In this document: one piece after another, positions 1 to 64,000 of the stretch
Layout: each line of letters opens with the position of its first letter
How positions within the stretch are numbered: position 1 is the stretch's first letter
Source of the DNA: Escherichia coli
GTDB lineage: Bacteria > Pseudomonadota > Gammaproteobacteria > Enterobacterales > Enterobacteriaceae
Reading direction: 5' to 3' (one strand)
Assembly (NCBI RefSeq): GCF_030013595.1
Contig: NZ_CP122768.1
Length of the DNA: 64,000 nt
Translations under genes and position numbers: made by a program
The notes under the pieces: model-generated
Told to the model about the DNA's origin: nothing
Databases searched by the model: none
What the model saw: the letters and a program-made list of their open reading frames with translations, nothing else

Positions 1-49
1 CAGTATGATGTCATAAAGTTAAGTGAGAATAATTAAGGGATGACTCGTC

Positions 50-991
50 ATGGCGCACTCACACTCACACACTTCCTCACACCTGCCAGAAGATAATAAT
101 GCTCGTCGCTTGTTGTATGCTTTCGGCGTGACTGCCGGGTTTATGCTCGTAGAAGTCATTGGTGGTTTTCTTTCCGGTTCTCTGGCATTGCTGGCCGATG
201 CGGGTCATATGTTGACCGATACTGCCGCCCTGCTTTTCGCCCTACTCGCAGTGCAATTTTCCCGTCGTCCTCCCACCATTCGCCACACTTTCGGTTGGCT
301 AAGATTGACCACGCTCGCGGCGTTTGTGAATGCCATCGCCCTGGTGGTGATTACTATTTTGATTGTCTGGGAGGCGATAGAACGCTTCCGCACTCCGCGT
401 CCGGTCGAGGGCGGCATGATGATGGCAATTGCCGTGGCTGGGCTGCTGGCAAATATACTTTCTTTCTGGTTACTTCATCACGGCAGCGAAGAGAAAAACC
501 TCAACGTGCGAGCAGCGGCACTGCATGTGCTCGGGGACCTGCTGGGTTCGGTTGGGGCTATTATTGCCGCGTTGATTATTATCTGGACCGGCTGGACACC
601 TGCTGACCCCATTCTCTCAATACTGGTGTCGCTTCTGGTTCTGCGTAGCGCGTGGCGACTGTTGAAAGATAGCGTGAATGAATTACTTGAAGGTGCACCG
701 GTATCGCTGGATATCGCCGAACTGAAGCGTCGTATGTGCCGGGAAATCCCGGAAGTCCGCAATGTGCACCATGTACATGTATGGATGGTAGGCGAGAAGC
801 CGGTGATGACGCTGCATGTGCAGGTGATCCCGCCACACGATCACGATGCCTTGTTAGATCAGATCCAACACTACCTGATGGATCACTATCAGATTGAGCA
901 CGCCACTATTCAGATGGAATATCAACCTTGTCATGGGCCAGACTGCCACCTGAATGAAGGGGTGTCTGGCCATTCACATCATCACCATTAA
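50..991 (+). CDS. zitB: Zn(II)/H+ antiporter, cation diffusion facilitator family
   Basis: 313-aa ORF; His-rich N- and C-termini, CDF transmembrane core; matches remembered ZitB; synteny with pnuC-nadA. Confidence 0.95.
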
Positions 992-1707
992 TGGGACAGC
1001 GCGCGTGAACCTCTTTCGCGTGCGCTGTTGATCCACATCCGGCTGCCGTTGAGGGCAATAAAGGTCAGGATGATGTACTCCAGAGACATGGCGTAAACGC
1101 CCTGAAGTGCAAAAATAACGACGCTAATCACGTTAATAATCACCCACAACAGCCAGTTTTCCACATACTTACGCGTCATCAGAATCATTGCCACGATAGA
1201 TAACACCATCATGCATGAATCCCAGAACGGGAAAGCGTCCGGTTGCAGTTCAGGCATCACAACCTGTAATCCTAATGCTTGCATGATCATGACTGCCACG
1301 CGGGTCAAAAATGCAAACACCGGATTGATAAATACCGTCATCAGACCAATCGAAACAACGCAAACCGCCAACCAGCTTAGCGCCTTCGGCAATGGCAACC
1401 AGCGAATTTTCAACTCCGCCTCGTTCTGACTGGTTTGTCGCGACCACGCATACCAACCGTAAATATTCGCGGCAAAGAAAAACACCTGTAATAGCAGGCT
1501 GGCATACAGCTGAATCTGAAAGAAAATAATGCCAAACAAGGTGACGTTGATCAGGCCAAAGAAGTAGTTGCTGATCTTCTCCAGACTGGCAAGGCCAATA
1601 CACAGCAACCCGGCGATCGTGCCTACCGCTTCGATCCATGAGAGATCATAACCGCCTGCTCCTATTGGTATATGTACCAGGATATTCTGCACACTAAAAA
1701 AATCCAT
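988..1707 (-). CDS. pnuC: nicotinamide riboside transporter PnuC
   Basis: 239-aa polytopic membrane ORF directly downstream of nadA; 4-bp convergent overlap with zitB as in K-12. Confidence 0.95.
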
Positions 1708-1744
1708 CTTTCCCCCAAAGCGTAACGTTACGCCTTATTATTCG

Positions 1745-2788
1745 TTATCCACGTAGTGTAGCCGCAAAATCCAGCATACGATTGAGCGGCACCAGCGCCC
1801 TCTCTCGCAGCCTTTCATCAACATGAACCTCGTGATTGCTTCCTTCCTGTTCTAATGCCTCTGCGATGGCCTGAAGGCCATTCATGGCCATCCACGGACA
1901 ATGCGCGCAGCTGCGGCAGGTTGCACCCTCACCTGCGGTTGGTGCTTCCAGTAACTCTTTATCTGGCACCGCCTGCTGCATTTTGTAGAAAATACCCCGA
2001 TCGGTTGCCACAATAAGCCTCTGATGTGGCAATGTTTTCGCAGCAGCGATCAGTTGACTGGTGGAACCGACCGCATCCGCCATATCGACAATAGCTTGTG
2101 GTGATTCTGGATGCACCAGTATGGCAGCATCCGGGTATTCTTCTTGCAAGCGGGTTAACGCCTGAGTCTTAAATTCATCATGCACAATGCAGGCACCCTG
2201 CCAGCATAAAATGTCTGCGCCCGTCTGTTTTTGCACGTAACGCCCCAGATGTTTGTCGGGAGCCCAGATGATTTTTTCACCCAAACTATCCAGATGATCA
2301 ATAAGTTCGACAGCAATGCTTGAAGTTACCACCCAATCTGCCCGCGCTTTTACCGCAGCAGAAGTGTTGGCGTAGACGACGACAGTATGATCGGGATGGG
2401 CATCGCAAAATGCGTTAAATTCTTCAACTGGGCAGCCGAGATCCAGTGAACATTCAGCCTGAAGTGTCGGCATCAGAATTGTTTTTTCCGGACTGAGAAT
2501 TTTGGCGGTTTCTCCCATAAATCTCACCCCAGCGACTAACAACGTAGAAGCGGGATGCTTTGCACCGAAGCGCGCCATTTCCAGAGAATCAGAAATACAG
2601 CCACCGGTTTCTTCTGCCAGTTGTTGAATTTCGGGATCGGTATAGTAATGGGCAACCATCACCGCATTACGTTCTTTTAGCAGACGTTTTATCTTCTCGC
2701 GGTAATACGCTTTTTCATCAATGCTTAACGGCGTCGGCTTCGGGGGGAAAGGATAAATCGCCGTGTCTGGATCAAACATCACGCTCAT
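1745..2788 (-). CDS. nadA: quinolinate synthase A
   Basis: 347-aa ORF, conserved NadA sequence including the Cys residues of the Fe-S site near the C-terminus. Confidence 0.96.
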
Positions 2789-2860
2789 CTTACCATCTCG
2801 TTTTACAGGCTTAACGTTAAAACCGACATGAGCGTAATATTCGCTGTTATCGGTGTAATT

Positions 2861-2878
2861 TGTTTTATATGCTAAACA
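2861..2878. promoter_or_regulatory. putative NadR operator (TGTTTT-N6-TAAACA palindrome) upstream of nadA
   Basis: near-perfect inverted repeat about 75 bp upstream of the nadA start; second weaker copy at 2967-2983; NadR box consensus from memory. Confidence 0.4.
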
Positions 2879-3034
2879 AGATAGTCGAATGGTGGGGAAA
2901 AGTCACTCGAATTACGTATGAGATGCCGAATGCCACACTTTGCGTCTTATTTCTCCGACGTAAAGTTGTTTACGCAGCAAACGCGGAGTATGTCATCTGG
3001 GTTAAGAATTGAAATTGAGAGATGCCTGAATAGC

Positions 3035-3061
3035 AAAAAAGCGCCTTTAGGGCGCTTTTTT
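3035..3061. terminator. bidirectional intrinsic terminator hairpin (AGCGCC-TTTAG-GGCGCT flanked by A6/T7)
   Basis: perfect stem with poly-T on both strands; exact duplicate of the terminator at 3191-3217. Confidence 0.6.
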
Positions 3062-3065
3062 ACAT

Positions 3066-3110
3066 TGGTGGGTCGTGCAGGATGACTCGCTTCGCTCGCC
3101 CTTCGGGCCG
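3066..3110 (-). repeat. tRNA-Lys 3'-end fragment (17 nt) fused to conserved spacer hairpin; copies also at 3455-3499 and 3948-3994
   Basis: TGGTGGGTCGTGCAGGA followed by TGACTCG(A)CTTCG(T)CTCGCCCTTCGGGCCG occurs three times in the operon spacers. Confidence 0.7.
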
Positions 3111-3190
3111 TCGCCGCGAGCGGCTCCGTTGTTTCGCTGCGCTCAACTCAAACCTGCTGCAGGTTCGAATCTTTGAGTATCGCAGATAGC

Positions 3191-3217
3191 AAAAAAGCGC
3201 CTTTAGGGCGCTTTTTT
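3191..3217. terminator. bidirectional intrinsic terminator ending the tRNA operon
   Basis: same hairpin as 3035-3061, immediately 3' of the last tRNA-Lys on the minus strand. Confidence 0.7.
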
Positions 3218-3221
3218 ACAT

Positions 3222-3297
3222 TGGTGGGTCGTGCAGGATTCGAACCTGCGACCAATTGATTAAAAGTCAACTGCTCTACCAACTGAGCTAACGACCC
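3222..3297 (-). tRNA. lysQ: tRNA-Lys (UUU)
   Basis: reverse complement reads the 76-nt tRNA-Lys sequence with CUUUUAA anticodon loop and CCA end; name by position relative to nadA. Confidence 0.95.
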
Positions 3298-3330
3298 CTT
3301 GCGGGATTATGCTGCTTTAATCATTCAGGA

Positions 3331-3406
3331 TGGTGGGTCGTGCAGGATTCGAACCTGCGACCAATTGATTAAAAGTCAACTGCTCTACCAACTGAGCTAA
3401 CGACCC
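3331..3406 (-). tRNA. lysZ: tRNA-Lys (UUU)
   Basis: identical 76-nt copy. Confidence 0.95.
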
Positions 3407-3552
3407 ATACGGGTGTTACCTGAAAGATTTCTACTCGGAACCAATCTTTAAAATTGGTGGGTCGTGCAGGATGACTCGCTTCGCTCGCCCTTCGGGCCGT
3501 TGCTGGCGCAACGTTATCCTTCACGCTTAACATCTGAGTTTGATGTTAAAAT

Positions 3553-3628
3553 TGGTGGGTCGTGCAGGATTCGAACCTGCGACCAATTGATTAAAAGTCA
3601 ACTGCTCTACCAACTGAGCTAACGACCC
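3553..3628 (-). tRNA. lysY: tRNA-Lys (UUU)
   Basis: identical 76-nt copy. Confidence 0.95.
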
Positions 3629-3631
3629 GAG

Positions 3632-3707
3632 TGGTGGGTGATGACGGGATCGAACCGCCGCCCCCCTCCTTGTAAGGGAGGTGCTCTCCCAGCTGAGCTA
3701 ATCACCC
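3632..3707 (-). tRNA. valZ: tRNA-Val (UAC), variant copy
   Basis: 76-nt tRNA-Val; differs from the copy at 3837-3912 by one base at 3661 (variable-loop position). Confidence 0.9.
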
Positions 3708-3758
3708 GATACTGCGCTGGATACTACAAACTACTTCCACCGAACCCACCGTAATTAG

Positions 3759-3834
3759 TGGTGGGTCGTGCAGGATTCGAACCTGCGACCAATTGATTAA
3801 AAGTCAACTGCTCTACCAACTGAGCTAACGACCC
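3759..3834 (-). tRNA. lysW: tRNA-Lys (UUU)
   Basis: identical 76-nt copy. Confidence 0.95.
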
Positions 3835-3836
3835 GG

Positions 3837-3912
3837 TGGTGGGTGATGACGGGATCGAACCGCCGACCCCCTCCTTGTAAGGGAGGTGCTCTCCCAGCTG
3901 AGCTAATCACCC
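3837..3912 (-). tRNA. valT: tRNA-Val (UAC)
   Basis: 76-nt tRNA-Val matching the canonical E. coli sequence as remembered. Confidence 0.95.
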
Positions 3913-4047
3913 AATACTACGCTGGATACTACAACTAACTATGTTAGTGGTGGGTCGTGCAGGATGACTCGACTTCGTCTCGCCCTTCGGGCCGTTGCTG
4001 ACGCAACGTTATCCTTCACGTTTTACTACCGCTTCCACCTTAGCGAT

Positions 4048-4123
4048 TGGTGGGTCGTGCAGGATTCGAACCTGCGACCAATTGATTAAAAGTCAACTGC
4101 TCTACCAACTGAGCTAACGACCC
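4048..4123 (-). tRNA. lysT: tRNA-Lys (UUU)
   Basis: identical 76-nt copy; first gene of the operon, adjacent to cpoB. Confidence 0.95.
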
Positions 4124-4287
4124 ACTTTTTCGTTGCTTTCGGTTTGTTTGATATCCCGTGGCAACGGCGGCATATATTACTGATTTCAGACTTGAGCGCA
4201 ACAAAAATTTCGATGCAGATCACTCAACTGCTTATGATTCGCACGACACGACCAGAAATAATGCGACTTCTGGTCGTGTGTTATGCA

Positions 4288-5079
4288 TTACATCGCGTTC
4301 AGACGTTTTTGCGCCTGTTTAGCGCCATCAGTACCAGGGTATTTACTGATAACCTGCTGGTATACGGCTTTCGCTTTTGCGGTGTCACCTTTGTCCTGCA
4401 TGATGACGCCGACTTTAAACATCGCATCTGCAGCCTTTGGCGACTTCGGATAGTTTTTTACTACCGAAGCAAAATAGTACGCCGCATCATCTTTTTTACC
4501 CTTGTTGTAGTTTAACTGACCCAGCCAATAATTGGCGTTTGGCAGGTAAGTTGAATCAGGGTAATTTTTGATGAAATTCTGAAATGCCACCATTGCGTCA
4601 TCCTGGCGGGATTTATCCTGCACCAGCGCAATAGCTGCATTGTAATCCGTGTTTGCATCACCGCTTTTCACCGGCGCGCCAGCATTCGCAGTACCAGCAT
4701 CAGCTGTCGGCGTCATTGATGCCGCCGCACCGCTTTGATCGCCGCTGGTTGATTGCGCCGCTGCACCACCGCTGCTGAGGCTATCGATCTGCAACAGGAT
4801 CTGCTTTTGCCGCTCCACGACCTGATTCAGTTGATACTGATTTTCCTGAATCTGACCACGCAGGGAATCAATATCGGATTGATTATCAGAGAGTTGTTGC
4901 TGGAGTTGGGTTAAAAGCTGGCTGTGAGCATTTGAAATACGCTCAAGTTGAGTGACGCGGTCTTCGACCGAGCCTGAGCCGACACTACTGATTGGTGCCT
5001 GAGCAAAAGCGGCCCAGGGGGCCGCTATACCAACCAGTAACGACAGACTCAATAGTTGATGTCTGAAGTTACTGCTCAT
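4288..5079 (-). CDS. cpoB: cell division coordinator CpoB (YbgF), TPR periplasmic protein
   Basis: 263-aa ORF with signal peptide, Gln-rich coiled coil and C-terminal TPR region; last gene of the tol-pal cluster. Confidence 0.94.
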   Translation of the reverse strand: MSSNFRHQLLSLSLLVGIAAPWAAFAQAPISSVGSGSVEDRVTQLERISNAHSQLLTQLQQQLSDNQSDIDSLRGQIQENQYQLNQVVERQKQILLQIDSLSSGGAAAQSTSGDQSGAAASMTPTADAGTANAGAPVKSGDANTDYNAAIALVQDKSRQDDAMVAFQNFIKNYPDSTYLPNANYWLGQLNYNKGKKDDAAYYFASVVKNYPKSPKAADAMFKVGVIMQDKGDTAKAKAVYQQVISKYPGTDGAKQAQKRLNAM

Positions 5080-5088
5080 GCAATTCTC

Positions 5089-5634
<546 letters not shown>

Positions 5635-5644
5635 TTAATTATTA

Positions 5645-6937
5645 TCACAGATACGGCGACCAGGCAGGGAATTTGACCTGTCCATCAGTTGCCGGAAGAC
5701 GCGCTTTGAAACGCCCATCTGTAGAAACCAAATTCAGCACGGATCCCATCCCCTGAGAAGAGCTGTAGATTACCATAGTGCCGTTAGGTGCCAGACTTGG
5801 CGTTTCATCCAGGAACGTGGACGACAGAACTTGTACGCCTCCCGTTGCCAGATCTTGTTTGGCAATGTGCTGCTGCCCACCATTGGAGCTGACCATTACC
5901 ATAAATTTACCGTCGCTGCTGACATCCGCATCCTGGTTCTGCGAACCTTCCCAGGTAATACGTTGTGGCGCACCGCCGTTGATATTCACTTTATAAACCT
6001 GTGGACGACCGGCCTGGTCAGAAGTAAATGCCAGGTTCTGGCTGTCCGGGAACCAGGTCGGTTCGGTATTGTTACTGCGACCATCCGTCACCTGGCGGAT
6101 CTGACCAGAAGCCAAATCCATTACGTATAGGTTCAGGCTACCAGTTTTCGACAAGGCGAATGCCAGTTTGCTGCCGTCTGGCGAGAATGCAGGTGCACCG
6201 TTGTGACGCGGGAATGAAGCCACCTGACGTACAGCGCCATTTGCCAGCGTTTGGATGACCAGCGCGGAACGACCGCTTTCGAAGGTCACATAAGCCAGTT
6301 TAGAACCGTCTGGTGACCACGCCGGAGACATCAGCGGCTGTGGTGAACGGTGAACGACAAATTGGTTGTAACCGTCATAGTCAGATACGCGCAGTTCATA
6401 CGGGAACTGACCGCCGTTGGTCTGAACAACGTAGGCAATACGGGTACGGAACGCACCTTTAATGCCGGTCAGTTTTTCAAACACTTCATCACTGGCGGTA
6501 TGACCAGCATAACGCAGCCACTGCTTGTTCACTTTGTACGAGTTCTGAGCAAGTACAGTACCCGGTGCGCCGCCAGTGTCAACAAGTTGATAAGCAACAT
6601 TGTAAGAACCATCCGGATTCGGAGTGACCTGACCGACAACTACAGCGTCAATACCCAGCGCGGACCATGCAGCTGGTTGTACTTCCTGCGCACTACCCGG
6701 CTGCTGTGGCAGACGAGCGCGATCTAACGGATTAAATTTACCGCTGTTACGCAAGTCGGCAGCAACGATGCCGCCAATATCTTCAGGTGCCGCACCAGGG
6801 CCCGCCCACTGGAAAGGAACAACTCCAATAGGACGACCGGAATCTACACCGCTGTCGATCACAATGCGGACTTCAGCATGCAGAACTGATGCCCACAGTA
6901 TGAGAAAACCAAATGCTACTCGTAATGCCTGCTTCAT
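5645..6937 (-). CDS. tolB: Tol-Pal system periplasmic beta-propeller protein TolB
   Basis: 430-aa ORF with signal peptide and repeated WD-like propeller motifs. Confidence 0.95.
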
Positions 6938-7069
6938 CATATCTCCCTTATCTGGACCGATGGCCCACGATAATTTAGCAGAATGTTAACAAACTAAAAT
7001 ACACAAAACTACCAGAACCCCGTGGCAACCGGTGCCTGATGTTGACCGTCGGAACAGTCAACATCGCGA

Positions 7070-8335
7070 TTACGGTTTGAAGTCCAATGGCGCGTTTTTG
7101 AACACTTCATATACTGCCTGGCTTGGTGGTTTCGGGATCTTCGCAAGTTTAGCTGCTGCCAACGCAGCCTGACAAAGTGCGGGATCGCCACCTTCAGGTT
7201 TGATATCCAGTAACATACCATCGGGTGCCAGTTTTATGCGCAGCGTACAGGTTTTGCCTGCATAGGACGATGCGTCATAGAACTTACTTTCGATAGCAGA
7301 TTTAATCTGCCCGGCATAGTTATTGATATCGGCCCCTGATGCGCCATTGTTTTTAGTATTACCACTCCCGGCTGGCGAAGCATTGTTCCCTTTCGCCCCT
7401 CCCCCCGTTTTCGGTGCATTCTTACCAGAGCTTAGCTCACCGAAAATATCATCTGCCTCTGCGGCAGCTTTTGCTGCAGCGGCTTTTTCAGCTGCTGCTT
7501 TTGCCGCTGCCGCTTTTTTGTCTGCGGCGGCTTTTTCTGCCGCTGCTTTCTTATCAGCAGCTGCCTTTTCAGCAGCCGCTTTTTCTGCTGCTTTTTTGTC
7601 GGCTGCAGCTTTCTCTGCTGCCGCTTTCTTATCAGCTGCAGCCTTTTCAGCAGCCGCTTTCTTATCAGCTTCTGCCTTGGCTTTTTCAGCAGCTTCAGTT
7701 GCCGCTTTCTTTCTTGCTTCAGCTGCAGCTGCTTCTGCCGCTTCCGCTTTCTTCTTCAGTGCCGCCGCGGCTGCCTCGGCTTTTTTCTGCGCTTCGGCTG
7801 CGGCTTTGGCGGCTTCTGCTTCTGCTTTTTTCTTCGCGTCTGCAGCCGCTTTCTTCGCAGCTTCTTCCGCAGCTTTAGCATCCGCTTCGGCCTTCGCTTT
7901 AGCATCTGCCGCCGCTTTCGCTGCCGCTTCTTCCGCTTGCTTCTGCTTTAACTCGGCCTGTTTTGCGGCTTCTTCAGCCTGCTTTTTCTGTTCCTGAGCA
8001 GCTAACCGCTCTTTCTCAAGTTGCTTCAGGCGTTCCTGTTCAGCCGCTTGTTTCTCACGCAGTTCTTCAGCAGCCTGCTGTTCCTTCATCTTGCGCTGCT
8101 CATCAGAACGCTTCGCGCTTGATTCCTGGCTTTGCATGCGTTTGTACTGCTCAACTACCGCACCTGAATCAACCATGACAGCGTCGATGGATGAACCACC
8201 GCCGCCTCCGGCTGAAGCTTCTATATTCTCATCGAACGAACTCCAGATCAGCGCCGCAAATAAGATGACATGCAGCACTGCTGAAATAATTATCGCCCGC
8301 TTGAGCTTGTCGTTTTGTTCGGTTGCCTTTGACAC
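7070..8335 (-). CDS. tolA: Tol-Pal system protein TolA
   Basis: 421 aa; N-terminal TM anchor, long Ala/Lys/Glu-rich helical domain II encoded by repetitive DNA (about 7430-7990), C-terminal domain III. Confidence 0.95.
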   Translation of the reverse strand: MSKATEQNDKLKRAIIISAVLHVILFAALIWSSFDENIEASAGGGGGSSIDAVMVDSGAVVEQYKRMQSQESSAKRSDEQRKMKEQQAAEELREKQAAEQERLKQLEKERLAAQEQKKQAEEAAKQAELKQKQAEEAAAKAAADAKAKAEADAKAAEEAAKKAAADAKKKAEAEAAKAAAEAQKKAEAAAAALKKKAEAAEAAAAEARKKAATEAAEKAKAEADKKAAAEKAAADKKAAAEKAAADKKAAEKAAAEKAAADKKAAAEKAAADKKAAAAKAAAEKAAAAKAAAEADDIFGELSSGKNAPKTGGGAKGNNASPAGSGNTKNNGASGADINNYAGQIKSAIESKFYDASSYAGKTCTLRIKLAPDGMLLDIKPEGGDPALCQAALAAAKLAKIPKPPSQAVYEVFKNAPLDFKP

Positions 8336-8399
8336 TCTCGGTTTCCAAAAACTGTTCGCCTGTTACCCGCTCTCTTTCAAGCAAGGGAAACGCAGATGT

Positions 8400-8828
8400 T
8401 TAGATAGGCTGCGTCATTAAACCAACCGATTTCACACCCGCACTATGTAACAAGTTCAGTGCTTTAATTATTTCATCGTAAGGCACATCTTTTGCGCCAC
8501 CGATCAGAAAGACCGTTTTCGGGTTGGCCTTGAAACGGCTGGACACTTCCGCCACCACCTGCTCTGGTGGTAAACGCTCCAGGCGATCTTTCTCAACCAC
8601 CACGGTGTACTGACCAATACCAGACACTTCAACAATCACTGGCGGATTATCGTTACTGCTCACCGCCTGTGATTCAGTAGCGTCTGGCAGATCGACCTCC
8701 ACGCTCTGGGTGATGATGGGCGCTGTCGCCATAAAGATCAGCAACAGCACCAGCAGTACGTCCAGCAACGGTACAATGTTGATTTCGGACTTGAGATCGC
8801 GACGACCTCGTCCACGCGCTCTGGCCAT
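8400..8828 (-). CDS. tolR: Tol-Pal system protein TolR
   Basis: 142 aa, ExbD/TolR family, single N-terminal TM. Confidence 0.95.
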   Translation of the reverse strand: MARARGRGRRDLKSEINIVPLLDVLLVLLLIFMATAPIITQSVEVDLPDATESQAVSSNDNPPVIVEVSGIGQYTVVVEKDRLERLPPEQVVAEVSSRFKANPKTVFLIGGAKDVPYDEIIKALNLLHSAGVKSVGLMTQPI

Positions 8829-8831
8829 GGC

Positions 8832-9925
<1,094 letters not shown>

Positions 9926-10023
9926 TTTACATCCCGGTAATGCAACAAAAGTTAGAGCTTTTAAACGCTGCTACTATACGCGCGCGATTGAGGTTTGGGA
10001 ATGAGGGCAAGTTAAGGGAGCGT

Positions 10024-10060
10024 AAAAATTTATGGGCCTGTAGCGGCCCATAATTTTTTA
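10024..10060. terminator. bidirectional intrinsic terminator (TATGGGCC-loop-GGCCCATA with T runs)
   Basis: hairpin immediately 3' of ybgE on the minus strand. Confidence 0.6.
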
Positions 10061-10074
10061 AAGAGAATTCTGAG

Positions 10075-10368
10075 TTAAAAGAAGAAGAAAATCAGCCCGA
10101 CAATGAGAACAATATCGGCAAGCAATGGGCAAAAAATCCCTTGCCAAAGAACCTTCTGCGGACGAAAGCCCACGCCGTGAATCACACCAGCACAGACGGC
10201 CCACATCAGCAATAAACCATGCCAGATTTCCAGTTCACTGGTCTTCGCGGCGAAACGTGATGGGTCCCAAAACATACATCCGGCTAACAGAAGCGCCATC
10301 ACGAAGGAAAGCGCCCGCAGGGGGCGCTTGTCCATTACCGCATACAAGGTTGCGATAATCTTACTCAT
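10075..10368 (-). CDS. ybgE: cyd operon small membrane protein YbgE
   Basis: 97-aa hydrophobic ORF downstream of cydX. Confidence 0.9.
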   Translation of the reverse strand: MSKIIATLYAVMDKRPLRALSFVMALLLAGCMFWDPSRFAAKTSELEIWHGLLLMWAVCAGVIHGVGFRPQKVLWQGIFCPLLADIVLIVGLIFFFF

Positions 10369-10481
10369 CAGATGTCTTCTTGACCGGCTTTGCCTGATTC
10401 GACGTGCTCAAGCGCCAGCGCGGTGATTACCCCAAACGAACAGGCAAGAAGCGTTCCCAGAATCCATGCGAAATACCACAT
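10368..10481 (-). CDS. cydX: cytochrome bd-I accessory subunit CydX (37 aa)
   Basis: translated by hand from the minus strand: MWYFAWILGTLLACSFGVITALALEHVESGKAGQEDI; not in the ORF track (too short); TGATG overlap with ybgE. Confidence 0.9.
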   Translation of the reverse strand: MWYFAWILGTLLACSFGVITALALEHVESGKAGQEDI

Positions 10482-10495
10482 TTTTAGCTCCTTAC

Positions 10496-11635
10496 TTAGT
10501 ACAGAGAGTGGGTGTTACGTTCAATATCTTCTTTGGTGATACGACCGAACATTTTCCAGTAACACCAGGCGGTGTAGAGCAGAATGATCGGTACCAGAAC
10601 CACCGCAACCCAAGTCATGACGTTAAGTGTCAGCTGGCTGGAAGTTGCATCCCACATTGTCAGACTTGCGTTCATCATGGTGCTGGACGGCATCACAAAC
10701 GGGAACATTGCGATACCGGCAGTCAGGATGATGCAGGCCAGCGTCAGGGAGGAGAACACAAACGCCCACGCGGCTTTATCCATACGTGCAGTCAGGATGG
10801 TCAGCAGCGGCAGAACCACACCCAGTGCCGGAATAGCCCACAGAATTGGCGTGTTGTTGAAGTTAACCAGCCATGCGCCAGCTTCACGAACCACTTCTTT
10901 ATTCAGCGGGTTAGAGGCTGCGTAATGGTCCATTGTCGATTTCACGACATAACCATCGATACCGTACATCACCCATACGCCAGCCAGTGCGAAACAGACC
11001 AGTGTCACCAGTGCCGCCACCTGAGCCGTTGCACGGGTACGCAGGTGCAGTTCGCCCACGGTACGCATTTGCAGATAGGTTGCGCCCTGAGTAATGATCA
11101 TCCCTACGCTCACCACGCCTGCCAGCAGGCCGAACGGGTTAAGCAGCTGGAAGAAGTTACCGGTGTAGTACAGACGCAGATATTCATCAACGTTGAACGG
11201 TACGCCCTGCAACAGGTTACCGAACGCTACACCAATCACCAACGGCGGAACGAAGCTACCAATGAAGATGCCCCAGTCCCACATGTTACGCCAGCGGGTT
11301 TCTTCAATCTTGGAGCGGTAGTCAAAACCGACCGGACGGAAGAACAAAGACGCCAGCACGAGGATCATCGCCACATAGAAGCCGGAGAACGCAGCGGCAT
11401 AGACCATCGGCCAGGCAGCAAAGAGTGCGCCGCCTGCGGTGATCAGCCAAACCTGGTTACCGTCCCAGTGTGGTGCGATGGAGTTAATCATAATTCGACG
11501 CTCGGTGTCGTTACGACCGAGGAAACGGGTGAGCATGCCCACCCCCATGTCGAAACCGTCAGTGACTGCAAAACCAATCAGCAGAACGCCAACCAGCAGC
11601 CACCAGATAAAACGCAATACTTCATAATCGATCAT
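10496..11635 (-). CDS. cydB: cytochrome bd-I ubiquinol oxidase subunit II
   Basis: 379-aa polytopic ORF matching CydB. Confidence 0.96.
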   Translation of the reverse strand: MIDYEVLRFIWWLLVGVLLIGFAVTDGFDMGVGMLTRFLGRNDTERRIMINSIAPHWDGNQVWLITAGGALFAAWPMVYAAAFSGFYVAMILVLASLFFRPVGFDYRSKIEETRWRNMWDWGIFIGSFVPPLVIGVAFGNLLQGVPFNVDEYLRLYYTGNFFQLLNPFGLLAGVVSVGMIITQGATYLQMRTVGELHLRTRATAQVAALVTLVCFALAGVWVMYGIDGYVVKSTMDHYAASNPLNKEVVREAGAWLVNFNNTPILWAIPALGVVLPLLTILTARMDKAAWAFVFSSLTLACIILTAGIAMFPFVMPSSTMMNASLTMWDATSSQLTLNVMTWVAVVLVPIILLYTAWCYWKMFGRITKEDIERNTHSLY

Positions 11636-11650
11636 TTGACGACTCCTGTC

Positions 11651-13219
11651 TTAGCGTGCCGGCTGAGTAGTCGTGGAAGACTGCTCAAAGTGATAGCGAC
11701 CGGTTTTCAGGCTGCTTGGGCCGAGGCGTGCAAACTTGAACATTAAGAACAATTCTGCCACCAGGAACAGGGTATACAGGCCGCAAATCAGCACCATTGA
11801 GAAGATGAGATCGCCTGCGGTCAGTGACGAGTTCGCCACAGCTGTCGGCAGCACTTCACCGATAGCCCACGGTTGGCGGCCATATTCAGCCACAAACCAG
11901 CCCGCTTCTACAGCAATCCACGGCAGCGGAATACCGTACAGCGCGGCGCGCAGCAGCCATTTTTTCTCGCCAATGCGGTTGCGGATGACACTCCAGAAAG
12001 AGAGCGCGATGATTGCCAGCAGCAGGAAGCCACACGCCACCATGATACGGAACGCGAAGTACAGCGGCGCTACACGCGGAATGGAGTCTTTGGTTGCCTG
12101 TTGAATCTGCGCTTCAGTCGCATCAGCCACGTTTGGCGTATAGCGTTTCAGCAGCAGACCGTAACCGAGGTCTTTCTTCATGCTATTGAACTGGTCACGA
12201 ACCGCCTGGTCGGTAGAACCAGAACGCAGTTGCTCGAGCAGAGAGTACGCCTTCATCCCGTTACGAATGCGTTCTTCATGCTGCACCATCAGTTCTTTCA
12301 GGCCGATAACTGGAGTATCCACGGAACGCGTTGCAATGATACCCAGCGCGTAAGGGATCTGGATCGCAAATTTGTTCGTCTCCTCTTCCTGATCAGGAAT
12401 GCCGAACAGAGTAAAGGCAGCAGGCGCAGGTTGCGTTTCCCACTCGGCTTCAATAGCAGCCAGTTTGGTTTTCTGCACGTCGCCCATTTCGTAACCAGAT
12501 TCATCACCCAGAACAATAACAGACAGAACGGCAGCCATACCGAAGCTGGCAGCGATAGCAAAGGAGCGTTTAGCGAAGGCGAAGTCACGACCTTTCAGCA
12601 TATACCATGCGCTGATACCGAGGATGAACATCGCGCCAGTCACATAACCAGACGCTACAGTGTGAACGAATTTCACCTGAGCAACCGGGTTAAGCACCAG
12701 CTCGGAGAAGCTCACCATCTCCATACGCATAGTTTCAAAGTTGAAATCAGACGCGATTGGGTTTTGCATCCAGCCGTTCGCAACCAGAATCCACAGTGCG
12801 GACAGGTTTGAACCGAGCGCCACCAGCCAGGTGACACACATATGCTGAACTTTACCCAGACGATCCCAACCGAAGAAGAACAGACCTACAAAGGTGGATT
12901 CGAGGAAGAAGGCCATTAGACCTTCGATTGCCAGCGGCGCACCGAAGATATCCCCTACATAGTGGGAATAGTAAGACCAGTTAGTCCCGAACTGGAACTC
13001 CATGGTCAGACCGGTAGCCACACCCAGAGCGAAGTTGATACCAAACAACTTGCCCCAGAACTTGGTCATATCTTTATAAATCTGTTTGCCGGAAAGGACG
13101 TAGACCGTTTCCATAATGGCCAGCAGGAACGCCATACCGAGCGTCAGTGGCACAAAAAGGAAGTGGTACATCGCGGTCAAGGCAAACTGTAAGCGCGACA
13201 GTTCGACTATATCTAACAT
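11651..13219 (-). CDS. cydA: cytochrome bd-I ubiquinol oxidase subunit I
   Basis: 522 aa from the second Met ([12 protein letters not shown]...); Q-loop region present. Confidence 0.96.
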
Positions 13220-13556
13220 CATGACTCCTTGCTCATCGCATGAAGACTCCGAGAGTGAACCCCGTTAGAAAGGGTCACACGCATGCCCCAATACAAAATT
13301 ATTTGCTCGCCTCTATCGTTGCCATTTCATCAAAAGAGGAAAAGACAATGATAAAAAAGTTACAAATATGTTAATGAATAAACCAAATTGATCCCGTAAT
13401 TATATTACGCCGCAAAATCCTTACAATAAACAGGTTTTTATTGAGCAAATTTGCATTTTTCGACAGTGATCAATTTATAGCGAAATTGTCACGATCTCAC
13501 CAATTTGATCTACGACAATTTATCGTGTTTTGCAGATTTTTTTCAAGAATTAAAAA

Positions 13557-13570
13557 TTGATTTATATCAA
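13557..13570. promoter_or_regulatory. FNR-consensus palindrome TTGAT-N4-ATCAA in the cydA upstream region
   Basis: perfect match to the FNR half-site palindrome about 340 bp upstream of the cydA start; cydAB is known to be FNR/ArcA regulated. Confidence 0.55.
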
Positions 13571-14024
13571 AATCAACCAAATATGTTAATTATGTATAAA
13601 CCATAGATCATTGGTAATTTTATTGTTAATTTATTGTGAAATATTTATGCAACACAATTATTACAATGAAAAAGTATAGATAAAAAACCAGTGTTTTATT
13701 TAACAGAACCGCCCTATCCACTTTTTATAATACCAATTGATTAGAGTAGCCAATTTGTTGCTATTTTACATAACATATTTTTATCAAAGTTAATTGATTG
13801 TTGCCTTTATGAGCACCGGCCGTAAGCCCGTTATGTTATTGTTTCATTAGTAATAATCACTTAAATGTATCGATGAAACAGGTATGACTTAGCGGGAGTG
13901 ATTGTTTCTGAGTGAACAGAGACCACTTTCGCCTGATAAATGAAAAATGAGCGATTTTTGCAAGTTAGTTTTTCTATAGCCGAGTACGCTCAGCGCCTCG
14001 CTTGATTACAATGAGGTTGCTGCT

Positions 14025-14969
14025 ATGAGTCCTGATAATATCAGTTCTGCTGTCAATCGCTTCTCAGGTTGGCCATCTAATGATCCTCTAAAAACAGATA
14101 AAGAATCAATGACATCACCCATGACTGTGCAGGTAATAAAGATGATTGCCGCCATCCTTGACCCACATCGGATAGTCGTTGGAATCGATACACTTTATAC
14201 AACGCAGCGCGAAACATTTACCTCAGAGAGTCAACAGCTCATTGAATCAGCATTGCAAACACTTCATGTGATGAATTTAAATAACCTGGAAACAAATCTC
14301 GATGAGGAAGGTCACTATCTGGCTTTTGGATATAACGTTGACACTCCTGACAGAATAACCGTTTCTGCTTATAATGAAAAAAAGCCTGGCTGCTATGGCC
14401 AATGTCTTTTAATACAGGATGACGAAACAGACTTATTTAACCTGATAAAAGTTAAAATTTTTGAAGCCAGGCATAATTATGTCGCTCAATTGATGAGCGA
14501 TCCGGAATTTATGTTCAAATTTAGTTATAGCGCTCAACAAAATAGATTAGAACCTCATCTTCTGGTTCCCACTTATTTCCCTCTAAAAACAAACGAACCG
14601 GTTACGCAAGAGGATGTACTGTTACTTTATCGTTTCTTTAAAATGGATGGTGATTTTAATATATTAACATCAGATGAATACATGAGTATCATGACACCTC
14701 TAATGAAGTGTGAGCGTAGCATCCACGACCACAACAGGTATGTGACGGGCAAAGATCCCCTTCTTCTGGACTATCCTCCTTCTGGTAACCAGATATATTT
14801 CCATATTTTTCCTGACGAATCAGCAACACTAGTCCTTTATTTTTCAAACAATGACATTGAATGTTTCGTCTTTGAAAGAGATATTCCGAGCCAGTATCGC
14901 TTTTTCAAAATGTTTACCAATCTGGCACTGGTTATTGATCAGTTAACCGATGCCAATCAAATACTTTAA
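14025..14969 (+). CDS. hypothetical protein, 314 aa, low GC, no recognisable domain
   Basis: clean ORF with a GAGG Shine-Dalgarno 8 nt upstream; polar Ser/Pro-rich N-terminus; no signal peptide or TM segment; AT-rich codon usage unlike flanking core genes. Confidence 0.7.
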   Translation: MSPDNISSAVNRFSGWPSNDPLKTDKESMTSPMTVQVIKMIAAILDPHRIVVGIDTLYTTQRETFTSESQQLIESALQTLHVMNLNNLETNLDEEGHYLAFGYNVDTPDRITVSAYNEKKPGCYGQCLLIQDDETDLFNLIKVKIFEARHNYVAQLMSDPEFMFKFSYSAQQNRLEPHLLVPTYFPLKTNEPVTQEDVLLLYRFFKMDGDFNILTSDEYMSIMTPLMKCERSIHDHNRYVTGKDPLLLDYPPSGNQIYFHIFPDESATLVLYFSNNDIECFVFERDIPSQYRFFKMFTNLALVIDQLTDANQIL

Positions 14970-15049
14970 TTTTTATATATTCCCTGTGGCAAATATTGCT
15001 AAACAATGCCCGGGGATTAATTTTTATTACTCACGGAAAGATTTAAATA

Positions 15050-15472
15050 ATGATCCCATCTCAAATCTCTTTCAACACCCTTCCTGTCAATGCAACATAC
15101 GCTTCAGAGACAACAGTTGACACACAAAAATTCTCTGACATCCTCTACTCAGCGGGGTGTTCCCTAAAGGATCTGGCTTATCTGAGCAGATGTCTGGCAT
15201 CAATACATCCGACTATCGCCAAAAACATTTATGAAACAGAAAATCTCAGCGATCAAAAATTACTACATATTGATTGCCGTAGTACAAATGAAATCAAGAT
15301 AAATATCTTTTTTGGTCAACAACGAGAAGGATTAATTGAAATTAGTTCTGACACAGTCATTTTTTCGATACTGTCTTCATTGATTGACTCCACCATTTCT
15401 AAATTTCAACACCAAAACCCCGTTAACGGTTCTGTAAATCCTGACCTATTGTATGAGGATTATACTGATTAA
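15050..15472 (+). CDS. hypothetical small acidic protein, 140 aa, low GC
   Basis: ORF 80 bp downstream of the 314-aa gene on the same strand; acidic composition, no TM; no family recognised. Confidence 0.6.
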   Translation: MIPSQISFNTLPVNATYASETTVDTQKFSDILYSAGCSLKDLAYLSRCLASIHPTIAKNIYETENLSDQKLLHIDCRSTNEIKINIFFGQQREGLIEISSDTVIFSILSSLIDSTISKFQHQNPVNGSVNPDLLYEDYTD

Positions 15473-16019
15473 ATCCCTCCTGTCGCGAAAAATGGCCTGC
15501 GTTATTGCCAGACGTAATAAAACTTTTGATTAACGTTTCTCGTACTGGTAGCACCTTCATGTACTTTTCTTTTTTACGAAAAATCAAAAGAGCTAACAAA
15601 GGTCATAATTCGCATGAATCATTAATTATTTGTTATTTTCAACATTATTTTTACATTAAGCAGAGATGAATTGCAGTGAAATTCGACTTAATTTTTATGA
15701 AATGCATTTACTCATGGCTAAAGCCACGTCACAAAAATGCAAATTAGAAGTTGATCACAATTATCTCAATACATCAAATCAAGTTAATTTTAAAAATTTA
15801 ACATTCATGACACTAGTTGACATAACACACTGAATTAAAATGAGAATTTGGAAACACACTTTAAACAATCATTTCCCGAAAGACATTTTGAAAATAGATC
15901 AATTGCAACATTACGGTCAGATAAAGACACTCCTGTGATATTAAACCTGTGCCGTTATGAACGGCCATAAATACGACGTGTGTAACTTATTTTACTCTCT
16001 GTCTTACAAAGGATTACCC

Positions 16020-16469
16020 ATGAAGAAAGCAACACTTGTGATTGGCGTTATTGGCGCGGACTGCCATGCAGTAGGCAATAAAGTTCTGGACCGCGTTTTT
16101 AGCAACCATGGCTTCAGAGTCATTAATCTGGGCGTAATGGTCAGCCAGGACGAATATATTGATGCTGCCATTGAAACTGGCGCTGACGCGATTGTCGTCT
16201 CCTCTATCTATGGGCATGGCGATATCGACTGTCTGGGCATGCGCGAACGCTGCATCGAGCGTGGACTGGGTGACATCCTGCTCTATGTGGGCGGTAACCT
16301 GGTGGTCGGAAAACATGACTTCGCTGACGTGGAAACCAAATTTAAAGAGATGGGATTTGATCGCGTCTTTGCCCCAAGTCATGACTTAGAAGATGTTTGT
16401 CAGCTGATGGCCCACGATATCAACCAACGTCATGACGTTGATACTCGCATTCTTGAAGAGGCAATCTGA
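16020..16469 (+). CDS. glmS: glutamate mutase sigma (S) subunit, cobalamin-binding
   Basis: start placed at [21 protein letters not shown] after an AAGGA Shine-Dalgarno; the D-x-H-x-x-G B12-binding motif (DCHAVG) is present; similar to clostridial MutS/GlmS. Confidence 0.9.
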
Positions 16470-17857
16470 TGCAAATCGTCTCTGTCGATATTGGATCGAC
16501 GTGGACCAAAGCAGCCCTCTTCGCCCGGGAGGGGGACGCGTTAACGTTGGTTAACCACGTACTGACCCCAACCACCACCCATCATCTGGCGAAGGGGTTT
16601 TTCTCCAGCCTGAACCTGGTGTTAAACGTAGATAATGCCCTCCCCCTGTTTAACAGCGGTGAGGTTACATTGAAGTATTCCTCCTCTGCCAAAGGTGGGC
16701 TGGCGGTTGCCGCAATGGGATTGGTGCCTTCTATCACCCTGGAAACCGCGAAAGTAACCGCTCACTCTGCGGGGGCTAAAATTGCGCAATATTACTCCTA
16801 CAAGCTGAACCGCCGTGATATCCAGGCACTGGAAGAAACGCAGCCCGATATTCTCTTGTTCACCGGCGGCACCGACGGCGGAGAAGAAAGCTACGGCCTG
16901 AATAACGCCCGTGTGCTGGCAGAATCCAAACTCGACTGCGCCATTATTTATGCCGGAAACCGGGATATTCAGGACGAAGTGCAGGAGATCCTAGGGCATA
17001 AAGACCTGACCATCGTCGACAACGTTCTGCCCGATCTTGACCATCCGAACCCTTTAGCCGCACGCCAGGCTATCTGCGACATATTCCTTAAACGCATCGT
17101 TAAAGGGAAAGGGCTGGATGTCGTTGTTGATAAAACAGGCGAAGAACCAATGCCGACACCATGGACGGTCTTTGAACTGGTTAAGGCAATCAGTAACGTC
17201 GATCACAGCTGGAAAGAGTTCATGCTGATCGACATGGGCGGCGCAACCACCGATGTCTATTCCGCCTGTGCCAACACGCTCTCGCCCGACACCGTTTTAC
17301 ACGGCGTACCGGAACCCTTCGTGAAACGGACGGTGGAAGGCGATCTGGGAATGCGCGTCTCGGCAATGGTGGTTGGTGAAAGTGCGAAAGAGTTAGTCAA
17401 TGTGAATTTTGCTCAGCAACCCGCACAGCTGGACGCTTTTTATCATTACCTCCGTCATCTAGTCGCTCATCCCGACTACTTACCCGCGAATGCAGAAGAA
17501 AAATATTTCGATACCGTCCTGGCCGGACTGTGTGTGGGTTATGCCACCGAAAGACATGCGGGCACCAAAAAAGAGGTCTGCACCTGCGTCGGCAATGTCG
17601 ATTTACAGATGGGACGTGACCTGACAACCGTGCGTAAAGTCGTCGGATCCGGCGGATGGCTCTCGCGTGCCAGTCAGTTCGATATGCATCACTGGTTGAA
17701 ATACCGCGAGTTAAACGACGACGGTAAACGCATTCTCTTACCGACCGAATTTGAATATTACCGCGATTCCCGGGGGCTATTACCACTGCTGGCAAACGTC
17801 GCCAGAGTCGATCCTCTGGCCGCCGCGCGCACCAGTATTCAATGCTTAACCCTATAA
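16469..17857 (+). CDS. glmL: glutamate mutase-associated protein L (MutL/GlmL, putative reactivase)
   Basis: 462-aa ORF between the S and E subunit genes, as in clostridial glutamate mutase operons. Confidence 0.85.
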   Translation: MQIVSVDIGSTWTKAALFAREGDALTLVNHVLTPTTTHHLAKGFFSSLNLVLNVDNALPLFNSGEVTLKYSSSAKGGLAVAAMGLVPSITLETAKVTAHSAGAKIAQYYSYKLNRRDIQALEETQPDILLFTGGTDGGEESYGLNNARVLAESKLDCAIIYAGNRDIQDEVQEILGHKDLTIVDNVLPDLDHPNPLAARQAICDIFLKRIVKGKGLDVVVDKTGEEPMPTPWTVFELVKAISNVDHSWKEFMLIDMGGATTDVYSACANTLSPDTVLHGVPEPFVKRTVEGDLGMRVSAMVVGESAKELVNVNFAQQPAQLDAFYHYLRHLVAHPDYLPANAEEKYFDTVLAGLCVGYATERHAGTKKEVCTCVGNVDLQMGRDLTTVRKVVGSGGWLSRASQFDMHHWLKYRELNDDGKRILLPTEFEYYRDSRGLLPLLANVARVDPLAAARTSIQCLTL

Positions 17858-17875
17858 CAATTAAGGCTGCAATCA

Positions 17876-19321
17876 ATGGAACTTCGAAATAAGAAATTAA
17901 CCCATGACGAATTCATGACCGAGCGGCAACAGGTACTGAAAACCTGGGAAACCGGCAAGGATGTTGAAAACTTTGAAGATGGCGTTAAATACCAACAAAC
18001 CATTCCTGAGCATAAACGCTTCTCTCTTGCGCTGTTGAAAGCAGACAAGGAAGGTAAAACCCTTAGCCAACCGCGCGCAGGTGTGGCGCTGATGGACGAA
18101 CACATCGAACTACTGAAAACACTACAAGAAGAGTGCGATCTGCTGCCGAGCACTATCGATGCATATACCCGTCTGAATCGGTACGAAGAAGCGGCTGTAG
18201 GGATTAAAAAATCCATCGAAGCCGGAACCTCTAAACTGAACGGTTTGCCGGTAGTTAACCATGGCGTCGCAGCTTGCCGTCGCCTCACCGAAACCCTGCA
18301 AAAACCGCTACAGATCCGCCACGGCACGCCAGATGCGCGTCTGCTGGCTGAAATCTCAATGGCCAGCGGCTTTACCAGTTATGAAGGCGGTGGCATTTCC
18401 TACAACATTCCGTATGCCAAACGCGTAACGCTGGAAAAATCGATCCGCGACTGGCAGTACTGCGACCGTTTAATGGGGATGTATGAAGAACACGGGATCC
18501 GCATCAACCGCGAACCGTTTGGCCCACTAACGGGTACGCTGATCCCGCCGTTTATCTCGCACTCTATCGCGATAATCGAAGGCTTGCTGGCGCTGGAACA
18601 GGGTGTGAAATCTATCACCGTTGGTTATGGACAGGTCGGCAGCCTGACGCAGGATGTTGCGGCGATCCAGTCTCTGCGTGAACTTGCACACGAATATTTT
18701 CAGAGCTATGGCTATACCGACTATGAATTAAGTACCGTGTTTCACCAGTGGATGGGCGGCTTTCCGGAAGACGAATCGAAAGCGTTCGCTATTATCTCCT
18801 GGGGCGCAGCCGTCGCGGGGATGTCTGGTGCCACCAAAGTCATCACCAAAAGTCCGCACGAAGCCTGGGGCATCCCGACTGCCGCTGCCAACATTCAGGG
18901 GCTGAAAGCCTCCCGCCAGATGCTCAACATGGTCAACGAGCAGAAATTCCCGCCGTGCCCTGCGGTTGAACTGGAAATTGAACTGATTAAGAGCGAGGTT
19001 CGCGCGGTACTGAATAAAGTGTTCGAACTGGGTAATGGTGATATTGCGCGCGGTACGGTGCTGGCATTTGAAGCGGGCGTACTGGATGTGCCGTTTGCGC
19101 CAGCCGCCTGCAACGCGGGCAAAATTCTTCCGGTCCGTGACAACACCGGCGCGATACGCGTACTGGAAGCCGGAGCCGTTCCATTGCCAAAAGATATTCT
19201 CGACCTCCACCACGATTACGTTGCTGAACGCGCACGCTTTGAAGGACGCCAACCGACATTCCAGATGGTTGTAGATGACATCAATGCTGTATCCCACAGT
19301 AAATTAATAGGAAGACCATAA
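17876..19321 (+). CDS. glmE: glutamate mutase epsilon (E) subunit
   Basis: 481 aa with strong collinear similarity to clostridial GlmE (e.g. PRAGVALxDEHIELL, REPFGPLTGTL, VFHQWMGGFP). Confidence 0.92.
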   Translation: MELRNKKLTHDEFMTERQQVLKTWETGKDVENFEDGVKYQQTIPEHKRFSLALLKADKEGKTLSQPRAGVALMDEHIELLKTLQEECDLLPSTIDAYTRLNRYEEAAVGIKKSIEAGTSKLNGLPVVNHGVAACRRLTETLQKPLQIRHGTPDARLLAEISMASGFTSYEGGGISYNIPYAKRVTLEKSIRDWQYCDRLMGMYEEHGIRINREPFGPLTGTLIPPFISHSIAIIEGLLALEQGVKSITVGYGQVGSLTQDVAAIQSLRELAHEYFQSYGYTDYELSTVFHQWMGGFPEDESKAFAIISWGAAVAGMSGATKVITKSPHEAWGIPTAAANIQGLKASRQMLNMVNEQKFPPCPAVELEIELIKSEVRAVLNKVFELGNGDIARGTVLAFEAGVLDVPFAPAACNAGKILPVRDNTGAIRVLEAGAVPLPKDILDLHHDYVAERARFEGRQPTFQMVVDDINAVSHSKLIGRP

Positions 19322-20562
19322 TGAAAATAAAACAGGCTCTGTTCACCGCTGGCTACTCCTCATTCTATTTCGATGACCAGCAGGCGATAAAAAACGGAGC
19401 GGGTCATGACGGCTTTTTTTATACCGGGGAGCCAGTAACACAGGGGTTTAACGCCGTACGTCAGGCCGGGGAGTGCGTATCGGTACAGTTGATTCTGGAA
19501 AACGGCGCGGTCGCCGTAGGTGACTGTGCTGCCGTACAGTATTCCGGGGCAGGTGGTCGCGATCCACTGTTCCTCGCAGAGCACTTTATTCCGTTCCTCA
19601 ACGACCATATCAAGCCATTACTGGTAGGCCGCGATGTGGATGCTTTCCTGCCGAATGCCCGTTTCTTCGACAAATTGCGTATTGACGGCAACTTGCTACA
19701 TACCGCCGTGCGCTACGGATTATCACAGGCGCTGCTTGATGCTACCGCGCTGGCAACCGGCCGTCTGAAAACTGAAGTAGTTTGCGATGAATGGCAGTTG
19801 CCACGCGTGGCGGAATCCATTCCATTATTTGGTCAGAGCGGTGACGATCGATATATCGCCGTCGATAAGATGATCCTTAAGGGCATCGACGTGCTGCCCC
19901 ATGCACTGATTAATAACGTCGAAGAGAAACTAGGCTTTAAAGGTGAAAAACTGCGCGAATATGTCCGCTGGCTGTCGGATCGTATTCTGAGCAAGCGCAC
20001 CAGCGCACGCTACCACCCTACCCTGCACATCGATGTATACGGCACTATCGGTCTGATCTTCGATATGGATCCGCTTCGCTGTGCGCAATACATCGCCAGC
20101 CTGGAAAAAGAAGCGCAAGGCCTGCCGCTCTACATTGAAGGGCCGGTCGATGCCGGTAACAAGCCCGATCAAATTCGCCTGCTGACCGCGATTACCAAAG
20201 AGCTGACGCGCCTCGGTTCCGGCGTGAAAATTGTGGCCGATGAATGGTGTAACACCTACCAGGATATTGTTGATTTTACTGATGCCGCCAGTTGCCACAT
20301 GGTGCAAATCAAAACCCCGGATCTGGGCAGTATTCACAACATCGTCGATGCGGTTCTTTACTGCAACAGCCACAGCATGGAAGCGTACCAGGGCGGCACC
20401 TGCAATGAAACTGATGTCAGTGCCTGCACCTGTGTCCACGTCGCCCTTGCCGCTCGCCCTATGCGTATGCTGGTAAAGCCAGGGATGGGCTTTGACGAAG
20501 GCCTCGATATCGTCTTCAACGAAATGAATCGTACTATCGCGCTGTTGCAGGCTAAGGATTAA
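19321..20562 (+). CDS. mal: 3-methylaspartate ammonia-lyase (beta-methylaspartase)
   Basis: 413 aa; enolase-superfamily MAL motifs (AVQYSGAGGRDPLF, HMVQIKTPDLG, KPGMG); overlaps glmE stop (TAATG). Confidence 0.93.
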   Translation: MKIKQALFTAGYSSFYFDDQQAIKNGAGHDGFFYTGEPVTQGFNAVRQAGECVSVQLILENGAVAVGDCAAVQYSGAGGRDPLFLAEHFIPFLNDHIKPLLVGRDVDAFLPNARFFDKLRIDGNLLHTAVRYGLSQALLDATALATGRLKTEVVCDEWQLPRVAESIPLFGQSGDDRYIAVDKMILKGIDVLPHALINNVEEKLGFKGEKLREYVRWLSDRILSKRTSARYHPTLHIDVYGTIGLIFDMDPLRCAQYIASLEKEAQGLPLYIEGPVDAGNKPDQIRLLTAITKELTRLGSGVKIVADEWCNTYQDIVDFTDAASCHMVQIKTPDLGSIHNIVDAVLYCNSHSMEAYQGGTCNETDVSACTCVHVALAARPMRMLVKPGMGFDEGLDIVFNEMNRTIALLQAKD

Positions 20563-20565
20563 CAA

Positions 20566-21936
20566 ATGGCTCGTTCTTTTAAAGTCTTATCGCCAACGGC
20601 AATCCTCGGGTATGGATTCCCGGAAGAGAGCTTCCGTAAAGCGATGGCAGAATCGCCCGATCTGATCGCCGTTGATGCAGGCTCTTCCGATCCTGGCCCC
20701 CACTACCTCGGGGCGGGCAAACCGTTTACCGATCGCGCAGGGGTCAAGCGCGATCTGCGCTATATGATCACCGCAGGCGTGCAAAATAATATACCGGTGG
20801 TGATCGGAACGGCTGGCGGTTCTGGTGCCGCACCACACCTGGAGTGGTGCCGAGAAATAATTCATGAGATTGCCCGGGAAGAGCACCTCTCGTTCTCGAT
20901 GGCGTTGATCCCGGCAGACGTTGACAAAGCCATCGTCCACCAGGCGCTGGATAACGGCAAAATCACGGCGCTGGATTTTGTCCCGCCGTTAACCCACGAC
21001 GCGATTGACGAAAGTACGTATATCGTCGCGCAAATGGGCATCGAACCCTTCCAGCAGGCGCTGAAAGAAGGCGCGCAAGTGGTGCTGGGCGGGCGCGCTT
21101 ACGACCCGGCCTGCTTTGCTGCGCTACCGATCATGCAAGGCTTTGATGAAGGTCTGGCGCTGCATTGTGGGAAAATCCTTGAATGCGCGGCAATCGCCGC
21201 AACGCCCGGCTCAGGCTCTGACTGGGCGATGGGCATCATTGATGACAACGGCTTTACGCTGAAGACATTTAATCCGAAGCGTAAATTTACCGAAACGTCA
21301 GCGGCTGCACACACACTGTATGAGAAATCCGATCCCTACTTCCTGCCAGGACCTGGCGGCGTGTTGAACCTGAAAGACTGCACATTTAAAGCGGTCAATG
21401 ACGGCGAAGTGTACGTCAGCGGTTCTAAGCATGAAGAAACGCCGTATGCCCTGAAACTGGAAGGTGCGCGACGAGTGGGCTTCCGCTGTCTGACCATCGC
21501 AGGAACGCGCGACCCGATCATGATCGCCGGGATCGATAAAATCATCGATGAAGTCAAAACCAGCGTTTCGCGTAACCTGTCGCTCGACGATGACAGCATT
21601 CACATCAATTTCCACCTGTACGGCAAAAACGGGGTGATGGGCGACCATGAACCGATGCAAACTGCCGGGCATGAGCTGGGGATTGTCCTTGATGTAGTTG
21701 CACCGACCCAGGAAATTGCCAATAGCGTTTGCTCGCTGGTGCGCTCTACCATGCTGCACTACGGCTATGAAAACCGCATCGCTACCGCAGGCAATCTGGC
21801 GTTCCCGTTCTCCCCTTCTGATATCCAGGGCGGGCCGGTATACGAATTTTCCATATATCACCTGATTGAAGCCAACGACGCTCTGCGTTTTGATTTCCAT
21901 ATTGAACAGGTGACGCCAGAAGGAGTTCAGGCATGA
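20566..21936 (+). CDS. DUF1446 (AtuA-like) family protein, function unknown
   Basis: 456-aa soluble ORF; family assignment from remembered N-terminal pattern, not verified. Confidence 0.6.
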   Translation: MARSFKVLSPTAILGYGFPEESFRKAMAESPDLIAVDAGSSDPGPHYLGAGKPFTDRAGVKRDLRYMITAGVQNNIPVVIGTAGGSGAAPHLEWCREIIHEIAREEHLSFSMALIPADVDKAIVHQALDNGKITALDFVPPLTHDAIDESTYIVAQMGIEPFQQALKEGAQVVLGGRAYDPACFAALPIMQGFDEGLALHCGKILECAAIAATPGSGSDWAMGIIDDNGFTLKTFNPKRKFTETSAAAHTLYEKSDPYFLPGPGGVLNLKDCTFKAVNDGEVYVSGSKHEETPYALKLEGARRVGFRCLTIAGTRDPIMIAGIDKIIDEVKTSVSRNLSLDDDSIHINFHLYGKNGVMGDHEPMQTAGHELGIVLDVVAPTQEIANSVCSLVRSTMLHYGYENRIATAGNLAFPFSPSDIQGGPVYEFSIYHLIEANDALRFDFHIEQVTPEGVQA

Positions 21937-22250
21937 AACAGTCAATTGTCTCACTGGCGCAAGTCATTCGTTCGAAAAATGCCGGACCTTACGAACTGGT
22001 TTTAGATATTTTATTTAAAACCAAAGAAAACTATGAGCGTGTCAAATCATCAGGGCAATTAACCCCAGAACTGATCGCGCGCTTATATCATGTTGAACCT
22101 GACTTTATTCATCGTATTGTCTGGTTTGATCCTTCTAACGCAGTAAAAATCGTCATGCCACGAGATATTATCTCCGGGAATGTAGGTGACAATGATGTCT
22201 ATGGTGCACAGCAACATGCACCTTTATTAAATATGAGTTTCGATTTGTAA
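21933..22250 (+). CDS. DUF4387-like small protein, function unknown
   Basis: 105-aa ORF translationally coupled (ATGA overlap) to the DUF1446-like gene; remembered SKNAGP and YGAQQH motifs. Confidence 0.55.
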   Translation: MKQSIVSLAQVIRSKNAGPYELVLDILFKTKENYERVKSSGQLTPELIARLYHVEPDFIHRIVWFDPSNAVKIVMPRDIISGNVGDNDVYGAQQHAPLLNMSFDL

Positions 22251-22333
22251 AAATCCGAATACTTTTAGCCAACTGACATCCCGTCACTTATTGCAGTTCA
22301 ACACTTCAGCTATTTGTAAGGTTGTAATAGCAG

Positions 22334-22375
22334 GTAGATGCCTGAATCTCTATTCAGGCATCTACTTCTCCTGAT
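22334..22375 (+). terminator. intrinsic terminator or attenuator hairpin (14-bp perfect stem GTAGATGCCTGAAT / ATTCAGGCATCTAC)
   Basis: perfect inverted repeat with CTCT loop followed by a T-rich tract, between the DUF4387-like gene and the transporter. Confidence 0.6.
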
Positions 22376-22410
22376 TCTGATTTATCGCCGCGCACCTGAT
22401 GGAGGAAAAA

Positions 22411-23691
22411 ATGAAGAAAATAAGTTTAACCACGATGATTCTTTTGGCGCTGGTACTTGGAATGATTATCGGCGTAGTGCTCAATAACACTGCTTCACCG
22501 GAAACCGCAAAACTCTATGCGCAAGAAATATCGATATTCACGACGATTTTCTTACGACTGATAAAAATGATTATCGCTCCGTTAGTGGTCTCTACCCTGG
22601 TGGTAGGTATAGCTAAAATGGGCGATGCCAAAGCCCTTGGTCGTATTTTTTCTAAAACACTCTTTTTATTTATTTGCGCCTCATTGCTGTCAATTGCCTT
22701 AGGCTTGATAACAGTAAATTTCTTCATGCCAGGCACAGGAATTAATTTTGTTGCACACGGAGCCGAAACCACCGGAGTGGTCGCGTCAGAACCCTTTACG
22801 CTAAAAGTATTTATTTCGCATGCTTTCCCCACCAGCATTGTCGATGCCATGGCGCACAATGAAATTTTGCAAATCGTGGTGTTCTCAATTTTCCTCGGCT
22901 GTAGCCTGACGGCGATTGGCGAGAAAGCCAGCGCCATCGTTCACGCCTTAGATTCGCTGGCACATGCCATGTTAAAGCTCACTGGCTACGTCATGCTCTT
23001 CGCTCCCCTGACCGTATTCGCTGCTATTTCAGCATTGATTGCTGAACGAGGACTGGCAGTTATGGTGAGCGCCGGGATCTTTATGGGTGAATTTTATTTC
23101 ACCATGTTATTACTTTGGGTGCTGCTTATCGGTCTGGCCATCGTTTATGTTGGCCCCTGCATCAGACGCCTGACCCGCGCCCTTTCGGAACCCGCCCTGC
23201 TGGCATTTACCACATCCAGTTCTGAAGCGGCTTTTCCAGGAACGCTTGAAAAACTGGAGCAATTTGGCGTTTCCCCCAAAATTGCCAGCTTTGTCTTACC
23301 CATTGGCTACTCATTTAATCTCGTTGGATCAATGGCCTACTGCTCCTTCGCCACAGTTTTCATCGCCCAGGCCTGCAATATCCATTTATCCATCGGTGAG
23401 CAAATCACCATGCTGTTGATCCTGATGTTGACCTCGAAAGGAATGGCTGGCGTACCACGCGCCTCAATGGTGGTTATCGCCGCCACGCTCAACCAGTTCA
23501 ATATTCCGGAAGCGGGGCTGATCTTGCTGATGGGCGTTGATCCGTTCCTTGATATGGGGCGTTCCGCGACAAACGTCATGAGCAACGCAATGGGCGCTGC
23601 GATGGTGAGTCGGTGGGAAGGCGAACATTTCGGCGAGGGCTGTCGGGGTAAAGCATTAAAACCCAATGAATCGAACGTTGCTCTGCCCTGA
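22411..23691 (+). CDS. dicarboxylate/amino acid:cation symporter (DAACS family, GltP/DctA-like)
   Basis: about 426-aa polytopic membrane ORF; start chosen at MKKISL after a GGAGG Shine-Dalgarno; substrate unknown. Confidence 0.8.
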   Translation: MKKISLTTMILLALVLGMIIGVVLNNTASPETAKLYAQEISIFTTIFLRLIKMIIAPLVVSTLVVGIAKMGDAKALGRIFSKTLFLFICASLLSIALGLITVNFFMPGTGINFVAHGAETTGVVASEPFTLKVFISHAFPTSIVDAMAHNEILQIVVFSIFLGCSLTAIGEKASAIVHALDSLAHAMLKLTGYVMLFAPLTVFAAISALIAERGLAVMVSAGIFMGEFYFTMLLLWVLLIGLAIVYVGPCIRRLTRALSEPALLAFTTSSSEAAFPGTLEKLEQFGVSPKIASFVLPIGYSFNLVGSMAYCSFATVFIAQACNIHLSIGEQITMLLILMLTSKGMAGVPRASMVVIAATLNQFNIPEAGLILLMGVDPFLDMGRSATNVMSNAMGAAMVSRWEGEHFGEGCRGKALKPNESNVALP

Positions 23692-23798
23692 GGGGGATCT
23701 TAAGCAATCAGAAGCCAATGACTACGCATTTTTATAAGCCGGATCATGAAGTTAGACGGCAATTAAGTAACACTAACGTTTAAGGTGAAAAGTGAAAT

Positions 23799-25451
23799 AT
23801 GTCAAAACCATTTATCTGGCAAGAACCGTTTCTACAAAATAAAGACGGTACAGAATATACATTAATTAGCGATCAGCATATTACAGTAACGGAATTAGAC
23901 GGCGAAGAAGTGATAAAAATCGCTCCTGAAGCATTAACGCTGCTTGCCCGGCAGGCATTTTATGAAGCCTCTTTTTTCTTACGTTCCGCTCATTTGCAAC
24001 AGGTCGCCAGCATTCTTAACGATCCGCAGGCCAGTAGTAATGATAAATACGTTGCGTTGCAGTTATTACGTAATGCTGAAGTCTCAGCAAAAGGGGTATT
24101 ACCCAACTGTCAGGATACCGGCACCGCAACTATTGTTGCCAGTAAAGGGCAACAGATATGGACGGGAGGTAACGACGCTGAAGCCTTAAGCAAAGGCATT
24201 TACAGTACTTTCCAGGAAAATAATCTGCGCTTTTCACAAAATGCGCCGCTGGATATGTATACCGAAGTCAATACGCAAACCAATCTCCCGGCGCAGATTG
24301 ATATCAGCGCTGTCGCTGGTAATGAGTACCATTTTCTCTGTGTTAATAAAGGGGGCGGCTCCGCCAATAAAGCCGCACTTTATCAGGAAACCAAATCCTT
24401 ATTGCAACCAGAAAAACTGACCGCATTTTTAATCGAAAAAATGAAATCGCTGGGCACCGCTGCCTGCCCGCCTTACCACATCGCCTTTGTCGTCGGAGGG
24501 CTTTCAGCCGATCAAACCTTAAAAGTTGCCAAGCTGGCCTCAACGAAATATTACGACAATTTGCCCACCAGCGGAAACGAGCAAGGACAAGCATTCCGTG
24601 ATATTGAGCTGGAAAAAGTGTTGCTCGAGGCCAGTCAGCAATTTGGTATTGGTGCGCAATTTGGAGGTAAATATTTCGCTCATGATATTCGCGTCATTCG
24701 TCTGCCGCGTCACGGTGGCTCCTGCCCGATAGCTATGGCGCTCTCCTGTTCTGCCGATCGCAATATCAAAGCAAAAATTAACAAGCACGGTATCTGGCTG
24801 GAAAAACTCGAACACAATCCGGGGCAATATATTCCAGCCTCACTGCGGGAAGAAAATCACGCGCAACATGTACAGCTGGATCTAAACCGTCCGTTGCGTG
24901 ACGTGATGCAGGATCTCGCCAGATTACCGGTAGGTACCCGCGTGTCGTTAAGTGGTCCCATCGTAGTGGCGCGCGATATCGCCCACGCCAAAATAAAAGC
25001 GCGGCTGGATAGCGGCGAACCGATGCCGGATTACCTGAAGCATCATATTGTCTATTACGCTGGCCCGGCGAAAACACCGGAGAACATGGCCTGCGGTTCA
25101 CTAGGTCCAACCACGGGCGGTCGAATGGACGGTTATGTCGATACCTTCCAGGCTGCTGGCGGCAGTCTGGTAATGTTATCGAAAGGTAACCGCAGCCAGC
25201 AGGTCACCGATGCCTGTCACAAACATGGCGGCTTCAATCTGGGAAGTATTGGCGGTGCAGCTGCGTTACTGGCGCAAGAATATGTCAAAAGTCTGCGTTG
25301 CCTGGAATACCCGGAGCTGGGTATGGAAGCGGTGTGGATGATGGAAGTGGAAAATCTGCCCGCATTCATCCTGGTAGATGATAAAGGCAATAATTTCTTT
25401 AGTCAGTTTGAGCAGCAACACCGCTGCGCCAGTTGCCCTGCGGGACATTAA
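23799..25451 (+). CDS. fumD: class I (Fe-S) fumarate hydratase paralogue, mesaconase/fumarase FumD-type
   Basis: 550 aa, FumA/FumB-like; clustered with glutamate mutase and mal as described for FumD of E. coli O157:H7. Confidence 0.85.
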
Positions 25452-25460
25452 GGAAAATGA

Positions 25461-26063
25461 ATGGAAGCGCGAATTTCAACTGAACGGCATGTGCAGCGCC
25501 AGCAGAAATTGAAGGAACAGGTCGATACGCGCATCGCGGCGGCGATAGAGAAAAAAGGGATTTTGATTGTTTTCACCGGCAATGGCAAAGGGAAATCCAC
25601 TGCCGCGTTTGGTACTGTGACGCGCGCGGTGGGTCATGGCAAAACGGTGGGGGTTGCGCAGTACATCAAGGGGCAATGGGACAACGGCGAATACAACCTT
25701 CTCCAGCCGCTGGGGGTTGAGTTTCATATTATGGGAACCGGTTTTACCTGGGAGACACAGAACCGGCAAGCGGATATCGACGCGGCGAAAGAGGTCTGGT
25801 CGGAAAGCAAACGGATGCTGGCTGACAAGCGTTACGACTTAGTGGTGCTTGATGAGCTGACCTATATGCTGGCTTACCATTATCTGGATACCGAAGAAGT
25901 GATCGCTTCTCTGCAAAACCGCCCGGCACAACAAAGTGTCATTGTCACCGGACGCGGTTGCCACAGTCAGATATTAAAAATGGCGGATACGGTCAGCGAA
26001 ATCCGCCCCGTCAAACATGCTTTTGATAACGGCATTCAGGCCCAGCCGGGTATCGACTGGTAA
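25461..26063 (+). CDS. cob(I)alamin adenosyltransferase (BtuR/CobA paralogue)
   Basis: 200 aa with P-loop GNGKGKSTAAFG and collinear similarity to BtuR; would supply adenosylcobalamin to glutamate mutase. Confidence 0.88.
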   Translation: MEARISTERHVQRQQKLKEQVDTRIAAAIEKKGILIVFTGNGKGKSTAAFGTVTRAVGHGKTVGVAQYIKGQWDNGEYNLLQPLGVEFHIMGTGFTWETQNRQADIDAAKEVWSESKRMLADKRYDLVVLDELTYMLAYHYLDTEEVIASLQNRPAQQSVIVTGRGCHSQILKMADTVSEIRPVKHAFDNGIQAQPGIDW

Positions 26064-26066
26064 TAA

Positions 26067-26098
26067 CTGCGCCTGGCATCCCGCCAGGCGCAGGTTTT
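26067..26098. terminator. bidirectional terminator hairpin between convergent genes
   Basis: 11-bp inverted repeat CTGCGCCTGGC / GCCAGGCGCAG followed by GTTTT. Confidence 0.6.
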
Positions 26099-27002
26099 AC
26101 ATCTCCTGCGGTACAACCGATTTCGCCAGCAACCATTCACGAAATTGCTGCAAGTGCGGTGAGTCAGACTTCTCTTCCTGCCACGTCATAATAAAACGAT
26201 TACCGGTACGAATAGGCACATCACAGGGGATCACCATATCGCCACTATCCAAATCATGTTGAATAGCGAACCGTGGTAACAGCGCCACGCCGAGATTCGA
26301 GCGCACGGCGGCAATCAGCATTGAAAGCAAATCGAAACGTGGTCCGTTGTTGACCAGCGGACTGCTAACGCCAGATAAGGCAAACCACTCTTCCCAGCCA
26401 GTAATACGGGTACTTTGATGCAGAAGTGGTAACTCTGTAAGCAGTTCTGCCACTGACAGTTTTTGATCGGACATTGCAAGCAAACTGCCGCTGCATACCG
26501 GCAAAATCTCCTCATAAAAGAGATATTCTACTTCCGCCCAGGGCGCGCAAAAATTTTCGCGCATAATGACAGCATCGTACTCCCGATTAAGAAAATCGCC
26601 GTTATTAGCTAAAGAGTGAATATTAACAATAATATCGGGATGTAACTTTGTGAATTCATGTAAATTTGGGATTAACCAGTGAGTACTAAACGTAGGATTA
26701 ACGGCAAGTTCAATAACCTGAACCGTAGGCTGCCAGGTCATAATGGTATTGGTATCGCGTTCCAGCTTATTTAATGTTTCTTTTACTATCCCCAGGTAAT
26801 ACTTCCCTGCATCATTAAGAAAAATGCGTTTTTTAGAGTGTGAAAATAACGGAGTATGTAAAAATTCCTCCAGCGCACTTACTTGTCTGAATACAGCACT
26901 TTGGGTTAACGCTAACTCCTCTGCCGCTCTGGTATAGCTTTCATGACGTGCGACGACCTCAAAAGTCACCAGCTGCTCCGTTTTAGGTATTTTTCCTCGC
27001 AT
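26097..27002 (-). CDS. LysR-family transcriptional regulator
   Basis: N-terminal HTH (TFEVVARHESYTRAAEELALTQSAVFRQVSALEE) and LysR substrate-binding domain; start chosen at MRGKIP; divergent from the RtcB-like gene. Confidence 0.85.
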   Translation of the reverse strand: MRGKIPKTEQLVTFEVVARHESYTRAAEELALTQSAVFRQVSALEEFLHTPLFSHSKKRIFLNDAGKYYLGIVKETLNKLERDTNTIMTWQPTVQVIELAVNPTFSTHWLIPNLHEFTKLHPDIIVNIHSLANNGDFLNREYDAVIMRENFCAPWAEVEYLFYEEILPVCSGSLLAMSDQKLSVAELLTELPLLHQSTRITGWEEWFALSGVSSPLVNNGPRFDLLSMLIAAVRSNLGVALLPRFAIQHDLDSGDMVIPCDVPIRTGNRFIMTWQEEKSDSPHLQQFREWLLAKSVVPQEM

Positions 27003-27591
27003 AATGCCGTCCGTGAAAAAATAACAATTCAAAAATTATTTTATAAAAAACAGTAGCACTAATGAATATCATAATTCAAATAAACAAACCAGTCAGCTAT
27101 ATGTCTAACCAGGAAAATAAAGTGACAATAATCCTAAAACAGGAATTTCACCTCAGTTATCCGCATGCAATACTTTAAAGCTATTATTGCAAGAATATTA
27201 TTCATATACATGAATATACTCTAAATAAGTCAAGTTGCAGGAAGGGAACAAATAATGAATTTCCAGAAGCTTACATAAGTAAGTGACCTGGGTGAGCGAA
27301 CATCGATGCAGCACATGCAACTTGAATTATGACAAGTATACAATGATAAATTTATATACCCTATGTTATATATTATCTATGTCCGGTTAAATTGAATGAG
27401 TCATGGCCTTAAAAGACTTCACAAAAGATAATTCCTCTTTAACAATAAGCCAGATTTACCACTTGTAAAACTTGCTATCGCCACATACACTACGCGCGTT
27501 TTCTTTCCCTTTTGCTGGCTGCTGACCGGAAAGACAAAATTACCCTCGCAATACAGGGGGTTGTTTAACGTCTATATTTCAGGACAGCGTT

Positions 27592-28989
27592 ATGCATCAT
27601 CTTTCAAGGCTTGATAAAGCCTTTCTGCGCAAAGGGATCCAACTTTCCCGCGCCAACAATATTGTTTCATTATCTCGTCCATCAGGTGCCAGTGCCCGCG
27701 TACTGCTGCCGGACGAACTGCCGCTGGAAGAAAAAGCAGTAACACAACTGCTTGATTTTGCAGAAGTGAAGCTACCAGACCACCCAGGTTATGTGCGCCA
27801 GACGTGCGCGACGCCAGATTTTCATCCCGGCAATGGAGTCCCCGTTGGCGCGGTGGTGGCCTCAACGCCGGATTTAGTCATTCCCGCCGCCATCGGCACC
27901 GATATTTCTTGTGGCATGCGGCTGCTGACGACCGGATTAACACTTGAGCAAGCCGAAGCGCATAAAGACGTCATCGCTCAGCGGTTAACGCAAGTGCTAC
28001 TGCAAAATGAGCGCGATGTTCCGTTATCCGCACAGGCGTTCACCGCGCTTTTTGATGGCGGACCGGCAGATTGCGTGTCGACCTTGCCATCAGCAGGTCT
28101 CTGGACACGCACGAATATCCCCCGAATGGTACAAGAGATTGACCGCTGCATTGGGCTTAACGAGCATAACAGTCATTCGCGTTATGCCCCACCCGCCCTG
28201 CTGGCAACGGACCGCGCATTACTCCGCGATCCTTGTCTGGGTACGCCGGGTTCAGGTAATCATTTTATTGAACTTCAGGTCGTTGATAGCGTGGTTGATC
28301 GCCATGTAGCCTGGCAACAAGGGCTGAAAACAGGCGATATTGTGGTGATGATCCACAGTGGATCGCGAGATGTTGGCTTTTACGTCGGAAGACGCTGGAT
28401 GGATCGCGCCCGTGCTGAATGGCCCACCGGACATAAACATCCACAAAGCGGGTTATATGGTCTGGCAGGCGGACTGGCGGAGGAATATCTACAAGCGATA
28501 GGAATGGCGGCGCGTTACGCGTGGTTAAATCGCGTCACAATTGCCGAAATGGTGCGCGTATGTCTCGCCAATCTCTTTCATCAGGACAATTCGCATCTGG
28601 TGGTGGATGTGCCGCATAACATCATCCTTCGCGAGCATGAAATGAATATTCATCGCAAAGGTGCAACACCGGCACGAGTGGGCGATCTGGCATTAATCCC
28701 CGGTTCAATGGGCGATTATTCGTGGCTTGCAGTCGGTTGCGGCAACCCGGAGTGGCTGTGGTCATGCAGTCACGGAGCAGGACGCAGCCAGCGTCGACAG
28801 GCCATGCGCTCAAGCGCGACTGAAGAGTCAACGCTGCCGTGGCAATGCGTCACATTGCGTGAAGAACGACGTCTTGAAGAAGCGCCAGCGGCTTATAAAG
28901 ATATTGGTCCGGTTATCGAAGCCCAACAAGAAGCCGGATTAATTCAGCCAGCGGTCAGATTTCGACCGTGGTTAACGTTTAAGGCATAA
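27592..28989 (+). CDS. RtcB-family RNA 3'-phosphate ligase paralogue with N-terminal extension
   Basis: 465 aa; RtcB motifs PDFHPGNG, IPAAIGTDISCGM, GSGNHFIEL, MIHSGSRDVG, HN, IPGSMG, CSHGAGR, AYKDI; no rtcA/rtcR nearby. Confidence 0.85.
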   Translation: MHHLSRLDKAFLRKGIQLSRANNIVSLSRPSGASARVLLPDELPLEEKAVTQLLDFAEVKLPDHPGYVRQTCATPDFHPGNGVPVGAVVASTPDLVIPAAIGTDISCGMRLLTTGLTLEQAEAHKDVIAQRLTQVLLQNERDVPLSAQAFTALFDGGPADCVSTLPSAGLWTRTNIPRMVQEIDRCIGLNEHNSHSRYAPPALLATDRALLRDPCLGTPGSGNHFIELQVVDSVVDRHVAWQQGLKTGDIVVMIHSGSRDVGFYVGRRWMDRARAEWPTGHKHPQSGLYGLAGGLAEEYLQAIGMAARYAWLNRVTIAEMVRVCLANLFHQDNSHLVVDVPHNIILREHEMNIHRKGATPARVGDLALIPGSMGDYSWLAVGCGNPEWLWSCSHGAGRSQRRQAMRSSATEESTLPWQCVTLREERRLEEAPAAYKDIGPVIEAQQEAGLIQPAVRFRPWLTFKA

Positions 28990-29086
28990 AAAAGGCCATC
29001 ATACGATGGCCAACCATGTCGAAACCGACAGCCCTTCGCCATTCCTGTAGAGGGAAGCGGCGAGGGCTATTTCTTATTACAGATAT
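28990..29086 (-). ncRNA. sdhX: SdhX (RybD)-type 3'UTR-derived sRNA region with intrinsic terminator
   Basis: position immediately 3' of sucD with terminator GGCCATCGTATGATGGCC-TTTT on the minus strand; assignment by position and memory of SdhX, exact ends uncertain. Confidence 0.5.
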
Positions 29087-29956
29087 TTATTTCAGAACAG
29101 TTTTCAGTGCTTCACCGATATCCGCCAGGCTGCGAACGGTTTTCACGCCTGCGGCTTCCAGAGCAGCGAATTTCTCATCCGCAGTCCCTTTCCCACCGGC
29201 AATGATCGCACCCGCGTGGCCCATACGTTTGCCTTTCGGCGCAGTCACACCAGCGATGTAACCCACAACTGGCTTGGTAACATGCTCTTTGATGTACGCA
29301 GCCGCTTCTTCTTCAGCGCTACCGCCGATCTCACCGATCATCACGATCGCTTCGGTCTGCGGATCTTTTTCGAACATTTCGAGGATGTCGATAAAGTTAG
29401 AGCCAGGGATCGGGTCACCGCCGATACCAACACAGGTCGACTGACCGAAACCGTAATCCGTGGTCTGTTTCACCGCTTCATAGGTCAGTGTACCGGAACG
29501 GGAAACGATACCCACTTTACCCGGTTTGTGAATGTGACCAGGCTGGATACCGATTTTGCATTCACCCGGAGTGATAACGCCTGGGCAGTTCGGGCCGATC
29601 ATGCGAACGCCCGCTTCATCCAGTTTCACCTTCACGGTCAGCATATCCAGCGTCGGGATGCCTTCAGTGATGGTGATAATCAGTTTGATGCCTGCATCAA
29701 TAGCTTCCAGAATGGAGTCTTTGCAGAACGGTGCTGGTACGTAGATAACAGAAGCGGTAGCGCCAGTAGCAGCAACAGCTTCACGCACGGTATTGAACAC
29801 CGGCAGGCCGAGGTGGGTAGTACCGCCTTTACCTGGGGTTACGCCGCCAACCATTTTGGTGCCGTATGCAATGGCCTGTTCAGAGTGGAAAGTCCCCTGG
29901 CTACCGGTAAAGCCCTGGCAGATAACCTTGGTGTTTTTATCAATTAAAATGGACAT
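29087..29956 (-). CDS. sucD: succinyl-CoA synthetase alpha subunit
   Basis: 289 aa, conserved SucD. Confidence 0.97.
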
Positions 29957-31122
29957 TATTTCCCCTCCACTGCGGCAACAACCTGCTGAGCTGCATCCGT
30001 CAGACCTTTTGCTGCAATAATATTCAGGCCGCTGTCAGCCAGTTTCTTCGCGCCGAGTTCGGCGTTGTTACCTTCCAGACGTACCACGACCGGTACGTTA
30101 ACACCCACTTCCGCTACCGCGCCGATGATACCGTCAGCGATCAGGTCGCAACGAACGATACCGCCGAAGATGTTAACCAGAACGGCTTTCACTTTGTCGT
30201 CAGAGAGGATGATTTTGAACGCTTCGGTTACACGTTCTTTGGTTGCGCCGCCGCCAACGTCCAGGAAGTTAGCTGGTTCGCCGCCGTGCAGTTTAACGAT
30301 GTCCATCGTACCCATCGCCAGACCTGCGCCGTTAACCATACAACCGATGTTACCGTCCAGCGCAACGTAGTTCAGTTCCCACTGTGCAGCCTGTGCTTCA
30401 CGCGGATCTTCCTGCGACTGGTCACGCATTTCGCGCAGATCAGGCTGGCGGAACAGTGCGTTGCCGTCAGCGCCCAGTTTGCCGTCGAGGCAAATCAGAT
30501 CGCCCTGTTTGGTGATGACCAGCGGGTTGATTTCGATCAGCGCCAGGTCGCGCTCCAGGAAAATGGTCGCCAGGCCCATGAAGATTTTGGTGAACTGCTG
30601 AACCAGTTTACCTTCCAGACCCAGTTTAAACGCCAGCTCGCGTCCCTGATACGGCATCGGGCCAGTCAGCGGATCAAGCGCAACTTTGTGGATCAGGTGC
30701 GGAGTTTCTTCCGCCACTTTTTCGATTTCCACGCCGCCTTCGGTGGAGGCCATAAAGACCACACGACGGGAACTACGGTCAACAACGGCACCGAGATACA
30801 GCTCTTTAGCGATATCGGTCGCTGCTTCAACCAGAATCTGGTTAACCGGTTGGCCATTGGCATCTGTTTGATACGTTACCAGACGCTTGCCCAGCCAGTT
30901 TTCTGCAAAAGCACGGATGTCTTCTTTGCTGTTTACCACTTTCACACCGCCCGCTTTACCGCGGCCACCAGCGTGAACCTGACATTTCACTACCCACGGA
31001 CCGGCACCGATTTTTGAAGCGGCTTCTTCTGCTTCGCGCGGAGTAGTACAGGCATAACCCACCGGTGCTGGTAAGCCATAGCGGGCAAAAAGTTGTTTTG
31101 CCTGATATTCATGTAAGTTCAT
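29956..31122 (-). CDS. sucC: succinyl-CoA synthetase beta subunit
   Basis: 388 aa, ATP-grasp SucC. Confidence 0.97.
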
Positions 31123-31215
31123 GTGTTCTGTCCATCCTTCAGTAATCGTTATCTTTTAAACCGTAGACCGACACCCTATCCACGTCGGTCTACAGTGCAG
31201 GTGAAGCTTAAACTA

Positions 31216-32433
31216 CTACACGTCCAGCAGCAGACGAGTCGGATCTTCCAGCAACTCTTTGATCGTTACCAGGAAGCCCACGGATTCGCGACCATCGATC
31301 AGACGGTGATCGTAGGACAGCGCCAGGTACATCATCGGCAAGATCTCAACCTGACCATTCACCGCCATCGGACGATCTTTGATAGCGTGCATACCCAGAA
31401 TTGCGCTCTGCGGCGGGTTGATGATCGGCGTAGACATCAGGGAACCGAACACACCACCATTGGTGATGGTGAAGTTACCACCGGTCAGATCTTCAACGGT
31501 CAGCTTGCCGTCACGGCCTTTAACAGCCAGCTCTTTGATTTTCTTCTCGATGTCTGCCATGCCGAGGGTATCGACATCACGCAGAACCGGCGTCACCAGG
31601 CCGCGCGGCGTAGAAACCGCCATGCTGACGTCGAAATAGTTGTGGTAAACCACATCATCGCCGTCGATAGACGCGTTCACTTCCGGGTAACGTTTCAGGG
31701 CTTCAACCACCGCTTTCACGTAGAAGGACATAAAGCCCAGACGGATGCCGTGGCGTTTTTCAAACGCTTCACCGTACTGCTTACGCAGATCCATAATCGG
31801 CTTCATGTTGACTTCGTTGAACGTGGTCAGCATGGCGGTGGAGTTTTTCGCTTCCAGCAGACGCTCAGCCACACGCTTACGCAGGCGAGTCATCGGCACA
31901 CGTTTTTCGCTACGTGCAGCCAGAGCCGGTTGCGCCGCCGGAGCAGCCGCTGCCGGAGCAGACTCTTTCGCCGGGGCTTTCGCCAGATGTTTTTCCACAT
32001 CTTCACGAGTCAGACGACCACCCACACCGGTGCCTTTAATGGCGCTGGCGTCGAGGTTGTGTTCAGCCAGCAGGCGACGGATCGCCGGGCTTAACGCATC
32101 GTTGTTTTGCTCTTCCAGAGACGCCTGCTGGCGTTGCGCCGGAGTGGACGCTTTCTCTTCAGATTTGGCGCTGGTTTCTTTACCCGCGCTGTTGCCTTCA
32201 CGCAGGCGACCAAGGATCTGACGAGACGTTACCGTTGTACCTTCATCTTCCAGAACCGCATCCAGAATGCCGTCTGCTGATGCCGGTACTTCCAGTACCA
32301 CTTTGTCAGTTTCGATTTCTACCAGCACTTCATCACGTACGACTGCGTCGCCGGGTTTTTTATGCCAGGTTGCGACGGTGGCATCGGCTACGGATTCAGG
32401 CAGGTCAGGGACCAGAATATCTACGCTACTCAT
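31216..32433 (-). CDS. sucB: 2-oxoglutarate dehydrogenase E2 (dihydrolipoyl succinyltransferase)
   Basis: 405 aa, lipoyl domain, Ala/Pro linker, catalytic domain with DHRxxDG. Confidence 0.97.
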
Positions 32434-32447
32434 TGTGTATCCTTTAT

Positions 32448-35249
32448 TTATTCGACGTTCAGCGCGTCATTAACCAGATCTTGTTGCTGTTTCTGGTGAA
32501 CGGACATATACCCTACCGCCGGAGAGGCGGAGGCCGGGCGGCCTGCATAACGCAGAGAAGCCCCAAACGGAATCACTTCACGGAAATGATGCTGGCTGCA
32601 GTACCATGCGCCCTGGTTGAGCGGCTCTTCCTGGCACCAGACAAAATCCTTGACGTGAGCAAACTGCTGCAACACTTCCTGCATCGCTTTATGCGGGAAC
32701 GGGTAGAGTTGCTCGATACGCACAATGGCGACATCGTGTTGATTGTTCTTACGACGTTGTTCCAGCAGGTCGTAATAAACCTTACCAGAACACATCACTA
32801 CGCGCTTCACGCCCTTCGGATCAAGCTCGTCGATTTCACCGATGGCTGGCAGGAAGGTGCCGTTCGCCAGTTCTTCGAGGCTGGATACCGCCAGCGGATG
32901 ACGCAGCAGGGATTTCGGCGACATCACGACCAGTGGACGACGCATCCCGCGCAACGCCTGACGACGCAGCATGTGGTAAACCTGTGCCGGGGTAGACGGG
33001 ACGCACACCTGCATGTTTTGCTCAGCGCAAAGTTGCAGATAACGTTCCAGACGCGCGGAGGAGTGCTCCGGTCCCTGCCCTTCGTAACCGTGCGGCAGCA
33101 ACATCACCAGGCCACACATCCGGCCCCATTTCTGCTCGCCAGAGGAGATGAACTGGTCGATAACCACCTGAGCACCGTTAGCGAAGTCACCGAACTGTGC
33201 TTCCCAGATAGTCAGAGTGCGTGGTTCTGCGGTGGCATAACCGTATTCAAACGCCAGCACTGCTTCTTCAGACAGTACGGAGTCCCAGACACGGAACGCG
33301 CCCTGGCCGTTATGGATGTGTTGCAGCGGCGTGTAAGTGGAACCGTTAGACTGGTTGTGGATCACCGCGTGGCGGTGGAAGAAGGTACCGCGACCGGAGT
33401 CTTCACCCGACAGGCGAACCGGAATGCCTTCGTCAACCAGCGTGGCGTAAGCGAGGTTTTCCGCGCCGCCCCAGTCGAACAGTTTCTCACCGGCAGCCAT
33501 CGCCTGGCGATCGCCATAAATCTTGGCAACGCGAGACTGCATTTCAACTGCTTCCGGCACCGTGCTGATGCGTTTAGCCAGTTCCTGCAGGCGCTTCATC
33601 TCAACTTTGTTCGGGTACTCTTCGTCCCATTCGTGGTTGAGGTACGGTGACCAGGTGAAAGAGTGCATGTTCATCGGACGCCACTCTGCTACCACGCAAT
33701 CGCCAGCATCCAGCGCATCGCGGTACAGGTTAACCATCTCGGTGGCATCTTCCAGCGTCGCGACTTTTTCTTGCTCCAGCTTGTCAGCGTAGATTTTGCG
33801 CGGCGTCGGATGTTTTTTGATTTTCTGATACATCAGCGGCTGGGTTGCGCTCGGCTCGTCGGCTTCGTTATGGCCATGACGGCGGTAGCACACCAGGTCG
33901 ATGAAGACATCACGTTTAAAGGTGTTACGGAAATCGAGCGCCAGACGGGTCACAAAGGCAACGGCTTCAGGATCATCCGCGTTAACGTGGAAAATCGGTG
34001 CCTGAACCATCTTACCGATATCAGTACAGTACGGCGTCGAACGGGCATCCAGCGGGTTAGAGGTGGTGAAGCCAACCTGGTTGTTGATAACGATACGTAC
34101 CGTACCGCCAACTTCATAGCCACGCGCTTTCGACATGTTCAGGGTTTCCTGAACCACGCCCTGCCCGGTCACTGCGGCGTCACCGTGGATGGTAATTGGC
34201 AGCACTTTGTTGCTGCTCGGCTCATCAAGTCTGTCCAGACGGGCACGAACAGAACCGATAACTACCGGGCTGACAATCTCAAGGTGAGACGGGTTAAACG
34301 CCAGCGCCAGGTGCACCAGGCCGCCATCGGTCTGGAAGTCAGACGAGAAGCCCATGTGGTATTTCACGTCGCCCGTGCCGAGGTGTTCTTTATGTTTACC
34401 GGCAAACTCGTCGAACAAGTCTTGCGGTTTTTTACCCAGCACGTTCACCAGCACGTTCAGACGACCACGGTGCGCCATCCCGAGAACCACTTCGCGGGTG
34501 CCGCTGTTGCCAGCGTGGCGGATCATCTCTTTAAGCATCGGGATTAACGCGTCACCGCCTTCCAGCGAGAAGCGTTTTGCGCCAGGGAATTTTGCGCCGA
34601 GGTAACGTTCAAGGCCTTCAGCGGCGGTCAGTTCGCTTAAGAAGCGTTTTTTCTCTTCGCTATTGAAAGTCGCGCGACCAGACTCGATACGCTGTTGGAT
34701 CCAGCGTTTTTCTTCGGTGCTGGTAATATGCATATACTCGGCACCAATCGGGCCGCAGTAGGTTTGCTTGAGGGCTTCCAGCAGCTCGCCGAGTTTCATG
34801 GTTTCTTTGCCGCTGGCAAATGAACCGACGTTGAAGGTCTCCTGGAAGTCTGCTTCGGTCAGATCGTGGAAAGACGGATCCAGATCGGCCACTTTATCTT
34901 GCTGCCACAGTCCCAGCGGATCGAGATTCGCATGCTGGTGACCACGGAAGCGGTATGCGTTAATGAGCTGCAGGACTTTAACCTGCTTCACATTGGTGTC
35001 AGGGTCGGAGATCGTTGAAGAGTAACGTGAAGCGTCTTTCGCCAGGCGGCGGAAATATTCACGCGTTTGAGAGTGGAATTGATCCGGTTTGACTCCCGTA
35101 CCAGGTAACTGCTGGAACGTCGAACGCCAGTTAGCGTCAACCGAGTCAGGATCGGTTAAGAAGTCTTCATAGAGCTGTTCTATCCAGCTCTGGTTTGCGC
35201 CAGAGAGGTAAGAAGAGTCCAACCAGGCTTTCAAAGCGCTGTTCTGCAT
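32448..35249 (-). CDS. sucA: 2-oxoglutarate dehydrogenase E1
   Basis: 933 aa. Confidence 0.97.
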
Positions 35250-35449
35250 CGTGATCCCTTAAGCATCTTTTTTATGCTTACTTCGCCGTGGATACTACCA
35301 CGCACAGTGATGTGCGTGCCGGGGTTCACTTGCGAGCTCTTGTCTACGTAGTGGCTCGCGAAGGAACCTTTAAAAACTGTCTTAGTGTCAGGGGCAGTTT
35401 TTAAAGATATCCTGAATAGCCGGGGGATTACCCCGGCATCAACATTTAA

Positions 35450-36166
35450 TTACGCATTACGTTGCAACAACATCGACTTGATATGGCCGATGGCGCGCGT
35501 CGGGTTCAGCCCCTTCGGACATACACTGACGCAGTTCATGATGCTGTGACAGCGGAATACACTGAATGCATCGCTCAAACCGTCGAGGCGGCTGTCAGTC
35601 TCGGTATCACGGCTATCGATCAGGAAACGATATGCCGCTAACAAGCCTGCCGGGCCGATAAACTTATCGGGATTCCACCAGAAAGACGGACAAGAGGTTG
35701 AACAACATGCGCAGAGAATACATTCATACAGCCCGTCGAGTTTTTCGCGCTGCTCTGGCATCTGTAAATGCTCGCGAGCTGGCGGATTTTGTCCATTATT
35801 CAACAGGTAAGGCTTAATTTTCTCATATTGCGCATAGAATTGTCCCATGTCTACCACCAAATCGCGGATCACCGGTAAACCTGGCAGCGGGCGAATCACA
35901 ATCTTCTTGCCCGGCTGGTTGAGTGCCGAAATCGGGGTAATACAGGCCAGACCATTCTTGCCGTTCATGTTCAGACCGTCGGAACCGCACACACCTTCAC
36001 GACAGGAGCGACGGAACGACAGGCTGGGATCTTTCTCTTTCAGCTGGATAAGCGCATCCAGCAGCATCATGTCGCGACCTTCTTCCGCTTCCAGGGTGTA
36101 ATCCTGCATACGCGGAGCATCATCAACATCCGGGTTATAGCGATAAATTGAAAACTCGAGTCTCAT
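35450..36166 (-). CDS. sdhB: succinate dehydrogenase iron-sulfur subunit
   Basis: 238 aa with three Cys clusters. Confidence 0.97.
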   Translation of the reverse strand: MRLEFSIYRYNPDVDDAPRMQDYTLEAEEGRDMMLLDALIQLKEKDPSLSFRRSCREGVCGSDGLNMNGKNGLACITPISALNQPGKKIVIRPLPGLPVIRDLVVDMGQFYAQYEKIKPYLLNNGQNPPAREHLQMPEQREKLDGLYECILCACCSTSCPSFWWNPDKFIGPAGLLAAYRFLIDSRDTETDSRLDGLSDAFSVFRCHSIMNCVSVCPKGLNPTRAIGHIKSMLLQRNA

Positions 36167-36181
36167 TTTCCTGTCTCCGCA

Positions 36182-37948
36182 TTAGTAAGTACGAATCTTC
36201 GGCGGGAATGCCGGGCGCAGTTTCGGTTCCATGTTGACGCTTCGGCGCGTCATGGATTCCGACTCTGGCAGATACAGGGAGTGGCACAGCCAGTTTTCAT
36301 CATCACGATCCGGGAAGTCGAAGCGGCTATGCGCGCCGCGGCTTTCGGTACGGAAGTTGGCAGAAACAGCCGTTGCATACGCCGTTTCCATCAGGTTATC
36401 CAGTTCCAGGCACTCAACACGCTGGGTGTTGAACTCGCTGGAAGTGTCATCCAGACGGGCATTTTTCAGACGCTCACGGATCACTTTCAACTGCTCAAGC
36501 CCTTTCGCCATCGCATCACCTTCACGGAAGACCGAGAAGTTATGCTGCATACATTCTTGCAGTGCTTTACGGATCGCCACCGGATCTTCACCGTTACGGT
36601 TGTTGTTCCAGCGGTTCAGGCGATCCAGAGACGCTTCTACATCAGACTCGCTGGCATCGCGCAGTGCGCCCTGCTCGGCGATAGACTCTTGCAGATGCAG
36701 ACCCGCTGCGCGACCAAAGACCACCAGGTCCAGCAGCGAGTTGCCGCCCAGACGGTTAGCGCCGTGTACCGATACACAAGCGATTTCACCAACGGCAAAC
36801 AGCCCCGGAACAACCACATCTTCGCCTTTCTCATTCACGGTCAGCGCCTGACCGGTCACTTTGGTCGGAATACCGCCCATCATGTAGTGACAGGTTGGGA
36901 TAACCGGGATCGGCTCTTTCACCGGATCAACGTGAGCGAAGGTACGGGAGAGTTCCAGAATACCCGGCAGACGGGATTCGAGAACTTCTTTACCCAGGTG
37001 GTCAAGTTTCAGTTTCGCGTGTGGCCCCCACGGACCATCACAGCCGCGACCTTCACGGATTTCAATCATGATGGAACGCGCCACCACGTCACGGCCCGCC
37101 AGGTCTTTGGCGTTCGGCGCATAACGCTCCATAAAGCGTTCGCCATGTTTGTTCAGCAGATAACCGCCTTCACCACGGCAACCTTCGGTGACCAGTACGC
37201 CCGCTCCTGCAATGCCGGTCGGGTGGAACTGCCACATTTCCATATCCTGCACTGGTACGCCTGCACGGATAGCCATGCCGACGCCGTCGCCAGTGTTAAT
37301 GTGGGCGTTGGTAGTGGACTGATAAATACGCCCTGCCCCGCCAGTCGCCAGCACGGTAGCGCGGGCTTTGAAATAAACCACTTCACCAGTTTCGATGCAC
37401 AGTGCGGTACAACCGACCACCGCGCCATCCTGGTTTTTCACCAGATCCAGCGCATACCACTCGGAGAAAATGGTGGTGTGGTTTTTCAGGTTCTGCTGAT
37501 AAAGGGTGTGCAACAGTGCGTGACCGGTACGGTCAGCAGCCGCCGCAGTACGTGCCGCCTGCTCGCCGCCGAAGTTTTTCGACTGACCGCCAAACGGACG
37601 TTGATAGATACGACCATCATCAAGACGCGAGAACGGCAGACCCATATGTTCCAGTTCCAGAATCGCTTCCGGCCCGGTTTTACACATATATTCAATCGCG
37701 TCCTGGTCACCGATATAGTCCGAACCTTTTACGGTGTCGTACATATGCCATTCCCAGTTATCTTCATGGGTATTACCCAGCGCAACGGTAATGCCGCCTT
37801 GCGCAGAAACGGTATGGGAACGGGTCGGGAAGACTTTAGAGAGCAGCGCACAGGTCTGACCGCTCTGGGAAATTTGCAGCGCCGCGCGCATACCTGCGCC
37901 ACCGGCACCAATCACAACTGCATCAAATTCTCTGACTGGCAATTTCAT
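36182..37948 (-). CDS. sdhA: succinate dehydrogenase flavoprotein subunit
   Basis: 588 aa from [19 protein letters not shown] (FAD-binding motif). Confidence 0.97.
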
Positions 37949-38295
37949 CACACACCCCACACCACAACGAATCCATAAATCACGTAAACCACCAGAGCAA
38001 CGACAATCACCAGTTGCAGCATCAGGCGCAAGGCCAGCGGTTTAACGTAGTCGGTCAACACCTGCCACATGCCGATCCAGGCATGGATCAAGATAGAAAA
38101 CAGCGCCAGCAGGGTGAACACTTTGGTGAACGCAGAGGCGAAGAAACCGATCCAGACTTCATATGTCAGCTCGCCACTGGTAGCGAAAAAACCGACCATA
38201 TAAATGATGTAGAGCGTCAGGACGATAGCGGTAGCGCGAACGAGGATGAAATCATGTACGCCATTGCGTCCTAATGCGGAGGCGTTGCTTACCAT
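37948..38295 (-). CDS. sdhD: succinate dehydrogenase membrane anchor subunit
   Basis: 115 aa hydrophobic. Confidence 0.95.
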
Positions 38296-38678
38296 ACGAG
38301 GACTCCTGCGAGAAGTGAAAGCACGACAGTAATAACAAAGGAGATTTTGGCGGAGCGTTTACCCGCTTCGAATGTTTCTTCCAGATAGCCAAAATCCATC
38401 ATCATGTGGCGAATACCTACGACGACGTGATACGCCAGAGCGGTAAGGATGCCCCACATGATAAATTTGACGAAGAAGCTGCCCATAATCGCGGAAGCTT
38501 GCTCGAAACCTTCAGGGGAAGAGAGGCTGGTACCCAGAAGCCACAGCAGGATGCCCACTGCAACAAAGGTGATCACACCGGAAACGCGATGGAGAATGGA
38601 CGCTATCGCCGTGATGGGGAACCGGATGGTCTGTAGGTCCAGATTAACAGGTCTTTGTTTTTTCACATTTCTTATCAT
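38289..38678 (-). CDS. sdhC: succinate dehydrogenase cytochrome b556 subunit
   Basis: 129 aa from [15 protein letters not shown]. Confidence 0.94.
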
Positions 38679-39386
38679 GAATAACGCCCACATGCTGTTC
38701 TTATTATTCCCTGGGGACTACGGGCACAGAGGTTAACTTTCTGTTACCTGGAGACGTCGGGATTTCCTTCCTCCGGTCTGCTTGCGGGTCAGACAGCGTC
38801 CTTTCTATAACTGCGCGTCATGCAAAACACTGCTTCCAGATGCGAAAACGACACGTTACAACGCTGGGTGGCTCGGGATTGCAGGGTGTTCCGGAGACCT
38901 GGCGGCAGTATAGGCCGTTCACAAAATCATTACAATTAACCTACATATAGTTTGTCGGGTTTTATCCTGAACAGTGATCCAGGTCACGATAACAACATTT
39001 ATTTAATTTTTAACCATCTAATTTGACAATCATTCAACAAAGTTGTTACAAACATTACCAGGAAAAGCATATAATGCGTAAAAGTTATGAAGTCGGTATT
39101 TCACCTAAGATTAACTTATGTAACAGTGTGGAAGTATTGACCAATTCATTCGGGACAGTTATTAGTGGTAGACAAGTTTAATAATTCGGATTGCTAAGTA
39201 CTTGATTCGCCATTTATTCGTCATCAATGGATCCTTTACCTGCAAGCGCCCAGAGCTCTGTACCCAGGTTTTCCCCTCTTTCACAGAGCGGCGAGCCAAA
39301 TAACAAACGGGTAAAGCCAGGTTGATGTGCGAAGGCAAATTTAAGTTCCGGCAGTCTTACGCAATAAGGCGCTAAGGAGACCTTAA

Positions 39387-40670
39387 ATGGCTGATACAAA
39401 AGCAAAACTCACCCTCAACGGGGACACAGCTGTTGAACTGGATGTGCTGAAAGGCACGCTGGGTCAAGATGTTATTGATATCCGTACTCTCGGTTCAAAA
39501 GGTGTGTTCACCTTTGACCCAGGCTTCACTTCAACCGCATCCTGCGAATCTAAAATTACTTTTATTGATGGTGATGAAGGTATTTTGCTGCACCGCGGTT
39601 TCCCGATCGATCAGCTGGCGACCGATTCTAACTACCTGGAAGTTTGTTACATCCTGCTGAATGGTGAAAAACCGACTCAGGAACAGTATGACGAATTTAA
39701 AACTACGGTGACCCGTCATACCATGATCCACGAGCAGATTACCCGTCTGTTCCATGCTTTCCGTCGCGACTCGCATCCAATGGCAGTCATGTGTGGTATT
39801 ACCGGCGCGCTGGCGGCGTTCTATCACGACTCGCTGGATGTTAACAATCCTCGTCATCGTGAAATTGCCGCGTTCCGCCTGCTGTCGAAAATGCCGACCA
39901 TGGCCGCGATGTGTTACAAGTATTCCATTGGTCAGCCATTTGTTTACCCGCGCAACGATCTCTCCTATGCCGGTAACTTCCTGAATATGATGTTCTCCAC
40001 GCCGTGCGAACCGTATGAAGTTAATCCGATTCTGGAACGTGCTATGGACCGTATTCTGATCCTGCACGCTGACCATGAACAGAACGCCTCTACCTCCACC
40101 GTGCGTACCGCTGGCTCTTCGGGGGCGAACCCGTTTGCCTGTATCGCAGCAGGTATTGCTTCACTGTGGGGACCTGCGCACGGTGGTGCTAACGAAGCGG
40201 CGCTGAAAATGCTGGAAGAAATCAGCTCCGTTAAACACATTCCGGAATTTGTTCGTCGTGCGAAAGATAAAAATGATTCTTTCCGCCTGATGGGCTTCGG
40301 GCACCGCGTGTACAAAAATTACGACCCGCGCGCCACCGTAATGCGTGAAACCTGCCATGAAGTGCTGAAAGAGCTGGGGACCAAAGATGACCTGCTGGAA
40401 GTGGCTATGGAGCTGGAAAACATCGCGCTGAACGATCCGTACTTTATCGAGAAGAAATTGTACCCGAACGTCGACTTCTACTCTGGTATCATCCTGAAAG
40501 CGATGGGTATTCCGTCTTCCATGTTCACCGTCATTTTCGCAATGGCACGTACCGTTGGCTGGATCGCCCACTGGAGCGAAATGCACAGTGACGGTATGAA
40601 GATTGCCCGTCCGCGTCAACTGTATACAGGATATGAAAAACGTGACTTTAAAAGCGATATCAAGCGTTAA
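39387..40670 (+). CDS. gltA: citrate synthase
   Basis: 427 aa, canonical type II citrate synthase. Confidence 0.97.
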
Positions 40671-40698
40671 TGGTTGATTGCTAAGCCGTTTACTTTCC

Positions 40699-40731
40699 GA
40701 ACCCGCCTTTAATAGAGCGGGTTCTTTTTTA
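40699..40731 (+). terminator. intrinsic terminator of gltA
   Basis: GAACCCGC-loop-GCGGGTTC followed by TTTTTT. Confidence 0.75.
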
Positions 40732-41059
40732 TATGGCTGAACATAAAAAATTGTAAAAATTAAACCAGATGCAAATACCCATTAATAAGGTGAGAAAATG
40801 TGACAAGTCACATACTGAGCAGAATGATAAGTTTATTTTTATACTTCCCTGCCGGTAGCATTATTAACTCAATGAAAATTATGCATATCCATCCCATTCC
40901 ATCCTTCATCTCATTAAACAATAAATTTATGCACTCAATTATTCCATTCTTTATATAACAAGCTTTTTAATATTGTTAAATAAAACCAAATACATTCAAC
41001 TGTCAGTTAATATATTCTTGCCTCGCAACACTCTATCTCATTATTTAAAGGACTCAGCT

Positions 41060-41626
41060 ATGTTTAAAGGACAAAAAACATTGGCCGCACTGGCCGTATC
41101 TCTGCTGTTCACTGCACCTGTTTATGCGGCTGATGAAGGATCCGGTGAAATTCACTTTAAAGGTGAAGTTATTGAAGCACCGTGTGAAATACATCAGGAT
41201 GATATTGATAAAGAGGTTGAACTCGGTCAGGTGACCACCAGCCACATTAATCAGTCGCATCACAGCGATGCCGTTGCTGTCGACCTGCGCTTAGTCAACT
41301 GCGATCTGGAAAACTCCAACAACGGTTCCGGCGGCAAGATTTCTAAAGTTGCAGTCACCTTTGACAGCTCAGCGAAAACCACCGGCGCAGATCCGATTCT
41401 CAACAACACCAGCACGGGTGAAGCGACCGGTGTCGGCGTGCGTTTAATGAATAAAGATCAAAGCAATATCGTTTTAGGCACCGCTACTCCAGATATCGAC
41501 CTGGCACCAACCTCCAGCGAACAAACGTTAAATTTCTTTGCGTGGATGGAACAAATTGATCAGGCTACGCCCGTAACACCAGGCGCAGTTACGGCGAATG
41601 CGACCTACGTACTGGATTATAAATAA
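41060..41626 (+). CDS. ybgD: fimbrial major subunit (chaperone-usher pilin)
   Basis: 188 aa from MFKGQKTLAALAVSLLFTAPVYA (signal peptide); pilin-like with conserved Cys pair. Confidence 0.8.
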   Translation: MFKGQKTLAALAVSLLFTAPVYAADEGSGEIHFKGEVIEAPCEIHQDDIDKEVELGQVTTSHINQSHHSDAVAVDLRLVNCDLENSNNGSGGKISKVAVTFDSSAKTTGADPILNNTSTGEATGVGVRLMNKDQSNIVLGTATPDIDLAPTSSEQTLNFFAWMEQIDQATPVTPGAVTANATYVLDYK

Positions 41627-41676
41627 GTATCACTTTGGCGGCGTCATCGCCGCCTTTCTTCAAATATTTATCAGGT

Positions 41677-44136
41677 ATGGACACCGTGAATATTTATCGA
41701 CTCTCTTTTATATCCTGCCTGGTCATGGCGATACCTTCCGCATTGGCGGTCGAATTCAACCTGAATGTCCTCGATAAATCGATGCGAGATCGCATTGATA
41801 TTTCATTATTAAAGGAAAAAGGGGGCATTGCTCCCGGTGAATATTTTGTTAGCGTTGCGGTGAATAACAACCAAATCAGTAATGGGCAAAAAATCAACTG
41901 GCAAAAAAATGGTGACAAAACCATTCCATGCATCAATGATTCACTGGTCGATAAATTTGGTTTAAAACCAGATATCCGTCAGTCCTTGCCACAGATAGGT
42001 CGGTGTATTGATTTCAGTTCCCGACCTGAAATGCTCTTCAATTTCGATCAAGCCAATCAGCAACTGAATATTAGTATTCCGCAAGCCTGGCTGGCGTGGC
42101 ACTCAGATAACTGGACTCCCCCCTCAACATGGAAAGAAGGTGTCGCCGGCGTCCTGATGGACTACAACCTGTTTGCCAGCAGCTACCGCCCACAGGACGG
42201 CAGCAGCAGCACTAATCTGAATGCCTACGGAACAGCCGGAATTAACGCGGGAGCATGGCGTTTACGCAGTGATTACCAATTGAATCAGACCGATAGCGAT
42301 GATAACCATGAACAGTCAGGCGAAATATCACGCACCTATCTTTTTCGTCCATTACCGCAATTAGGTTCAAAATTAACCCTTGGTGAAACGGATTTCAGTT
42401 CCAATATTTTCGACGGCTTTTCTTATACCGGCGCGGCACTGGCAAGTGACGATCGGATGTTACCGTGGGAGCTACGCGGCTACGCCCCACAAATCAGCGG
42501 CATTGCACAAACCAACGCCACCGTCACCGTGAGTCACTCAGGGCGAGTTATTTACCAGAAAAAAGTCCCACCAGGTCCGTTTATCATTGATGACCTTAAT
42601 CAGTCCGTCCAGGGTACGTTGGATGTCAAAGTGACGGAAGAAGATGGTCGGGTGAACAATTTCCAGGTTTCGGCAGCATCGACGCCTTTCCTTACGCGCC
42701 AGGGGCAGGTTCGCTATAAACTTGCTGCCGGTCAGCCGCGAACATCTATGTCTCATCAAACTGAAAATGAAACCTTTTTTAGCAATGAAGTTTCCTGGGG
42801 GATGCTGTCAAATACCTCACTGTACGGCGGCCTGCTGATTTCGGGTGACGACTACCATTCTGCCGCAATGGGTATCGGGCAAAATATGCTCTGGCTTGGT
42901 GCGCTGTCTTTTGATGTCACCTGGGCCAGTAGCCATTTTGATACTCAGCAGGACGAGCGGGGCTTAAGCTACCGTTTTAATTACAGCAAACAAGTGGATG
43001 CCACCGACAGCACGATTTCGCTCGCCGCTTATCGTTTCTCCGATCGTCATTTTCACAGCTACGCCAACTATCTGGATCACAAATACAACGACAGCGATGC
43101 GCAGGACGAAAAACAGACGATCAGCTTATCCGTGGGCCAACCGATTACCCCACTGAACCTCAATCTGTACGCCAACCTGCTGCATCAAACCTGGTGGAAT
43201 GCAGACGCCTCCACGACCGCCAACATCACGGCGGGTTTTAATGTTGATATTGGTAACTGGAGAGATATCTCGATCTCGACGTCATTCAATACAACCCATT
43301 ACGAAGATAAAGATCGCGACAATCAGATTTACCTGTCGATTTCGCTCCCCTTCGGTAACGGGGGGCGGGTCGGTTATGACATGCAAAACAGTAGTCACAG
43401 CACCACGCACCGCATGTCGTGGAATGATACGTTAGATGAACGTAATAGCTGGGGCATGTCTACCGGACTGCAATCCGACCGTCCGGATAATGGAGCCCAG
43501 CTGAGCGGTAACTATCAGCACCTGAGTTCAGCGGGTGAGTGGGATATTTCTGGTACCTATGCCGCCAATGATTACAGTTCCGTCAGCAGCAGCTGGAGCG
43601 GTTCTTTCACGGCAACTCAATATGGTGCGGCGTTCCATCGCCGCAGCTCCACCAATGAACCACGCCTGATGGTCAGCACCGATGGCGTGGCAGATATTCC
43701 GGTTCAGGGCAATCTCGACTACACCAACCATTTTGGCATTGCGGTGGTGCCGTTGATTTCCAGTTACCAGCCTTCCACCGTGGCGGTGAACATGAATGAT
43801 TTACCCGACGGCGTAACAGTGGCAGATAACGTTATCAAAGAAACGTGGATTGAAGGCGCGATAGGTTACAAATCACTGGCTTCCCGTTCCGGTAAAGACG
43901 TTAACGTCATCATTCGCAACGCCAGCGGTCAGTTCCCTCCCCTCGGAGCGGATATCCGCCAGGAGGATAGCGGCATTAGCGTGGGAATGGTTGGCGAGGA
44001 AGGACACGCCTGGTTAAGCGGAGTCGCTGAAAATCAACAATTTACCGTGATCTGGGGTGATAGCCAGCGTTGCTCGATCCATCTTCCTGAACATATGGAA
44101 GACACCGCAAATCGCCTGATTTTACCTTGTCATTAA
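41677..44136 (+). CDS. ybgQ: fimbrial outer-membrane usher
   Basis: about 820 aa with signal peptide; usher family size and composition. Confidence 0.85.
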   Translation: MDTVNIYRLSFISCLVMAIPSALAVEFNLNVLDKSMRDRIDISLLKEKGGIAPGEYFVSVAVNNNQISNGQKINWQKNGDKTIPCINDSLVDKFGLKPDIRQSLPQIGRCIDFSSRPEMLFNFDQANQQLNISIPQAWLAWHSDNWTPPSTWKEGVAGVLMDYNLFASSYRPQDGSSSTNLNAYGTAGINAGAWRLRSDYQLNQTDSDDNHEQSGEISRTYLFRPLPQLGSKLTLGETDFSSNIFDGFSYTGAALASDDRMLPWELRGYAPQISGIAQTNATVTVSHSGRVIYQKKVPPGPFIIDDLNQSVQGTLDVKVTEEDGRVNNFQVSAASTPFLTRQGQVRYKLAAGQPRTSMSHQTENETFFSNEVSWGMLSNTSLYGGLLISGDDYHSAAMGIGQNMLWLGALSFDVTWASSHFDTQQDERGLSYRFNYSKQVDATDSTISLAAYRFSDRHFHSYANYLDHKYNDSDAQDEKQTISLSVGQPITPLNLNLYANLLHQTWWNADASTTANITAGFNVDIGNWRDISISTSFNTTHYEDKDRDNQIYLSISLPFGNGGRVGYDMQNSSHSTTHRMSWNDTLDERNSWGMSTGLQSDRPDNGAQLSGNYQHLSSAGEWDISGTYAANDYSSVSSSWSGSFTATQYGAAFHRRSSTNEPRLMVSTDGVADIPVQGNLDYTNHFGIAVVPLISSYQPSTVAVNMNDLPDGVTVADNVIKETWIEGAIGYKSLASRSGKDVNVIIRNASGQFPPLGADIRQEDSGISVGMVGEEGHAWLSGVAENQQFTVIWGDSQRCSIHLPEHMEDTANRLILPCH

Positions 44137-44151
44137 TTAAGGAAATGAAAA

Positions 44152-44883
44152 ATGACATTTATGAAAGGACTTCCCCTTTTGTTGTTGATTGCCAGTCTGT
44201 GCAGCTACGCTGCGCTACAACCCGATCGCACTCGCATTGTGTTTAACGCTAATGATAAAGCCACCAGCCTACGAGTGGATAATCGTAGCGATAAACTCCC
44301 CTACCTCGCTTATTCCTGGCTCGAAAATGAAAAAGGGGAGAAAAGCGACGATCTTCTGGTCGCCCTGCCACCGATACAACGTCTGGAACCGAAAGCAACA
44401 ACGCAGGTGCGGATAGTCAAGCAAGCCTCGACCGCGAAATTACCGGGCGATCGCGAAACGCTATTTTTCTACAATATGCGTGAAATTCCTCCCTCCCCAG
44501 AAAAAAACAGCGGCCATGCCGTTCTGCAGGTCGCCATCCAGAGTCGTATCAAGGTGTTCTGGAGACCGTCCGCGTTACGCAAGAAAGCAGGAGAAAAAGT
44601 CGAGCTACAGTTACAAGTCAGCCAGCAGGGCAATCAACTTAACTTAAAAAACCCGACCGGCTATTACCTGACAATCGCCTACCTGGGACGAAATGAGCAA
44701 GCTGTTCTCCCGGGCTTCAAAACCGTGATGGTTGCGCCTTTTAGTACAGTAATTACAAACACCGGAAGTTATAGCGGCAGTCAGTTTTATCTCGGTTATA
44801 TGGATGATTACGGCGCGTTACGCATGACGACGCTCAATTGCAACGGACATTGCCGTTTACAAGCAGTGGAGGCGAAGAAATGA
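44152..44883 (+). CDS. ybgP: fimbrial periplasmic chaperone (PapD-like)
   Basis: 243 aa with signal peptide. Confidence 0.85.
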
Positions 44884-45941
44884 GTACTGGCAAAGGATTG
44901 TTGCTCGTCATCTGTCTGTTATTTCTGCCATTGAAGTCTGCGCTAGCGCTGAACTGCTATTTTGGTACTTCCGGCGGAACGGTAGAAAAATCGGAAGCGA
45001 TTCAACCCTTTGCTGTGCCAGGTAATGCCAAACCCGGCGATAAGATCTGGGAATCTGACGATATTAAAATTCCCGTCTATTGTGACAACAATACCAACGG
45101 CAACTTTGAAAGCGAACATGTCTACGCATGGGTAAACCCCTACCCGGGGGTACAGGATCGTTATTATCAACTCGGCGTGACATACAATGGTGTCGATTAC
45201 GATGCCAGTCTGGGGAAAAGCCGCATCGACACCAACCAGTGTATCGACAGTAAGAATATTAACATTTATACCCCTGAGCAGATTATCGCGATGGGCTGGC
45301 AGAACAAAATATGCTCGGGTGACCCCGCTAATATTCACATGTCGCGAACCTTTCTCGCTCGTATGCGGTTATACGTTAAGATTCGCGAAATGCCGCCGCA
45401 TGATTATCAAAGTACGCTTAGCGACTACATCGTCGTGCAATTTGATGGTGCCGGTAGCGTTAACGAAGACCCTACCGCCCAAAACCTGAAATATCATATT
45501 ACTGGTCTGGAAAACATTCGCGTGCTGGATTGCAGCGTCAATTTTTCCATTTCACCGGAAACACAGGTGATTGATTTTGGTAAATTTAATTTGCTGGATA
45601 TTCGTCGCCACACAATGTCGAAAACATTCAGTATTAAGACGACAAAATCACAAAATGACCAGTGCACCGACGGATTTAAGGTCAGCTCTTCGTTTTATAC
45701 CGAAGAAACATTGATTGAAGAGGATAAAGCACTGCTGATTAGTAATGGACTGAAGCTACGTTTGCTGGATGAAAATTCTTCACCCTATACTTTCAACAAA
45801 TACAGCGAATATGCTGATTTCACTAGCGATATGCTGATCTACGAAAAAACCTATACGGCTGAACTTTCGTCCATTCCCGGCACCCCCATCGAAGCGGGTC
45901 CCTTCGATACAGTGGTGCTTTTTAAGATTAACTATAACTAA
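44880..45941 (+). CDS. ybgO: fimbrial-like protein, putative tip adhesin
   Basis: about 353 aa with signal peptide; last gene of the operon, ATGA overlap with the chaperone gene. Confidence 0.75.
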
Positions 45942-46093
45942 TTTATCATGATGCCCTTTGCAGTCAGTAAAGGGCCTCTCTTTCAGAAAATTGCTGATTT
46001 TCCCCTTTTCCTTGATTGCTGTTATTTTTTCCTGGCCCGGCTTTCTTTATGCTGTATCGATACACCAAAGAAAAAATAATGAGGGAACGAAGG

Positions 46094-47140
46094 ATGCCAG
46101 TTTTGCAGTGGGGAATGTTATGTGTGCTCTCACTTCTCCTTTCTATTGGTTTCCTCGCGGTTCATCTCCCGGCGGCGCTATTACTTGGGCCGATGATCGC
46201 CGGGATCATCTTTAGTATGCGCGGAATTACTCTGCAACTTCCCCGCTCTGCTTTTCTCGCCGCCCAGGCCATTCTTGGCTGCATGATTGCGCAAAACCTC
46301 ACTGGTTCGATTCTCACCACGCTGGCCGTCAACTGGCCGATCGTGCTTACAATTTTACTGGTGACGCTGCTTTCCAGCGCCATTGTTGGGTGGCTACTGG
46401 TGCGCTATAGCTCATTACCTGGAAATACTGGTGCCTGGGGTTCTTCTCCTGGCGGCGCGGCGGCAATGGTCGCTATGGCGCAAGATTACGGCGCAGATAT
46501 TCGCCTGGTGGCGTTTATGCAATATCTGCGAGTGCTGTTCGTCGCGGGGGCAGCTGTTCTGGTCACCCGCATGATGCTGGGTGATAACGCTGAAGCGGTT
46601 AACCAGCAAATCGTCTGGTTCCCTTCAGTGAGCATTAATCTCCTGCTTACGATTTTGCTCGCAGTCGTTGCCGGTACAGTGGGATGCTTGCTACGTCTTC
46701 CTTCCGGCACGATGCTCATCCCGATGCTGGCGGGCGCAGTGCTCCAGTCTGGTCAGCTCATCACCATCGAACTACCGGAATGGCTGCTTGCGATGGCGTA
46801 TATGGCAATTGGCTGGCGGATTGGCCTTGGTTTCGATAAACAAATCTTACTGCGGGCACTACGCCCGCTACCGCAAATCCTGCTGTCGATTTTTGCTCTG
46901 CTGGCTATTTGTGCAGGTATGGCGTGGGGGCTGACCCGGTTTATGCATATTGATTTTATGACTGCCTACCTCGCCACCAGTCCCGGCGGGCTTGATACCG
47001 TGGCGGTCATCGCCGCAGGGAGCAATGCCGATATGGCGCTTATTATGGCGATGCAAACCCTGCGCCTGTTCAGTATTTTGCTGACGGGGCCAGCCATTGC
47101 GCGGTTTATTTCAACCTATGCGCCGAAGCGGTCGGCCTAG
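46094..47140 (+). CDS. abrB: AbrB-family membrane protein (putative transporter)
   Basis: 348 aa from [12 protein letters not shown]; polytopic. Confidence 0.85.
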
Positions 47141-47928
47141 TGCTGGCAGCCTGGACACCAGTAAAACGGGCGCGAGGACAACGTGGTTTTCTCAATGATG
47201 CTGCCACAGCGTTCACACGGTTCGCCATCACGATGAAAAACCTTAAAGCGAAACAACGCCCCATGATGTTTATTCTCATCCACCTGCCCCCGCGTAGCGT
47301 AAGAAAGTCGAGGAATATCCAGTAACGCGTCTGCGAGTGCATCCAGTTGCGCCGCACTGAGATCTTTCGCTTTATGATTGCCGGTTAACCCCACCTGCCA
47401 GAGGATCTCCACCCGCAAATAATTGCCAAGCCCAGCCAGAAACGCCTGATCGAGTAGTAATCCAGCAAACTGACGGTTACGAAAGCGCGGCGACAATAAT
47501 CGTTCCTTTACCACCTCTGGCGTCAGATTCGGATCCAGCACATCTGGACCAACGCGTTGTAAAAACGGATGCGTGGTCAGTTGTTCCGGGGTCAACATCT
47601 CAATATCCGAGGCGCTATAAAGCAGAATGGTTTTGTCAGCCGTTTGCAGTTTTACCCGCAATACTCGCGTGGTCTGCGGCTCTTCGCCGGTTTCAACCAC
47701 GCGCCAGACGCCGTAAAGCTGATTATGGCTGTAGAGCGTTAAACCGTTGGAAAAATGAGTTAACAACGCCTTACCACGCGTTTCCACATGGGTAATCTGT
47801 TGACCGATAAGTCGTGATTGATAAGATTTTAACTGCGGGAAGGCAAACCAGACATCAGTTAGTGGTTTGCCTTTGATCGCCGCCTCCAGGTTATCCGCTG
47901 CACGGCGGATCTCCGGGCCTTCAGGCAT
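47137..47928 (-). CDS. nei: endonuclease VIII (DNA glycosylase/AP lyase)
   Basis: 263 aa, N-terminal MPEGPEIRR (catalytic Pro2/Glu3), C-terminal zinc finger CxxC...CxxC. Confidence 0.96.
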
Positions 47929-47963
47929 GGTGATATCCTTTTTTCATTCTTTATTAAGCGGGG

Positions 47964-48698
47964 TTATGCTGCGACAACAATCCCCTTTTCGGCAAATGTA
48001 GAGCGTAGTCGGCGGGCGAACGCCAGTGCGTGCTCGCCATCGCCATGCAGGCAGACCGTTTGCGCCGTGACCGTTGCCCATTCGCCGGTGATGCTTTTGA
48101 CTCTGCCGTGTTGCACCATCTCCAACGTTTGCGCCAGCGCCTGTTCTTCGTTTTCAATCAACGCGCCTGGCTGGCTTCGCGGCACCAGCGAACCGTCTGC
48201 CTGATAACCGCGATCGGCAAACACTTCCTCGCGCGTTGTCAGGCCATATTGCTTGCCTGCACGAATCAGCTCGCTTCCTGCCAGCCCGACGAGAATCAAT
48301 GCCGGATCGCAAGCGTATACCGCTCTGGCGATGGCGTCTGCCAGTTGTGCCTCTTTCGCCGCCTGGTTGTATAACATGCCGTGCGGTTTGACATGACACA
48401 TTACGCCGCCTTGCGCACGGGTAATCGCTGCCAGCGCGCCAATTTGATACAGCGTCTGGGCGTAAACGGTTTCTGGCGGCAGCTGCATGGCTCTGCGACC
48501 AAAATTTTCCCTGTCGGGAAAACTCGGATGAGCGCCAATCGCAACACCATTTTTTATTGCTTCACGCACGCAAGCCTGCATGGTTTGCGCATCGCCTGCA
48601 TGAAATCCACAGGCAATATTGGCAGAGGAAACCAGCGTTAATAGCTCTGCATCGCTGGCATAGCCTTCGCCCAGATCGGCGTTCAGGTCAATTTTCAT
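47964..48698 (-). CDS. pxpA: 5-oxoprolinase subunit A (LamB/YcsF family)
   Basis: 244 aa, ybgL orthologue by sequence and synteny. Confidence 0.92.
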
Positions 48699-49620
48699 TG
48701 TGCAGCCGCCACGCTAATTGTTCGAAATAACGTTGCTGATCTTGCCGTGCTTTCAGTGCCTCTTCCAGTGAACACTGGACAAAATGAATCGGCTGACCGA
48801 GCGGAATTTGCGCCAGATGGTACATATCAGCCTCAATGATACAGGCAATACGCGGATAACCACCCGTGGTCTGTGCGTCGTTCATTAACACAATGGGCTG
48901 CCCGTTATGCGGCACCTGCACCACACCCGGTAACAAACCGTGAGATAACAGTTCGCGATCGGTGGTGCGTTTTAAAATTTGCCCCTGTAAGCGATAGCCC
49001 ATGCGGTTACTTTGCGAGCTAAGCTGCCAGGGCGAACGCCAGAATGCATCCTGCGAGGCGCGATCGAACTCATGATATTCCGGCCCCGGCAAGGCGCGAA
49101 TGCGGTTGCCCCACAGCAGCTGTTTAACGCCCTGCGCTTCCATAAAATCACGCTTCGATTTGCCAATCGGGAGTCGGTCACCATCCTTCAGTAAACGGCC
49201 TTCCAGCCCGCCAATCCCCACTTTGAGATCGGTGCTGCATGACCCCATTACCGGCGGAACATCAATACCACCCGCGACCGCCAGATAACTGCGCATCCCG
49301 TGCTGCGGGCGTTTAAGCGTTAAACGCTGGCCTGCTTTCATCGGCAATCGCCAGCCGGTCCAGACGGCGTTATCATCCAGCCGCGCTTCGCAACCGGCCC
49401 CCGTCAGAGCAAACCACCCATCAGTTTCGAACTCAACCGTTAACTGACCGAGCGTGATCTCCAGCGCGGGGGCATTGGCGTCATTACCCACCAGTAGGTT
49501 AGCAATGCGTAACGCGGGCATATCCAGTGCGCCGCAGTGGCTGATACCCGACTGGCGAAAACCGTGACGACCGCCATCCTGCACAGTGGTATACATGCCC
49601 GCACGAATAATCTTCAGCAT
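48688..49620 (-). CDS. pxpC: 5-oxoprolinase subunit C
   Basis: 310 aa, ybgK orthologue. Confidence 0.92.
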
Positions 49621-50270
49621 ACTCCCTCCTTCTGCGGTACAAAGCGCACGCTGTCTCCCGGACGTAATAAGATGGGTTCGTCACGCGCCGGATCAAACAG
49701 GCTGAGTGAGGTATGACCAATCAACTGCCAGCCACCCGGCGTTGCCAGCGGATAAATACCAGTCTGCGGCCCGCCGATCCCGACAGAACCTGCCGGAACG
49801 AGCAAGCGCGGTTCAGCGCGCCGTGGCGTGTGTAGTTGTTCCGGCAAACTCCCGAGATACGGGAAGCCCGGTTGAAAACCTAAAAACCAGACCACGTATT
49901 CCACGGAGGAGTGCAATTCAACAACCTGTTTCTCACTCAACCCACAATGCGCCGCGACCACCGCTAAATCCGGTCCGCCTGCACCACCGTAAACCACCGG
50001 AATTTCAATAAAACGAGACTCCGGCTCCAGCGCCTCACTCTCCTCCCACCAGCGTTGCAAACGCTCTATGGCATCCAGTGCCAGCGACTCAGGATTACGT
50101 AAAATCACCGTGATATTGTTCATCCCCGGTATCGCTTCAACCACATTCGGCATATCCACCAGACGCTGCGCCAGTCGCCAGATCCGTTTCTGGCTAGCCA
50201 GCGTCACCGGCGGTTCCAGCTCCAGCACTACCGCCGTTTCACCTATCAGATAACAACGCGCTCGTTGCAC
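49614..50270 (-). CDS. pxpB: 5-oxoprolinase subunit B
   Basis: 218 aa, ybgJ orthologue. Confidence 0.92.
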
Positions 50271-50292
50271 TTTCGATCCCTCTGATTATTCG

Positions 50293-51036
50293 TTATGCAG
50301 GATTAGGAATATCAATAAAGGTCACATCAAGATCGGTATTTTCATTCAGCCACTCGCTCAACGCGCGAATACCACCACGTTCAGTGGCATGGTGACCCGC
50401 AGCATAAAAATGCAATCCCTGCTCGCGGGCTGAATGAATGGTCTGTTCAGAAACTTCGCCAGTAATAAAAGCATCCACGCCAAAACGCGCGGCGCTATCG
50501 ATAAAACTTTGCCCGCCGCCCGTGCACCAGGCAACGCGCTGGACCACCTCAGGTCCGGTATCGCCACACCATAACGGCTTACGTCCCAGACGCGCTTCAA
50601 TCCAGGAAGCCAGCTCCAGTCCCGGCACAGGCATGGTCAGCTCGCCCCACGGCACCAACGGCTCAATTTCGCCCATGACCGTGATCCCCAGTAACGCCGC
50701 CAGCTGTGCGTTATTGCCCAACTCAGGATGTGCGTCAAGCGGCAAATGCCAGCCATACAGGTTGATATCATTCGCCAGCAACGTTTTTAAACGGTTACGC
50801 TTCATGCCGCGAATGACCGGGGATTCGCCTTTCCAGAAGTAGCCATGATGCACAATGACCGCATCCGCGCCCAGACGCACCGCTTCATCGAGCAAAGCCT
50901 GGCTGGCAGTGACACCGGTAACAATTTTTTGCACCGTCTCTTTGCCTTCCACCTGCAAACCATTCGGCGCGTAATCACTAATCGCCGCGCTGTTCAGTTT
51001 TTCGTTAATCAGTTGTTCCAGTTCGGTGTTTTTCAT
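50293..51036 (-). CDS. ybgI: Nif3-family metal-binding protein (GTP cyclohydrolase 1 type 2 homologue)
   Basis: 247 aa, YbgI. Confidence 0.93.
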   Translation of the reverse strand: MKNTELEQLINEKLNSAAISDYAPNGLQVEGKETVQKIVTGVTASQALLDEAVRLGADAVIVHHGYFWKGESPVIRGMKRNRLKTLLANDINLYGWHLPLDAHPELGNNAQLAALLGITVMGEIEPLVPWGELTMPVPGLELASWIEARLGRKPLWCGDTGPEVVQRVAWCTGGGQSFIDSAARFGVDAFITGEVSEQTIHSAREQGLHFYAAGHHATERGGIRALSEWLNENTDLDVTFIDIPNPA

Positions 51037-51123
51037 CTTCGCGCCTTCCGTATTCTGATAGCTACACCGTTAACATAGCGTTACCTCGCCTGTTCGTCGA
51101 TAGCCAATCTTTTGACATATTAA

Positions 51124-52788
<1,665 letters not shown>

Positions 52789-52803
52789 CAGGCCAGCACC
52801 ATG

Positions 52804-52834
52804 CCTGATAAAACGCTCGCTGCGTTTTATCAGG
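52804..52834. terminator. bidirectional hairpin (13-bp stem CCTGATAAAACGC / GCGTTTTATCAGG) between convergent dtpD and phr
   Basis: perfect inverted repeat overlapping the phr stop codon. Confidence 0.55.
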
Positions 52835-54248
52835 CTCCTTTCCTCGCTTCTTCGTACGCTGCCAGCGTTCGCAGCCTTGCCTCTTTATGATCAACTATCG
52901 GTTGCGGATAATCCAGCGTCACACCTGCTTTCTGCGCCCATTTCCACGGCTCATGCACCACTTTCCCTGGCACATCGCGCAGTTCCGGTAGCCACCGGCG
53001 GATAAACTCGCCTTCGCGGTCAAATTTCTCGCCCTGGGTTGTCGGGTTAAAAATACGAAAATACGGCGCTGCATCGGTTCCGGTTGAAGCGGCCCACTGC
53101 CAGCCACCGTTATTGGCTGCCAAATCACCATCAATCAGCTGCGACATGAAATATCGCTCACCTTCGCGCCAGTCGATCAATAAATCTTTCACCAAAAAAC
53201 TGGCTGTAATCATCCGTAGCCGGTTATGCATCCAGCCAGTGGTGTTAAGCTGACGCATGGCAGCATCAACAATCGGGTATCCCGTTTTGCCTTCCTGCCA
53301 GGCCTGTAAATGTGCGGGATTGCTCTGCCACTGCACACGATCCGTCCAGGCAATAAACGGACAATGTTTACACAACGAGGGGTAATACGTCATCAGATGA
53401 CGGTAGAACTCGCGCCAGATCAGCTCACTAAGCCAGACACTACCGGCCCCACCGTCCAGCGCCTGCGGCTGTTCCGCCAACAAGCGATGCAAACACTGGC
53501 GAGGCGATAACCCGCCCGTTGCCAGGCTGGCGGACAAACGACTGGTGCCTTCCACTGCCGGAAAATCTCGTTGTTGCTCATATTCTCCGGCACCGTTCTG
53601 GCAAAACTGGCGTAATTGCGCAATCGCAGCTTTTTCTTCCACCGGGAAATGCGCAGTATCGAGAGGCTGACGAGGATAATTCAGCGTAATGGATGGCGCG
53701 GGATCTATCGATCCACTACTACGTACTTTTGGCGCAGCGACGCACTCCGGCATCCCTTCCCGCAGTCGTTTCAGCCAGGCGTTTTTAAATGGTGTAAAGA
53801 CTTTGTACATCTCATGATTGCCGGTCATCACCGCCCCCGGCGGCAGGATCACGCTGTCATCAAATCCTTCACACACCACGTTACGCAGCGCTCTTTCAAC
53901 TTCCACATCCCGCGCCCGCTCATTCACCTCATACTGATAGTTATAAAACAGATGGGTAACACGATTTTCCGCGCACACCTGTTTAACTATTTCGACGCTG
54001 GCGGCAAAGTCATCCACTTCATGAAACAGCAAAGGAATGCCTTTTTCCGCCAGCGCGATTTGTAGCCCGTTCAGTTGTGCATTGATAAATTCAGCCTGAC
54101 GCGGCGACATATTATGCGCCGCCCACTGGCGTGGGGTAGCGATATACAACGCCAGCACGCGCGCAGACGAATTGCGGCAGGCGGCAGCCAGCGCGAGATT
54201 ATCGTGCTGACGCAAATCCTGGCGAAACCAGACCAGATGGGTAGTCAT
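52830..54248 (-). CDS. phr: deoxyribodipyrimidine photolyase
   Basis: 472 aa with photolyase N-terminal and FAD-binding domains. Confidence 0.96.
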   Translation of the reverse strand: MTTHLVWFRQDLRQHDNLALAAACRNSSARVLALYIATPRQWAAHNMSPRQAEFINAQLNGLQIALAEKGIPLLFHEVDDFAASVEIVKQVCAENRVTHLFYNYQYEVNERARDVEVERALRNVVCEGFDDSVILPPGAVMTGNHEMYKVFTPFKNAWLKRLREGMPECVAAPKVRSSGSIDPAPSITLNYPRQPLDTAHFPVEEKAAIAQLRQFCQNGAGEYEQQRDFPAVEGTSRLSASLATGGLSPRQCLHRLLAEQPQALDGGAGSVWLSELIWREFYRHLMTYYPSLCKHCPFIAWTDRVQWQSNPAHLQAWQEGKTGYPIVDAAMRQLNTTGWMHNRLRMITASFLVKDLLIDWREGERYFMSQLIDGDLAANNGGWQWAASTGTDAAPYFRIFNPTTQGEKFDREGEFIRRWLPELRDVPGKVVHEPWKWAQKAGVTLDYPQPIVDHKEARLRTLAAYEEARKGA

Positions 54249-54754
54249 AAAACTCCTGAATGGCGCAAGTTAATCACACGCGGCCAAAGTTCGAAATAAC
54301 GCTGCCCTGAAAGCCAGGCGTCAGGATAAAGCGCCATATAGTGTTTGATACGCATCAGCGGCGCAAGAAGTGGTTGCTCGCCACGGCGATAACTGTCGAT
54401 AAGCGCAGCCAGCTGCTGGCGTTCTGTGGAATCAATATGAGGGCGAAAATAACCCTGAACGTGCATCAAAACATTGGTGTGGTCACGTCGGTTGGCGGGG
54501 TGAGAAAGCAAAACAACTACGCGTTGGCGGTACTGGTTGTAATAGTCATCCAGATTTTGCCACTGGTGAATATCAGCCACGAACGGGCCAAGTTTGCGGT
54601 ATTCCGGCTGGGAATGAGCCAGAAAGACGAGTTTATAGCGGCTGTGATAATCGAGAAGCGCCCCGCGCGTTAAGCCATGTTCTTTCAGTCGATGTAACTC
54701 ATGAAGCGCGAAGATACGGATTAGAGTGCTGTCATCAAATCGTTGCTGATTCAT
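54245..54754 (-). CDS. ybgA: DUF1722 protein YbgA
   Basis: 169 aa, overlaps phr start. Confidence 0.9.
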   Translation of the reverse strand: MNQQRFDDSTLIRIFALHELHRLKEHGLTRGALLDYHSRYKLVFLAHSQPEYRKLGPFVADIHQWQNLDDYYNQYRQRVVVLLSHPANRRDHTNVLMHVQGYFRPHIDSTERQQLAALIDSYRRGEQPLLAPLMRIKHYMALYPDAWLSGQRYFELWPRVINLRHSGVL

Positions 54755-54882
54755 TACTGCTCCTGAACGGTTTACAGGAGTAAGTGTAGACGTTGGTAAA
54801 TGATGTTTGTGAAGTTAATCCGCTAGCAGGGCAAGATTACGAAAGCGCGCTCCCCGCAAGCAACTCATCAAGGTAGTTAATC

Positions 54883-55176
54883 ATGGCTGAACACAATATT
54901 ACGCCAGAAGTCATCATTTCCAAAACACAGCGCCGCTGTACCGTGGGTTATCTGCCCAACCGCAGCGACACGCCGGTGATCAAAATCAGCGCCAAATGGC
55001 TGAGAGAAGCGGGATTTGAGATCGGCACTGGCGTTACCGTGAAGATCTCGGAAGGTTGCCTGATCCTGCTTGCGGATAACAACGAAGTACAGGAACTGCG
55101 CAGGGAACTGTATCAGGTTAAACAGGCTGTTAAGGGGATGCGTGACGGGATGTTTAGTGTGCTGAACGAGAGTTAA
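54883..55176 (+). CDS. SymE-family (SOS-induced type I toxin-like, AbrB/SpoVT fold) protein
   Basis: 97 aa; RRCTVGY...PVIKISAKWLREAGFEIGTGVTVKISEGCLIL aligns with K-12 SymE (RHVTVGY...[32 protein letters not shown]). Confidence 0.75.
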   Translation: MAEHNITPEVIISKTQRRCTVGYLPNRSDTPVIKISAKWLREAGFEIGTGVTVKISEGCLILLADNNEVQELRRELYQVKQAVKGMRDGMFSVLNES

Positions 55177-55181
55177 ATAAT

Positions 55182-55213
55182 AAAAAAGCCGGGAGATTTA
55201 ATGTCTACCCGGC
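55182..55213. terminator. bidirectional terminator between SymE-like and Rhs immunity genes
   Basis: A6 + GCCGGG...CCCGGC hairpin; reads as hairpin + T6 on the minus strand. Confidence 0.5.
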
Positions 55214-55243
55214 CCACACATTATAATGTGTAAAACATATATT

Positions 55244-55684
55244 CTATTTATTTAAGTATTTTTTAGAGATTCTTAACCACCATGCTTTACCAGAATTAAA
55301 ATTTGAAATTAATACTTTCCCTTTTTTCCTTTTTAAAACATCAAGAATTACAGCATCAGATTTTTTTAATATCCCATCTTCTTGAGGAACACCTAACTCT
55401 ATCAATATATTAATTGAGTCAAATAGATGACCTATCTTTTCATATTCTTCATACAATAAATTACTTTCATTATTCGATATCTGAATTAAGTAATTAAATG
55501 TAACCCCCAAAATATTAGGAAATTTAGAGCTATTGACACTCGATATAAACTCCTGAACAATAGCTCTGTTTTTTAATTTCCCGGCACATAATAAAGCATA
55601 AATATTTCCAGCCAAACGTTCGATATCATGCGGATATCTATATCCTTTAGCAATTATTGCCTTAATTTTCTGTTCAGGAGTCAT
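55244..55684 (-). CDS. putative Rhs immunity protein (146 aa, low GC)
   Basis: AT-rich ORF starting 3 bp after the Rhs stop on the same strand; typical toxin-immunity arrangement. Confidence 0.7.
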   Translation of the reverse strand: MTPEQKIKAIIAKGYRYPHDIERLAGNIYALLCAGKLKNRAIVQEFISSVNSSKFPNILGVTFNYLIQISNNESNLLYEEYEKIGHLFDSINILIELGVPQEDGILKKSDAVILDVLKRKKGKVLISNFNSGKAWWLRISKKYLNK

Positions 55685-55686
55685 TA

Positions 55687-58600
55687 TCAGTACCTCCCGT
55701 TAGGAACAGAAAATCCAGGCAAACGCCTTAGATTTTCCCACGATTCAGGGAAGTGAGTTAAGATCACTGGTGTTTTCCCTATCTGACTTGTTGCAGTAAA
55801 CAAACCTGTTTCAGGATCATAATAGCCTACTCTAGGTTTATTCGTATACCTATCTCTATAAGTAAATTTCCTGCCATTTTGTATCGTGGTTCTTGCACTA
55901 ATATCATATTCTTTTACTGAATTTGCACCGACTTGTGAGCCATGTTTTTCAAAGTGATCTCTTAGGCCCGGCCCATCAACATTTTGTCGTGCTTTATTCC
56001 ATTTTGCATTTTTAGCCGTACCACAAAATAACCCAAGCGGATCGATCCAGCTTAACGGATTTGGCACATAAGCATAGAGGTTCAGCCCACCGTTTAATCC
56101 TATCGGGTCCGTTACCATGAACCGCCCGACATCCGGATCATAGTACCTGTGCAGATTGTAATGCAGCCCCGTTTCCCTGTCGAGGTACTGTCCCTGGTAG
56201 CGCAGGTTCTGCTCCACCCCGCCGTGGTCCTTCTCCTGTATCGTGTTACCCCAGACCTGATACCCCGTCTCCCACACGATTTTCCCGTCGCTGTCCGTCA
56301 TCTCTTCCGGCGCGCCGTTCACATCCGTGTGAAAATACAGTATCCGGTTCGGGCCCTCTTTGCCCGCCTTATCCACCCGCGCCAGCGGTTCATAACTCCC
56401 CGGGTCCCTGTAGATGTACAGGCTGTCTGTTCCCTCCGGCCTGCTCTCCTGCGCCAGCCGCATTCCGTCCCATAAAAATTTTGTCCGGTTGTACGGTTTA
56501 CCGTCAGGACTGATGTGCTGTTTTTCCGTCCGCCTCCCCAGCGCATCGTACACATACCGGTACGTCCCCCGCGCTGTCGTCACTTCCACCATCCGGTGTT
56601 CCGCATCATAACGGTAACTCTGCGTGCCGCTCCGCCCCTCCTTTTCCACCGCACGGCCAAATTCGTCGTAACGGTAGTGCACACCACGGTAAGACATCAG
56701 CCGGTTGAACGGCACCACGCTGTTTTCTGCCGTGGCCCTTTCCCCCGCGCGCCGCGCCAGCAGGTTTCCCGCCGCGTCGTACTGCCAGCTCGCCAGATAC
56801 CCCTCATCCTCCGAGCGGCACGCCGTGATGCGCCCCGTGGGGTCGTAGAAGTAATCCGTTTCCCCCCGCCGGCTGTGCCGCGTCTTCAGCAGTTCATCCT
56901 CGCCACTGTAGCTGTACTGCCGGTCCGTGAACGTCTCCGGTACCCCCCCGCGCATCCCGCTGTATGTCTCCCTGCGCTTCAGCCGCCCGCCGGGGTCGTA
57001 AAGCTGCCGCGTGCTCAGTCGCCCCTGGCTTCTGAGCACTTCACGGTGCAGGGCGTCACGTGTGAACTCGCTGATGACCTCCCGGTCCAGATTTATCTGC
57101 TGGAGATGGCCGCTGCCGTAGTACAGATGACGCTGCGTTCTGCCGTCCGGAAAGGTGGTGGCTGTCCGGTTGCTGAGTTCATCGTACTGATGGGTCAGGA
57201 CGCCCTGCGCCGTCTCCTCAGTCAGCATCCGCCCCAGTCTGTCGTAACTGAAGCGGATAATCTCCGGTGCGTCTGTTTCCCCGGCATCCGACCGTCGGCG
57301 GCGGATTTCCAGTAGCTGGTCTGCCGCATCATGGACGTATTCCGTACGGCTATCGGCTGTCTCCTTTGCCGTAAGCCGGCCCGCCGCATCACGTGCCAGC
57401 CGATGGCGGATTTCACCGCCCCGGTCCCCGGTGAACACCACTTCCGTGACCGCGTTCAGCGCGTTGTAGCGGTACGTCTGGCGGCAGCCGTCCGGATTTA
57501 TCTGCTCCGCCAGACGGTCCAGCACATCATGGCGGAACCGGTAGCTTTCTCCGTTCTCGTTTGTCAGCGTGACCAGACGCCCGTAAGCATCGTACCCGAA
57601 TGCCGTCCTGCGCCCCGTCGCGTCCGTCCGGCTGCGCACCCGGCCCTGCCCGTCCCGCTGCCAGCGCGTTATCCTCCCCATCGGGCTGGTGTACTTCACC
57701 AGCCTGCCCGCCGCGTCCGACTGGTAATTCACCGTGCGGCCGTCCGCCAGTATCACCTCCGTCAGGTGGCCGCTGTCGTCATACCCGTAGCGCGTGCTGT
57801 GGCTCTGCGCGTCTGTCATCCGTATCAGCCGCGTGCGTTCGTCGTAGAACCAGGCCGTCTGCGAGCCGGAACAGTCCGTGTGCCGCATGAGCTGCCCGTC
57901 TTCGTTCCACTGAAGGTATTTATTCCCCCCGCGCGCATCGGTTATCTGCACCACCTGGCCGTGGCGGTCATACTGATACCGGGTGTTCTGCTGCAGCGGG
58001 TCGGTCACCGCAAGAAGATTGCCGCGTTCATCGTACTCACAGCACCAGCTGTTCCCCGCCGCGTCCACCTCCGTTTCCGGCTGGTGCCACACCGGGTGCC
58101 ACTGTGTCTGTGCCACCCGCCCCAGCGGGTCGTGCGTCTCCGTGATATGCCCCTGCCGGTCATACACATAGCGCCATTTGCCGCCCTGCGCATCGGTCAT
58201 TCCCAGTAACAGCCGTTCTTCGTCGCTCCAGCGGAACGTCGTCACCTGCCCGGCTTCGTCCTGGTACGCCGTCACCTGGTTCTGCGCGTCCCACTGATGA
58301 TAACGCGTGCGCCCCAGCCCGTCCGTCACGCACAGCCTGCGTGACGCCAGGCTCCACGCCAGCCGGTACTGTTCACCGCTGTCCGTGTGGTGCCCCGTCA
58401 CCCGCCACGCTGCGTCATCCGGGCCTTCATACCAGCCCCACTGGTAATAATACCCTTCGCCGCCCGGCTGGCGGTGCAGGGTCATGCAGTGGTTTTCGTC
58501 GTAAGCAAACTCGCGCAGCAGGTGTCCCGTGCTGTCGTACACGCCGTTCAGGTCGCCGGCCTCGTCATAGCGGTAACGACGCAGCAGTAAAGGAGCCGTC

Positions 58601-60339
58601 TCAGGGAAATGCTGATAAATCTGTGTCACCCGCCGGGGATGCGCCGCCAGTTCATAATGCAGACGGATGCACGGACGCTGCTGTTCACCGCTGATTTGCG
58701 TGATGCGCCCCAGCTCGTCGTAGTACAGATTCAGACAGTTGCTGTTGCGGTCGCCCAGCATTTTCAGCCGCTGGCGCTGCGGGTGATGCGGGTCGGCCTC
58801 AAACAGAAAAAACTGCCCGTCATCGCTGCTGATAAGCCAGTGCCCCTGCTCACCCCGCCTTACCGCCAGTCCTTCGCCGGGGCTGTAAAACCCGCTCCCC
58901 GGCAGCACGGCCTCCATATCCAGGCGTCGTCCCATGCCCGACACAAAGGTCATACAGTTTTCGTCAGCAGTACCCGGCGTGCGCTCGAGGCTGACTTCAT
59001 ACATCACGCTCCAGCCCTGCCCGAACATCCCTTCCGTGCGGTCGTCACGACTGCTGTACACGCGCTGCCAGTCCAGCGGAAAGTGGCCCGGCAGACTGAA
59101 ATCGAAGTCATCGTCATCCGCCAGATATTTGGCTCCGGTGGCGGCATTGACCGGATGCGGAAGGGCACTGATGGCCTTCTGCGTCATCACCCCCATCCCG
59201 ACACTGGCAGCAAAACAGGCGATTTTAGAAAGCATTTTGCCCGGGCGAAGAAACATCAGCGCCACAGTTGCCACCAGGGTTATCTGCGACCTGCCGCTTC
59301 TGATATCCCTGACCACCAGTAACGGACCGCCAATGCGGACATCCGGTGACACAAACGCCCCGTTCCCCGGCTCATTCACCACCCAGGCCTCGCAGGTGCA
59401 GCGTGCCCCGCTGCGTGCCGCCGGCTGGCTGTTGATACGCACATCCCGCGCGCCTTCCGCGATATATTCCGCTGCGGGCGGTTCATCATCGCCTTTGAAC
59501 AGATTACTGATGCTGCCAATAACCGCATTCACTCCCTGAAAGGCGGTTTCCAGCATACCGCCCGGACTCAGCAGGTTAAGGGCCGTTCCCAGAGGGTCAT
59601 CCAGAAAGGCGGCTTTTTTTTGTGCGAGAAACTGCGTCAGTGAGGAGGGATGTTTATGGCAGTCGATTTTATCGTCAGGGGTCGGGGTGGAGCCCGGGGC
59701 CGCACTGGCCACGGTGGGCTGCCATAGTTCCGACACAAAATGTGTCACGCCATCCACCATTTCAGAACGCCCTTCTTCCGTACTGAGCTGGTCATGCAGC
59801 GCCCGGGACATCAGCACAGGCCCTGTCACCGGGTTAACCGCCAGGGCTATGGCCCCCGCCATTTCCAGATATTCCCCGGCCACATCCCGGAACGTTCTGG
59901 CGTCCTCCTGACGCTGCGCTTCTTCCTGTTCCGCCTTCGCCTGTGCCTCCTGCGCCTCAATGTCCTGCCGCGATGCCGCAGTCGCCGCTGCCCGCGCGGC
60001 AGGTTTGCTGTTGATCCATGTGTCGCCAGAGCCGGTGAGGATGTAACCTTCAATCTGAGGCGGGAAAAGCCAGTTCGCCAGTTGCTCACTTTCCCTACTG
60101 ATTCGGTCATTCCAGCCCTGATACGACATAAATACCGCTGTTGCTATACCGATCGCTAAAATGGTTGAGCAGCCCAGCGTTGCCACTTCAACTCCGCCCA
60201 GCGCCGCCATGGTTCCGACAACCAGAACATCCACCAGGGCTGTGGCGGCAACCTCTACAACTGCCCCCAGCACATCTGCCATAAACGACGTATGCAGCAG
60301 GGCATCACCCTGCCTTGCCGCCCAGAATGCCTCTTCCAT
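55687..60339 (-). CDS. Rhs-family polymorphic toxin: prePAAR motif, TM segments, split PAAR, RHS/YD-repeat shell, C-terminal toxin domain
   Basis: 1550 aa; [10 protein letters not shown] prePAAR motif at residues 7-16; PAAR signatures; [9 protein letters not shown] T6SS-effector N-domain motif; many YD repeats; core ends [27 protein letters not shown] followed by a 113-aa AT-rich tip; positionally equivalent to K-12 rhsC. Confidence 0.9.
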   Translation of the reverse strand: [1550 protein letters not shown]

Positions 60340-60357
60340 GTCCCGTTCCCTGTGTGA

Positions 60358-60567
60358 TTAATTCGTCCCGGCTTCCTGCCGCATCCTGAAGCGCAGATTC
60401 TTTTTAATTTCAGCCCAGCGCGTCATATCTGCCGGGGTCAGCGGTGTGGTTCTGGCGTAGGTGAAGGCCATCATGACCCGTTCACCCGGCAATACAAATG
60501 CCACCTGACACTGGTACACCTGCTCGTTACCCCGGAGAAACTGGCTCTGTATTTGCAAACCGCCTCA
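60358..60567 (-). pseudogene. truncated Eag/DUF1795-like T6SS effector chaperone remnant (C-terminal about 68 codons only)
   Basis: reading frame open only from an in-frame TGA at 60565-60567; no ATG (track uses TTG); C-terminal pattern resembles EagT6-type chaperones; ends 18 bp before the Rhs start. Confidence 0.4.
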
Positions 60568-61341
60568 TAGAGATAATATTCCGTCATAATAGAAGTCGTC
60601 CTTTTTAATAAATGAATTATTTATTGACAGGTTCTGTTTTTTAATCATGAATGTAATGTCTATCACCGCTTTACAGCACTCTTTATCTTTCAAGCCGTAA
60701 TCACTAATAACATTAAGCAATTACCCATATTTACAATGACCGGAACTGATATGCCGTTATGTATTTAACAATCCCAACATATTCACCATACCAATAAAAT
60801 CACGAGTAACAAACACGCTACCGCCTCCATATAAAAAATGGACAGCTTATAAAATTGCATCTTGCATAGAAAGGGCTGAGATATCGAGTGTATTTTAATT
60901 ATCAACTATAAATGTTGAATATTTTCATTAACAGAAACACATCTTATCCCATTAGATATGTTAACAATCAATTACTCTTAACATATCACTAAAGTATATA
61001 TTACTCTCTTTACTATCTACTTTTATTGCGGTAGCGATACAAATAGCAAAATTCGGAATTTATTTAGATGCAGGAATTAGAAAAAGGGATGGCGGCTTTC
61101 TCACCTTACCCTGAAGTTTCAGGAAAGTGTGTAAGGAAGGATGCAACCTAACTGGAGATTTCTGAGGATCTAGTTGCTTAGAGCGACAATGAAGGTGAAC
61201 GCATCCAGAGTAGTCCTATGAAAGGATACTATTGAAAATTGATGCTAAAACAGTGATTAAATGAACAACACCATGGAACCCGTTGATTCAAAACGCCTAA
61301 ACCAGCCCCCTGATACGAGGCTGGCTTAAACGCGCAGGCAA

Positions 61342-61548
61342 TCAGTAAAAATCACCAGTTGCCTTTTCGGCCTGATCCATCCACACCGGTTTCTCGCTGG
61401 TTTTCGACCAGACGCGGTGCAGGTAGCTGTAAAAGCGGGCGCGGTCTTTCCAGAAAAGCATGAAAGGCAGCGCCAGAACGCCCGCTGCAACCGCATAAGT
61501 ACGGCGTATAAAGATAAGCCATGCAGGATATTCTCTGTAGAGTTCCAT
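61342..61548 (-). CDS. ybfA: DUF2517 small protein YbfA
   Basis: 68 aa, matches remembered YbfA; sits between the rhs locus and kdp as in K-12. Confidence 0.85.
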
Positions 61549-61761
61549 ACTTTTCTCCCCCTTTTGTATCTATCCGGTGAATGGCACCGGAAAAATGAAT
61601 TTGTTTATCTGATGAAAATAGTACCGCCTTTTGTGTAATTTTACTACTCATCCGACCACTTATTTTTGCTTATTGATGGTTTATTTACATTCACACTGTA
61701 ATTAAGTTACACAAAAGTTAAATTAATACTAACCATCAGTTAAATCATGGCTTTTGCCATT

Positions 61762-61778
61762 TTTATACTTTTTTTACA
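61762..61778 (+). promoter_or_regulatory. KdpE operator (TTTATA-N5-TTTACA direct repeats) in the kdpFABC promoter
   Basis: CATTTTTATACTTTTTTTACACCCC about 85 bp upstream of kdpF; KdpE site recalled from the literature. Confidence 0.55.
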
Positions 61779-61860
61779 CCCCGCCCGCAGATTTTTGCGA
61801 AATCTTTGCAGCCAGAATTCTACTCTTCCGGTATCACTTTTAGGCCACTGGAGGTGCACT

Positions 61861-61950
61861 GTGAGTGCAGGCGTGATAGCCGGCGTGTTGCTGGTGTTTT
61901 TATTACTGGGTTATCTGGTTTATGCCCTGATCAATGCGGAGGCGTTCTGA
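61861..61950 (+). CDS. kdpF: K+-transporting ATPase subunit F (29 aa, GTG start)
   Basis: hand-translated [29 protein letters not shown]; stop overlaps the kdpA ATG (TGATG). Confidence 0.85.
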
Positions 61951-63623
61951 TGGCTGCGCAAGGGTTCTTACTGATTGCCACGTTTTTACTGGTGTTAATG
62001 GTGCTGGCGCGTCCTTTAGGCAGCGGGCTGGCGCGGCTGATTAACGACATACCTCTTCCCGGTACAGCGGGCGTTGAACGTATACTCTTTCGTTTACCTG
62101 GCGTCTCTGACAGTGAGATGAACTGGAAGCAGTATCTCTCTGCCATTCTCGGCCTGAACATGCTGGGGCTGGCGGTGCTGTTTTTTATGTTGCTCGGTCA
62201 GCACTATCTGCCGCTTAATCCACAGCAGTTGCCAGGGCTGTCGTGGGATCTGGCGCTGAATACCGCCGTCAGCTTTGTCACCAATACCAACTGGCAATCT
62301 TATAGCGGTGAAACCACGTTGAGCTATTTCAGCCAGATGGCGGGCTTAACGGTACAAAACTTTCTTTCTGCCGCCAGCGGGATTGCGGTGATTTTTGCCC
62401 TCATTCGTGCGTTTACCCGCCAGAGCATGAGCACACTCGGGAATGTCTGGGTCGATCTGTTACGTATCACGTTATGGGTGCTAGTCCCTGTGGCGTTGTT
62501 GATCGCACTGTTTTTTATTCAACAAGGTGCACTGCAAAACTTTCTGCCCTATCAGGCGGTGAATACCGTTGAAGGAGCGAAACAGCTGTTACCCATGGGT
62601 CCGGTGGCTTCTCAGGAAGCGATAAAGATGCTCGGCACTAACGGCGGTGGCTTCTTTAATGCCAACTCGTCGCATCCGTTTGAAAACCCAACCGCACTGA
62701 CCAACTTCGTGCAGATGCTGGCGATCTTCTTGATCCCAACGGCACTGTGCTTTGCCTTTGGCGAAGTGGCGGGCGATCGCCGTCAGGGGCGCATGTTGCT
62801 GTGGGCGATGTCAGTGATTTTTGTCATCTGCGTAGGCGTGGTGATGTGGGCAGAAGTTCAGGGTAATCCTCATCTGCTGGCGCTGGGTGCGGACAGCAGC
62901 ATCAATATGGAAGGTAAAGAGAGCCGTTTCGGCGTGCTGGTCAGTAGCCTGTTTGCGGTCGTGACTACGGCGGCTTCCTGTGGCGCGGTGATTGCGATGC
63001 ATGATTCGTTTACCGCTCTCGGTGGCATGGTGCCGATGTGGCTGATGCAAATTGGTGAAGTGGTATTCGGCGGTGTCGGTTCTGGTCTTTACGGCATGAT
63101 GCTGTTTGTTCTGCTGGCGGTGTTTATTGCCGGGCTGATGATTGGTCGTACACCGGAATATCTGGGTAAAAAAATCGACGTACGTGAGATGAAACTGACC
63201 GCGCTGGCGATTCTGGTCACCCCGACGCTGGTGCTGATGGGCGCGGCGCTGGCGATGATGACCGACGCCGGACGTAGCGCCATGCTCAACCCTGGCCCGC
63301 ATGGTTTTAGCGAAATGCTGTACGCCGTGTCGTCCGCCGCTAACAACAACGGCAGCGCCTTTGCCGGATTAAGCACCAACTCTCCATTCTGGAACTGTTT
63401 GCTGGCGTTCTGCATGTTTGTCGGTCGCTTCGGGGTAATTATCCCGGTGATGGCAATTGCCGGTTCGTTGGTGAGTAAAAAGAGCCAACCCGCCAGCTCC
63501 GGCACGCTGCCAACGCACGGCCCGCTGTTTGTTGGCCTGTTAATCGGCACCGTGTTGCTGGTTGGCGCACTGACCTTTATCCCTGCCCTGGCGCTTGGTC
63601 CGGTGGCGGAATATCTCTCCTGA
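61950..63623 (+). CDS. kdpA: K+-transporting ATPase subunit A
   Basis: 557 aa from [16 protein letters not shown]; the track ORF is extended upstream in frame. Confidence 0.96.
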
Positions 63624-63645
63624 TGATATTGAGTGAGCACTGAAT

Positions 63646-64000
63646 ATGAGTCGTAAACAACTGGCGCTATTCGAACCAACACTTGTCCTTCAGGCGCTGA
63701 AAGAAGCGGTGAAAAAATTAAACCCGCAGGCGCAATGGCGCAATCCGGTGATGTTTATCGTCTGGATCGGCAGTCTGCTGACCACCTGTATTAGCATCGC
63801 GATGGCAAGCGGTGTGATGCCTGGCAATGCGCTGTTTAGCGCGGTAATTAGCGGCTGGCTGTGGGTCACCGTACTGTTCGCTAATTTCGCCGAGGCGTTG
63901 GCAGAAGGCCGCAGTAAAGCGCAGGCCAACAGTCTGAAAGGGGTGAAAAAAACTGCCTTTGCCCGCAAGCTGCGTGAGCCGAAATATGGCGCTGCGGCGG
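63646..64000 (+). CDS. kdpB: K+-transporting ATPase subunit B (P-type ATPase), 5' part only; runs off the window end
   Basis: [37 protein letters not shown]... continues past position 64000. Confidence 0.93.

Follow-up and report, generated by a model that had tools for sequence, protein, structure and literature searches.

Escherichia coli has been described with two RtcB systems, the rtcBA operon with RtcR and RtcB2 with PrfH, and to our knowledge the control of RNA-repair ligase production in bacteria is known for RtcR only. The RtcB2-PrfH pair sets the precedent that an RtcB paralogue can be dedicated to one damaged RNA (PMC9304027, PMC9223846, PMC13166195). The window, by which we mean the complete 64-kb stretch of E. 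coli DNA that was analysed, carries an rtcB gene in different surroundings. As the preliminary description had it, rtcA, rtcR and prfH are absent from the RefSeq annotation of the whole window, and a search of the intergenic region 27003-27591 for the sigma54-type promoter TGGCAC-N5-TTGCW with up to two mismatches gave no match. The locus has neither the adjacent rtcA and rtcR genes and sigma54-type promoter of an RtcR-regulated Rtc operon nor the prfH neighbour of an RtcB2-PrfH module. Our favoured and, in our judgement, likely reading is that the gene encodes an orphan RNA ligase, that its adjacency to a LysR gene arose incidentally as the island was remodelled and that its expression is under the cis control of a riboregulator not represented in Rfam.

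The RtcB paralogue and its predicted activity

The gene is located as follows.

27592..28989, plus strand: RtcB-family RNA ligase paralogue of 465 aa (ORF call, PF01139, motif alignment, AlphaFold/Foldseek, dN/dS)

It starts with ATG, with AGGA 8 nt 5' of the start codon. Residues 63-464 of the product match the Pfam RtcB family (PF01139) with E = 1.4e-94, and the RtcB signatures quoted in the preliminary description are found in the 465-aa ORF with all catalytic residues in place. Asp104, Cys107, His224, His255, His342 and His394 do not change across 20 orthologues. The active-site residues align with the motifs GYDINCG, GSGNHF, HTGSR, HN and HGAGR of Pyrococcus horikoshii RtcB, which we take to hold the metal ligands and the guanylylated histidine (Asp95, Cys98, His203, His234, His329 and His404). 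The AlphaFold model (pLDDT 81.8, pTM 0.87) was compared with solved RtcB/RTCB chains using Foldseek, giving TM-scores of 0.69-0.78; with PDB entries 4dwq and 8odo the match has E = 4e-27 and TM-scores of 0.75-0.78, and the model thus has the RtcB fold. The dN/dS ratio is 0.08-0.17 overall and 0.13-0.17 between E. coli alleles.

More than 1900 homologues were found. Most of the closest 120 listed have ∼465 aa, and those of them from outside Escherichia share 58-67% identity with the paralogue. The orthologue group is well conserved and uncharacterized, and occurs in Beta- and Gammaproteobacteria; our literature searches returned no description of this paralogue or of its leader. An N-terminal extension, put at about 25 residues by the preliminary description, is indeed present and is kept throughout the orthologue family, but it amounts to ∼20 residues relative to the canonical 408-aa RtcR-linked RtcB and to ∼10 relative to P. 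horikoshii RtcB. The protein falls short of the cutoff with both RtcB equivalog models of NCBIfam. With TIGR03073 ('release_rtcB') it reaches 167.6 bits for a cutoff of 271.8, which places it outside the RtcB2-PrfH subgroup.

Because the catalytic residues are intact and the fold is that of RtcB, we infer ligase activity. Judged from its sequence and model, this stand-alone paralogue is most likely an Mn2+/GTP-dependent ligase for RNA 3'-phosphate or 2',3'-cyclic-phosphate and 5'-OH ends, and the suggestion in the preliminary description that it is probably active is plausible. The genomic setting in two genera adds modest support for a role in RNA repair: in seven Gilliamella loci and one Enterobacillus locus the paralogue lies beside RtcR and a canonical RtcB of 406-408 aa, the RtcR neighbours scoring 770-840 bits with the NCBIfam equivalog, above its cutoff.

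A diverged activity in vivo, such as the capping of nucleic-acid ends in place of RNA sealing, is the first alternative to be weighed. Maughan and Shuman (2015) are said to have found a Myxococcus xanthus paralogue that caps ends rather than ligating them. The 30% identity to canonical RtcB with several insertions, the scores below both equivalog cutoffs and the absence of an rtcA or Archease partner from the window annotation and the orthologue neighbourhoods are in line with such a divergence. We nevertheless consider it unlikely, as the metal-binding and guanylylation residues are all invariant, the fold matches that of ligating RtcBs and the gene sits next to RtcR systems in the two genera mentioned above.

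A conserved leader upstream of rtcB

The DNA directly upstream of the start codon contains the following elements.

27463..27491, plus strand: predicted sigma70-type promoter of rtcB (-35 TTGTAA at 27463-27468, 17-nt spacer, -10 TACACT at 27486-27491)
27498..27591, plus strand: conserved structured 5' leader of rtcB, ∼95 nt (covariance model R1, covariation; the transcription start is placed from promoter-like hexamers only)
27503..27533, plus strand: hairpin P1, CUUUCC (27503-27508) with GGAAAG (27528-27533) (folds, compensatory changes)
27518-27524, plus strand: invariant heptamer GCUGCUG in the P1 loop
27537..27566, plus strand: hairpin P2 with the core ACCCUC/GGGGGU, followed by a U-rich stretch (fold, compensatory changes)
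27579..27594, plus strand: translation initiation region UCAGGACAGCGUUAUG, containing the Shine-Dalgarno AGGA (27581-27584) and the AUG (27592)

The heptamer is the most readily followed of these. As GCTGCTG it is found by pattern 50-135 nt 5' of the ATG in 75 of the 79 orthologue loci, and model R1 adds three more leaders. A run of R1 over both strands of 1.08 Mb gave 73 matches, 71 of them directly 5' of RtcB N-terminal coding sequence, including that of a split rtcB gene (locus L078); in the 64-kb window the model has a single match (27502-27594, 53.6 bits, E = 2e-9). In distantly related taxa the element is found in the same place, ahead of the same gene family, as is expected of a cis-acting leader. 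It is ∼90% identical between orthologues with a synonymous divergence of ∼1.05, and a search of Rfam 15 with the leader gave no match. Beta-proteobacterial leaders score 17-30 bits with the gamma-trained model, a range that overlaps with chance P1-like hairpins deliberately fished from metagenomes. The exact pattern of P1 plus heptamer was discarded as a specific motif for metagenome contigs: it is too common there, the first match read was apparent coding DNA, and none of 121 chance matches had RtcB downstream.

The predicted promoter is retained in six enterobacterial upstream regions despite differing flanks, and an equivalent is present 17-27 nt 5' of the heptamer in most orthologue loci. 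A score of at least 8/12 is reached in 53 of 74 loci, compared with 9% of random positions. The E. coli promoter is weak (8/12) and was missed by a consensus scanner.

Two folds of the leader were examined in a set of 64 distinct sequences, many of which are close relatives. No structure emerged from 46 diverse leaders with MAFFT and RNAalifold, the variable hairpin being misaligned, and a subset of 18 sequences and realignment with Infernal were used instead. The pair counts that follow come from Infernal alignments fitted to the structures and are therefore biased towards pairing. In the P1/P2 fold 85.9% of cells are paired, compared with 68.9% in shuffles, and the covariation score is 0.453, compared with 0.191 in shuffles (none of 500 reaches it) and 0.07-0.15 in slid controls. 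Compensatory changes, in an alignment that was itself fitted to this structure, are seen at all 16 P1/P2 pairs, that is at 7/7 pairs of P1 and at every pair of P2, the sequence of which differs between genera while its pairing is retained.

The second fold is a long rod, obtained as the RNAalifold consensus of the 18 sequences, in which 88.9% of cells are paired. Its helix between heptamer and start site is paired at 93.5%, with one-sided changes only, since the heptamer never varies; the 3-nt periodicity of the heptamer gives ∼70% pairing even when the partner is slid by three columns either way. Duplex predictions find the initiation region (27579..27594) complementary to the heptamer loop, and a permutation test that set each leader's own loop/start-site pairing against permuted pairings gave a count of 0 in 1000 trials. 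The sequences agree with either of two folds that exclude each other, P1/P2 having compensatory support and the rod weaker support.

A strict terminator-like hairpin with a U-run is present in 27 of 72 leaders and absent from that of E. coli. Attenuation is therefore not general, and general transcription attenuation was ruled out on this rule.

The leader probably controls rtcB, as judged from these sequence comparisons. Wherever it occurs, the gene brings along its own means of expression, namely a predicted sigma70-type promoter and, after it, the ∼95-nt leader. In one fold the pyrimidine-rich 5' strand can bind a purine-rich strand that resembles a Shine-Dalgarno sequence, giving P1 with the GCUGCUG loop on display. 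In the other, the heptamer together with the purine strand can base-pair with the U-rich stretch and with the Shine-Dalgarno/AUG region, giving the rod that would hide the start site. Switching between the folds, the direction and trigger of which we infer, would set the amount of ligase that is translated, and in some genera it may also act on premature termination. As the heptamer is invariant and its pairing partner is variable, the loop is taken to be read by a trans-acting factor as well.

Two candidates for such a factor or partner were rejected. The heptamer is complementary to CAGCAGC, presumably the 530-loop sequence of 16S rRNA, and pairing beyond 7 nt is found in a few leaders only. 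Control by CsrA/RsmA through GGA motifs does not agree with most beta-proteobacterial leaders, which have no second GGA near the start site. According to a preprint (PMC11888443), the Gac/Rsm targets of Pseudomonas aeruginosa include an RtcB homologue, and its supplements do not reveal which gene this is.

An alternative in which the element does not regulate rtcB would see in it a small RNA in its own right, composed of a 5' hairpin, a terminator-like hairpin and a U-tail, or no more than a stabilizing 5' stem-loop. In Gilliamella, Pectobacterium, Comamonas and Delftia, P2 with its U-run does resemble an intrinsic terminator, and the exposed invariant heptamer is like the seed of an sRNA. In every case, however, the element has the orientation of rtcB and stops at the start codon of that gene, the loop and the gene's own Shine-Dalgarno/AUG region are complementary, with co-varying flanks, and most leaders lack a strict terminator. 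This makes the alternative quite unlikely, while a dual role of the leader, with cis control and sRNA release side by side, may apply.

Cis control of rtcB by the leader can be extended to a specific and, we think, rather improbable scheme in which the leader senses RNA damage and the ligase under its control resets it. GCU-specific toxins such as MqsR leave 2',3'-cyclic-phosphate and 5'-OH ends. The GCUGCUG loop of P1 would act as bait for a sequence-specific endoribonuclease or, in a variant, would be captured by a conserved fragment of a cellular RNA. Once cut or occupied, the loop could no longer pair with the Shine-Dalgarno/AUG region and RtcB would be translated; the enzyme would then reseal broken RNAs, its own leader included, and so bring back repression. 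If true, this would be a feedback loop closed by a ligase and a new class of cis-regulatory RNA.

Origin of the layout between LysR and rtcB

On its other side the leader is separated from a divergent LysR-type gene by DNA of mixed origin.

26097..27002, minus strand: LysR-type regulator of the GcvA-like subfamily, 301 aa (ORF, RefSeq start, orthologue context)
27003..27097, no strand: LysR-proximal intergenic DNA, homologous by blastn to the LysR-hutH spacer of the hut-bearing KN13-4 and the SRR33454298 contig
27098..27462, no strand: AT-rich filler, present in the hut-less arrangement only, where it replaces an ∼8-kb hut operon (alignment, blastn, GC profile)
27215..27350, no strand: dispersed intergenic repeat (sequence; copies across E. 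coli genomes)
28990..29086, minus strand: sucD 3' region with a terminator hairpin (28994-29011), abutting the rtcB stop codon (terminator scan)

The LysR frame is open to a TTG at 27032 (26097-27032, minus strand), and the start annotated by RefSeq in the identical genome is the ATG at 27002; the best NCBIfam match, GcvA-like, is below its cutoff. With the RefSeq start the spacer measures 589 bp (27003-27591), in agreement with the AT-rich 590 bp of the preliminary description, and its GC content drops to 0.30-0.37 compared with ∼0.53 in the flanks. A blastn comparison of the filler with KN13-4 found no similarity from ∼27021 to 27483. The repeat, which by its sequence is an ERIC/IRU element, occurs in 5425 of 5426 E. 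coli genomes at a median of six places per genome, mostly at 80-90% identity. Homology to genomes without the island begins at 28980, and the segment 28990..29086 is presumably where the sRNA SdhX lies.

Among the 5426 complete E. coli genomes, 145 have fumD-cobO, LysR, hutH-G-I-D-permease-hutU, RtcB and sucD in that order, so that the 8-kb hut operon separates the same LysR and RtcB genes. A distinct enterobacterium has the same hut-containing order, with LysR 89% and RtcB 87% identical, and in O157:H7 (EDL933) hutH and rtcB survive as remnants in the interval from LysR to sucD. The layout in the window is therefore a deletion product. The older arrangement was glm/fumD island, LysR, hut operon, RtcB and sucD, and loss of the hut operon in this lineage brought LysR and RtcB face to face across filler and ERIC repeat.

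The two genes also differ in distribution. LysR is present in 1120 and RtcB in 289 of the 5426 genomes; they are directly adjacent in ∼137, and ∼830 keep LysR without RtcB. Orthologues of LysR in Salmonella, Enterobacter and Yersinia are found with the glm/fumD/cobO cluster and without RtcB, and an LTTR is counted as a member of the glm/fumD cluster by Kronen & Berg (2015; PMC4682846, legend to Fig. 5). The regulator is a member of the glutamate-fermentation (glm/fumD) island and not of a pair with RtcB, to which its adjacency is coincidental; the preliminary description had itself named such a finding as one that would contradict its proposal. From the side of RtcB, 79 orthologue loci from 36 genera were inspected for co-occurrence: an LTTR is the called immediate upstream neighbour in none of them, the sole LysR-RtcB adjacency is in a second Escherichia, and an LTTR lies within two genes in six, which at a background of 2.4% of ORFs we read as background level. 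No neighbour family or protein partner is common to the genera.

The frequent loss of rtcB in E. coli indicates that its function there is dispensable, and the gene might be seen as a decaying passenger of the accessory island with no current function: remnants and deletions are common, and an O169:H41 strain has its start codon changed to ATT. Yet the ORF in the window is intact, the dN/dS between E. coli alleles given above is low at 0.13-0.17, and the alleles hardly differ in promoter and leader, which together make this very unlikely.

Control of rtcB by LysR from the shared intergenic region, the RNA-repair module proposed in the preliminary description, can point to the divergent genes, the AT-rich spacer, the ∼137 genomes with this layout and the same junction in an O169:H41 strain in a different flanking context, but it is hardly credible given the hut operon in between in the 145 genomes and the other species, the paired remnants in O157:H7, the many genomes with LysR alone, the lack of such a neighbour in 36 genera, a pairing that is not conserved across genomes as that of an LTTR and its divergent target is, and a distance of ∼460 bp, taking in filler and ERIC repeat, from the LysR start to the rtcB promoter.

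Relation to described systems

The window pair resembles LysR-type regulators with a divergent target operon in its orientation and AT-rich spacer. It differs from true pairs in that it is not conserved and was made by loss of the hut operon, the regulator coming from the glm/fumD cluster; a divergent regulator-gene pair of textbook appearance can be a deletion scar.

The paralogue has PF01139, the catalytic residues and presumably the joining chemistry in common with the RtcB encoded by the E. coli rtcBA operon, which is under RtcR/sigma54 control. It is 30% identical to the canonical 408-aa protein, with ∼20 extra N-terminal residues and internal insertions, and in place of rtcA, rtcR and a sigma54-like promoter its control is apparently in a structured leader. 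The RtcB2-PrfH ribosome-repair module is likewise built on an accessory RtcB paralogue found in some E. coli strains (PMC9304027, PMC9223846, PMC13166195); the present protein has no prfH neighbour and is ∼90-110 aa longer than the NCBIfam models of that group (356-379 positions). In length and N-terminal region it is similar to archaeal and eukaryal RtcB/RTCB, and P. horikoshii PH1602 and human RTCB are the best solved-structure matches of its model (TM-scores 0.70-0.78). Identity to these is 21-26%, and the paralogue is a bacterial accessory gene without Archease or a tRNA-splicing context.

In self-inhibitory 5' leaders such as that of E. coli rpoS, the ribosome-binding site stays masked and is freed when an upstream strand is sequestered. 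The rtcB leader likewise has a predicted helix between an upstream segment and the Shine-Dalgarno/AUG region together with a competing pairing. It is unrelated to rpoS-type leaders in sequence, has no Rfam family, accompanies a single gene family in two classes of proteobacteria and carries an invariant heptamer in a hairpin loop. Next to the rtcBA and RtcB2 systems, the paralogue represents a third, uncharacterized group that is widespread in Beta- and Gammaproteobacteria, and its dedicated leader with an exposed invariant heptamer, a compact element of ∼95 nt that is directly testable, suggests a second, RNA-based way of sensing the need for repair.

LysR and RtcB in the window and in other genomes

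Bases 25400-29100 of the window are identical to those of E. coli strain HCP5S3_I2. The preliminary description of two divergent ORFs separated by an AT-rich spacer is confirmed:

26097-27032, - strand: LysR, ORF from a TTG; the RefSeq start in the identical genome is the ATG at 27002, which gives 301 aa
27592-28989, + strand: RtcB, 465 aa

With the LysR start at 27002 the spacer measures 589 bp, and its GC content drops to 0.30-0.37. The gene order in the RefSeq annotation is cydA, two hypothetical genes, glmS-glmL-glmE-mal-AtuA-DUF4387-transporter-fumD-cobO, LysR, RtcB, sucDCBA and sdh. The canonical partners rtcA, rtcR and prfH are indeed missing from this annotation over all 64 kb, and the SymE and Rhs genes lie ∼26-31 kb past the end of rtcB. 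Similarity to island-less genomes begins at 28980, within the last rtcB codons. The stop and last codons of rtcB overlap the tail of a terminator hairpin on the sucD side (28994-29011, - strand), which we take to be the sucD/SdhX terminator.

The proposal that LysR controls an RNA-repair module is refuted, as a hut operon separates the two genes elsewhere and their adjacency is not conserved. Among 5426 complete E. coli genomes, LysR is present in 1120, full-length RtcB in 289 and just the final 44 bp of this gene in 401, while the LysR-RtcB junction of the window is found in ∼137 and a hutU-RtcB junction in 145. Strain KN13-4 carries, in this order, fumD-cobO, LysR(-), hutH-hutG-hutI-hutD-permease-hutU(-), RtcB(+) and sucD. 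The same order occurs on a single contig of a different enterobacterium (LysR 89% and RtcB 87% identical), and the LysR-sucD spacer of O157:H7 EDL933 (4907-5572 of its locus) retains the DNA between LysR and hutH together with two pieces of hutH, and of RtcB it keeps codons 375-394 and the final 44 bp. This shared order and these remnants show that the hut-bearing layout is the older one. Similarity between the window and KN13-4 ends at 27020 and restarts at 27484, and the 463 bp in between have no counterpart in KN13-4. Within these 463 bp lies a dispersed repeat (27215-27350), by its sequence an ERIC/IRU-type element, of which an E. coli genome has a median of six copies at 80-90% identity.

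The accessory hut block of KN13-4 (17860-26777 of its locus) comprises hutU, a permease, hutD, hutI, hutG and a HAL-type lyase, with LysR directly downstream on the same strand; no hutC repressor is annotated in the ∼30 kb stretch around it. In an O169:H41 strain the island lies beyond mngB and not beside sucD, and rtcB starts with ATT in place of ATG (∼5998-6003 of its locus), with the leader intact.

The neighbourhoods lead to the same result: LysR goes with the glm/fumD cluster, and its adjacency to RtcB is secondary and non-conserved, the outcome that the preliminary description itself named as refuting its proposal. The LysR orthologues of Salmonella, Enterobacter and Yersinia border glm/fumD/cobO genes at loci that contain no RtcB; in Yersinia the gene immediately precedes fumD-cobO and points away from the block holding the glm genes. 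The LTTR has been counted as a member of the glm/fumD cluster (Kronen & Berg, 2015; PMC4682846). At 79 RtcB orthologue loci from 36 genera, the final gene calls never place an LTTR as the immediate upstream neighbour, and with a 90-aa ORF cutoff the single LTTR-adjacent locus is from a second Escherichia. An LTTR lies within two genes at six of the 79 loci, matching background expectation (LTTRs make up 2.4% of ORFs), and no neighbour family is common to several genera.

A conserved promoter and leader upstream of rtcB

The final ∼108 bp before the ATG are almost invariant among E. coli alleles and remain ∼90% identical in the orthologue of 87% identity, despite saturated synonymous sites (dS ∼1.05). 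A common plan recurs across loci: a σ70-like promoter, hairpins P1 and P2, a U-rich stretch and the start region. In the window its elements are

27463-27468: -35, predicted promoter
27486-27491: -10, predicted promoter
27503-27508 paired with 27528-27533: P1
27518-27524: heptamer
27537-27566: P2
27581-27584: Shine-Dalgarno
27592: ATG of rtcB

The best promoter match reaches at least 8/12 in 53 of 74 loci, compared with 9% of random positions, and the -10 element lies 17-27 nt ahead of the heptamer. In P1 a 5' strand rich in pyrimidines pairs with a purine-rich 3' strand that resembles a Shine-Dalgarno sequence, and the P1 loop carries an invariant GCUGCUG heptamer in 75 of 79 loci; P2 varies in sequence between loci. 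Promoter and leader are conserved, the transcription start being predicted.

A covariance model of P1 and P2 (R1), built from 18 sequences and searched against both strands of 1.08 Mb, gave 73 matches at E <= 1, of which 71 are directly 5' of RtcB N-terminal coding sequence (one of them before a split gene), and it recovers three of the four leaders missed by the heptamer pattern. The only match in the window is 27502-27594 (53.6 bits, E = 2e-9). The split gene belongs to Snodgrassella gandavensis, where the leader (1232-1323 of its locus) scores 90 bits and RtcB codons 18 onward follow 4.7 kb downstream (6001-7344), the two parts being separated by an inserted MFS transporter gene and an inserted large ORF for a putative conjugative-transfer ATPase. 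A Pseudomonas aeruginosa orthologue (5914-7404 of its locus), present in a subset of strains, follows the nuo operon, and its leader matches only weakly (26 bits). According to a preprint (PMC11888443), the Gac/Rsm targets include an RtcB homologue, which may or may not be this orthologue.

Beta-proteobacterial leaders reach only 17-30 bits with the gamma-trained R1, a range overlapping that of hairpins fished from metagenomes by pattern, none of which has RtcB downstream. Only 27 of 72 leaders have a strict terminator. The leader matches nothing in Rfam 15 even up to E = 10, and neither Rfam nor the searchable literature describes it.

Predicted competing folds of the leader

In an alignment fitted to the structure and containing many related sequences, 85.9% of P1/P2 cells are paired, compared with 68.9% in shuffles, and in this fitted alignment compensatory changes occur at all 16 pairs. 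The covariation score is 0.453, compared with 0.191 in shuffles (0/500 reach 0.453) and 0.07-0.15 in slid controls. RNAalifold on the seed favoured a rod that is mutually exclusive with P1, in which the Shine-Dalgarno region is the partner of GCUGCU and the U-rich stretch that of the P1 3' strand, so that the rod encloses P2. In the alignment fitted to it, 88.9% of rod cells are paired. Pairing reaches 93.5% in the heptamer-start helix, where all changes are one-sided; this helix is unable to show double changes, and its 3-nt periodicity inflates the values of the slid controls. In the neighbouring helix pairing reaches 92.8%, and some of the changes are compensatory. In each leader, loop and start region match one another better than in permuted combinations (0/1000 permutations); flanks that covary include UGAUGCUG with CAGCAUCA and UUUGCUGCU with AGCAGCAAA. 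Compensatory change in these alignments thus supports P1/P2, and the competing rod more weakly. A model of the rod (R2) gave a weak match at 55698-55755 (- strand; 17.6 bits, E = 0.25) that is most likely due to chance.

The rod would block translation initiation, and the start site would be freed by formation of P1 or by whatever binds or cleaves the heptamer loop. The heptamer is invariant and its pairing partner is not, which makes it likely that a trans-acting factor reads the loop. The loop could be a ribonuclease bait that is resealed by RtcB.

The RtcB paralogue

Pfam RtcB matches residues 63-464 (E = 1.4e-94), and the motifs GTDISCG, GSGNHF, HSGSR, PHN and SHGAGR align with P. horikoshii RtcB. 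Asp104, Cys107, His224, His255, His342 and His394, which correspond to the metal ligands and the guanylylated histidine, show no variation in 20 orthologues. The AlphaFold model (pLDDT 81.8, pTM 0.87) superposes on solved RtcB/RTCB chains with TM 0.69-0.78. The gene for this RtcB-type enzyme is intact and, with dN/dS at 0.08-0.17, under purifying selection. More than 1900 homologues were found; the 120 closest listed are mostly ∼465 aa, the non-Escherichia ones among them being 58-67% identical, and the orthologue group includes Pseudomonas, Burkholderia, Comamonas, Gilliamella, Xenorhabdus, Pectobacterium and others. Our literature search found no paper on this third E. coli RtcB paralogue, an uncharacterised protein from an established enzyme family.

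The sole functional hint from neighbourhoods comes from seven Gilliamella loci and one of Enterobacillus tribolii, where the paralogue adjoins RtcR (above the NCBIfam equivalog cutoff), in one Gilliamella locus (L050) following rtcR by 141 bp in the same orientation. A canonical rtcB of 406-408 aa also occurs in the majority of these loci.

The protein in the window scores under the cutoffs of both NCBIfam RtcB equivalog models and is only 30% identical to the canonical RtcR-linked RtcB (408 aa). The N-terminal extension noted in the preliminary description is present and conserved throughout the group in the 20-orthologue alignment, and amounts to ∼20 rather than ∼25 additional residues relative to the canonical enzyme.

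Follow-up and report, generated by a model that had tools for sequence, protein, structure and literature searches.

In the window (the whole 64-kb stretch of Escherichia coli DNA that was analysed), sucD lies on the minus strand, where it is preceded by sucC, sucB, sucA and sdhBADC. Its 3'UTR runs up to the end of a convergent gene of the RtcB family, encoded on the plus strand. The features of this short region, which include the sequence of a known small RNA, are listed in Table 1.

Table 1. Features at the facing 3' ends of the RtcB-family gene and sucD, with positions in the window
Feature	Position	Strand	Description or basis
RtcB-family gene	27592..28989	+	intact, stand-alone, 465 aa; stop TAA 28987-28989
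Seed-like sequence TTTCGACCGTGGTT	28960..28973	+	RtcB codons F-R-P-W-L; nearly copies the SdhX seed region
Breakpoint, RtcB module / conserved sdhX core	28984..28988	.	homology limits
SdhX (RybD), full length	28988..29086	-	sucD 3'UTR, 99 nt, from the base after the sucD stop to the last terminator U
U6 tract of the SdhX terminator	28993-28988	-	28988-28989 on the plus strand are two A's of the RtcB stop
Rho-independent terminator hairpin GGCCATCGTATGATGGCC / GGCCAUCGUAUGAUGGCC	29011-28994	-	terminator scan; 7 pairs (5 G-C), 4-nt loop
SdhX seed UUCGACAUGGU	29013..29023	-	exact match to the published seed (PMC6393394), directly before the terminator
Single-stranded SdhX stretch UUCGACAUGGU	29023-29013	-	fold prediction
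Small SdhX hairpin	29029-29018	-	fold prediction
SdhX 5' stem-loop	29068-29030	-	fold prediction
Complement of the SdhX 5' stem-loop, marginal terminator-like element	29030-29068, tail 29069-29079	+	own scan
sucD	29087-29956	-	last gene of sdhCDAB-sucABCD; stop codon 29089-29087

SdhX and the gene convergent with sucD

SdhX (RybD) is an Hfq-dependent sRNA processed from the 3'UTR of sdhCDAB-sucABCD, with its seed, UUCGACAUGGU, located just before the terminator stem-loop and a shortest form of 38 nt (Miyakoshi et al. 2019, PMC6393394). The first-pass annotation had recognised an SdhX-type terminator at this site, and the alignment with the K-12 sucD 3' region bears this out. The sequence, starting 14 nt inside sucD so that the stop codon is covered and extending through the U6 tract, is identical base for base to that of the K-12-derived strain J53 (100% over alignment columns 1-113), and the seed, the hairpin and the U-tract are all present. 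The features that identify SdhX were thus all found: a location immediately behind sucD, the seed, the terminator with its U-tract, which provides the Hfq-binding 3' end, and the homology to K-12. The segment 29025-28988 is exactly 38 nt long and would correspond to the published shortest form. The 99-nt RNA is predicted to fold with an energy of -42.1 kcal/mol (z = -5.0). The sdhX locus is conserved, with matches in 5425 of the 5426 complete E. coli genomes, and is therefore not a chance feature.

A cmscan of positions 27000-31000 against Rfam 15 at a permissive threshold gave no match at E <= 1. As a sequence identical to that of K-12 goes unmatched, Rfam apparently holds no usable SdhX model, and the assignment is therefore based on K-12 identity and the literature rather than on a covariance model. 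On this evidence, the minus strand at 28988-29086 is the known and already characterised SdhX/RybD in an ordinary context. The RNA itself is the same as in K-12 (position, 99-nt sequence, seed, hairpin and U6), and only the downstream neighbour differs, mngR there and an RtcB-family gene here. SdhX (RybD) is reportedly also the subject of work by De Mets et al. in 2019. RNase E processing, Hfq binding and repression of ackA, which are known for SdhX of K-12 and Salmonella (PMC6393394), would be expected to extend to the present strain. In one genome, FDAARGOS_944, the SdhX seed is interrupted by IS1, and 9 bp of the target, CCATGTCGA, are duplicated.

The product of the convergent gene matches Pfam PF01139 with an E value of 1e-94 and 318.6 bits (cut-off 27), residues 63-464 aligning to profile positions 7-425 of 426, and RtcB structures in the PDB match it with E values of 1e-40 to 1e-43. 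In a genome with 100% identity, PGAP labels the gene 'RtcB family protein'. Homologues with 57-63% identity are found in Betaproteobacteria, Gilliamella and Snodgrassella, and the C-terminal motif ...(R/K)(L/F)(R/K)PW.TFK(A/V/G)-stop is common to the distant homologues. Taken together, the near-complete profile alignment and this conserved motif indicate that the stop codon at the junction is the native end of the protein. The dN/dS of the gene against three close copies is 0.13-0.20, indicating that it is maintained by selection.

Two other RtcB contexts were considered and rejected for this gene. Its protein does not qualify as the PrfH-associated RtcB2, given that the TIGR03073 score of 167.6 is below the cut-off of 271.8 and that no prfH gene is adjacent. 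The RtcB2-PrfH module of E. coli ATCC 25922 (PMC9223846, PMC9304027) likewise contains an accessory RtcB paralogue present only in some strains, but it includes prfH, whereas the gene studied here stands alone without a conserved neighbour. It is flanked by a LysR gene and sucD, and no conserved partner gene of the paralogue was found in six distant loci. A sigma-54 promoter of the kind that serves rtcBA in K-12 was also sought, and no match was better than chance and none lay upstream of the gene. The ORF-free upstream region is AT-rich (30-36% GC) and contains only weak promoter-like matches (9/12). We regard the gene as an uncharacterised third RtcB-family paralogue, with a frequency of about 5% among complete E. 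coli genomes.

The junction and the variable region beyond it

The stop codon of the RtcB-like gene had been described as lying directly against the hairpin, and this can be refined: the A6 run that forms the complement of the SdhX U-tract begins with the two A's of its TAA. Since these bases lie inside A6, full-length SdhX and a complete RtcB mRNA would overlap by at least 2 nt. Homology to an RtcB copy adjacent to mngB stops at 28984, and identity to K-12 starts at 28988, partial matches extending as far back as 28980. Similarity to five other E. coli arrangements (the mngR, O157, B2, hut and mngB types) ends 0-4 nt past the U-tract.

A search of 5426 complete E. coli genomes revealed at least six configurations at the sucD-cydA locus. 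In the K-12 type, which accounts for roughly two thirds as estimated from evenly spaced rows of the survey, mngR-mngA-mngB occupies the locus, and mngR is convergent with its stop codon 4 nt from the A-tract. The direct junction between RtcB and SdhX occurs in 156 of the 5426 genomes. These include the arrangement of the present window, with a methylaspartate-pathway cluster, LysR and RtcB, and that of strain TL20 and a Citrobacter-labelled MAG, in which hutU and RtcB are followed by the same junction. The O157:H7 type resembles the present window with rtcB reduced to two fragments, corresponding to 28716-28772 and 28946-28989. In about 134 genomes, RtcB is instead convergent with mngB, followed by mngA, mngR and SdhX. 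Finally, in the ATCC 25922 / APEC O1 type, a co-directional TPR pseudogene lies beside SdhX.

These alignments indicate that the SdhX terminator is the invariant edge of a replaceable sucD-cydA region, so that the proposal of a boundary at this point stands. The term island in its classical sense, by contrast, does not: no tRNA was found in 11000-31000, the 13 genes annotated between cydA and sucD do not include an integrase, and the region is therefore not a classical island. Nor, judging from the survey, is RtcB always the edge gene, as the mngB-mngA-mngR genes intervene between it and SdhX in one of the configurations. The locus rather behaves, as far as its gene content indicates, as a mosaic of replaceable cassettes. 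We also considered whether the present junction could derive from the mngB-adjacent one by a simple deletion of mngB-mngA-mngR between TAAG microhomologies. Compared with the observed TTTAAGGCATAAAAAA, the sequence predicted by such an event, TTTAAGCACAAAAAA, has one indel and one substituted base, and the candidate was rejected. The dS of the RtcB-like gene is 0.12 to the Citrobacter-labelled copy, which has the same junction, and 0.25 to an Escherichia sp. copy located beside mngB, suggesting that both junction types are old.

The first-pass annotation had described the terminator as an island boundary shared with the RtcB-like gene. In K-12, however, mngR holds the same position, and the layout is thus not peculiar to RtcB and represents an ordinary convergent-gene junction. 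The K-12 junction likewise has a convergent stop codon directly against the A-tract, one hairpin between the genes and the same sdhX; the two differ in spacing, with 4 nt between the mngR stop and the tract in K-12 and a 2-nt overlap with it for RtcB.

A second difference is that mngR of K-12 has no seed-like sequence at its 3' coding end, whereas RtcB has one, TTTCGACCGTGGTT, which would be able to form an outer helix around the hairpin. The pattern TTTCGAC-N1-2-TGGTT has only two matches in the 64-kb window, one at the RtcB end and the other in the SdhX seed region. According to fold prediction, read-through RNA allows pairing between the seed-like sequence and the anti-seed (29012-29024), and the resulting outer helix around the terminator hairpin gives -24.2 kcal/mol (z -4.6) for the plus strand and -27.4 kcal/mol (z -5.2) for the minus strand. 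That the repeat evolved as an anti-seed was rejected, considering that the same bases are present in an RtcB copy located away from SdhX and that the conserved F/L-R/K-P-W motif dictates nine of its 12 specified positions. The inverted repeat between 28960-28973 and 29012-24 is probably coincidental.

The proximity of the two genes may also be devoid of functional consequence, with the RtcB-like gene mostly silent and the junction a scar of cassette replacement beside an SdhX protected by selection. We rate the chances of this reading as a little short of even. The low GC content of the ORF-free region upstream of the gene, the loss or degradation of the gene in genomes of the O157:H7 type and the many alternative cassettes that end at the same nucleotide are all in line with it, as is an SdhX with 100% identity to K-12, showing no adaptation to its neighbour. 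On the other hand, purifying selection on the RtcB-like gene (the dN/dS given above) argues against it. Moreover, the gene stays next to SdhX whichever of two upstream cassettes (LysR/methylaspartate or hut) precedes it, and it is therefore presumably expressed at times.

The terminator hairpin on each strand

The SdhX terminator hairpin has a folding energy of -11.5 kcal/mol. Its stem is invariant across all the configurations compared, with variation in one loop base only, and strain TL20 has U7 instead of U6. The two strands differ in what follows the hairpin: UUUUUUAU forms the minus-strand tail, and AACCAUGU, without a U-tract, the plus-strand tail. The terminator score, an approximate value from our own implementation of a d'Aubenton-Carafa-type formula, was +28.6 for the minus (sdh-suc) strand and -53 for the plus (RtcB) strand, and the corresponding T-scores were 4.61 and 0.11. 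The consensus terminator scan called the site on the minus strand only, and it yielded no plus-strand terminator in 27000-30000.

A bidirectional intrinsic terminator provides a hairpin and a U-tract in the RNA of each strand, and this combination was not found here. Classical A-tract/hairpin/U-tract terminators have the U-tract on both strands, whereas in the present case it is on the sdh-suc strand only. Given the lack of a plus-strand U-tract, the hairpin is not a canonical bidirectional terminator and is predicted to act as an intrinsic terminator in the sdh-suc direction only. The suggestion that both convergent transcripts share it finds no support in these scores. The hairpin also starts just 4 nt past the RtcB stop codon. 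A terminating ribosome covers the bases just past the stop codon, and one positioned on the RtcB stop would cover the 5' arm of the hairpin, preventing its formation.

The last U of U6 is at 765148(+) in K-12, and Term-seq places an abundant 3' end there (Adams et al. 2021, supplementary file 1). This position corresponds to 28988 in the window, inside the RtcB stop codon. The SdhX-strand 3' end was represented by about 20,000-35,000 reads (Adams et al. 2021). In the supplements of the same study we found neither an mngR-sense 3' end nor an antisense-sucD entry, and the TERMITe supplements contain no mngR-sense 3'-end data either. The missing mngR-sense 3' ends in K-12 may simply reflect low expression of mngR.

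Hairpins may, nevertheless, end transcripts in other ways. Hairpin elements between convergent genes have been proposed to position head-on collisions of polymerases that end both transcripts, and the collision-type bidirectional terminators so described are reported to be unlike intrinsic terminators (Liu laboratory, 10.1101/2022.10.23.513370). Bidirectional terminators between convergent E. coli genes are attributed to Ju et al. 2019 in the same preprint (10.1101/2022.10.23.513370). Considering that collision terminators differ from intrinsic ones, the missing U-tract is compatible with the hairpin setting the RtcB 3' end, and with the first-pass suggestion that the two transcripts may collide at it. 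Like the bidirectional terminators of convergent E. coli genes, the present site has one hairpin element between stop codons, and this hairpin-encoding element lies between a convergent pair, RtcB on the plus strand and sucD on the minus strand. Collision-type terminators are, however, defined by overlapping 3' ends on both strands, whereas the K-12 data list one strand only.

It thus appears unlikely that the hairpin is a true shared terminator, whether intrinsic or operating by programmed head-on collisions; under this reading, that of the first-pass annotation, the two transcripts would overlap by only about 25-30 nt. The convergent genes with a single strong hairpin between them, the RtcB-like gene without a terminator of its own and the reported collision-driven termination at such hairpins in E. 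coli all speak for sharing. So do the overlapping 3' ends that K-12 Term-seq shows at one hairpin elsewhere, for example, at can/hpt (141973(-) and 142003(+)). Against it stand the absence of a U-tract on the plus side, with the strongly negative score, and the expected blockage of a hairpin so close to the stop codon by the terminating ribosome. Moreover, the identical sequence in K-12 shows the sdh-suc-strand 3' end only. Finally, highly expressed gene pairs are said to favour collision termination (10.1101/2022.10.23.513370), and nothing suggests strong RtcB expression.

How transcripts of the RtcB-like gene may end

The explanation that we consider best, and hold with reasonable confidence, combines a one-sided SdhX terminator and an ordinary convergent junction with RtcB transcripts that would end by Rho, by collision or at a cryptic element. 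Lacking a private terminator, these transcripts would run antisense into sdhX; with a hairpin that has no plus-strand U-tract and lies inside the ribosome footprint, they would have no other course. RtcB mRNA running past its stop codon would thus be antisense to SdhX if the gene is expressed, which agrees with the first-pass annotation and follows from the geometry of the locus. The overlap between the two transcripts is probably 25-90 nt.

Three routes to an end can be envisaged. In the first, Rho would act on the untranslated, C-rich antisense-sucD RNA. The plus strand at 29090-29290 contains 33% C vs 22% G, and this C-rich, G-poor composition would suit the loading of Rho onto RNA that is not translated. 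In the second, polymerases coming from the RtcB-like gene would meet head-on with the far commoner sdh-suc polymerases paused at the hairpin. In the third, transcription would stop at the marginal terminator-like element on the plus strand. Whichever the route, the RtcB 3' ends may afterwards be trimmed back to stable hairpins.

The sdh-suc operon is strongly transcribed, and interference between the convergent genes should therefore fall mainly on the RtcB-like gene, not on SdhX. The published K-12 data point in the same direction. At 765604(+), on the strand antisense to mngR, a region of Rho-dependent termination was reported, with a Rho score of 2.86 (p = 2.3e-5; Adams et al. 2021). It is located about 450 nt past the SdhX 3' end, indicating that some sdh-suc transcription passes the SdhX terminator into the convergent gene. 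The read-through evident in K-12 is thus from the sdh-suc side into the convergent gene and not the reverse, which had been the direction initially emphasised.

The marginal plus-strand element could also be given a larger role. In that case, RtcB transcripts would pass the SdhX hairpin and end intrinsically at 29030-29068 and its U-rich tail. The resulting anti-SdhX 3'UTR of about 90 nt would match the full length of SdhX with perfect complementarity and act on it in cis, as a sponge or as a substrate of RNase III, coupling RtcB (in K-12, mngR) to SdhX and the TCA-cycle operon. No other sizeable plus-strand hairpin located between the RtcB stop and sucD is followed by a U-rich tail; that of the element, A-UUUCUUAUU, stops about 8 nt short of the sucD stop codon, and the predicted folding energy is -23.4 kcal/mol. 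Counted from 29070, the tail has 6 U in 8 nt and the element scores +5.8, but this score is marginal, dropping to -20 once the A at 29069 is included in the tail, and the consensus scan did not call the site. Its sequence is invariant in all the convergent configurations, a conservation that SdhX itself explains fully. Furthermore, no K-12 3' end is recorded on the RtcB-sense strand, and the literature searched contained nothing linking mngR with SdhX or with antisense RNA. Intrinsic termination at this element, with the coupling that it would bring, thus seems improbable.

Still more doubtful is an extension of this idea in which sdhX is a two-way module that gives any convergent neighbour (RtcB-like or mngR) an anti-SdhX 3'UTR of about 90 nt ending at 29030-29079, the seed-like sequence in RtcB masking or unmasking the anti-seed; if true, the neighbour mRNA would be an SdhX sponge or RNase III substrate, and an RNA-repair ligase would be coupled inversely to the activity of the TCA-cycle operon.

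With the one-sided terminator and the ordinary convergent junction as the preferred reading, the importance of the locus is small: a characterised sRNA has been re-identified, and a mosaic accessory region has its fixed limit at the terminator of this RNA. Nevertheless, considering that a convergent stop codon abuts the one-sided SdhX terminator in most E. coli, the junction constitutes a natural test case for how convergent genes without a terminator of their own are ended. It may equally serve to examine whether cis-antisense RNA from accessory genes reaches 3'UTR-derived sRNAs.

Gene content between sucD and cydA

The sucD-cydA interval proved to be mosaic: at least six alternative gene contents were found, consisting of mngRAB, a methylaspartate/mesaconate-pathway cluster with a LysR gene, a hut cluster or a TPR pseudogene, alone or in combination. 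Neither a tRNA nor an integrase was detected in this interval. At its SdhX-proximal end, the RtcB gene recurs with two different upstream cassettes.

Of the 5426 complete E. coli genomes, roughly 290 carry this RtcB paralogue (window 27592-28989), a stand-alone gene for which no conserved neighbour was found. At the N terminus it extends ~60 aa beyond the Pfam domain. Its closest non-enteric relatives (57–63% identity) come from Betaproteobacteria and from the bee-gut genera Gilliamella and Snodgrassella. Assignments as an rtcBA-type RtcB or as the PrfH-associated RtcB2 were both rejected.

In O157:H7-type genomes, the gene is reduced to two fragments, equivalent to window 28716-28772 and 28946-28989, with about 450 nt of unrelated sequence 3' of the LysR gene; beside SdhX, the final 44 nt survive, including the seed-like sequence described below. 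The AT-rich stretch upstream of the RtcB module varies among configurations, since the shared module begins only at 27484. Within this stretch, we detected no Rfam match and no sigma-54 site, and the sigma-70-like matches were only weak.

Coordinates of the features in the window and in the compared loci
Feature	Position	Strand	Corresponding or compared region
Mosaic interval between cydA and sdhX	window about 13200-28987		loci L001-L004, L013, L015
ORF-free stretch (30-36% GC) between LysR gene and RtcB module	window 27033-27483
O157:H7 remnant region	L003 5495-6000		window 27021-28945
Seed-like sequence TTTCGACCGTGGTT, codons F-R-P-W-L of RtcB	window 28960-28973	+
SdhX seed region TTTCGACATGGTT	window 29012-29024		RtcB coding end
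RtcB-mngB intergenic region	L013 (E. coli 2012C-4502) 9038-9181; L006 3187-3329
IS1 insertion inside SdhX seed	L014 (E. coli FDAARGOS_944, NZ_CP065613.1) about 1735-2500		window 29013-29021
SdhX 3' end / Rho termination region in K-12	K-12 765148 / 765604		window 28988 / about 28530

Sequence likenesses around the SdhX terminator

The RtcB coding end carries a near-copy, in the same sense, of the SdhX seed region, and within the 64-kb window the pattern TTTCGAC-N1-2-TGGTT matches at these two sites only. On a read-through transcript from either strand, the two sites are predicted to pair and to enclose the terminator hairpin in an outer helix, with a folding energy of -24 to -27 kcal/mol versus -11.5 for the hairpin alone. 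The likeness is probably a coincidence, given that the same bases are present in the mngB-adjacent RtcB copy and that most of them are fixed by the RtcB protein motif.

In loci where RtcB and mngB face each other, the region between them contains the hairpin CTCAGGCCATCCGAAGATGGCCTGAG, whose core stem, GGCCATC/GATGGCC, is the 7-bp stem of the SdhX terminator, although the loops differ. The shared stem is possibly due to chance.

Disruption of sdhX and read-through of its terminator

In FDAARGOS_944, the IS1 copy is flanked by a 9-bp target-site duplication, CCATGTCGA, and cuts the sdh-suc operon off from the SdhX seed and terminator, so that this reference strain carries a naturally disrupted sdhX.

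According to the supplements of Adams et al. (2021), part of sdh-suc transcription in K-12 passes the SdhX terminator, and Rho ends this read-through about 450 nt inside the convergent gene. The counterpart of this RNA in the window strain would cover the 3' third of the RtcB-like gene in antisense orientation.

What the first reader, a model, noticed from the sequence alone, without database searches (positions are those of the whole stretch)
54755..55213. SymE-family toxin homologue convergent with the Rhs immunity gene
The 97-aa ORF aligns well with the K-12 type I toxin SymE, but it lies at the rhs locus rather than at the hsd locus where K-12 symE sits. In K-12, symE is LexA-repressed and silenced by the cis-antisense sRNA SymR that overlaps its 5' end. 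If the same logic applies here, an unannotated antisense RNA gene should lie on the minus strand across about 54850-54930. I could not identify a convincing LexA box in the 128-bp region shared with the divergent ybgA promoter, so regulation may differ. Placement next to a polymorphic-toxin locus suggests a possible role in the toxin/immunity system.
Basis: partly seen in the sequence, partly recalled or inferred. Interest (0 to 1): 0.45.

Follow-up and report, generated by a model that had tools for sequence, protein, structure and literature searches.

The report
Rhs-linked SymE gene, decayed SymR antisense
This is a real, intact copy of a known small DNA-binding "toxin" gene (SymE family) that routinely marks the far end of Rhs toxin/immunity cassettes in enteric bacteria, and only a damaged remnant of its antisense-RNA partner is left, so it is a fairly ordinary leftover of a mobile module rather than a new system.

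Summary
ORF 54883-55176 (+, 97 aa) is a SymE-family gene (Pfam PF08845, E 2.4e-14). It is 44% identical to K-12 SymE but is not its orthologue. It lies between ybgA and an Rhs tip/immunity pair, and there is no LexA box.

RefSeq already annotates the identical protein. It belongs to a distinct Rhs-linked SymE subfamily. In 21 of 26 loci from 12 or more genera, an Rhs core lies on the opposite strand 0.6-2.8 kb downstream.

In complete form the gene follows a Cro/cI-type HTH gene on an integrase-primase backbone placed directly after the Rhs tip. These complete copies carry a two-hairpin SymR homologue, supported by covariation and by Rfam symR hits.

The window keeps:
- the ORF, which is under purifying selection (dN/dS 0.02-0.44);
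- a predicted antisense promoter with K-12 SymR geometry (-35 at 54918-54923, -10 at 54896-54901, predicted start 54888);
- an imperfect hairpin 1.

Hairpin 2 is deleted, and the remnant folds no better than shuffled sequence.

The predicted antisense gene is therefore only partly supported. Linkage to rhs is strongly supported, but it looks like mobile-cassette hitchhiking rather than a role in toxin or immunity function. This is a new member of a known kind, of moderate interest.

The parts
54883..55176 (+). SymE-family coding sequence, 97 aa. MazE/AbrB-like domain at residues 16-62, followed by a long C-terminal helix at residues 67-96.
   Evidence: - ORF list.
- Pfam PF08845, E 2.4e-14.
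- NCBIfam SymE equivalog scores only 46 bits against a cut-off of 132.
- dN/dS is 0.02-0.44 among 97-aa alleles.
- AF2 model has pLDDT 73.8; the best PDB matches are MazE, AbrB and VapB.
54871..54876 (+). Shine-Dalgarno-like AGGTAG, 6 nt upstream of the ATG.
   Evidence: Read from the sequence. AGG is invariant, and the TAGTTAATC that follows is the majority reading, in the 8 sequences aligned.
54896..54923 (-). Predicted antisense (SymR-type) promoter inside codons 5-14: -35 TTGGAA at 54923->54918, a 16-nt spacer, and -10 TAATAT at 54901->54896. The predicted start is A at 54888.
   Evidence: - The geometry matches the K-12 SymR promoter and its annotated 5' end: TAGAAT-7 nt-A of CAGTCAT in K-12, TAATAT-7 nt-A of CAGCCAT here.
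- The -10 varies as TAATAT, TAGAAT or TACAAT, with T1, A2, A5 and T6 invariant in 14 of 14 copies.
- Synonymous differences occur in 3-6% of same-residue pairs in codons 1-12, against 19-64% elsewhere.
- dS is about 0 in codons 1-14, against 0.8-2.1 in the rest of the gene.
- The site matches only 8 of 12 consensus positions, so the generic scan did not list it. No transcript data exist.
54842..54888 (-). Remnant of a SymR-homologous antisense RNA. It has the hairpin-1 region (anti-start codon and anti-SD) with three non-standard pairs, and the base of hairpin 2 with the 30-nt interior deleted.
   Evidence: - Model R1 hit: 30.8 bits, E 7.6e-4 over 671 kb and 8e-7 locally. The alignment shows GAGC*[0]*GCG where the model has 30 positions.
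- MFE is -17.4 kcal/mol, z +0.63.
- Rfam symR gives no hit here.
54755..54841 (.). ybgA-proximal part of the spacer. It is core E. coli sequence and is shared with K-12.
   Evidence: The alignment with the region upstream of K-12 ybgA runs up to a mutated start remnant (CATAGCTG). After that, K-12 diverges into the ybfD region.
55182..55231 (-). Two hairpins (55216-55231 and 55188-55213) followed by a U-run (55187->55182). This is an intrinsic terminator for the convergent rhs-immunity transcript, and it ends on the SymE stop codon.
   Evidence: Fold of 55250->55165: -21.3 kcal/mol, z -3.06, with the hairpin followed by UUUUUUAUUAUUU. The repeated SymE block in other E. coli genomes extends to about 55202-55213.
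55244..55684 (-). 146-aa ORF immediately after the Rhs gene. It is presumed to be the cognate immunity gene, on position alone.
   Evidence: ORF list. No NCBIfam or Pfam family matches. It is 97% identical to the terminal orphan-module ORF of strain AR_0077.
55687..60339 (-). Rhs protein of 1550 aa. The core ends near residue 1437, and residues 1438-1550 form the variable toxin tip.
   Evidence: ORF list. tblastn shows core homology up to residue 1437 across genera. The tip has only a non-significant Ntox47 match, E 0.16.

Best explanation
**What it is.** The ORF is an intact, selectively maintained member of a distinct Rhs-linked subfamily of SymE. SymE is a MazE/AbrB-fold protein; in K-12 it is a non-specific DNA-binding protein that condenses the nucleoid and is growth-inhibitory when over-made.

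**Where the subfamily sits.** It marks the distal (3') boundary of Rhs C-terminal toxin/immunity cassettes across Enterobacterales. In its complete form it is the second gene of a Cro/cI-HTH-SymE operon. That operon carries a SymR-type cis-antisense RNA and lies on an integrase-primase backbone directly behind the Rhs tip and immunity gene.

**What is left in the window.** The backbone has been lost. The surviving pieces next to ybgA are:
- the SymE ORF;
- its Shine-Dalgarno sequence;
- about 40 nt of 5' leader;
- the antisense promoter inside codons 5-14;
- a damaged SymR body, with hairpin 1 imperfect and hairpin 2 deleted.

**Inferred working.**
- SymE synthesis is kept low because the operon promoter, which sits upstream of the HTH gene in complete copies, is gone.
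- Antisense transcription starting at about 54888 would cover the SD and AUG. With no terminator hairpin, it would run on towards ybgA.
- Any read-through of the convergent rhs-immunity terminator would also be antisense to the whole ORF.
- Regulation is not by LexA/SOS.

**Shown:** family membership, linkage to rhs, purifying selection, nucleotide-level constraint on the first 12-14 codons, homology and structure of the SymR-like RNA in complete copies, and its decay here.

**Inferred:** promoter activity, the existence of any transcript, the DNA-binding and toxic activity of this paralogue, and its past membership of the mobile backbone.
For: **Family membership**
- Searches place the protein in the SymE family.
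- In the fold search, MazE, AbrB and VapB are the top matches.
- K-12 SymE is now annotated as nucleoid-associated. The literature supports this (PMC11894785, which cites Thompson 2022).

**Linkage to rhs**
- 21 of 26 loci of this subfamily, from 12 or more genera, have an Rhs core or core-end fragment on the opposite strand 0.57-2.8 kb downstream. One more locus abuts an Rhs core.
- Arrays carry up to 9 interleaved copies (L021).
- E. coli, Shigella, Salmonella and Erwinia examples are.

**Complete unit**
- Integrase, DnaG-type primase (920-989 aa), HTH_3/19/31 protein, SymE, then immunity gene and Rhs tip on the opposite strand.

**Selection**
- dN/dS is 0.02-0.44.
- The first 12 codons have 3-6% synonymous differences, against 19-64% elsewhere.

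**Antisense RNA in complete copies**
- The region aligns with K-12 symR, including the -10, the 5' end and the CCGCG(C/T)T tail.
- A two-hairpin fold of -34 to -40 kcal/mol is predicted in all 9 complete copies. It is 9-19 kcal/mol more stable than the sense strand.
- 13 of 28 pairs show compensatory changes, 97.7% of cells are paired, and 0 of 500 shuffles reach this.
- An independent sequence, L025, scores 72.9 bits.
- Rfam symR hits L041 at 50.5 bits and L038 at 47.6 bits, at exactly the predicted coordinates.

**State in the window**
- document the decayed remnant.
- K-12 retains the same leader remnant next to ybgA. The SymE gene is therefore the ancestral end of this rhs island.
Against: - No expression data exist for either strand.
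- The antisense promoter matches only 8 of 12 consensus positions. Sites that weak are common by chance, and the generic scan found none.
- No credible sense promoter is visible in the 128-bp spacer. The ORF may therefore be silent, which sits awkwardly with dN/dS well below 1.
- The toxicity and DNA binding of this paralogue are untested. Its C-terminal region (one long helix) differs from that of K-12 SymE.
- The window contains no HTH, primase or integrase homologue. Derivation from the mobile backbone is inferred from other genomes.
- The selection estimates rest on few, closely related sequences.
Confidence: 0.55

Rival explanations
1. One reading: a complete, working SymE/SymR type I toxin-antitoxin pair. 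A stable small antisense RNA silences the toxin mRNA, and the pair has been co-opted to act with the Rhs toxin/immunity system, for example as a back-up stress or self-intoxication response.
For: - The ORF is intact and under purifying selection.
- The antisense promoter geometry and the anti-SD/anti-AUG segment are preserved.
- In Salmonella, a cis-antisense RNA (IsrA) opposite a gene of this family shows inverse expression (PMC2330248). Rfam isrA maps antisense to SymE coding sequences above its gathering score.
- Linkage to Rhs is tight.
Against: - Hairpin 2, the 3' stability/terminator hairpin conserved with covariation in every complete copy and in K-12, is deleted here. Hairpin 1 is weakened, and the fold is no better than shuffles.
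- Rfam symR gives no hit here.
- Most copies inside Rhs arrays are truncated or carry stop codons, which is not expected of a part needed by each toxin/immunity pair.
- Complete copies travel with an integrase-primase backbone rather than with the T6SS genes.
Confidence: 0.15
2. A functionless relic. The ORF is a promoter-less leftover of the mobile backbone that has simply not yet decayed. The 5' nucleotide conservation is inherited rather than maintained.
For: - No sense promoter is found.
- The HTH gene and its upstream promoter are absent.
- Most sister copies in arrays are pseudogenes.
- K-12 and most E. coli have lost the gene at this site.
- The subfamily occurs in only 220 of 5426 complete E. 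coli genomes.
Against: - Among ybgA-locus solo copies and close relatives, dN/dS is 0.02-0.44 at dS of 0.03-0.27. The reading frame is intact in every ybgA-locus copy examined (window, L004, L043, L049-L052), even though the neighbouring immunity genes and tips differ.
Confidence: 0.15
3. The conserved 5' end is a DNA-level recombination feature, not an RNA gene. It would serve as a downstream homology arm or site for swapping the tip-immunity-SymE cassette. The protein would be incidental.
For: - At the same ybgA site, alleles share near-identical first codons and leader, then diverge to about 64% protein identity together with different immunity genes and tips.
- Many truncated copies break at codons 11-13. 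There, a conserved 175-nt block replaces the 5' end.
- Rhs core remnants after the integrase start at a fixed residue, 1411-1413. This shows that site-specific events do shape these loci.
Against: - In codons 1-14 the changes are non-synonymous while synonymous ones are absent.
- The variable positions of the hexamer are those least important for a -10.
- The structure is specific to the antisense strand, being 9-19 kcal/mol more stable than the sense strand, with G-U pairs. It is homologous to the experimentally defined SymR.
- A test for an attachment-site duplicate of the 175-nt block on the far side of the integrase found none.
Confidence: 0.1
4. The protein is a sequence-specific AbrB/MazE-type transcription regulator, for example of the convergent rhs-immunity operon, of the divergent ybgA-phr operon, or of excision of the integrase-primase backbone. 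On this reading it is not a toxin.
For: - The fold class is that of DNA-binding regulators and antitoxins.
- The gene sits between two transcription units and, in complete copies, next to an HTH regulator.
Against: - The only characterised relative binds DNA without sequence specificity (PMC11894785).
- Array-internal copies decay although their immunity genes remain.
- No repeated operator-like motif was noticed in the flanks. This was not tested systematically.
Confidence: 0.05

Closest known systems
E. coli K-12 SymE/SymR (type I toxin-antitoxin; Kawano et al. 2007, PMC1891008; SymE re-described as a nucleoid-condensing DNA-binding protein by Thompson et al. 2022, cited in PMC11894785)
   Same: - Same Pfam domain, 44% identity over 68 residues.
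- The antisense promoter sits inside the first codons with identical spacing to the start codon.
- Complete relatives have the homologous two-hairpin antisense RNA.
   Different: - It is not the orthologue: NCBIfam scores 46 bits against a cut-off of 132.
- It lies at an rhs locus, not at the hsd/mcr locus.
- It has no LexA box.
- It has a shorter N-terminal tail and a single long C-terminal helix.
- Here the antisense RNA has lost hairpin 2.
- In complete relatives, an HTH gene and a SymR-like RNA co-exist. Kawano et al. treated a transcription factor and a small RNA as alternatives.
Salmonella IsrA / STM0294.1n sense-antisense pair (Padalon-Brauch et al. 2008, PMC2330248); Rfam isrA RF01385
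   Same: - Rfam isrA lies on the strand antisense to SymE-family coding sequence. It scores 122, 111 and 80 bits in Salmonella, Erwinia and Shigella copies and 31.8 bits at window 54928-55046 (-).
- The paper reports a 423-nt cis-antisense RNA with expression inverse to its target.
   Different: - The window scores below the family's gathering score of 51.
- I inferred that STM0294.1n is a SymE-family gene from the Rfam mapping. I did not check this on the LT2 sequence.
- IsrA is long and spans the whole gene, unlike SymR.
HTH-SymE operons next to primase-helicase genes and RHS/haemagglutinin genes (Kawano et al. 2007, Fig. 7)
   Same: The same neighbourhood types are seen here: HTH-SymE, a primase, and Rhs.
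   Different: - The window has only the SymE gene.
- The integrase, the fixed Rhs core remnant after it, and the SymR homologue in these operons are not in the passages of that paper that I read.
Shigella flexneri Ssr1 (Wang et al. 2016, PMC4782007); Rfam RF02627
   Same: - It also lies just downstream of an Rhs gene.
- The last 272 positions of the 654-nt Rfam model align to window 54913-55184 (-), antisense to the ORF.
   Different: - The mapped 5' end (286979, which is model position 131) and the size of about 150 nt place the real RNA in model positions 27-382. These are absent from the window.
- The score is 271 bits against a gathering score of 820.
Rhs orphan tip/immunity arrays and 'C-terminal displacement' (Jackson et al. 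2009; Koskiniemi et al. 2014; cited from my own knowledge, not read here)
   Same: - The locus type is the same: a main Rhs followed by displaced tips with short core remnants.
- The window's tip and immunity gene equal the terminal orphan of strain AR_0077.
   Different: As far as I know, those descriptions do not treat the SymE-family gene as a regular cassette boundary.

Membership tests
SymE family (Pfam PF08845) | Significant match to the SymE_toxin profile | tested here: met
   E 2.4e-14, 53.6 bits, residues 16-62 covering model positions 1-52 of 54.
SymE family (Pfam PF08845) | MazE/AbrB swapped-hairpin DNA-binding fold | tested here: inconclusive
   The AF2 monomer has pLDDT 73.8. The top Foldseek PDB matches are MazE (prob 0.95, E 0.11), the MazE-DNA complex, AbrB and VapB, but none has E <= 0.001. 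A PDB sequence-profile search found nothing relevant.
K-12 SymE orthologue group (NCBIfam NF010128 equivalog) | Score at or above the curated cut-off of 132 bits | tested here: not met
   46.1 bits.
SymE/SymR type I toxin-antitoxin system | Cis-antisense RNA gene overlapping the SD and start codon, with its promoter in the first codons | tested here: inconclusive
   - The promoter-like hexamers and start context are in K-12 register.
- Model R1 scores 30.8 bits at 54842-54888.
- Rfam symR gives no hit at E <= 10.
- No transcript data exist.
SymE/SymR type I toxin-antitoxin system | Stable two-hairpin antisense RNA | tested here: not met
   - The interior of hairpin 2 is deleted and hairpin 1 has three non-standard pairs.
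- MFE is -17.4 kcal/mol, z +0.63, against -35.8 kcal/mol, z -4.62 for an intact copy.
SymE/SymR type I toxin-antitoxin system | LexA (SOS) operator upstream of symE | tested here: not met
   No match in the spacer.
SymE/SymR type I toxin-antitoxin system | Growth inhibition or nucleoid condensation on over-production; Lon-dependent turnover | not testable with these tools
   This needs an experiment.
Rhs C-terminal tip/immunity cassette (as a regular boundary component) | Conserved position: convergent, immediately after the immunity gene of an Rhs tip | tested here: met
   - Window layout.
- 21 of 26 subfamily loci have an Rhs core or core fragment 0.57-2.8 kb downstream on the opposite strand.
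- The four uninformative contigs either end within 1.2 kb or carry only immunity-like genes.
Rhs C-terminal tip/immunity cassette (as a regular boundary component) | Functional contribution to toxin delivery or immunity | not testable with these tools
   There is indirect evidence against: array-internal copies are mostly truncated or disrupted.
Integrase-primase-HTH-SymE backbone | HTH gene upstream in the same operon, with primase and tyrosine recombinase beyond it | tested here: not met
   tblastn with the E189 HTH, primase and XerC-like proteins finds nothing in the window. ybgA abuts the leader.
Rfam isrA (RF01385) / Ssr1 (RF02627) | Score at or above the gathering threshold | tested here: not met
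   isrA scores 31.8 bits against 51. Ssr1 scores 271 bits against 820, with model positions 27-382 missing.

The most novel reading that the evidence does not exclude
The HTH-SymE-SymR module may be the maintenance and regulation module of an integrase-primase element that inserts site-specifically at the 3' end of the rhs core, about 25 codons before the core/tip junction. By doing so it would deliver a new toxin tip plus immunity gene and displace the old one. On this reading, the SymE genes that punctuate Rhs arrays, including the window's copy, are footprints of successive insertions. This would give a concrete vehicle for Rhs 'C-terminal displacement'. It would also mean that the sRNAs IsrA and Ssr1 are products of these footprints.
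Probability: 0.35. Interest if true: 0.7.

Novelty: new member of a known kind. Interest (0 to 1): 0.4.

Why it matters
For the window itself, little changes. RefSeq already names the gene, its family is known, and its antisense partner is a remnant.

The wider pattern is more useful, in four ways.
1. It shows that a SymR-type antisense RNA is conserved, with covariation, in the HTH-linked, Rhs-associated SymE genes of several genera.
2. It shows that the Rfam families isrA and Ssr1 map antisense to SymE-family coding sequence.
3. It gives annotators a reliable landmark for the end of an Rhs tip/immunity cassette.
4. It points to an integrase-primase backbone with a fixed Rhs core remnant. This could explain how new Rhs toxin tips are acquired, a mechanism that, to my knowledge, has not been settled.

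Tried and rejected
- **Rfam Ssr1 hit as evidence for an antisense RNA.** The hit is strong (271 bits). I rejected it because the RNA's mapped 5' end and size fall in the part of the model that is missing from the window.
- **Generic promoter/terminator scan of 54500-55500.** It found no minus-strand promoter at 9 or more of 12 matches, and only a weak terminator-like site inside the coding sequence. This was not informative.
- **LexA box searches.** Negative.
- **Rfam symR on the window.** No hit.
- **Attachment site inside the 5' end of SymE.** The idea was that the integrase element's attachment site lies there, with the conserved 175-nt block as the other junction. blastn found that block only in array-internal copies, and not on the far side of the integrase in L002. 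Rejected.
- **Family searches of the neighbours.** NCBIfam and Pfam gave nothing significant for the immunity-like ORF or the Rhs tip.
- **PDB sequence-profile search with the family alignment.** No relevant hit.
- **Literature searches for an Rhs-linked integrase/primase element.** Nothing was found in the held library. This does not show that the element is undescribed.
- **Six 'MATT...'-type SymE relatives (L010, L012, L018, L020, L029, L032).** They are not Rhs-linked and were set aside as a different subfamily.
Full report
**1. The observation**

The window is E. coli. An identical 601-bp stretch occurs in three complete genomes. ORF 54883-55176 (+) encodes 97 aa. To its left, separated by 128 bp, is divergent ybgA (54245-54754, -; NCBIfam 349 bits). 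To its right, convergent, are a 146-aa ORF (55244-55684, -) and a 1550-aa Rhs gene (55687-60339, -).

The protein matches Pfam SymE_toxin (E 2.4e-14). It aligns with K-12 SymE at 44% identity over 68 residues (E 3e-16). K-12 symE/symR lie between mcrB and hsdS. No LexA-box-like sequence lies in the spacer.

The gene is not unannotated. RefSeq calls the identical protein 'SymE family type I addiction module toxin'. It is also not the K-12 orthologue: NCBIfam's SymE equivalog scores 46 bits against a cut-off of 132.

**2. What the protein looks like**

An AlphaFold model built on 43 relatives has moderate confidence (pLDDT 73.8). It shows a short helix, a beta-hairpin and one long C-terminal helix at residues 67-96. 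Its best PDB matches are MazE, a MazE-DNA complex, AbrB and AbrB-type VapB. The E-values are weak (0.1-0.7), but the hits are consistently of one fold class.

K-12 SymE, first reported as an RNA-cleaving toxin, is now described as a non-specific DNA-binding protein whose over-production compacts the nucleoid and kills. This comes from PMC11894785, citing Thompson et al. 2022, and from the K-12 annotation. I assume the same kind of activity here. It is untested.

**3. Linkage to rhs**

A scan of one genome per bacterial species with the family alignment returned 33 loci.
- Six have a different N-terminus ('MATT...') and no Rhs within 10 kb. One is a 22-residue match. I set these seven aside.
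- Of the other 26, 21 have an Rhs core or core-end fragment on the opposite strand 0.57-2.8 kb downstream of the SymE gene. This is the space of one tip plus one or two small ORFs.
- One more locus abuts an Rhs core.
- The remaining four contigs end within 1.2 kb, or carry SUKH-type immunity-like ORFs.

The genera include Escherichia, Entomohabitans, Kosakonia, Citrobacter, Enterobacter, Superficieibacter, Atlantibacter, Rahnella, Trabulsiella, Phytobacter and Leclercia, plus two unnamed Enterobacteriaceae. Arrays can hold many copies; L021 has nine, interleaved with Rhs core-end fragments.

In E. coli the subfamily is present in 220 of 5426 complete genomes. It occupies 717 places, a median of three per genome, all chromosomal.

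The association of SymE genes with RHS genes was already drawn in Kawano et al. 2007. It has also been mentioned in passing for Erwinia and Pantoea. The linkage is therefore real and strong, but not new.

**4. The complete module**

The same unit recurs in E. coli E189 (twice), Salmonella enterica and Erwinia pyrifoliae (in tandem). In the direction of rhs transcription, the order is:
- Rhs tip;
- immunity gene;
- SymE (convergent);
- a Cro/cI-type HTH gene, about 80 nt upstream of SymE on the SymE strand;
- a 920-989-aa DnaG-type primase;
- a tyrosine recombinase.

Citrobacter sedlakii has a deleted version.

After each recombinase comes an Rhs core remnant. It always starts at residue 1411-1413 and ends at the core end, residue 1437, and is followed by an older tip. 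The window has none of the backbone genes.

At the same ybgA site, other E. coli strains, an Escherichia species and Shigella flexneri carry intact solo SymE genes of 97, 105 or 109 aa. These sit next to different immunity genes and tips. K-12 keeps only the leader, up to a mutated start codon, before the ybfD H-repeat region begins. SymE is therefore the ancestral terminal gene of this rhs island.

**5. Is the ORF maintained?**

Among 97-aa alleles, dN/dS is 0.02-0.44 at dS of 0.03-0.27. All ybgA-locus copies examined are intact. By contrast, most array-internal copies lack the first 10-50 codons or contain stop codons. The terminal copy thus behaves like a gene under purifying selection, and the displaced copies like debris.

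**6. The antisense question**

*Synonymous-site constraint.* Across 14 full-length copies, synonymous differences occur in 3-6% of same-residue pairs in codons 1-12, against 19-64% elsewhere. Pairwise dS in codons 1-14 is about 0-0.2, while the rest of the gene has dS of 0.8-2.1 between genera. Within the 97-aa group, codons 1-14 show only non-synonymous changes. Something other than the protein constrains these nucleotides.

*Promoter geometry.* On the minus strand they read TTGGAA, 16 nt, TAATAT, 7 nt, then A of CAGCCAT. K-12 reads TAGAAT, 7 nt, then A of CAGTCAT, and that A is the annotated SymR 5' end. The hexamer varies as TAATAT, TAGAAT or TACAAT, with positions 1, 2, 5 and 6 invariant in 14 of 14 copies.

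*RNA structure in complete copies.*
- Downstream of that start, every HTH-linked copy folds like K-12 SymR into two hairpins, at -34 to -40 kcal/mol.
- 13 of 28 pairs show compensatory changes, 97.7% of cells are paired, and 0 of 500 shuffles reach the observed values. Slid controls collapse.
- The antisense strand is 9-19 kcal/mol more stable than the sense strand.
- A covariance model built from these sequences finds an independent Erwinia copy at 72.9 bits.
- Rfam's own symR model hits two Salmonella copies at exactly the predicted coordinates, at 50.5 and 47.6 bits.

Complete members of this subfamily therefore carry a SymR homologue in addition to an HTH gene.

**7. What is left in the window**

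The model hits 54842-54888 (-) at 30.8 bits (E 7.6e-4 over 671 kb, 8e-7 locally). Hairpin 1 has three non-standard pairs. The 30 interior positions of hairpin 2 are missing, giving GAGC|GCGCUUU. The same truncation is present in all ybgA-locus copies.

The stretch folds at -17.4 kcal/mol with z +0.63, against -35.8 kcal/mol and z -4.62 for an intact copy. Rfam symR gives no hit here.

Its promoter looks intact, but its RNA body has lost the 3' hairpin. A transcript from 54888 would cover the SD and AUG. With no terminator, it would continue towards ybgA, which lies on the same strand.

**8. Other antisense leads**

*Ssr1.* The Rfam Ssr1 hit (271 bits) is misleading. The model is a 654-nt predicted intergenic region. 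The mapped 5' end (model position 131) and the size of about 150 nt place the real RNA in a segment absent from the window.

*isrA.* The Rfam isrA family lies antisense to SymE-family coding sequence, above its gathering score, in Salmonella, Erwinia and Shigella copies. It scores 31.8 bits in the window. The paper reports a 423-nt cis-antisense RNA with expression inverse to its target. This is precedent for long antisense transcription across such genes.

*Terminator.* In the window, the rhs-immunity transcript ends at two hairpins plus a U-run (55231-55182) that abut the SymE stop codon. Any read-through would be antisense to the whole ORF.

**9. Verdict**

The finding is a real SymE-family gene of an Rhs-linked subfamily. 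It is most likely the surviving end of an HTH-SymE-SymR module that travels with Rhs tips. It has a decayed SymR partner and no SOS control. A direct role in toxin or immunity function is not supported.

The window feature is a new member of a known kind, and its interest is moderate. The more interesting lead is the integrase-primase backbone with a fixed Rhs core remnant, but that lies outside the window.

Noticed in passing
L002:9100-25100; L038:1190-6660; L046 and L048 (whole loci); L007:7880-11078: A conserved backbone sits directly behind Rhs tip/immunity pairs in E. coli, Salmonella, Erwinia and Citrobacter. It consists of a tyrosine recombinase, a DnaG-type primase, a Cro/cI-type HTH gene and SymE. 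After each recombinase, an Rhs core remnant starts at the same residue (1411-1413 of the window Rhs) and ends at the core end (1437). This looks like site-specific insertion that displaces the old tip.
   Followed up: partly
L038:6072-6200 (-), L046:7072-7200 (-), L043:7072-7188 (-); window 54928-55046 (-): Rfam isrA (RF01385) matches, above its gathering score, the strand antisense to SymE-family coding sequence in Salmonella, Erwinia and Shigella. The family therefore appears to describe the antisense strand of a protein-coding gene.
   Followed up: partly
window 54913-55221 (-): The Rfam Ssr1 model (RF02627) is the whole 654-nt predicted intergenic region of Shigella. Its last 272 positions are antisense to a SymE-family gene. 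The experimentally mapped RNA of about 150 nt lies elsewhere in the model.
   Followed up: yes
L001:10400-10575, and homologous blocks in L005, L006, L017, L019, L021, L031, L033, L035: In many array-internal copies, a conserved non-coding block of about 175 nt replaces the leader and first 11 codons of SymE. It lies directly upstream of the next Rhs core fragment. Its function is unknown; it may carry a promoter for the orphan tip and immunity genes.
   Followed up: partly
L037:11855-12001 (K-12, between ybfD and ybgA): K-12 retains the SymE leader, up to a mutated start codon (CATAGCTG), next to ybgA. The SymE gene was therefore lost there when the H-repeat (ybfD) region arrived.
   Followed up: yes
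window 55244-56140, compared with L001:9545-10443: The window's main Rhs tip and its immunity-like ORF are 95-97% identical to the terminal orphan module of strain AR_0077. That strain's main Rhs carries a different tip. The window locus therefore looks like a derivative in which the core has been joined to a former orphan.
   Followed up: partly
L010, L012, L018, L020, L029, L032 (SymE match at about 9950-10260 in each): A second SymE subfamily, with an N-terminus 'MATT(L/P)TQT...' and found in Limnobaculum and Kluyvera, is not next to Rhs genes. L018 lies beside ParA-, DnaB- and ParB-like genes, which suggests a different island type.
   Followed up: no
L043:4779-4966: Rfam ES036 (CssrF) and naRNA4 (REP-type) matches lie between dtpD and phr in Shigella. 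The corresponding window region (about 52790-52830) was not examined.
   Followed up: no

Follow-up and report, generated by a model that had tools for sequence, protein, structure and literature searches.

How can a prePAAR Rhs effector be exported if the Eag chaperone gene beside it is broken? The question is raised by a locus in the window, the 64-kb stretch of Escherichia coli DNA analysed here, for which a first-pass annotation had left two outcomes: the effector is undeliverable, or its chaperone is encoded elsewhere. We describe the effector and the damage to its chaperone gene, and then weigh the ways in which the protein might still be delivered.

Chromosomal setting

The window is colinear with the segment zitB...dtpD-phr-ybgA...kdpA/kdpB of the nearest complete genome, NZ_CM149870.1, and is 99.92% identical to it over its length. 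Compared with HCP5S3_I2, its last 10.8 kb contain 5 mismatches and a 3-nt indel, and Rhs has 1550 rather than 1549 aa. The module lies between ybfA/kdp and ybgA/phr, which is the rhsC locus. The upstream edge of the rhs island is the core-genome gene ybfA (61342..61548, minus strand), a 68-aa ORF whose matching records are named YbfA family protein. The rhsC element of E. coli K-12 occupies the same insertion site between ybfA and ybgA, but the spacer, the eag remnant and the prePAAR N-terminus of the window come from a different rhs lineage. Judged from a spread sample, most of the 4,892 matching E. coli genomes have only the last ≈ 63 nt of ybfA in common with the window. No T6SS genes were found in the whole 64-kb window, in line with what the first-pass annotation had said of the neighbourhood.

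A full-length class I prePAAR Rhs effector

The rhs gene (55687..60339, minus strand) encodes a full-length protein of 1550 aa and contains no internal stops. The motif AARxxDxxxH that marks class I effectors (Ahmad et al. 2020, PMC7773334) was matched by a regular expression at residues 7–16 (60292..60321, minus strand). Scanning with Kyte–Doolittle windows of 19 residues (≥ 1.6) gave a single hydrophobic stretch, residues 18–73, and none elsewhere in Rhs; by this hydropathy scan, the protein has the one transmembrane region between prePAAR and PAAR that is characteristic of the class. Hydropathy and alignments together delimit a transmembrane-domain cassette, here called allele A, at residues 28–90 (60070..60258, minus strand), which is the presumed Eag-binding region. 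The PAAR domain (59377..60051, minus strand) is split by an insert of ≈ 170 aa, somewhat shorter than the earlier figure of about 200 aa. Its halves were found by Pfam PAAR_motif at residues 97–118 (weak, E = 1.8) and 291–321 (E = 1.4e-4), with PAAR tetrapeptides at residues 113 and 306, and the NCBIfam model T6SS_PAAR_dom gave 18.5 bits, far under its cut-off of 124. On these matches we consider the class I PAAR domain to be present in a split and divergent form.

The sequence PVNAATGAK follows at residue 396 and Pfam DUF6531 at residues 395–473. The prePAAR motif, the hydrophobic segments and the PVNxxxGxK motif had already been recognized by the first-pass annotation and are confirmed here. 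The remainder has the layout expected of the class, that is, an Rhs/YD-repeat cage (NCBIfam RHS_core; YD_repeat_2x, E = 3e-64; Rhs_assc_core, E = 1.7e-28) and a C-terminal toxin after DPxGL. Two such motifs, DPIGL at 1411 and DPLGL at 1433, are separated by 17 residues and followed by a tip of 113 aa. This toxin domain (residues 1438–1550; 55690..56028, minus strand) starts after the second motif, where homology to the sister locus described below stops, and it matched no NCBIfam model and no Pfam family. Rhs is homologous to the solved structures 7Q97 and 7PQ5; the alignment of 7Q97 to the N-terminal region (E = 1e-50) spans the PAAR region, with a shorter insert in the structure.

Downstream of rhs, an AT-rich ORF of 146 aa (55244..55684, minus strand) starts 3 nt after the rhs stop and is a candidate immunity gene. 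It is annotated as a hypothetical protein and had no NCBIfam match. The rhs, toxin and immunity genes at the ybfA locus are intact.

The adjacent eag gene is inactivated by an internal deletion

A remnant of eag lies immediately upstream of the effector, the arrangement expected for class I. The ribosome-binding site of eag is still present. Alignment to intact eag showed that the 5' remnant (60474..60587, minus strand) retains the original ATG (60587–60585) and about 10 native codons (MTEYYLYEA); beyond them the reading frame changes, and it runs into a TGA that closes an ORF of 38 codons. At the junction (60554..60566, minus strand), a net 223 bp of eag (approximately codons 11–85) are missing, out of frame; intact copies begin to match again at position 60557 or 60554, and 230 nt separate the ATG from the stop, compared with 453 nt in intact eag. 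The 3' remnant (60358..60564, minus strand) comprises 68 codons and a TAA and is the chaperone fragment noticed before. Its frame (60361–60564, minus strand) matched Pfam DcrB/DUF1795 (PF08786) over model positions 77–126 of 127 (E = 1.8e-5), and from residue 4 onward its 65 residues are identical to the C-terminus of the intact 150-aa Eag. NCBIfam gave no match to the remnant, which Pfam alone detects. The in-frame stop reported at 60565 is indeed present (TGA, 60565–60567). The stop of the 3' remnant precedes the rhs ATG by 18 nt, as it does at intact loci, and the frameshifted 5' frame ends 135 nt upstream of rhs.

A complete DUF1795 domain in a single ORF with a start codon is absent from 60358–60587, since the native ATG lies in the other frame and meets a stop after 38 codons. 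A single ancestral deletion, internal to the gene, out of frame and 223 bp long, has inactivated eag. The result is an ordinary pseudogene and not a new system, and PGAP/RefSeq already flag it as one, under the description "DcrB-related protein, incomplete, missing N-terminus".

The first-pass annotation had named two results that would speak against it: a fragment with no DUF1795 similarity, or a sequencing frameshift hiding an intact chaperone gene. The PF08786 match excludes the former. The latter was rejected, since 223 bp rather than a single base are gone and ≈ 98 independent complete assemblies carry the identical junction. For the same reason, the truncation as an assembly or sequencing artefact is effectively refuted. 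We regard it as very improbable that the TTG-initiated 66-codon ORF that does exist in the remnant frame (60358–60558) is a working mini-chaperone: DUF1795 model positions 1–76 are absent from it, more than half of the stretch over which Eag aligns with the chaperone SciW (Eag residues 32–124) is deleted, and conversion from the sister copy accounts for its high identity to intact Eag. The remnant of 66–68 codons itself is probably without function.

The spacer is native

It had also been proposed that the rest of eag was replaced by ≈ 770 bp of AT-rich non-coding DNA. This part was wrong: the start of eag is kept, and only the net 223 bp were lost from within it. The region between ybfA and eag (60588..61341, minus strand) is ≈ 750 bp long with about 30–40% GC in a composition profile, and it is 89% identical to the corresponding spacer of strain C10, in which eag at the same site is intact. 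Foreign DNA in place of eag was therefore rejected, and the spacer is, by homology, the native upstream region and no substitute for eag.

No vgrG ORF lies directly upstream of eag at the ybfA locus. A tblastn search with VgrG from strain M1 gave a weak match over its residues 641–665 (E = 0.036) at 60634..60708 (minus strand), possibly a remnant of the last ≈ 25 codons of vgrG; at the nucleotide level, identity to the ansP module in its vgrG 3' end and spacer is about 75%. That the spacer as a whole is a decayed vgrG was rejected, because the remainder has no VgrG similarity.

The deletion allele in other E. coli genomes

Of 5,426 complete E. coli genomes, 99 matched a query spanning the junction over its whole length; the deletion is common to ≈ 98 of the 5,426, about 2%, and about 110 genomes have intact copies only. 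At the same ybfA site, strains C10 and G3X16-2 carry an intact 150-aa eag. In a spread sample of 27 genomes with the deletion allele, a second eag copy was present in 23 and absent from 4. Three of the latter were inspected, and in two the rhs gene was intact; intactness of rhs alone is therefore no proof of function. Strain 2014C-3338, which carries the deletion allele and lacks a second eag, has a frameshift in rhs. A full-length rhs ORF (≈ 1550 codons) was found at five of the six deletion-allele loci inspected, and in five inspected strains the C-terminal toxin tips that accompany the allele are of at least four kinds.

Both loci were checked in strains 104 and KKo009. In each, the module at ansP has vgrG and eag, and the module at ybfA has the eag deletion. 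In strain 104 the rhs toxin at ansP is lost by a frameshift, and the full-length ybfA rhs is the sole toxin-bearing copy of the two. This pattern, with eag and vgrG at ansP and the toxin only at ybfA, implies cross-locus use.

A complete sister module at ansP

In NZ_CM149870.1, a locus at ansP, at a distance of ≈ 877 kb, carries intact vgrG, eag (WP_000141612.1) and rhs genes. Outside a transmembrane patch, the rhs cores at the two loci of this genome differ by ≈ 0.3%: residues 1–27 of the window Rhs are identical to the sister protein and residues 93–450 nearly so, whereas over residues 28–92 alleles A and B match at 24 of 65 positions. Allele B adjoins the intact Eag in NZ_CM149870.1, and the window carries allele A, which was found in 81 genomes at ≥ 99% identity. 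In VCSW7, the gene for Eag WP_000141612.1 immediately precedes that of a full-length Rhs; this Rhs is identical to the window Rhs over its first 100 aa and differs from it at one residue in the first 450. The ansP-type chaperone is essentially invariant, and the transmembrane cassette is sharply dimorphic.

Proposed delivery by the ansP chaperone and its alternatives

Given the intact eag with vgrG at ansP in the nearest genome and the pairing of the same Eag with an identical Rhs N-terminus in VCSW7, the second of the two outcomes left open at the start, a chaperone encoded elsewhere, has support. Of the mechanisms considered, trans-chaperoning and loading by the Eag and VgrG of the ansP locus appears the most likely. 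In outline, and with reasonable though limited confidence, we take the module to be a secondary (auxiliary) vgrG–eagR–rhs copy at the ybfA site whose Rhs is delivered in this way. Rhs would be stabilized in trans by the Eag of the paralogous ansP vgrG–eag–rhs module, the presence of which is deduced from the 99.9% identical relative, would be mounted on the VgrG of that module through its prePAAR/PAAR region, and would then be fired by T6SS-1, whose apparatus is encoded at aspV. Gene conversion between ybfA and ansP may account for the near identity of the eag remnant and rhs core to their sister sequences, and it may also shuffle the dimorphic transmembrane cassette from one locus to the other. 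The Eag of the T6SS-1 main cluster (WP_054496238.1) is an unlikely substitute; BLASTP finds no similarity between it and the ansP-type Eag, and its cognate Rhs differs in both prePAAR and transmembrane region.

Several observations count against trans-chaperoning. Eag chaperones can be effector-specific (PMC7773334), and in the nearest genome the intact Eag stands beside allele B and not allele A. The T6SS-1 cluster of that genome has an hcp with a premature stop at codon 36 (Q36*) and a tagK split by IS elements, so that the apparatus may be dead. The window Rhs has a private R319W change in its PAAR domain (codon 59383–59385). Finally, the end of the frameshifted eag 135 nt before rhs could reduce rhs expression.

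Much of this evidence also fits a decaying locus, a possibility that we consider real but clearly the less probable. Here the cis chaperone would be lost, the T6SS possibly inactive and Rhs unstable or unexported, the intact ORF reflecting recent inactivation together with gene conversion. In P. laumondii, Rhs1 is not stable when EagR is missing (PMC8636562), and the damaged hcp and tagK, the R319W change and strain 2014C-3338 point the same way; the ≈ 99.7% identity of the rhs core to the sister copy fits conversion without selection. Decay does not readily explain why one deletion is found with at least four toxin tips and a full-length rhs at five of six inspected loci, why the paralogous eag and vgrG are still intact in most carriers, or why strain 104 has its toxin only at the ybfA copy of the two.

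The trans-chaperoning reading has a stricter form, which we put forward tentatively: the two modules, ≈ 0.8 Mb apart, may be one split system in which the ansP Eag and VgrG serve two Rhs effectors. Decay in strain 104 would then be reciprocal, ansP having kept vgrG and eag and lost its toxin, and ybfA having kept its toxin and lost eag. If this is true, either Eag tolerates very divergent transmembrane helices or selection maintains the cassette dimorphism, for example for entry into the target membrane.

It is doubtful, to a greater degree, that the pair works independently of T6SS, either as an intracellular toxin–antitoxin-like module or as a silent core/tip reservoir for recombination with the ansP rhs. 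Salmonella Rhs elements are reported as toxin–antitoxin-like modules (PMC7043789), and the exchange of the transmembrane cassette and homogenization of the core between loci are clear. Against this, the window Rhs has a complete delivery N-terminus (prePAAR, transmembrane region and PAAR) identical to that of Eag-accompanied copies. A reservoir would not need an intact start and N-terminus, both of which are missing from typical orphan rhs fragments.

Relation to known systems

E. coli VgrG(O1)–EagR–PAAR–Rhs islands are delivered by T6SS-1 according to Ma et al. 2017, as cited in PMC7216683 and bioRxiv 10.1101/2024.03.05.583533. They come from the same species and have the same eag–rhs–immunity order and the same Rhs layout (prePAAR, transmembrane region, PAAR, Rhs repeats), and the ansP locus of the nearest genome is a complete example. 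The window module differs in its ybfA/rhsC site, its eag pseudogene and the absence of vgrG save for the possible ≈ 25-codon remnant. SciW–Rhs1 of Salmonella Typhimurium and EagR1–RhsA of P. protegens (PMC7773334, PMC8765631) each pair a class I prePAAR effector with a cis Eag. Like the window Rhs, these effectors combine AARxxDxxxH, one N-terminal transmembrane region and PAAR with an Rhs cage; the window module differs in its broken chaperone gene, a longer PAAR insert (≈ 170 aa) and the size of Rhs, 1550 aa compared with the ≈ 1200 aa quoted for the class. The intact paralogous Eag aligns with SciW (6XRB/6XRR; E ≈ 2.5e-3), a marginal match that appeared in the PDB sequence search beside chance matches to complement receptor and serves for orientation only.

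Remote Eag pairs are known from P. protegens (EagT2, PFL_6099, with Tne2) and Shigella flexneri (SF0266 with the SF3490 chaperone; PMC7773334). There, as proposed for the window, a prePAAR effector is served by a non-adjacent Eag, but no broken cis copy is described; in the window, trans service is suggested by paralogy and genomic pairing. For effector prediction, a prePAAR Rhs with no working adjacent chaperone should not be counted as dead until the other vgrG–eag modules of the genome have been checked. The deletion allele, present in about 2% of genomes with several tips, could guide work on Eag specificity and the exchange of Rhs parts, as could the dimorphic cassette, which is exchanged between the two loci while their Eag does not vary. 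Neither observation alters the current understanding of T6SS effector loading.

Other features of the module

An ncRNA or regulatory element in 54000–62000 was rejected: this region had no Rfam match at the gathering threshold, fewer promoter-like sites than shuffled sequence and no terminator-like site. Within it, the spacer (60588..61341) likewise had no Rfam match and a single promoter-like site (60616–60644), which is below chance expectation. The module is closed by a SymE-family gene (54883..55176, plus strand), which matched NCBIfam SymE with E = 3.6e-12 but scored under the curated cut-off. Most of the inspected rhs modules have a SymE-family gene at their end or close to it, usually in the opposite orientation.

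An internal deletion in eag upstream of an intact rhs

The locus is the classical rhsC insertion site of Escherichia coli, with the gene order dtpD-phr-ybgA, a symE-like gene, an immunity-like ORF, rhs, an eag remnant, an AT-rich spacer, ybfA and kdpFAB. The chaperone-like remnant that the first-pass annotation placed upstream of rhs is real. The frame 60361-60564 matches positions 77-126 of the 127 in the Pfam DcrB/DUF1795 model (E=1.8e-5) and, from its residue 4 onward, has the same sequence as the C-terminal end of an intact Eag (150 aa); RefSeq/PGAP labels it 'DcrB-related protein, incomplete, missing N-terminus'. The accompanying proposal, that 770 bp of AT-rich DNA had replaced the rest of the gene, was wrong. 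In strain C10, this ybfA site has an undamaged eag of 453 nt, located 783 nt downstream of ybfA, and the spacer of the window aligns with that of C10 at 89% identity. Also kept in the window are the eag ribosome-binding region, the ATG (60587-60585) and about 10 native codons (MTEYYL...), past which homology to the C10 gene restarts at 60557. ATG and TAA are 230 nt apart, whereas the intact eag measures 453 nt, which makes the lesion a net 223-bp out-of-frame internal deletion that removed codons ≈ 11-85. Reading from the native ATG reaches a stop after 38 codons, and the cis copy of eag is dead. This is ordinary pseudogenisation in a known kind of system, flagged by RefSeq beforehand.

Just upstream of the eag start, the final ≈ 25 codons of vgrG are weakly recognisable (60634-60708), as they are at the intact C10 locus. 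They suggest that the ybfA module descends from one with the order vgrG-eag-rhs, broken close to the 3' end of vgrG.

Among 5,426 complete E. coli genomes, 99 gave matches covering at least 80% of a 201-nt query that spans the deletion junction, including one or two two-piece matches to intact alleles; some form of this eag family occurs in 212 genomes. The deletion is one single, shared, old allele, and a junction common to so many complete genomes rules out an assembly error as its source. The C-terminal toxin tips combined with it in five inspected strains are of at least four kinds. The rhs ORF was full length at five of six inspected deletion-allele loci.

Architecture of the Rhs effector

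The rhs gene of the window (55687-60339, minus strand) is an intact ORF of 1550 aa, and the prePAAR architecture previously proposed for its product was borne out. We located the prePAAR motif ([10 protein letters not shown], residues 7-16), a single strongly hydrophobic stretch (residues 18-73), PAAR tetrapeptides at residues 113 and 306, PVNAATGAK at 396 and two DPxGL motifs, at 1411 and 1433, 17 residues apart. Pfam PAAR_motif matched residues 291-321 (E=1.4e-4), with a weak second match at 97-118; an insert of ≈ 170 residues thus divides the PAAR domain. DUF6531 (Pfam) covers residues 395-473, and NCBIfam detected the Rhs-associated core as well as YD repeats. The N-terminal 450 residues align, across the PAAR insert, with two Rhs effectors of solved structure, 7Q97 and 7PQ5; the split PAAR is therefore not unique to this protein. 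These features agree with the class I prePAAR effectors of Ahmad et al. (PMC7773334).

Residue 319 (59383-59385) is W in the window (CTCEAWVV) and R in all nine homologues compared, including the 99.9% relative (CTCEARVV). This private R319W change falls in the C-terminal PAAR half, where it could influence how the Rhs docks on VgrG.

A second chaperone gene and exchange between loci

The nearest complete genome is NZ_CM149870.1 (strain HCP5S3_I2, pig faeces), with which the whole window is colinear at ≈ 99.92% identity; the last 10.8 kb differ by five mismatches and a 3-nt indel. Since the two are not identical, our statements on the rest of the genome are drawn from this close relative, not from the source strain. 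The suggestion that a chaperone might be encoded elsewhere holds up: the ansP locus of NZ_CM149870.1, ≈ 877 kb from the rhsC-site module, carries a complete module of two small ORFs, vgrG, eag (WP_000141612.1, 150 aa), rhs (1548 aa), an immunity gene and symE. At aspV, ≈ 600 kb off, the genome also has a T6SS-1 cluster that includes a vgrG-eag-rhs set of its own. The Eag of this main cluster is not a plausible substitute, being unrelated to the ansP-type Eag at the BLASTP level and having a cognate Rhs that differs from that of the window in the prePAAR and transmembrane region.

Of 27 deletion carriers sampled, 23 have paralogous vgrG and eag, as does the nearest genome. Three inspected carriers lacked a second eag, with rhs intact in two and frameshifted in one, a sample too small for showing dependence.

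In the nearest genome, the ansP rhs diverges from the window rhs by ≈ 0.3% over a core of ≈ 4 kb. Starting at the deletion junction, the likeness continues as far as the second DPxGL, save one discrete patch at Rhs residues 28-92 in the hydrophobic region; in homologous systems, Eag chaperones bind a hydrophobic region at the corresponding place (PMC7773334, PMC8636562). This dimorphic transmembrane cassette (60070-60258, residues 28-90) has allele A in the window and allele B at ansP of the nearest genome. The alleles share 24 of 65 residues (28-92), residues 1-27 being identical and 93 onward nearly so. Allele A was found at ≥ 99% nucleotide identity in 81 genomes; some have it at ansP, others at ybfA and a few at both loci. 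Sequence is exchanged between ybfA and ansP, with alleles A and B swapping places among strains. The homogenisation between loci, the sharing of one deletion allele and a dimorphic cassette under one invariant Eag are of modest population-genomic interest.

In VCSW7, the gene for the identical Eag WP_000141612.1 immediately precedes, at ansP, that of a full-length Rhs which equals the window Rhs over the first 100 residues and differs once (at 319) in the first 450. Because of this layout and that of HCP5S3_I2, WP_000141612.1 is cis-paired with both alleles, A and B respectively. This natural pairing is the strongest indication so far that WP_000141612.1 could act on the window Rhs in trans.

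Strain 104 keeps vgrG and eag at ansP next to an allele-A rhs frameshifted at the first DPxGL; its ybfA locus has the eag deletion, yet an allele-B rhs of full length. Decay of the two modules is reciprocal in this strain. SCU-171, KKo009 and 2009C-3133 likewise have an intact Eag adjoining a frameshifted allele-A rhs at ansP and the eag deletion at ybfA; among these four strains, the ybfA rhs was inspected in 104 alone.

In all four ansP loci (L008, L009, L017 and L018), the frameshift lies just past the first DPxGL and puts the toxin out of frame (strain 104 rhs, L008 6924-11881). Two small ORFs follow the frameshifted rhs, and vgrG and eag are intact.

Proposed delivery route

As the most likely mechanism, judged from sequence, the ansP-locus Eag would stabilise the window Rhs in trans, the Rhs would mount on the ansP-locus VgrG via prePAAR/PAAR, matching the sister Rhs, and T6SS-1 would then fire the VgrG-mounted effector. 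Remote Eag proteins have precedents in EagT2 (PFL_6099) for Tne2 of P. protegens and in SF0266/SF3490 of Shigella (PMC7773334). For E. coli PAAR-Rhs effectors, PMC7216683 and a 2024 preprint cite Ma et al. 2017 as reporting EagR-dependent delivery by T6SS-1. In P. laumondii, Rhs1 is unstable when EagR is absent (PMC8636562); by analogy, the window effector would probably be lost without supply in trans.

In the T6SS-1 cluster of NZ_CM149870.1 (L011), hcp (29389-29874) stops early, at codon 36, and tagK (38209-43206) is split by IS66 and IS3 elements. T6SS-1 of HCP5S3_I2 may thus be inactive, in which case no Rhs of this strain would be delivered, or these may be assembly errors, a possibility raised by the many other 'frameshifted' and 'internal stop' calls in this genome.

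Toxin tip and symE

The region 55244-56028 holds the 113-aa C-terminal Rhs tip, which matched no NCBIfam or Pfam family, and the downstream AT-rich ORF of 146 aa, presumably the immunity gene, which had no NCBIfam match. Beyond it lies a SymE-family gene (54883-55176, plus strand; NCBIfam 46 bits, below the cut-off of 132). Rfam found no SymR-like RNA. Most inspected rhs modules, at the ybfA, ansP and T6SS-1 loci of several strains, had a SymE-family gene at their distal end or close to it, in most cases on the opposite strand; further copies lie at L011 4679-4912 and in three other rhs-module records (L006 13926-14255, L003 17292-17534 and L004 17254-17583).

Follow-up and report, generated by a model that had tools for sequence, protein, structure and literature searches.

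What is the AT-rich DNA that separates an rhs toxin gene from the core gene ybfA in this Escherichia coli chromosome, and how did it come to lie there? A preliminary description of the 64,000-nucleotide stretch analysed here (the window) had marked out positions 60568–61341 as very poor in GC and free of ORFs, and had read them as a likely deletion or replacement scar, probably bound by H-NS. The left end of that interval falls within the remnant of an eag gene, and hence the true intergenic interval between eag and ybfA begins at 60588. As thus defined, the interval 60588–61341 spans 754 bp and is non-coding. We consider it very probable that this DNA is the native upstream spacer of a PAAR-Rhs effector island, which a minority of E. 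coli carry between ybfA and ybgA, the site that holds rhsC in K-12. The reading is built on the observed anatomy, homologies, deletion, hairpin and distribution of the interval and its flanks.

The spacer between ybfA and eag

The low GC content of the region is genuine. It amounts to 35.3% over 60588–61341 and 30.3% over 60588–61079, versus 50.9% for the whole window, and the AT-rich stretch ranks third-lowest in GC among the 500-bp stretches of the 64 kb. GC falls sharply at ~60560, and 61080–61290 is richer than the rest of the spacer (41.7%). As had been described, 60568–61341 holds no ORF of at least 60 aa: the longest fully contained ORF has 40 aa, and a 51-aa ORF crosses the left edge. 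An ORF of at least 60 aa is also missing in 63% of composition-matched shuffles of the region; its absence is unremarkable and no more than expected by chance. A repeat search of the region found no repeats, and the identical RefSeq genome, E. coli HCP5S3_I2, carries no annotation between the eag pseudogene and ybfA.

On the right the interval is bounded by ybfA (61342–61548, minus strand; 68 aa, DUF2517, Pfam E = 4e-33), a conserved core gene found in 5,424 of 5,426 genomes, with kdpF and kdpA following on the plus strand from 61861. On the left lie the eag pseudogene and the gene for the 1550-aa Rhs toxin (55687–60339, minus strand). Beyond rhs, the island ends with a small ORF of the immunity type and a gene of the SymE family, after which come ybgA and phrB. 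The SymE-family type I toxin ORF (54883–55176, plus strand, 97 aa), so annotated in the identical RefSeq genome, sits between the Rhs immunity gene and ybgA.

Most of the interval (60670–61288) is an AT-rich non-coding spacer that is specific to the island and occurs at this locus only. We found it in 212 of 5,426 complete E. coli genomes (~4%), full-length in 145 of them, and in its carriers it is always chromosomal and adjoins ybfA. The phage collection yielded no match to the spacer, and the lone match in the plasmid collection was a mislabelled chromosome. Two 22-mers shared unchanged by the E. coli variants had no exact match in GTDB r220, searched with one genome per species. The comparison with K-12, which the preliminary description had named as a check, revealed no collinearity of the region with the K-12 sequence between ybfA and rhsC: the window matches K-12 only from 61338 rightwards, and the same is true of most other E. 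coli. The K-12 RhsC element, with its H-rpt (ISAs1/ISEc1), occupies the same chromosomal site by ybfA, and ISEc1 copies are present at the locus in some strains. However, the rhs lineage differs; K-12 rhsC has no eag and follows an unrelated intergenic region of 242 bp.

The same DNA is present where eag is intact. In L006 and L008, ybfA, a spacer of 783–784 bp, eag and rhs stand in this order, and the spacers of intact-eag strains are 86–90% identical to that of the window. Sharing of the spacer by these strains argues that the AT-rich DNA is native to the island and not a replacement. In all likelihood it is the ordinary, native, non-coding upstream DNA of an orphan eag-rhs-immunity module. 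Its conservation is fairly even, typically with 60–90% invariant columns per 40-nt window, and dips to 30–40% at a 27-nt indel near 61260–61292. No sharply conserved block was found along the spacer variants; some runs of 16–32 nt are invariant across them.

ISEc1 (ISAs1 family, H-rpt) is inserted in the spacer at two different sites, in L002 and in L007. The two insertions are independent (L002 5710–7000, L007 5209–6500), one being flanked by a 10-bp target duplication, AAAATGGACA, and the other accompanied by a 99-bp adjacent deletion. H-rpt elements have long been known to associate with Rhs loci, and the ISEc1 insertions fit this association.

The eag-proximal edge of the interval bears on the origin of the module. 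Window positions 60565–60667 match positions 3001–3100 of L010, a T6SS island locus that carries a vgrG-eag junction, with 78.6% identity over 103 nt (blastn). By homology to this junction, 60588–60637 (minus strand) is a former vgrG-eag spacer that includes the eag Shine-Dalgarno sequence AAAAAGGAC. The adjoining 60638–60669 (minus strand) preserves the final ~10 codons of vgrG as a relic, recognized by blastn, alignment and translation of the L010 vgrG end. The relic reads AVIDITFMIK, the L010 VgrG ends LAIDVTFMNK*, and the stop codon has been lost in the window. Comparison with the vgrG locus by tblastx and blastn traced homology no further than ~100 nt upstream of eag; the remaining ~620 bp (60670–61288) have no match to vgrG. 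Because a vgrG-eag junction can be recognized upstream of eag, the orphan eag-rhs module derives from a vgrG-eag-rhs cluster, from which it was excised with a breakpoint ~10 codons before the vgrG stop.

Known vgrG-eag-rhs modules (EagR/Rhs in Serratia, SciW/Rhs1 in Salmonella, eagR-rhsF in EHEC) share with the window the order eag, prePAAR-PAAR-Rhs, immunity, as well as the vgrG-eag junction sequence just 5′ of eag. The window differs from them in having no vgrG save the ~10-codon relic and in the inactivation of its eag. Moreover, its module stands alone, flanked by the core genes ybfA and ybgA and preceded by ~620 bp of AT-rich DNA.

One could expect from the vgrG relic that the whole spacer is fully decayed coding sequence, derived from vgrG or from other T6SS or island genes and functionless now. 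In addition to this ~30-nt remnant at the eag-proximal edge, the fairly uniform conservation without a sharply conserved block and the tolerance of both the ISEc1 insertions and the 99-bp deletion are consistent with such decay. However, the searches against the vgrG locus are blank past the first ~100 nt, long ORF remnants are absent from all variants, and vgrG or rhs coding DNA has a much higher GC content than the 30% of the spacer. We therefore consider complete decay of former genes unlikely, while noting that it is compatible with the spacer being native upstream DNA of the island, the two readings not being exclusive.

The hairpin next to ybfA and the search for spacer genes

A CCAGCC/GGCTGG hairpin had been proposed just downstream of ybfA, as either the ybfA terminator or a small RNA. 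The hairpin is real. Its complementary hexamers lie at 61302–61326 and the structure extends to 61293–61333, forming a 17-bp stem with a 7-nt loop (–28.3 kcal/mol, z = –4.5; 0 of 200 shuffles as stable), which is the stable stem-loop expected of a Rho-independent terminator. It begins 8 nt past the ybfA stop on the ybfA sense (minus) strand, UUUUG (61292–61288) follows the stem, and the core is invariant in every variant compared. The tract after the stem is variable: UUUUG in the window, GGUUUUUUG in O157 TR01, and GUGUUCAAC followed by a second hairpin in other lineages. Hence the U-run is short in the window and is not kept in the sister lineages. A simple consensus terminator scan did not call the hairpin. 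Of the two proposals the terminator is the better one, considering the position, the fold and the counterparts in TR01 and K-12. The fold, position and invariant core of 61288–61333 (minus strand) make a Rho-independent terminator of ybfA the most likely identity of this element, and we set the island boundary there.

The corresponding position after ybfA in K-12 is taken by another, canonical terminator (AAAACCGCCAGCG-GAAA-CGCTGGCGGTTTTTT, z = –7.3). Both are coding-strand stem-loops that lie a few nucleotides after the stop and are followed by U's. The window element differs from that of K-12 in sequence, in its longer stem, whose 17 bp include G-U and A-U pairs, and in having four U's only, and in the sister lineages a second hairpin takes the place of the U-tract. 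This second hairpin is due to a 27-nt indel in L005, L006, L008, L009 and L002, located between the equivalents of window positions 61272 and 61273. The indel creates a perfect 13-bp hairpin, AACGTCTTCCATG-ATAATTAA-CATGGAAGACGTT, directly after the ybfA hairpin, and the tandem hairpins fold jointly at –49.8 kcal/mol (z = –7.9). The window and L004 precisely lack these 27 nt.

In O157:H7 TR01 (L011), where the neighbour is of the rhsC type, the window-type hairpin is fused to GGTTTTTTG, with a T6 run after the hairpin, and the sequence is collinear with K-12 from there on. Since the hairpin stands here beside an rhsC-type neighbour, it accompanies ybfA, not the island alone. The combination of a window-type hairpin with a K-12-type T-run and downstream sequence suggests a recombination breakpoint within the terminator. 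Comparison of L011 3990–4061 with window 61285–61345 reveals that the ybfA terminator exists as two alternative alleles in E. coli.

The segment 61080–61330 had been described as both GC-richer and structured. The first part of this statement holds for 61080–61290, but the second applies to the hairpin alone: without the terminal hairpin, 61080–61290 folds like its shuffles (z = –1.0 on the minus strand, –0.8 on the plus strand). We considered it improbable that a small RNA, or else a structured leader acting in cis, is encoded in the segment and ends at the hairpin or makes use of it. Several observations speak for such an RNA, namely the z-score of –2.7 obtained when 286 nt of the minus strand, hairpin included, are folded, the invariant 16–32-nt runs, and a locally conserved nested hairpin, CCTTAC..CCTGAAACTTCAGG..GTAAGG. 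However, a search of 59500–62500 against Rfam at a permissive threshold (E ≤ 1) returned only a spurious mir-498 match inside ybfA. The covariation term was unfavourable (RNAalifold on six variants, +0.52), with compensatory changes in 1 of 87 pairs. Thus, the segment displays neither a match to a curated family nor covariation or excess stability of the kind that would mark a small RNA. On the plus strand the hairpin is not followed by a U-tract, the promoter scan gave no site nearby, and indels of 10–27 nt distinguish the lineages within the segment. The small-RNA option is therefore not borne out.

A study of Shigella flexneri lists Ssr3, a predicted and RT-PCR-positive sRNA candidate, in the ybfA/kdpA intergenic region (PMC4782007). 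Ssr3 is ruled out as an RNA of the spacer by its place beyond ybfA, comparable to the ybfA-kdpF intergenic region of the window (61549–61860). Ssr1 of the same study adjoins a different Rhs gene, and ybfA is mentioned there for Ssr3 only (PMC4782007).

An even less probable reading is that the spacer encodes a small protein or a type I toxin. Several ORFs of 20–51 aa in the spacer, and the SymE-family toxin gene at the other end of the island, would be in line with it, but none of the small ORFs is intact across all seven variants, and Rfam families of antitoxin or toxin RNAs are absent.

The deletion in eag and its probable consequence for Rhs

The eag pseudogene (60358–60587, minus strand) derives from a chaperone gene of the DcrB/DUF1795 family, as recognized by alignment with the intact L006 eag, tblastn, Pfam and RefSeq. 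It retains its Shine-Dalgarno sequence, the ATG (60587–60585) and nine codons, MTEYYLYEA. Alignment with the reference intact eag of L006 (18SZHZ655Rt; 453 nt, 150 aa) revealed that 223 nt are absent after codon 9 and that the sequence resumes at residue 84 in another frame. Residues 84–150 align to 60561–60361 with 95.5% identity (tblastn). The truncated eag-like ORF at 60558–60358 matches positions 77–126 of the 127-position Pfam DcrB profile, and the in-frame match scores 25.3 bits versus a cut-off of 27.2; the full-length domain of an Eag chaperone gene is thus lacking. In BLAST comparisons with the intact alleles of L002, L006 and L007 the matching segments stop at 60557 and restart at 60565, placing the deletion junction at 60558–60564 to within a few bases. 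L004 and L005 have the identical junction, as do up to 104 of the 5,426 complete genomes.

In short, eag is a pseudogene, inactivated by a frameshifting internal deletion of 223 bp. In identical genomes RefSeq calls the remnant an incomplete DcrB-related pseudogene with a "missing N-terminus". This label misplaces the lesion: the start codon and nine codons are kept and the loss is internal, and we correct the annotation of the pseudogene in this sense. HCP5S3_I2 also holds another eag-like place elsewhere in its genome.

The scar of the preliminary description therefore exists, but it is the deletion within eag, where sequence of intact relatives is missing at a definable junction; the AT-rich DNA, found also beside intact eag, has no such junction and is itself no scar. 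Although the RefSeq label and the abrupt drop in GC at ~60560 could be taken to mean that unrelated AT-rich DNA was inserted in place of the 5′ part of eag, we give this reading next to no weight and regard it as refuted, because the ribosome-binding site, ATG and nine codons of eag are still there at 60561–60600, at the left end of the interval as first drawn, the 223-bp loss is internal, and L006 and L008 combine the same spacer with an intact gene.

The loss of eag matters for the adjacent toxin. The prePAAR motif is AARxxDxxxH, and prePAAR effectors co-occur with and bind Eag chaperones (PMC7773334). The Rhs protein contains AARQGDALLH at residues 7–16, a hydrophobic N-terminal stretch (the TM region being judged by eye from the sequence) and a PAAR motif. 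According to Pfam, the PAAR motif falls within the first 400 residues and the C-terminal core matches RHS, and the identical genome annotates the protein as "RHS repeat-associated core domain-containing protein". The features of an Eag-dependent prePAAR Rhs effector (AARxxDxxxH, N-terminal hydrophobic region, PAAR, Rhs core) are thus all present, and by its domain content we assign Rhs to the predicted type VI secretion effectors of the Eag-chaperone-dependent class. Since this class needs Eag and eag is frameshifted, export of Rhs is probably disabled: the loss of eag would prevent the loading of Rhs for secretion unless an Eag paralogue substitutes.

The 5′ kilobase of rhs (59340–60339) is ~90% identical to L004, and the adjacent eag remnant and spacer are 98.5–98.7% identical to it. 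The locus is a recombination mosaic.

Expression and possible silencing of the orphan module

Because the module has lost vgrG, eag and rhs must be driven from within the spacer, which presumably holds their promoter or promoters. A consensus scan of the spacer found no convincing or conserved sigma-70 promoter, and sigma-70-like sites in the region are fewer than in shuffles (one, weak). This lone minus-strand site (60644–60616) consists of TTAAAA and AATAAT, 17 nt apart. Neither its hexamers nor its spacing is conserved in L006 or L008, and its use as a promoter is conjectural.

The H-NS consensus motif is TCGATAAATT. With up to two mismatches it occurs twice in the interval versus a window mean of 1.1 per 754 bp, i.e. 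it is not enriched. T6SS/rhs islands are reported to be silenced by H-NS in Salmonella and EHEC (PMC7043789, PMC7216683). Like this silenced DNA (the SPI-6 T6SS/rhs island and the EHEC T6SS), the spacer is AT-rich (30% GC), strain-variable and located upstream of a T6SS effector operon; unlike it, the spacer would be a predicted target, in which the consensus motif is not enriched. Horizontally acquired, AT-rich DNA is a likely target of H-NS silencing. With an AT content well above the genome average (30.3% GC versus 50.9% for the window) and a presence in 4% of genomes, the spacer is a plausible candidate for such a target.

Overall, ybfA, eag and rhs, all transcribed from the minus strand, are organized as follows. 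The stem-loop and short U-run after the ybfA stop would end ybfA transcription and shield the island from read-through. The ~620 bp of AT-rich island DNA would supply the eag-rhs promoter, vgrG being lost, and, as a horizontally acquired spacer, might be silenced by H-NS. Next toward eag come the ~30-nt relic of the vgrG 3′ end, then the old vgrG-eag spacer with the ribosome-binding site, and then the eag start. A separate deletion of 223 bp has turned eag into a pseudogene, and the loading of Rhs for secretion would probably be lost without a paralogue.

The finding is an ordinary one, the intergenic spacer of a known kind of island, and its significance is slight beyond annotation hygiene. 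A more far-reaching alternative, which we regard as a long shot, would give the ~620-bp spacer a dedicated regulatory role in orphan eag-rhs islands, with the expression of a vgrG-less Rhs timed by an H-NS nucleation and insulator element, an unannotated transcript or a long leader. If so, the eag-deleted lineages with an intact Rhs (~100 genomes) could use Rhs intracellularly, in a toxin-antitoxin-like manner, rather than secrete it. If these lineages still use Rhs, this would have implications for the expression and delivery of orphan Rhs toxins.
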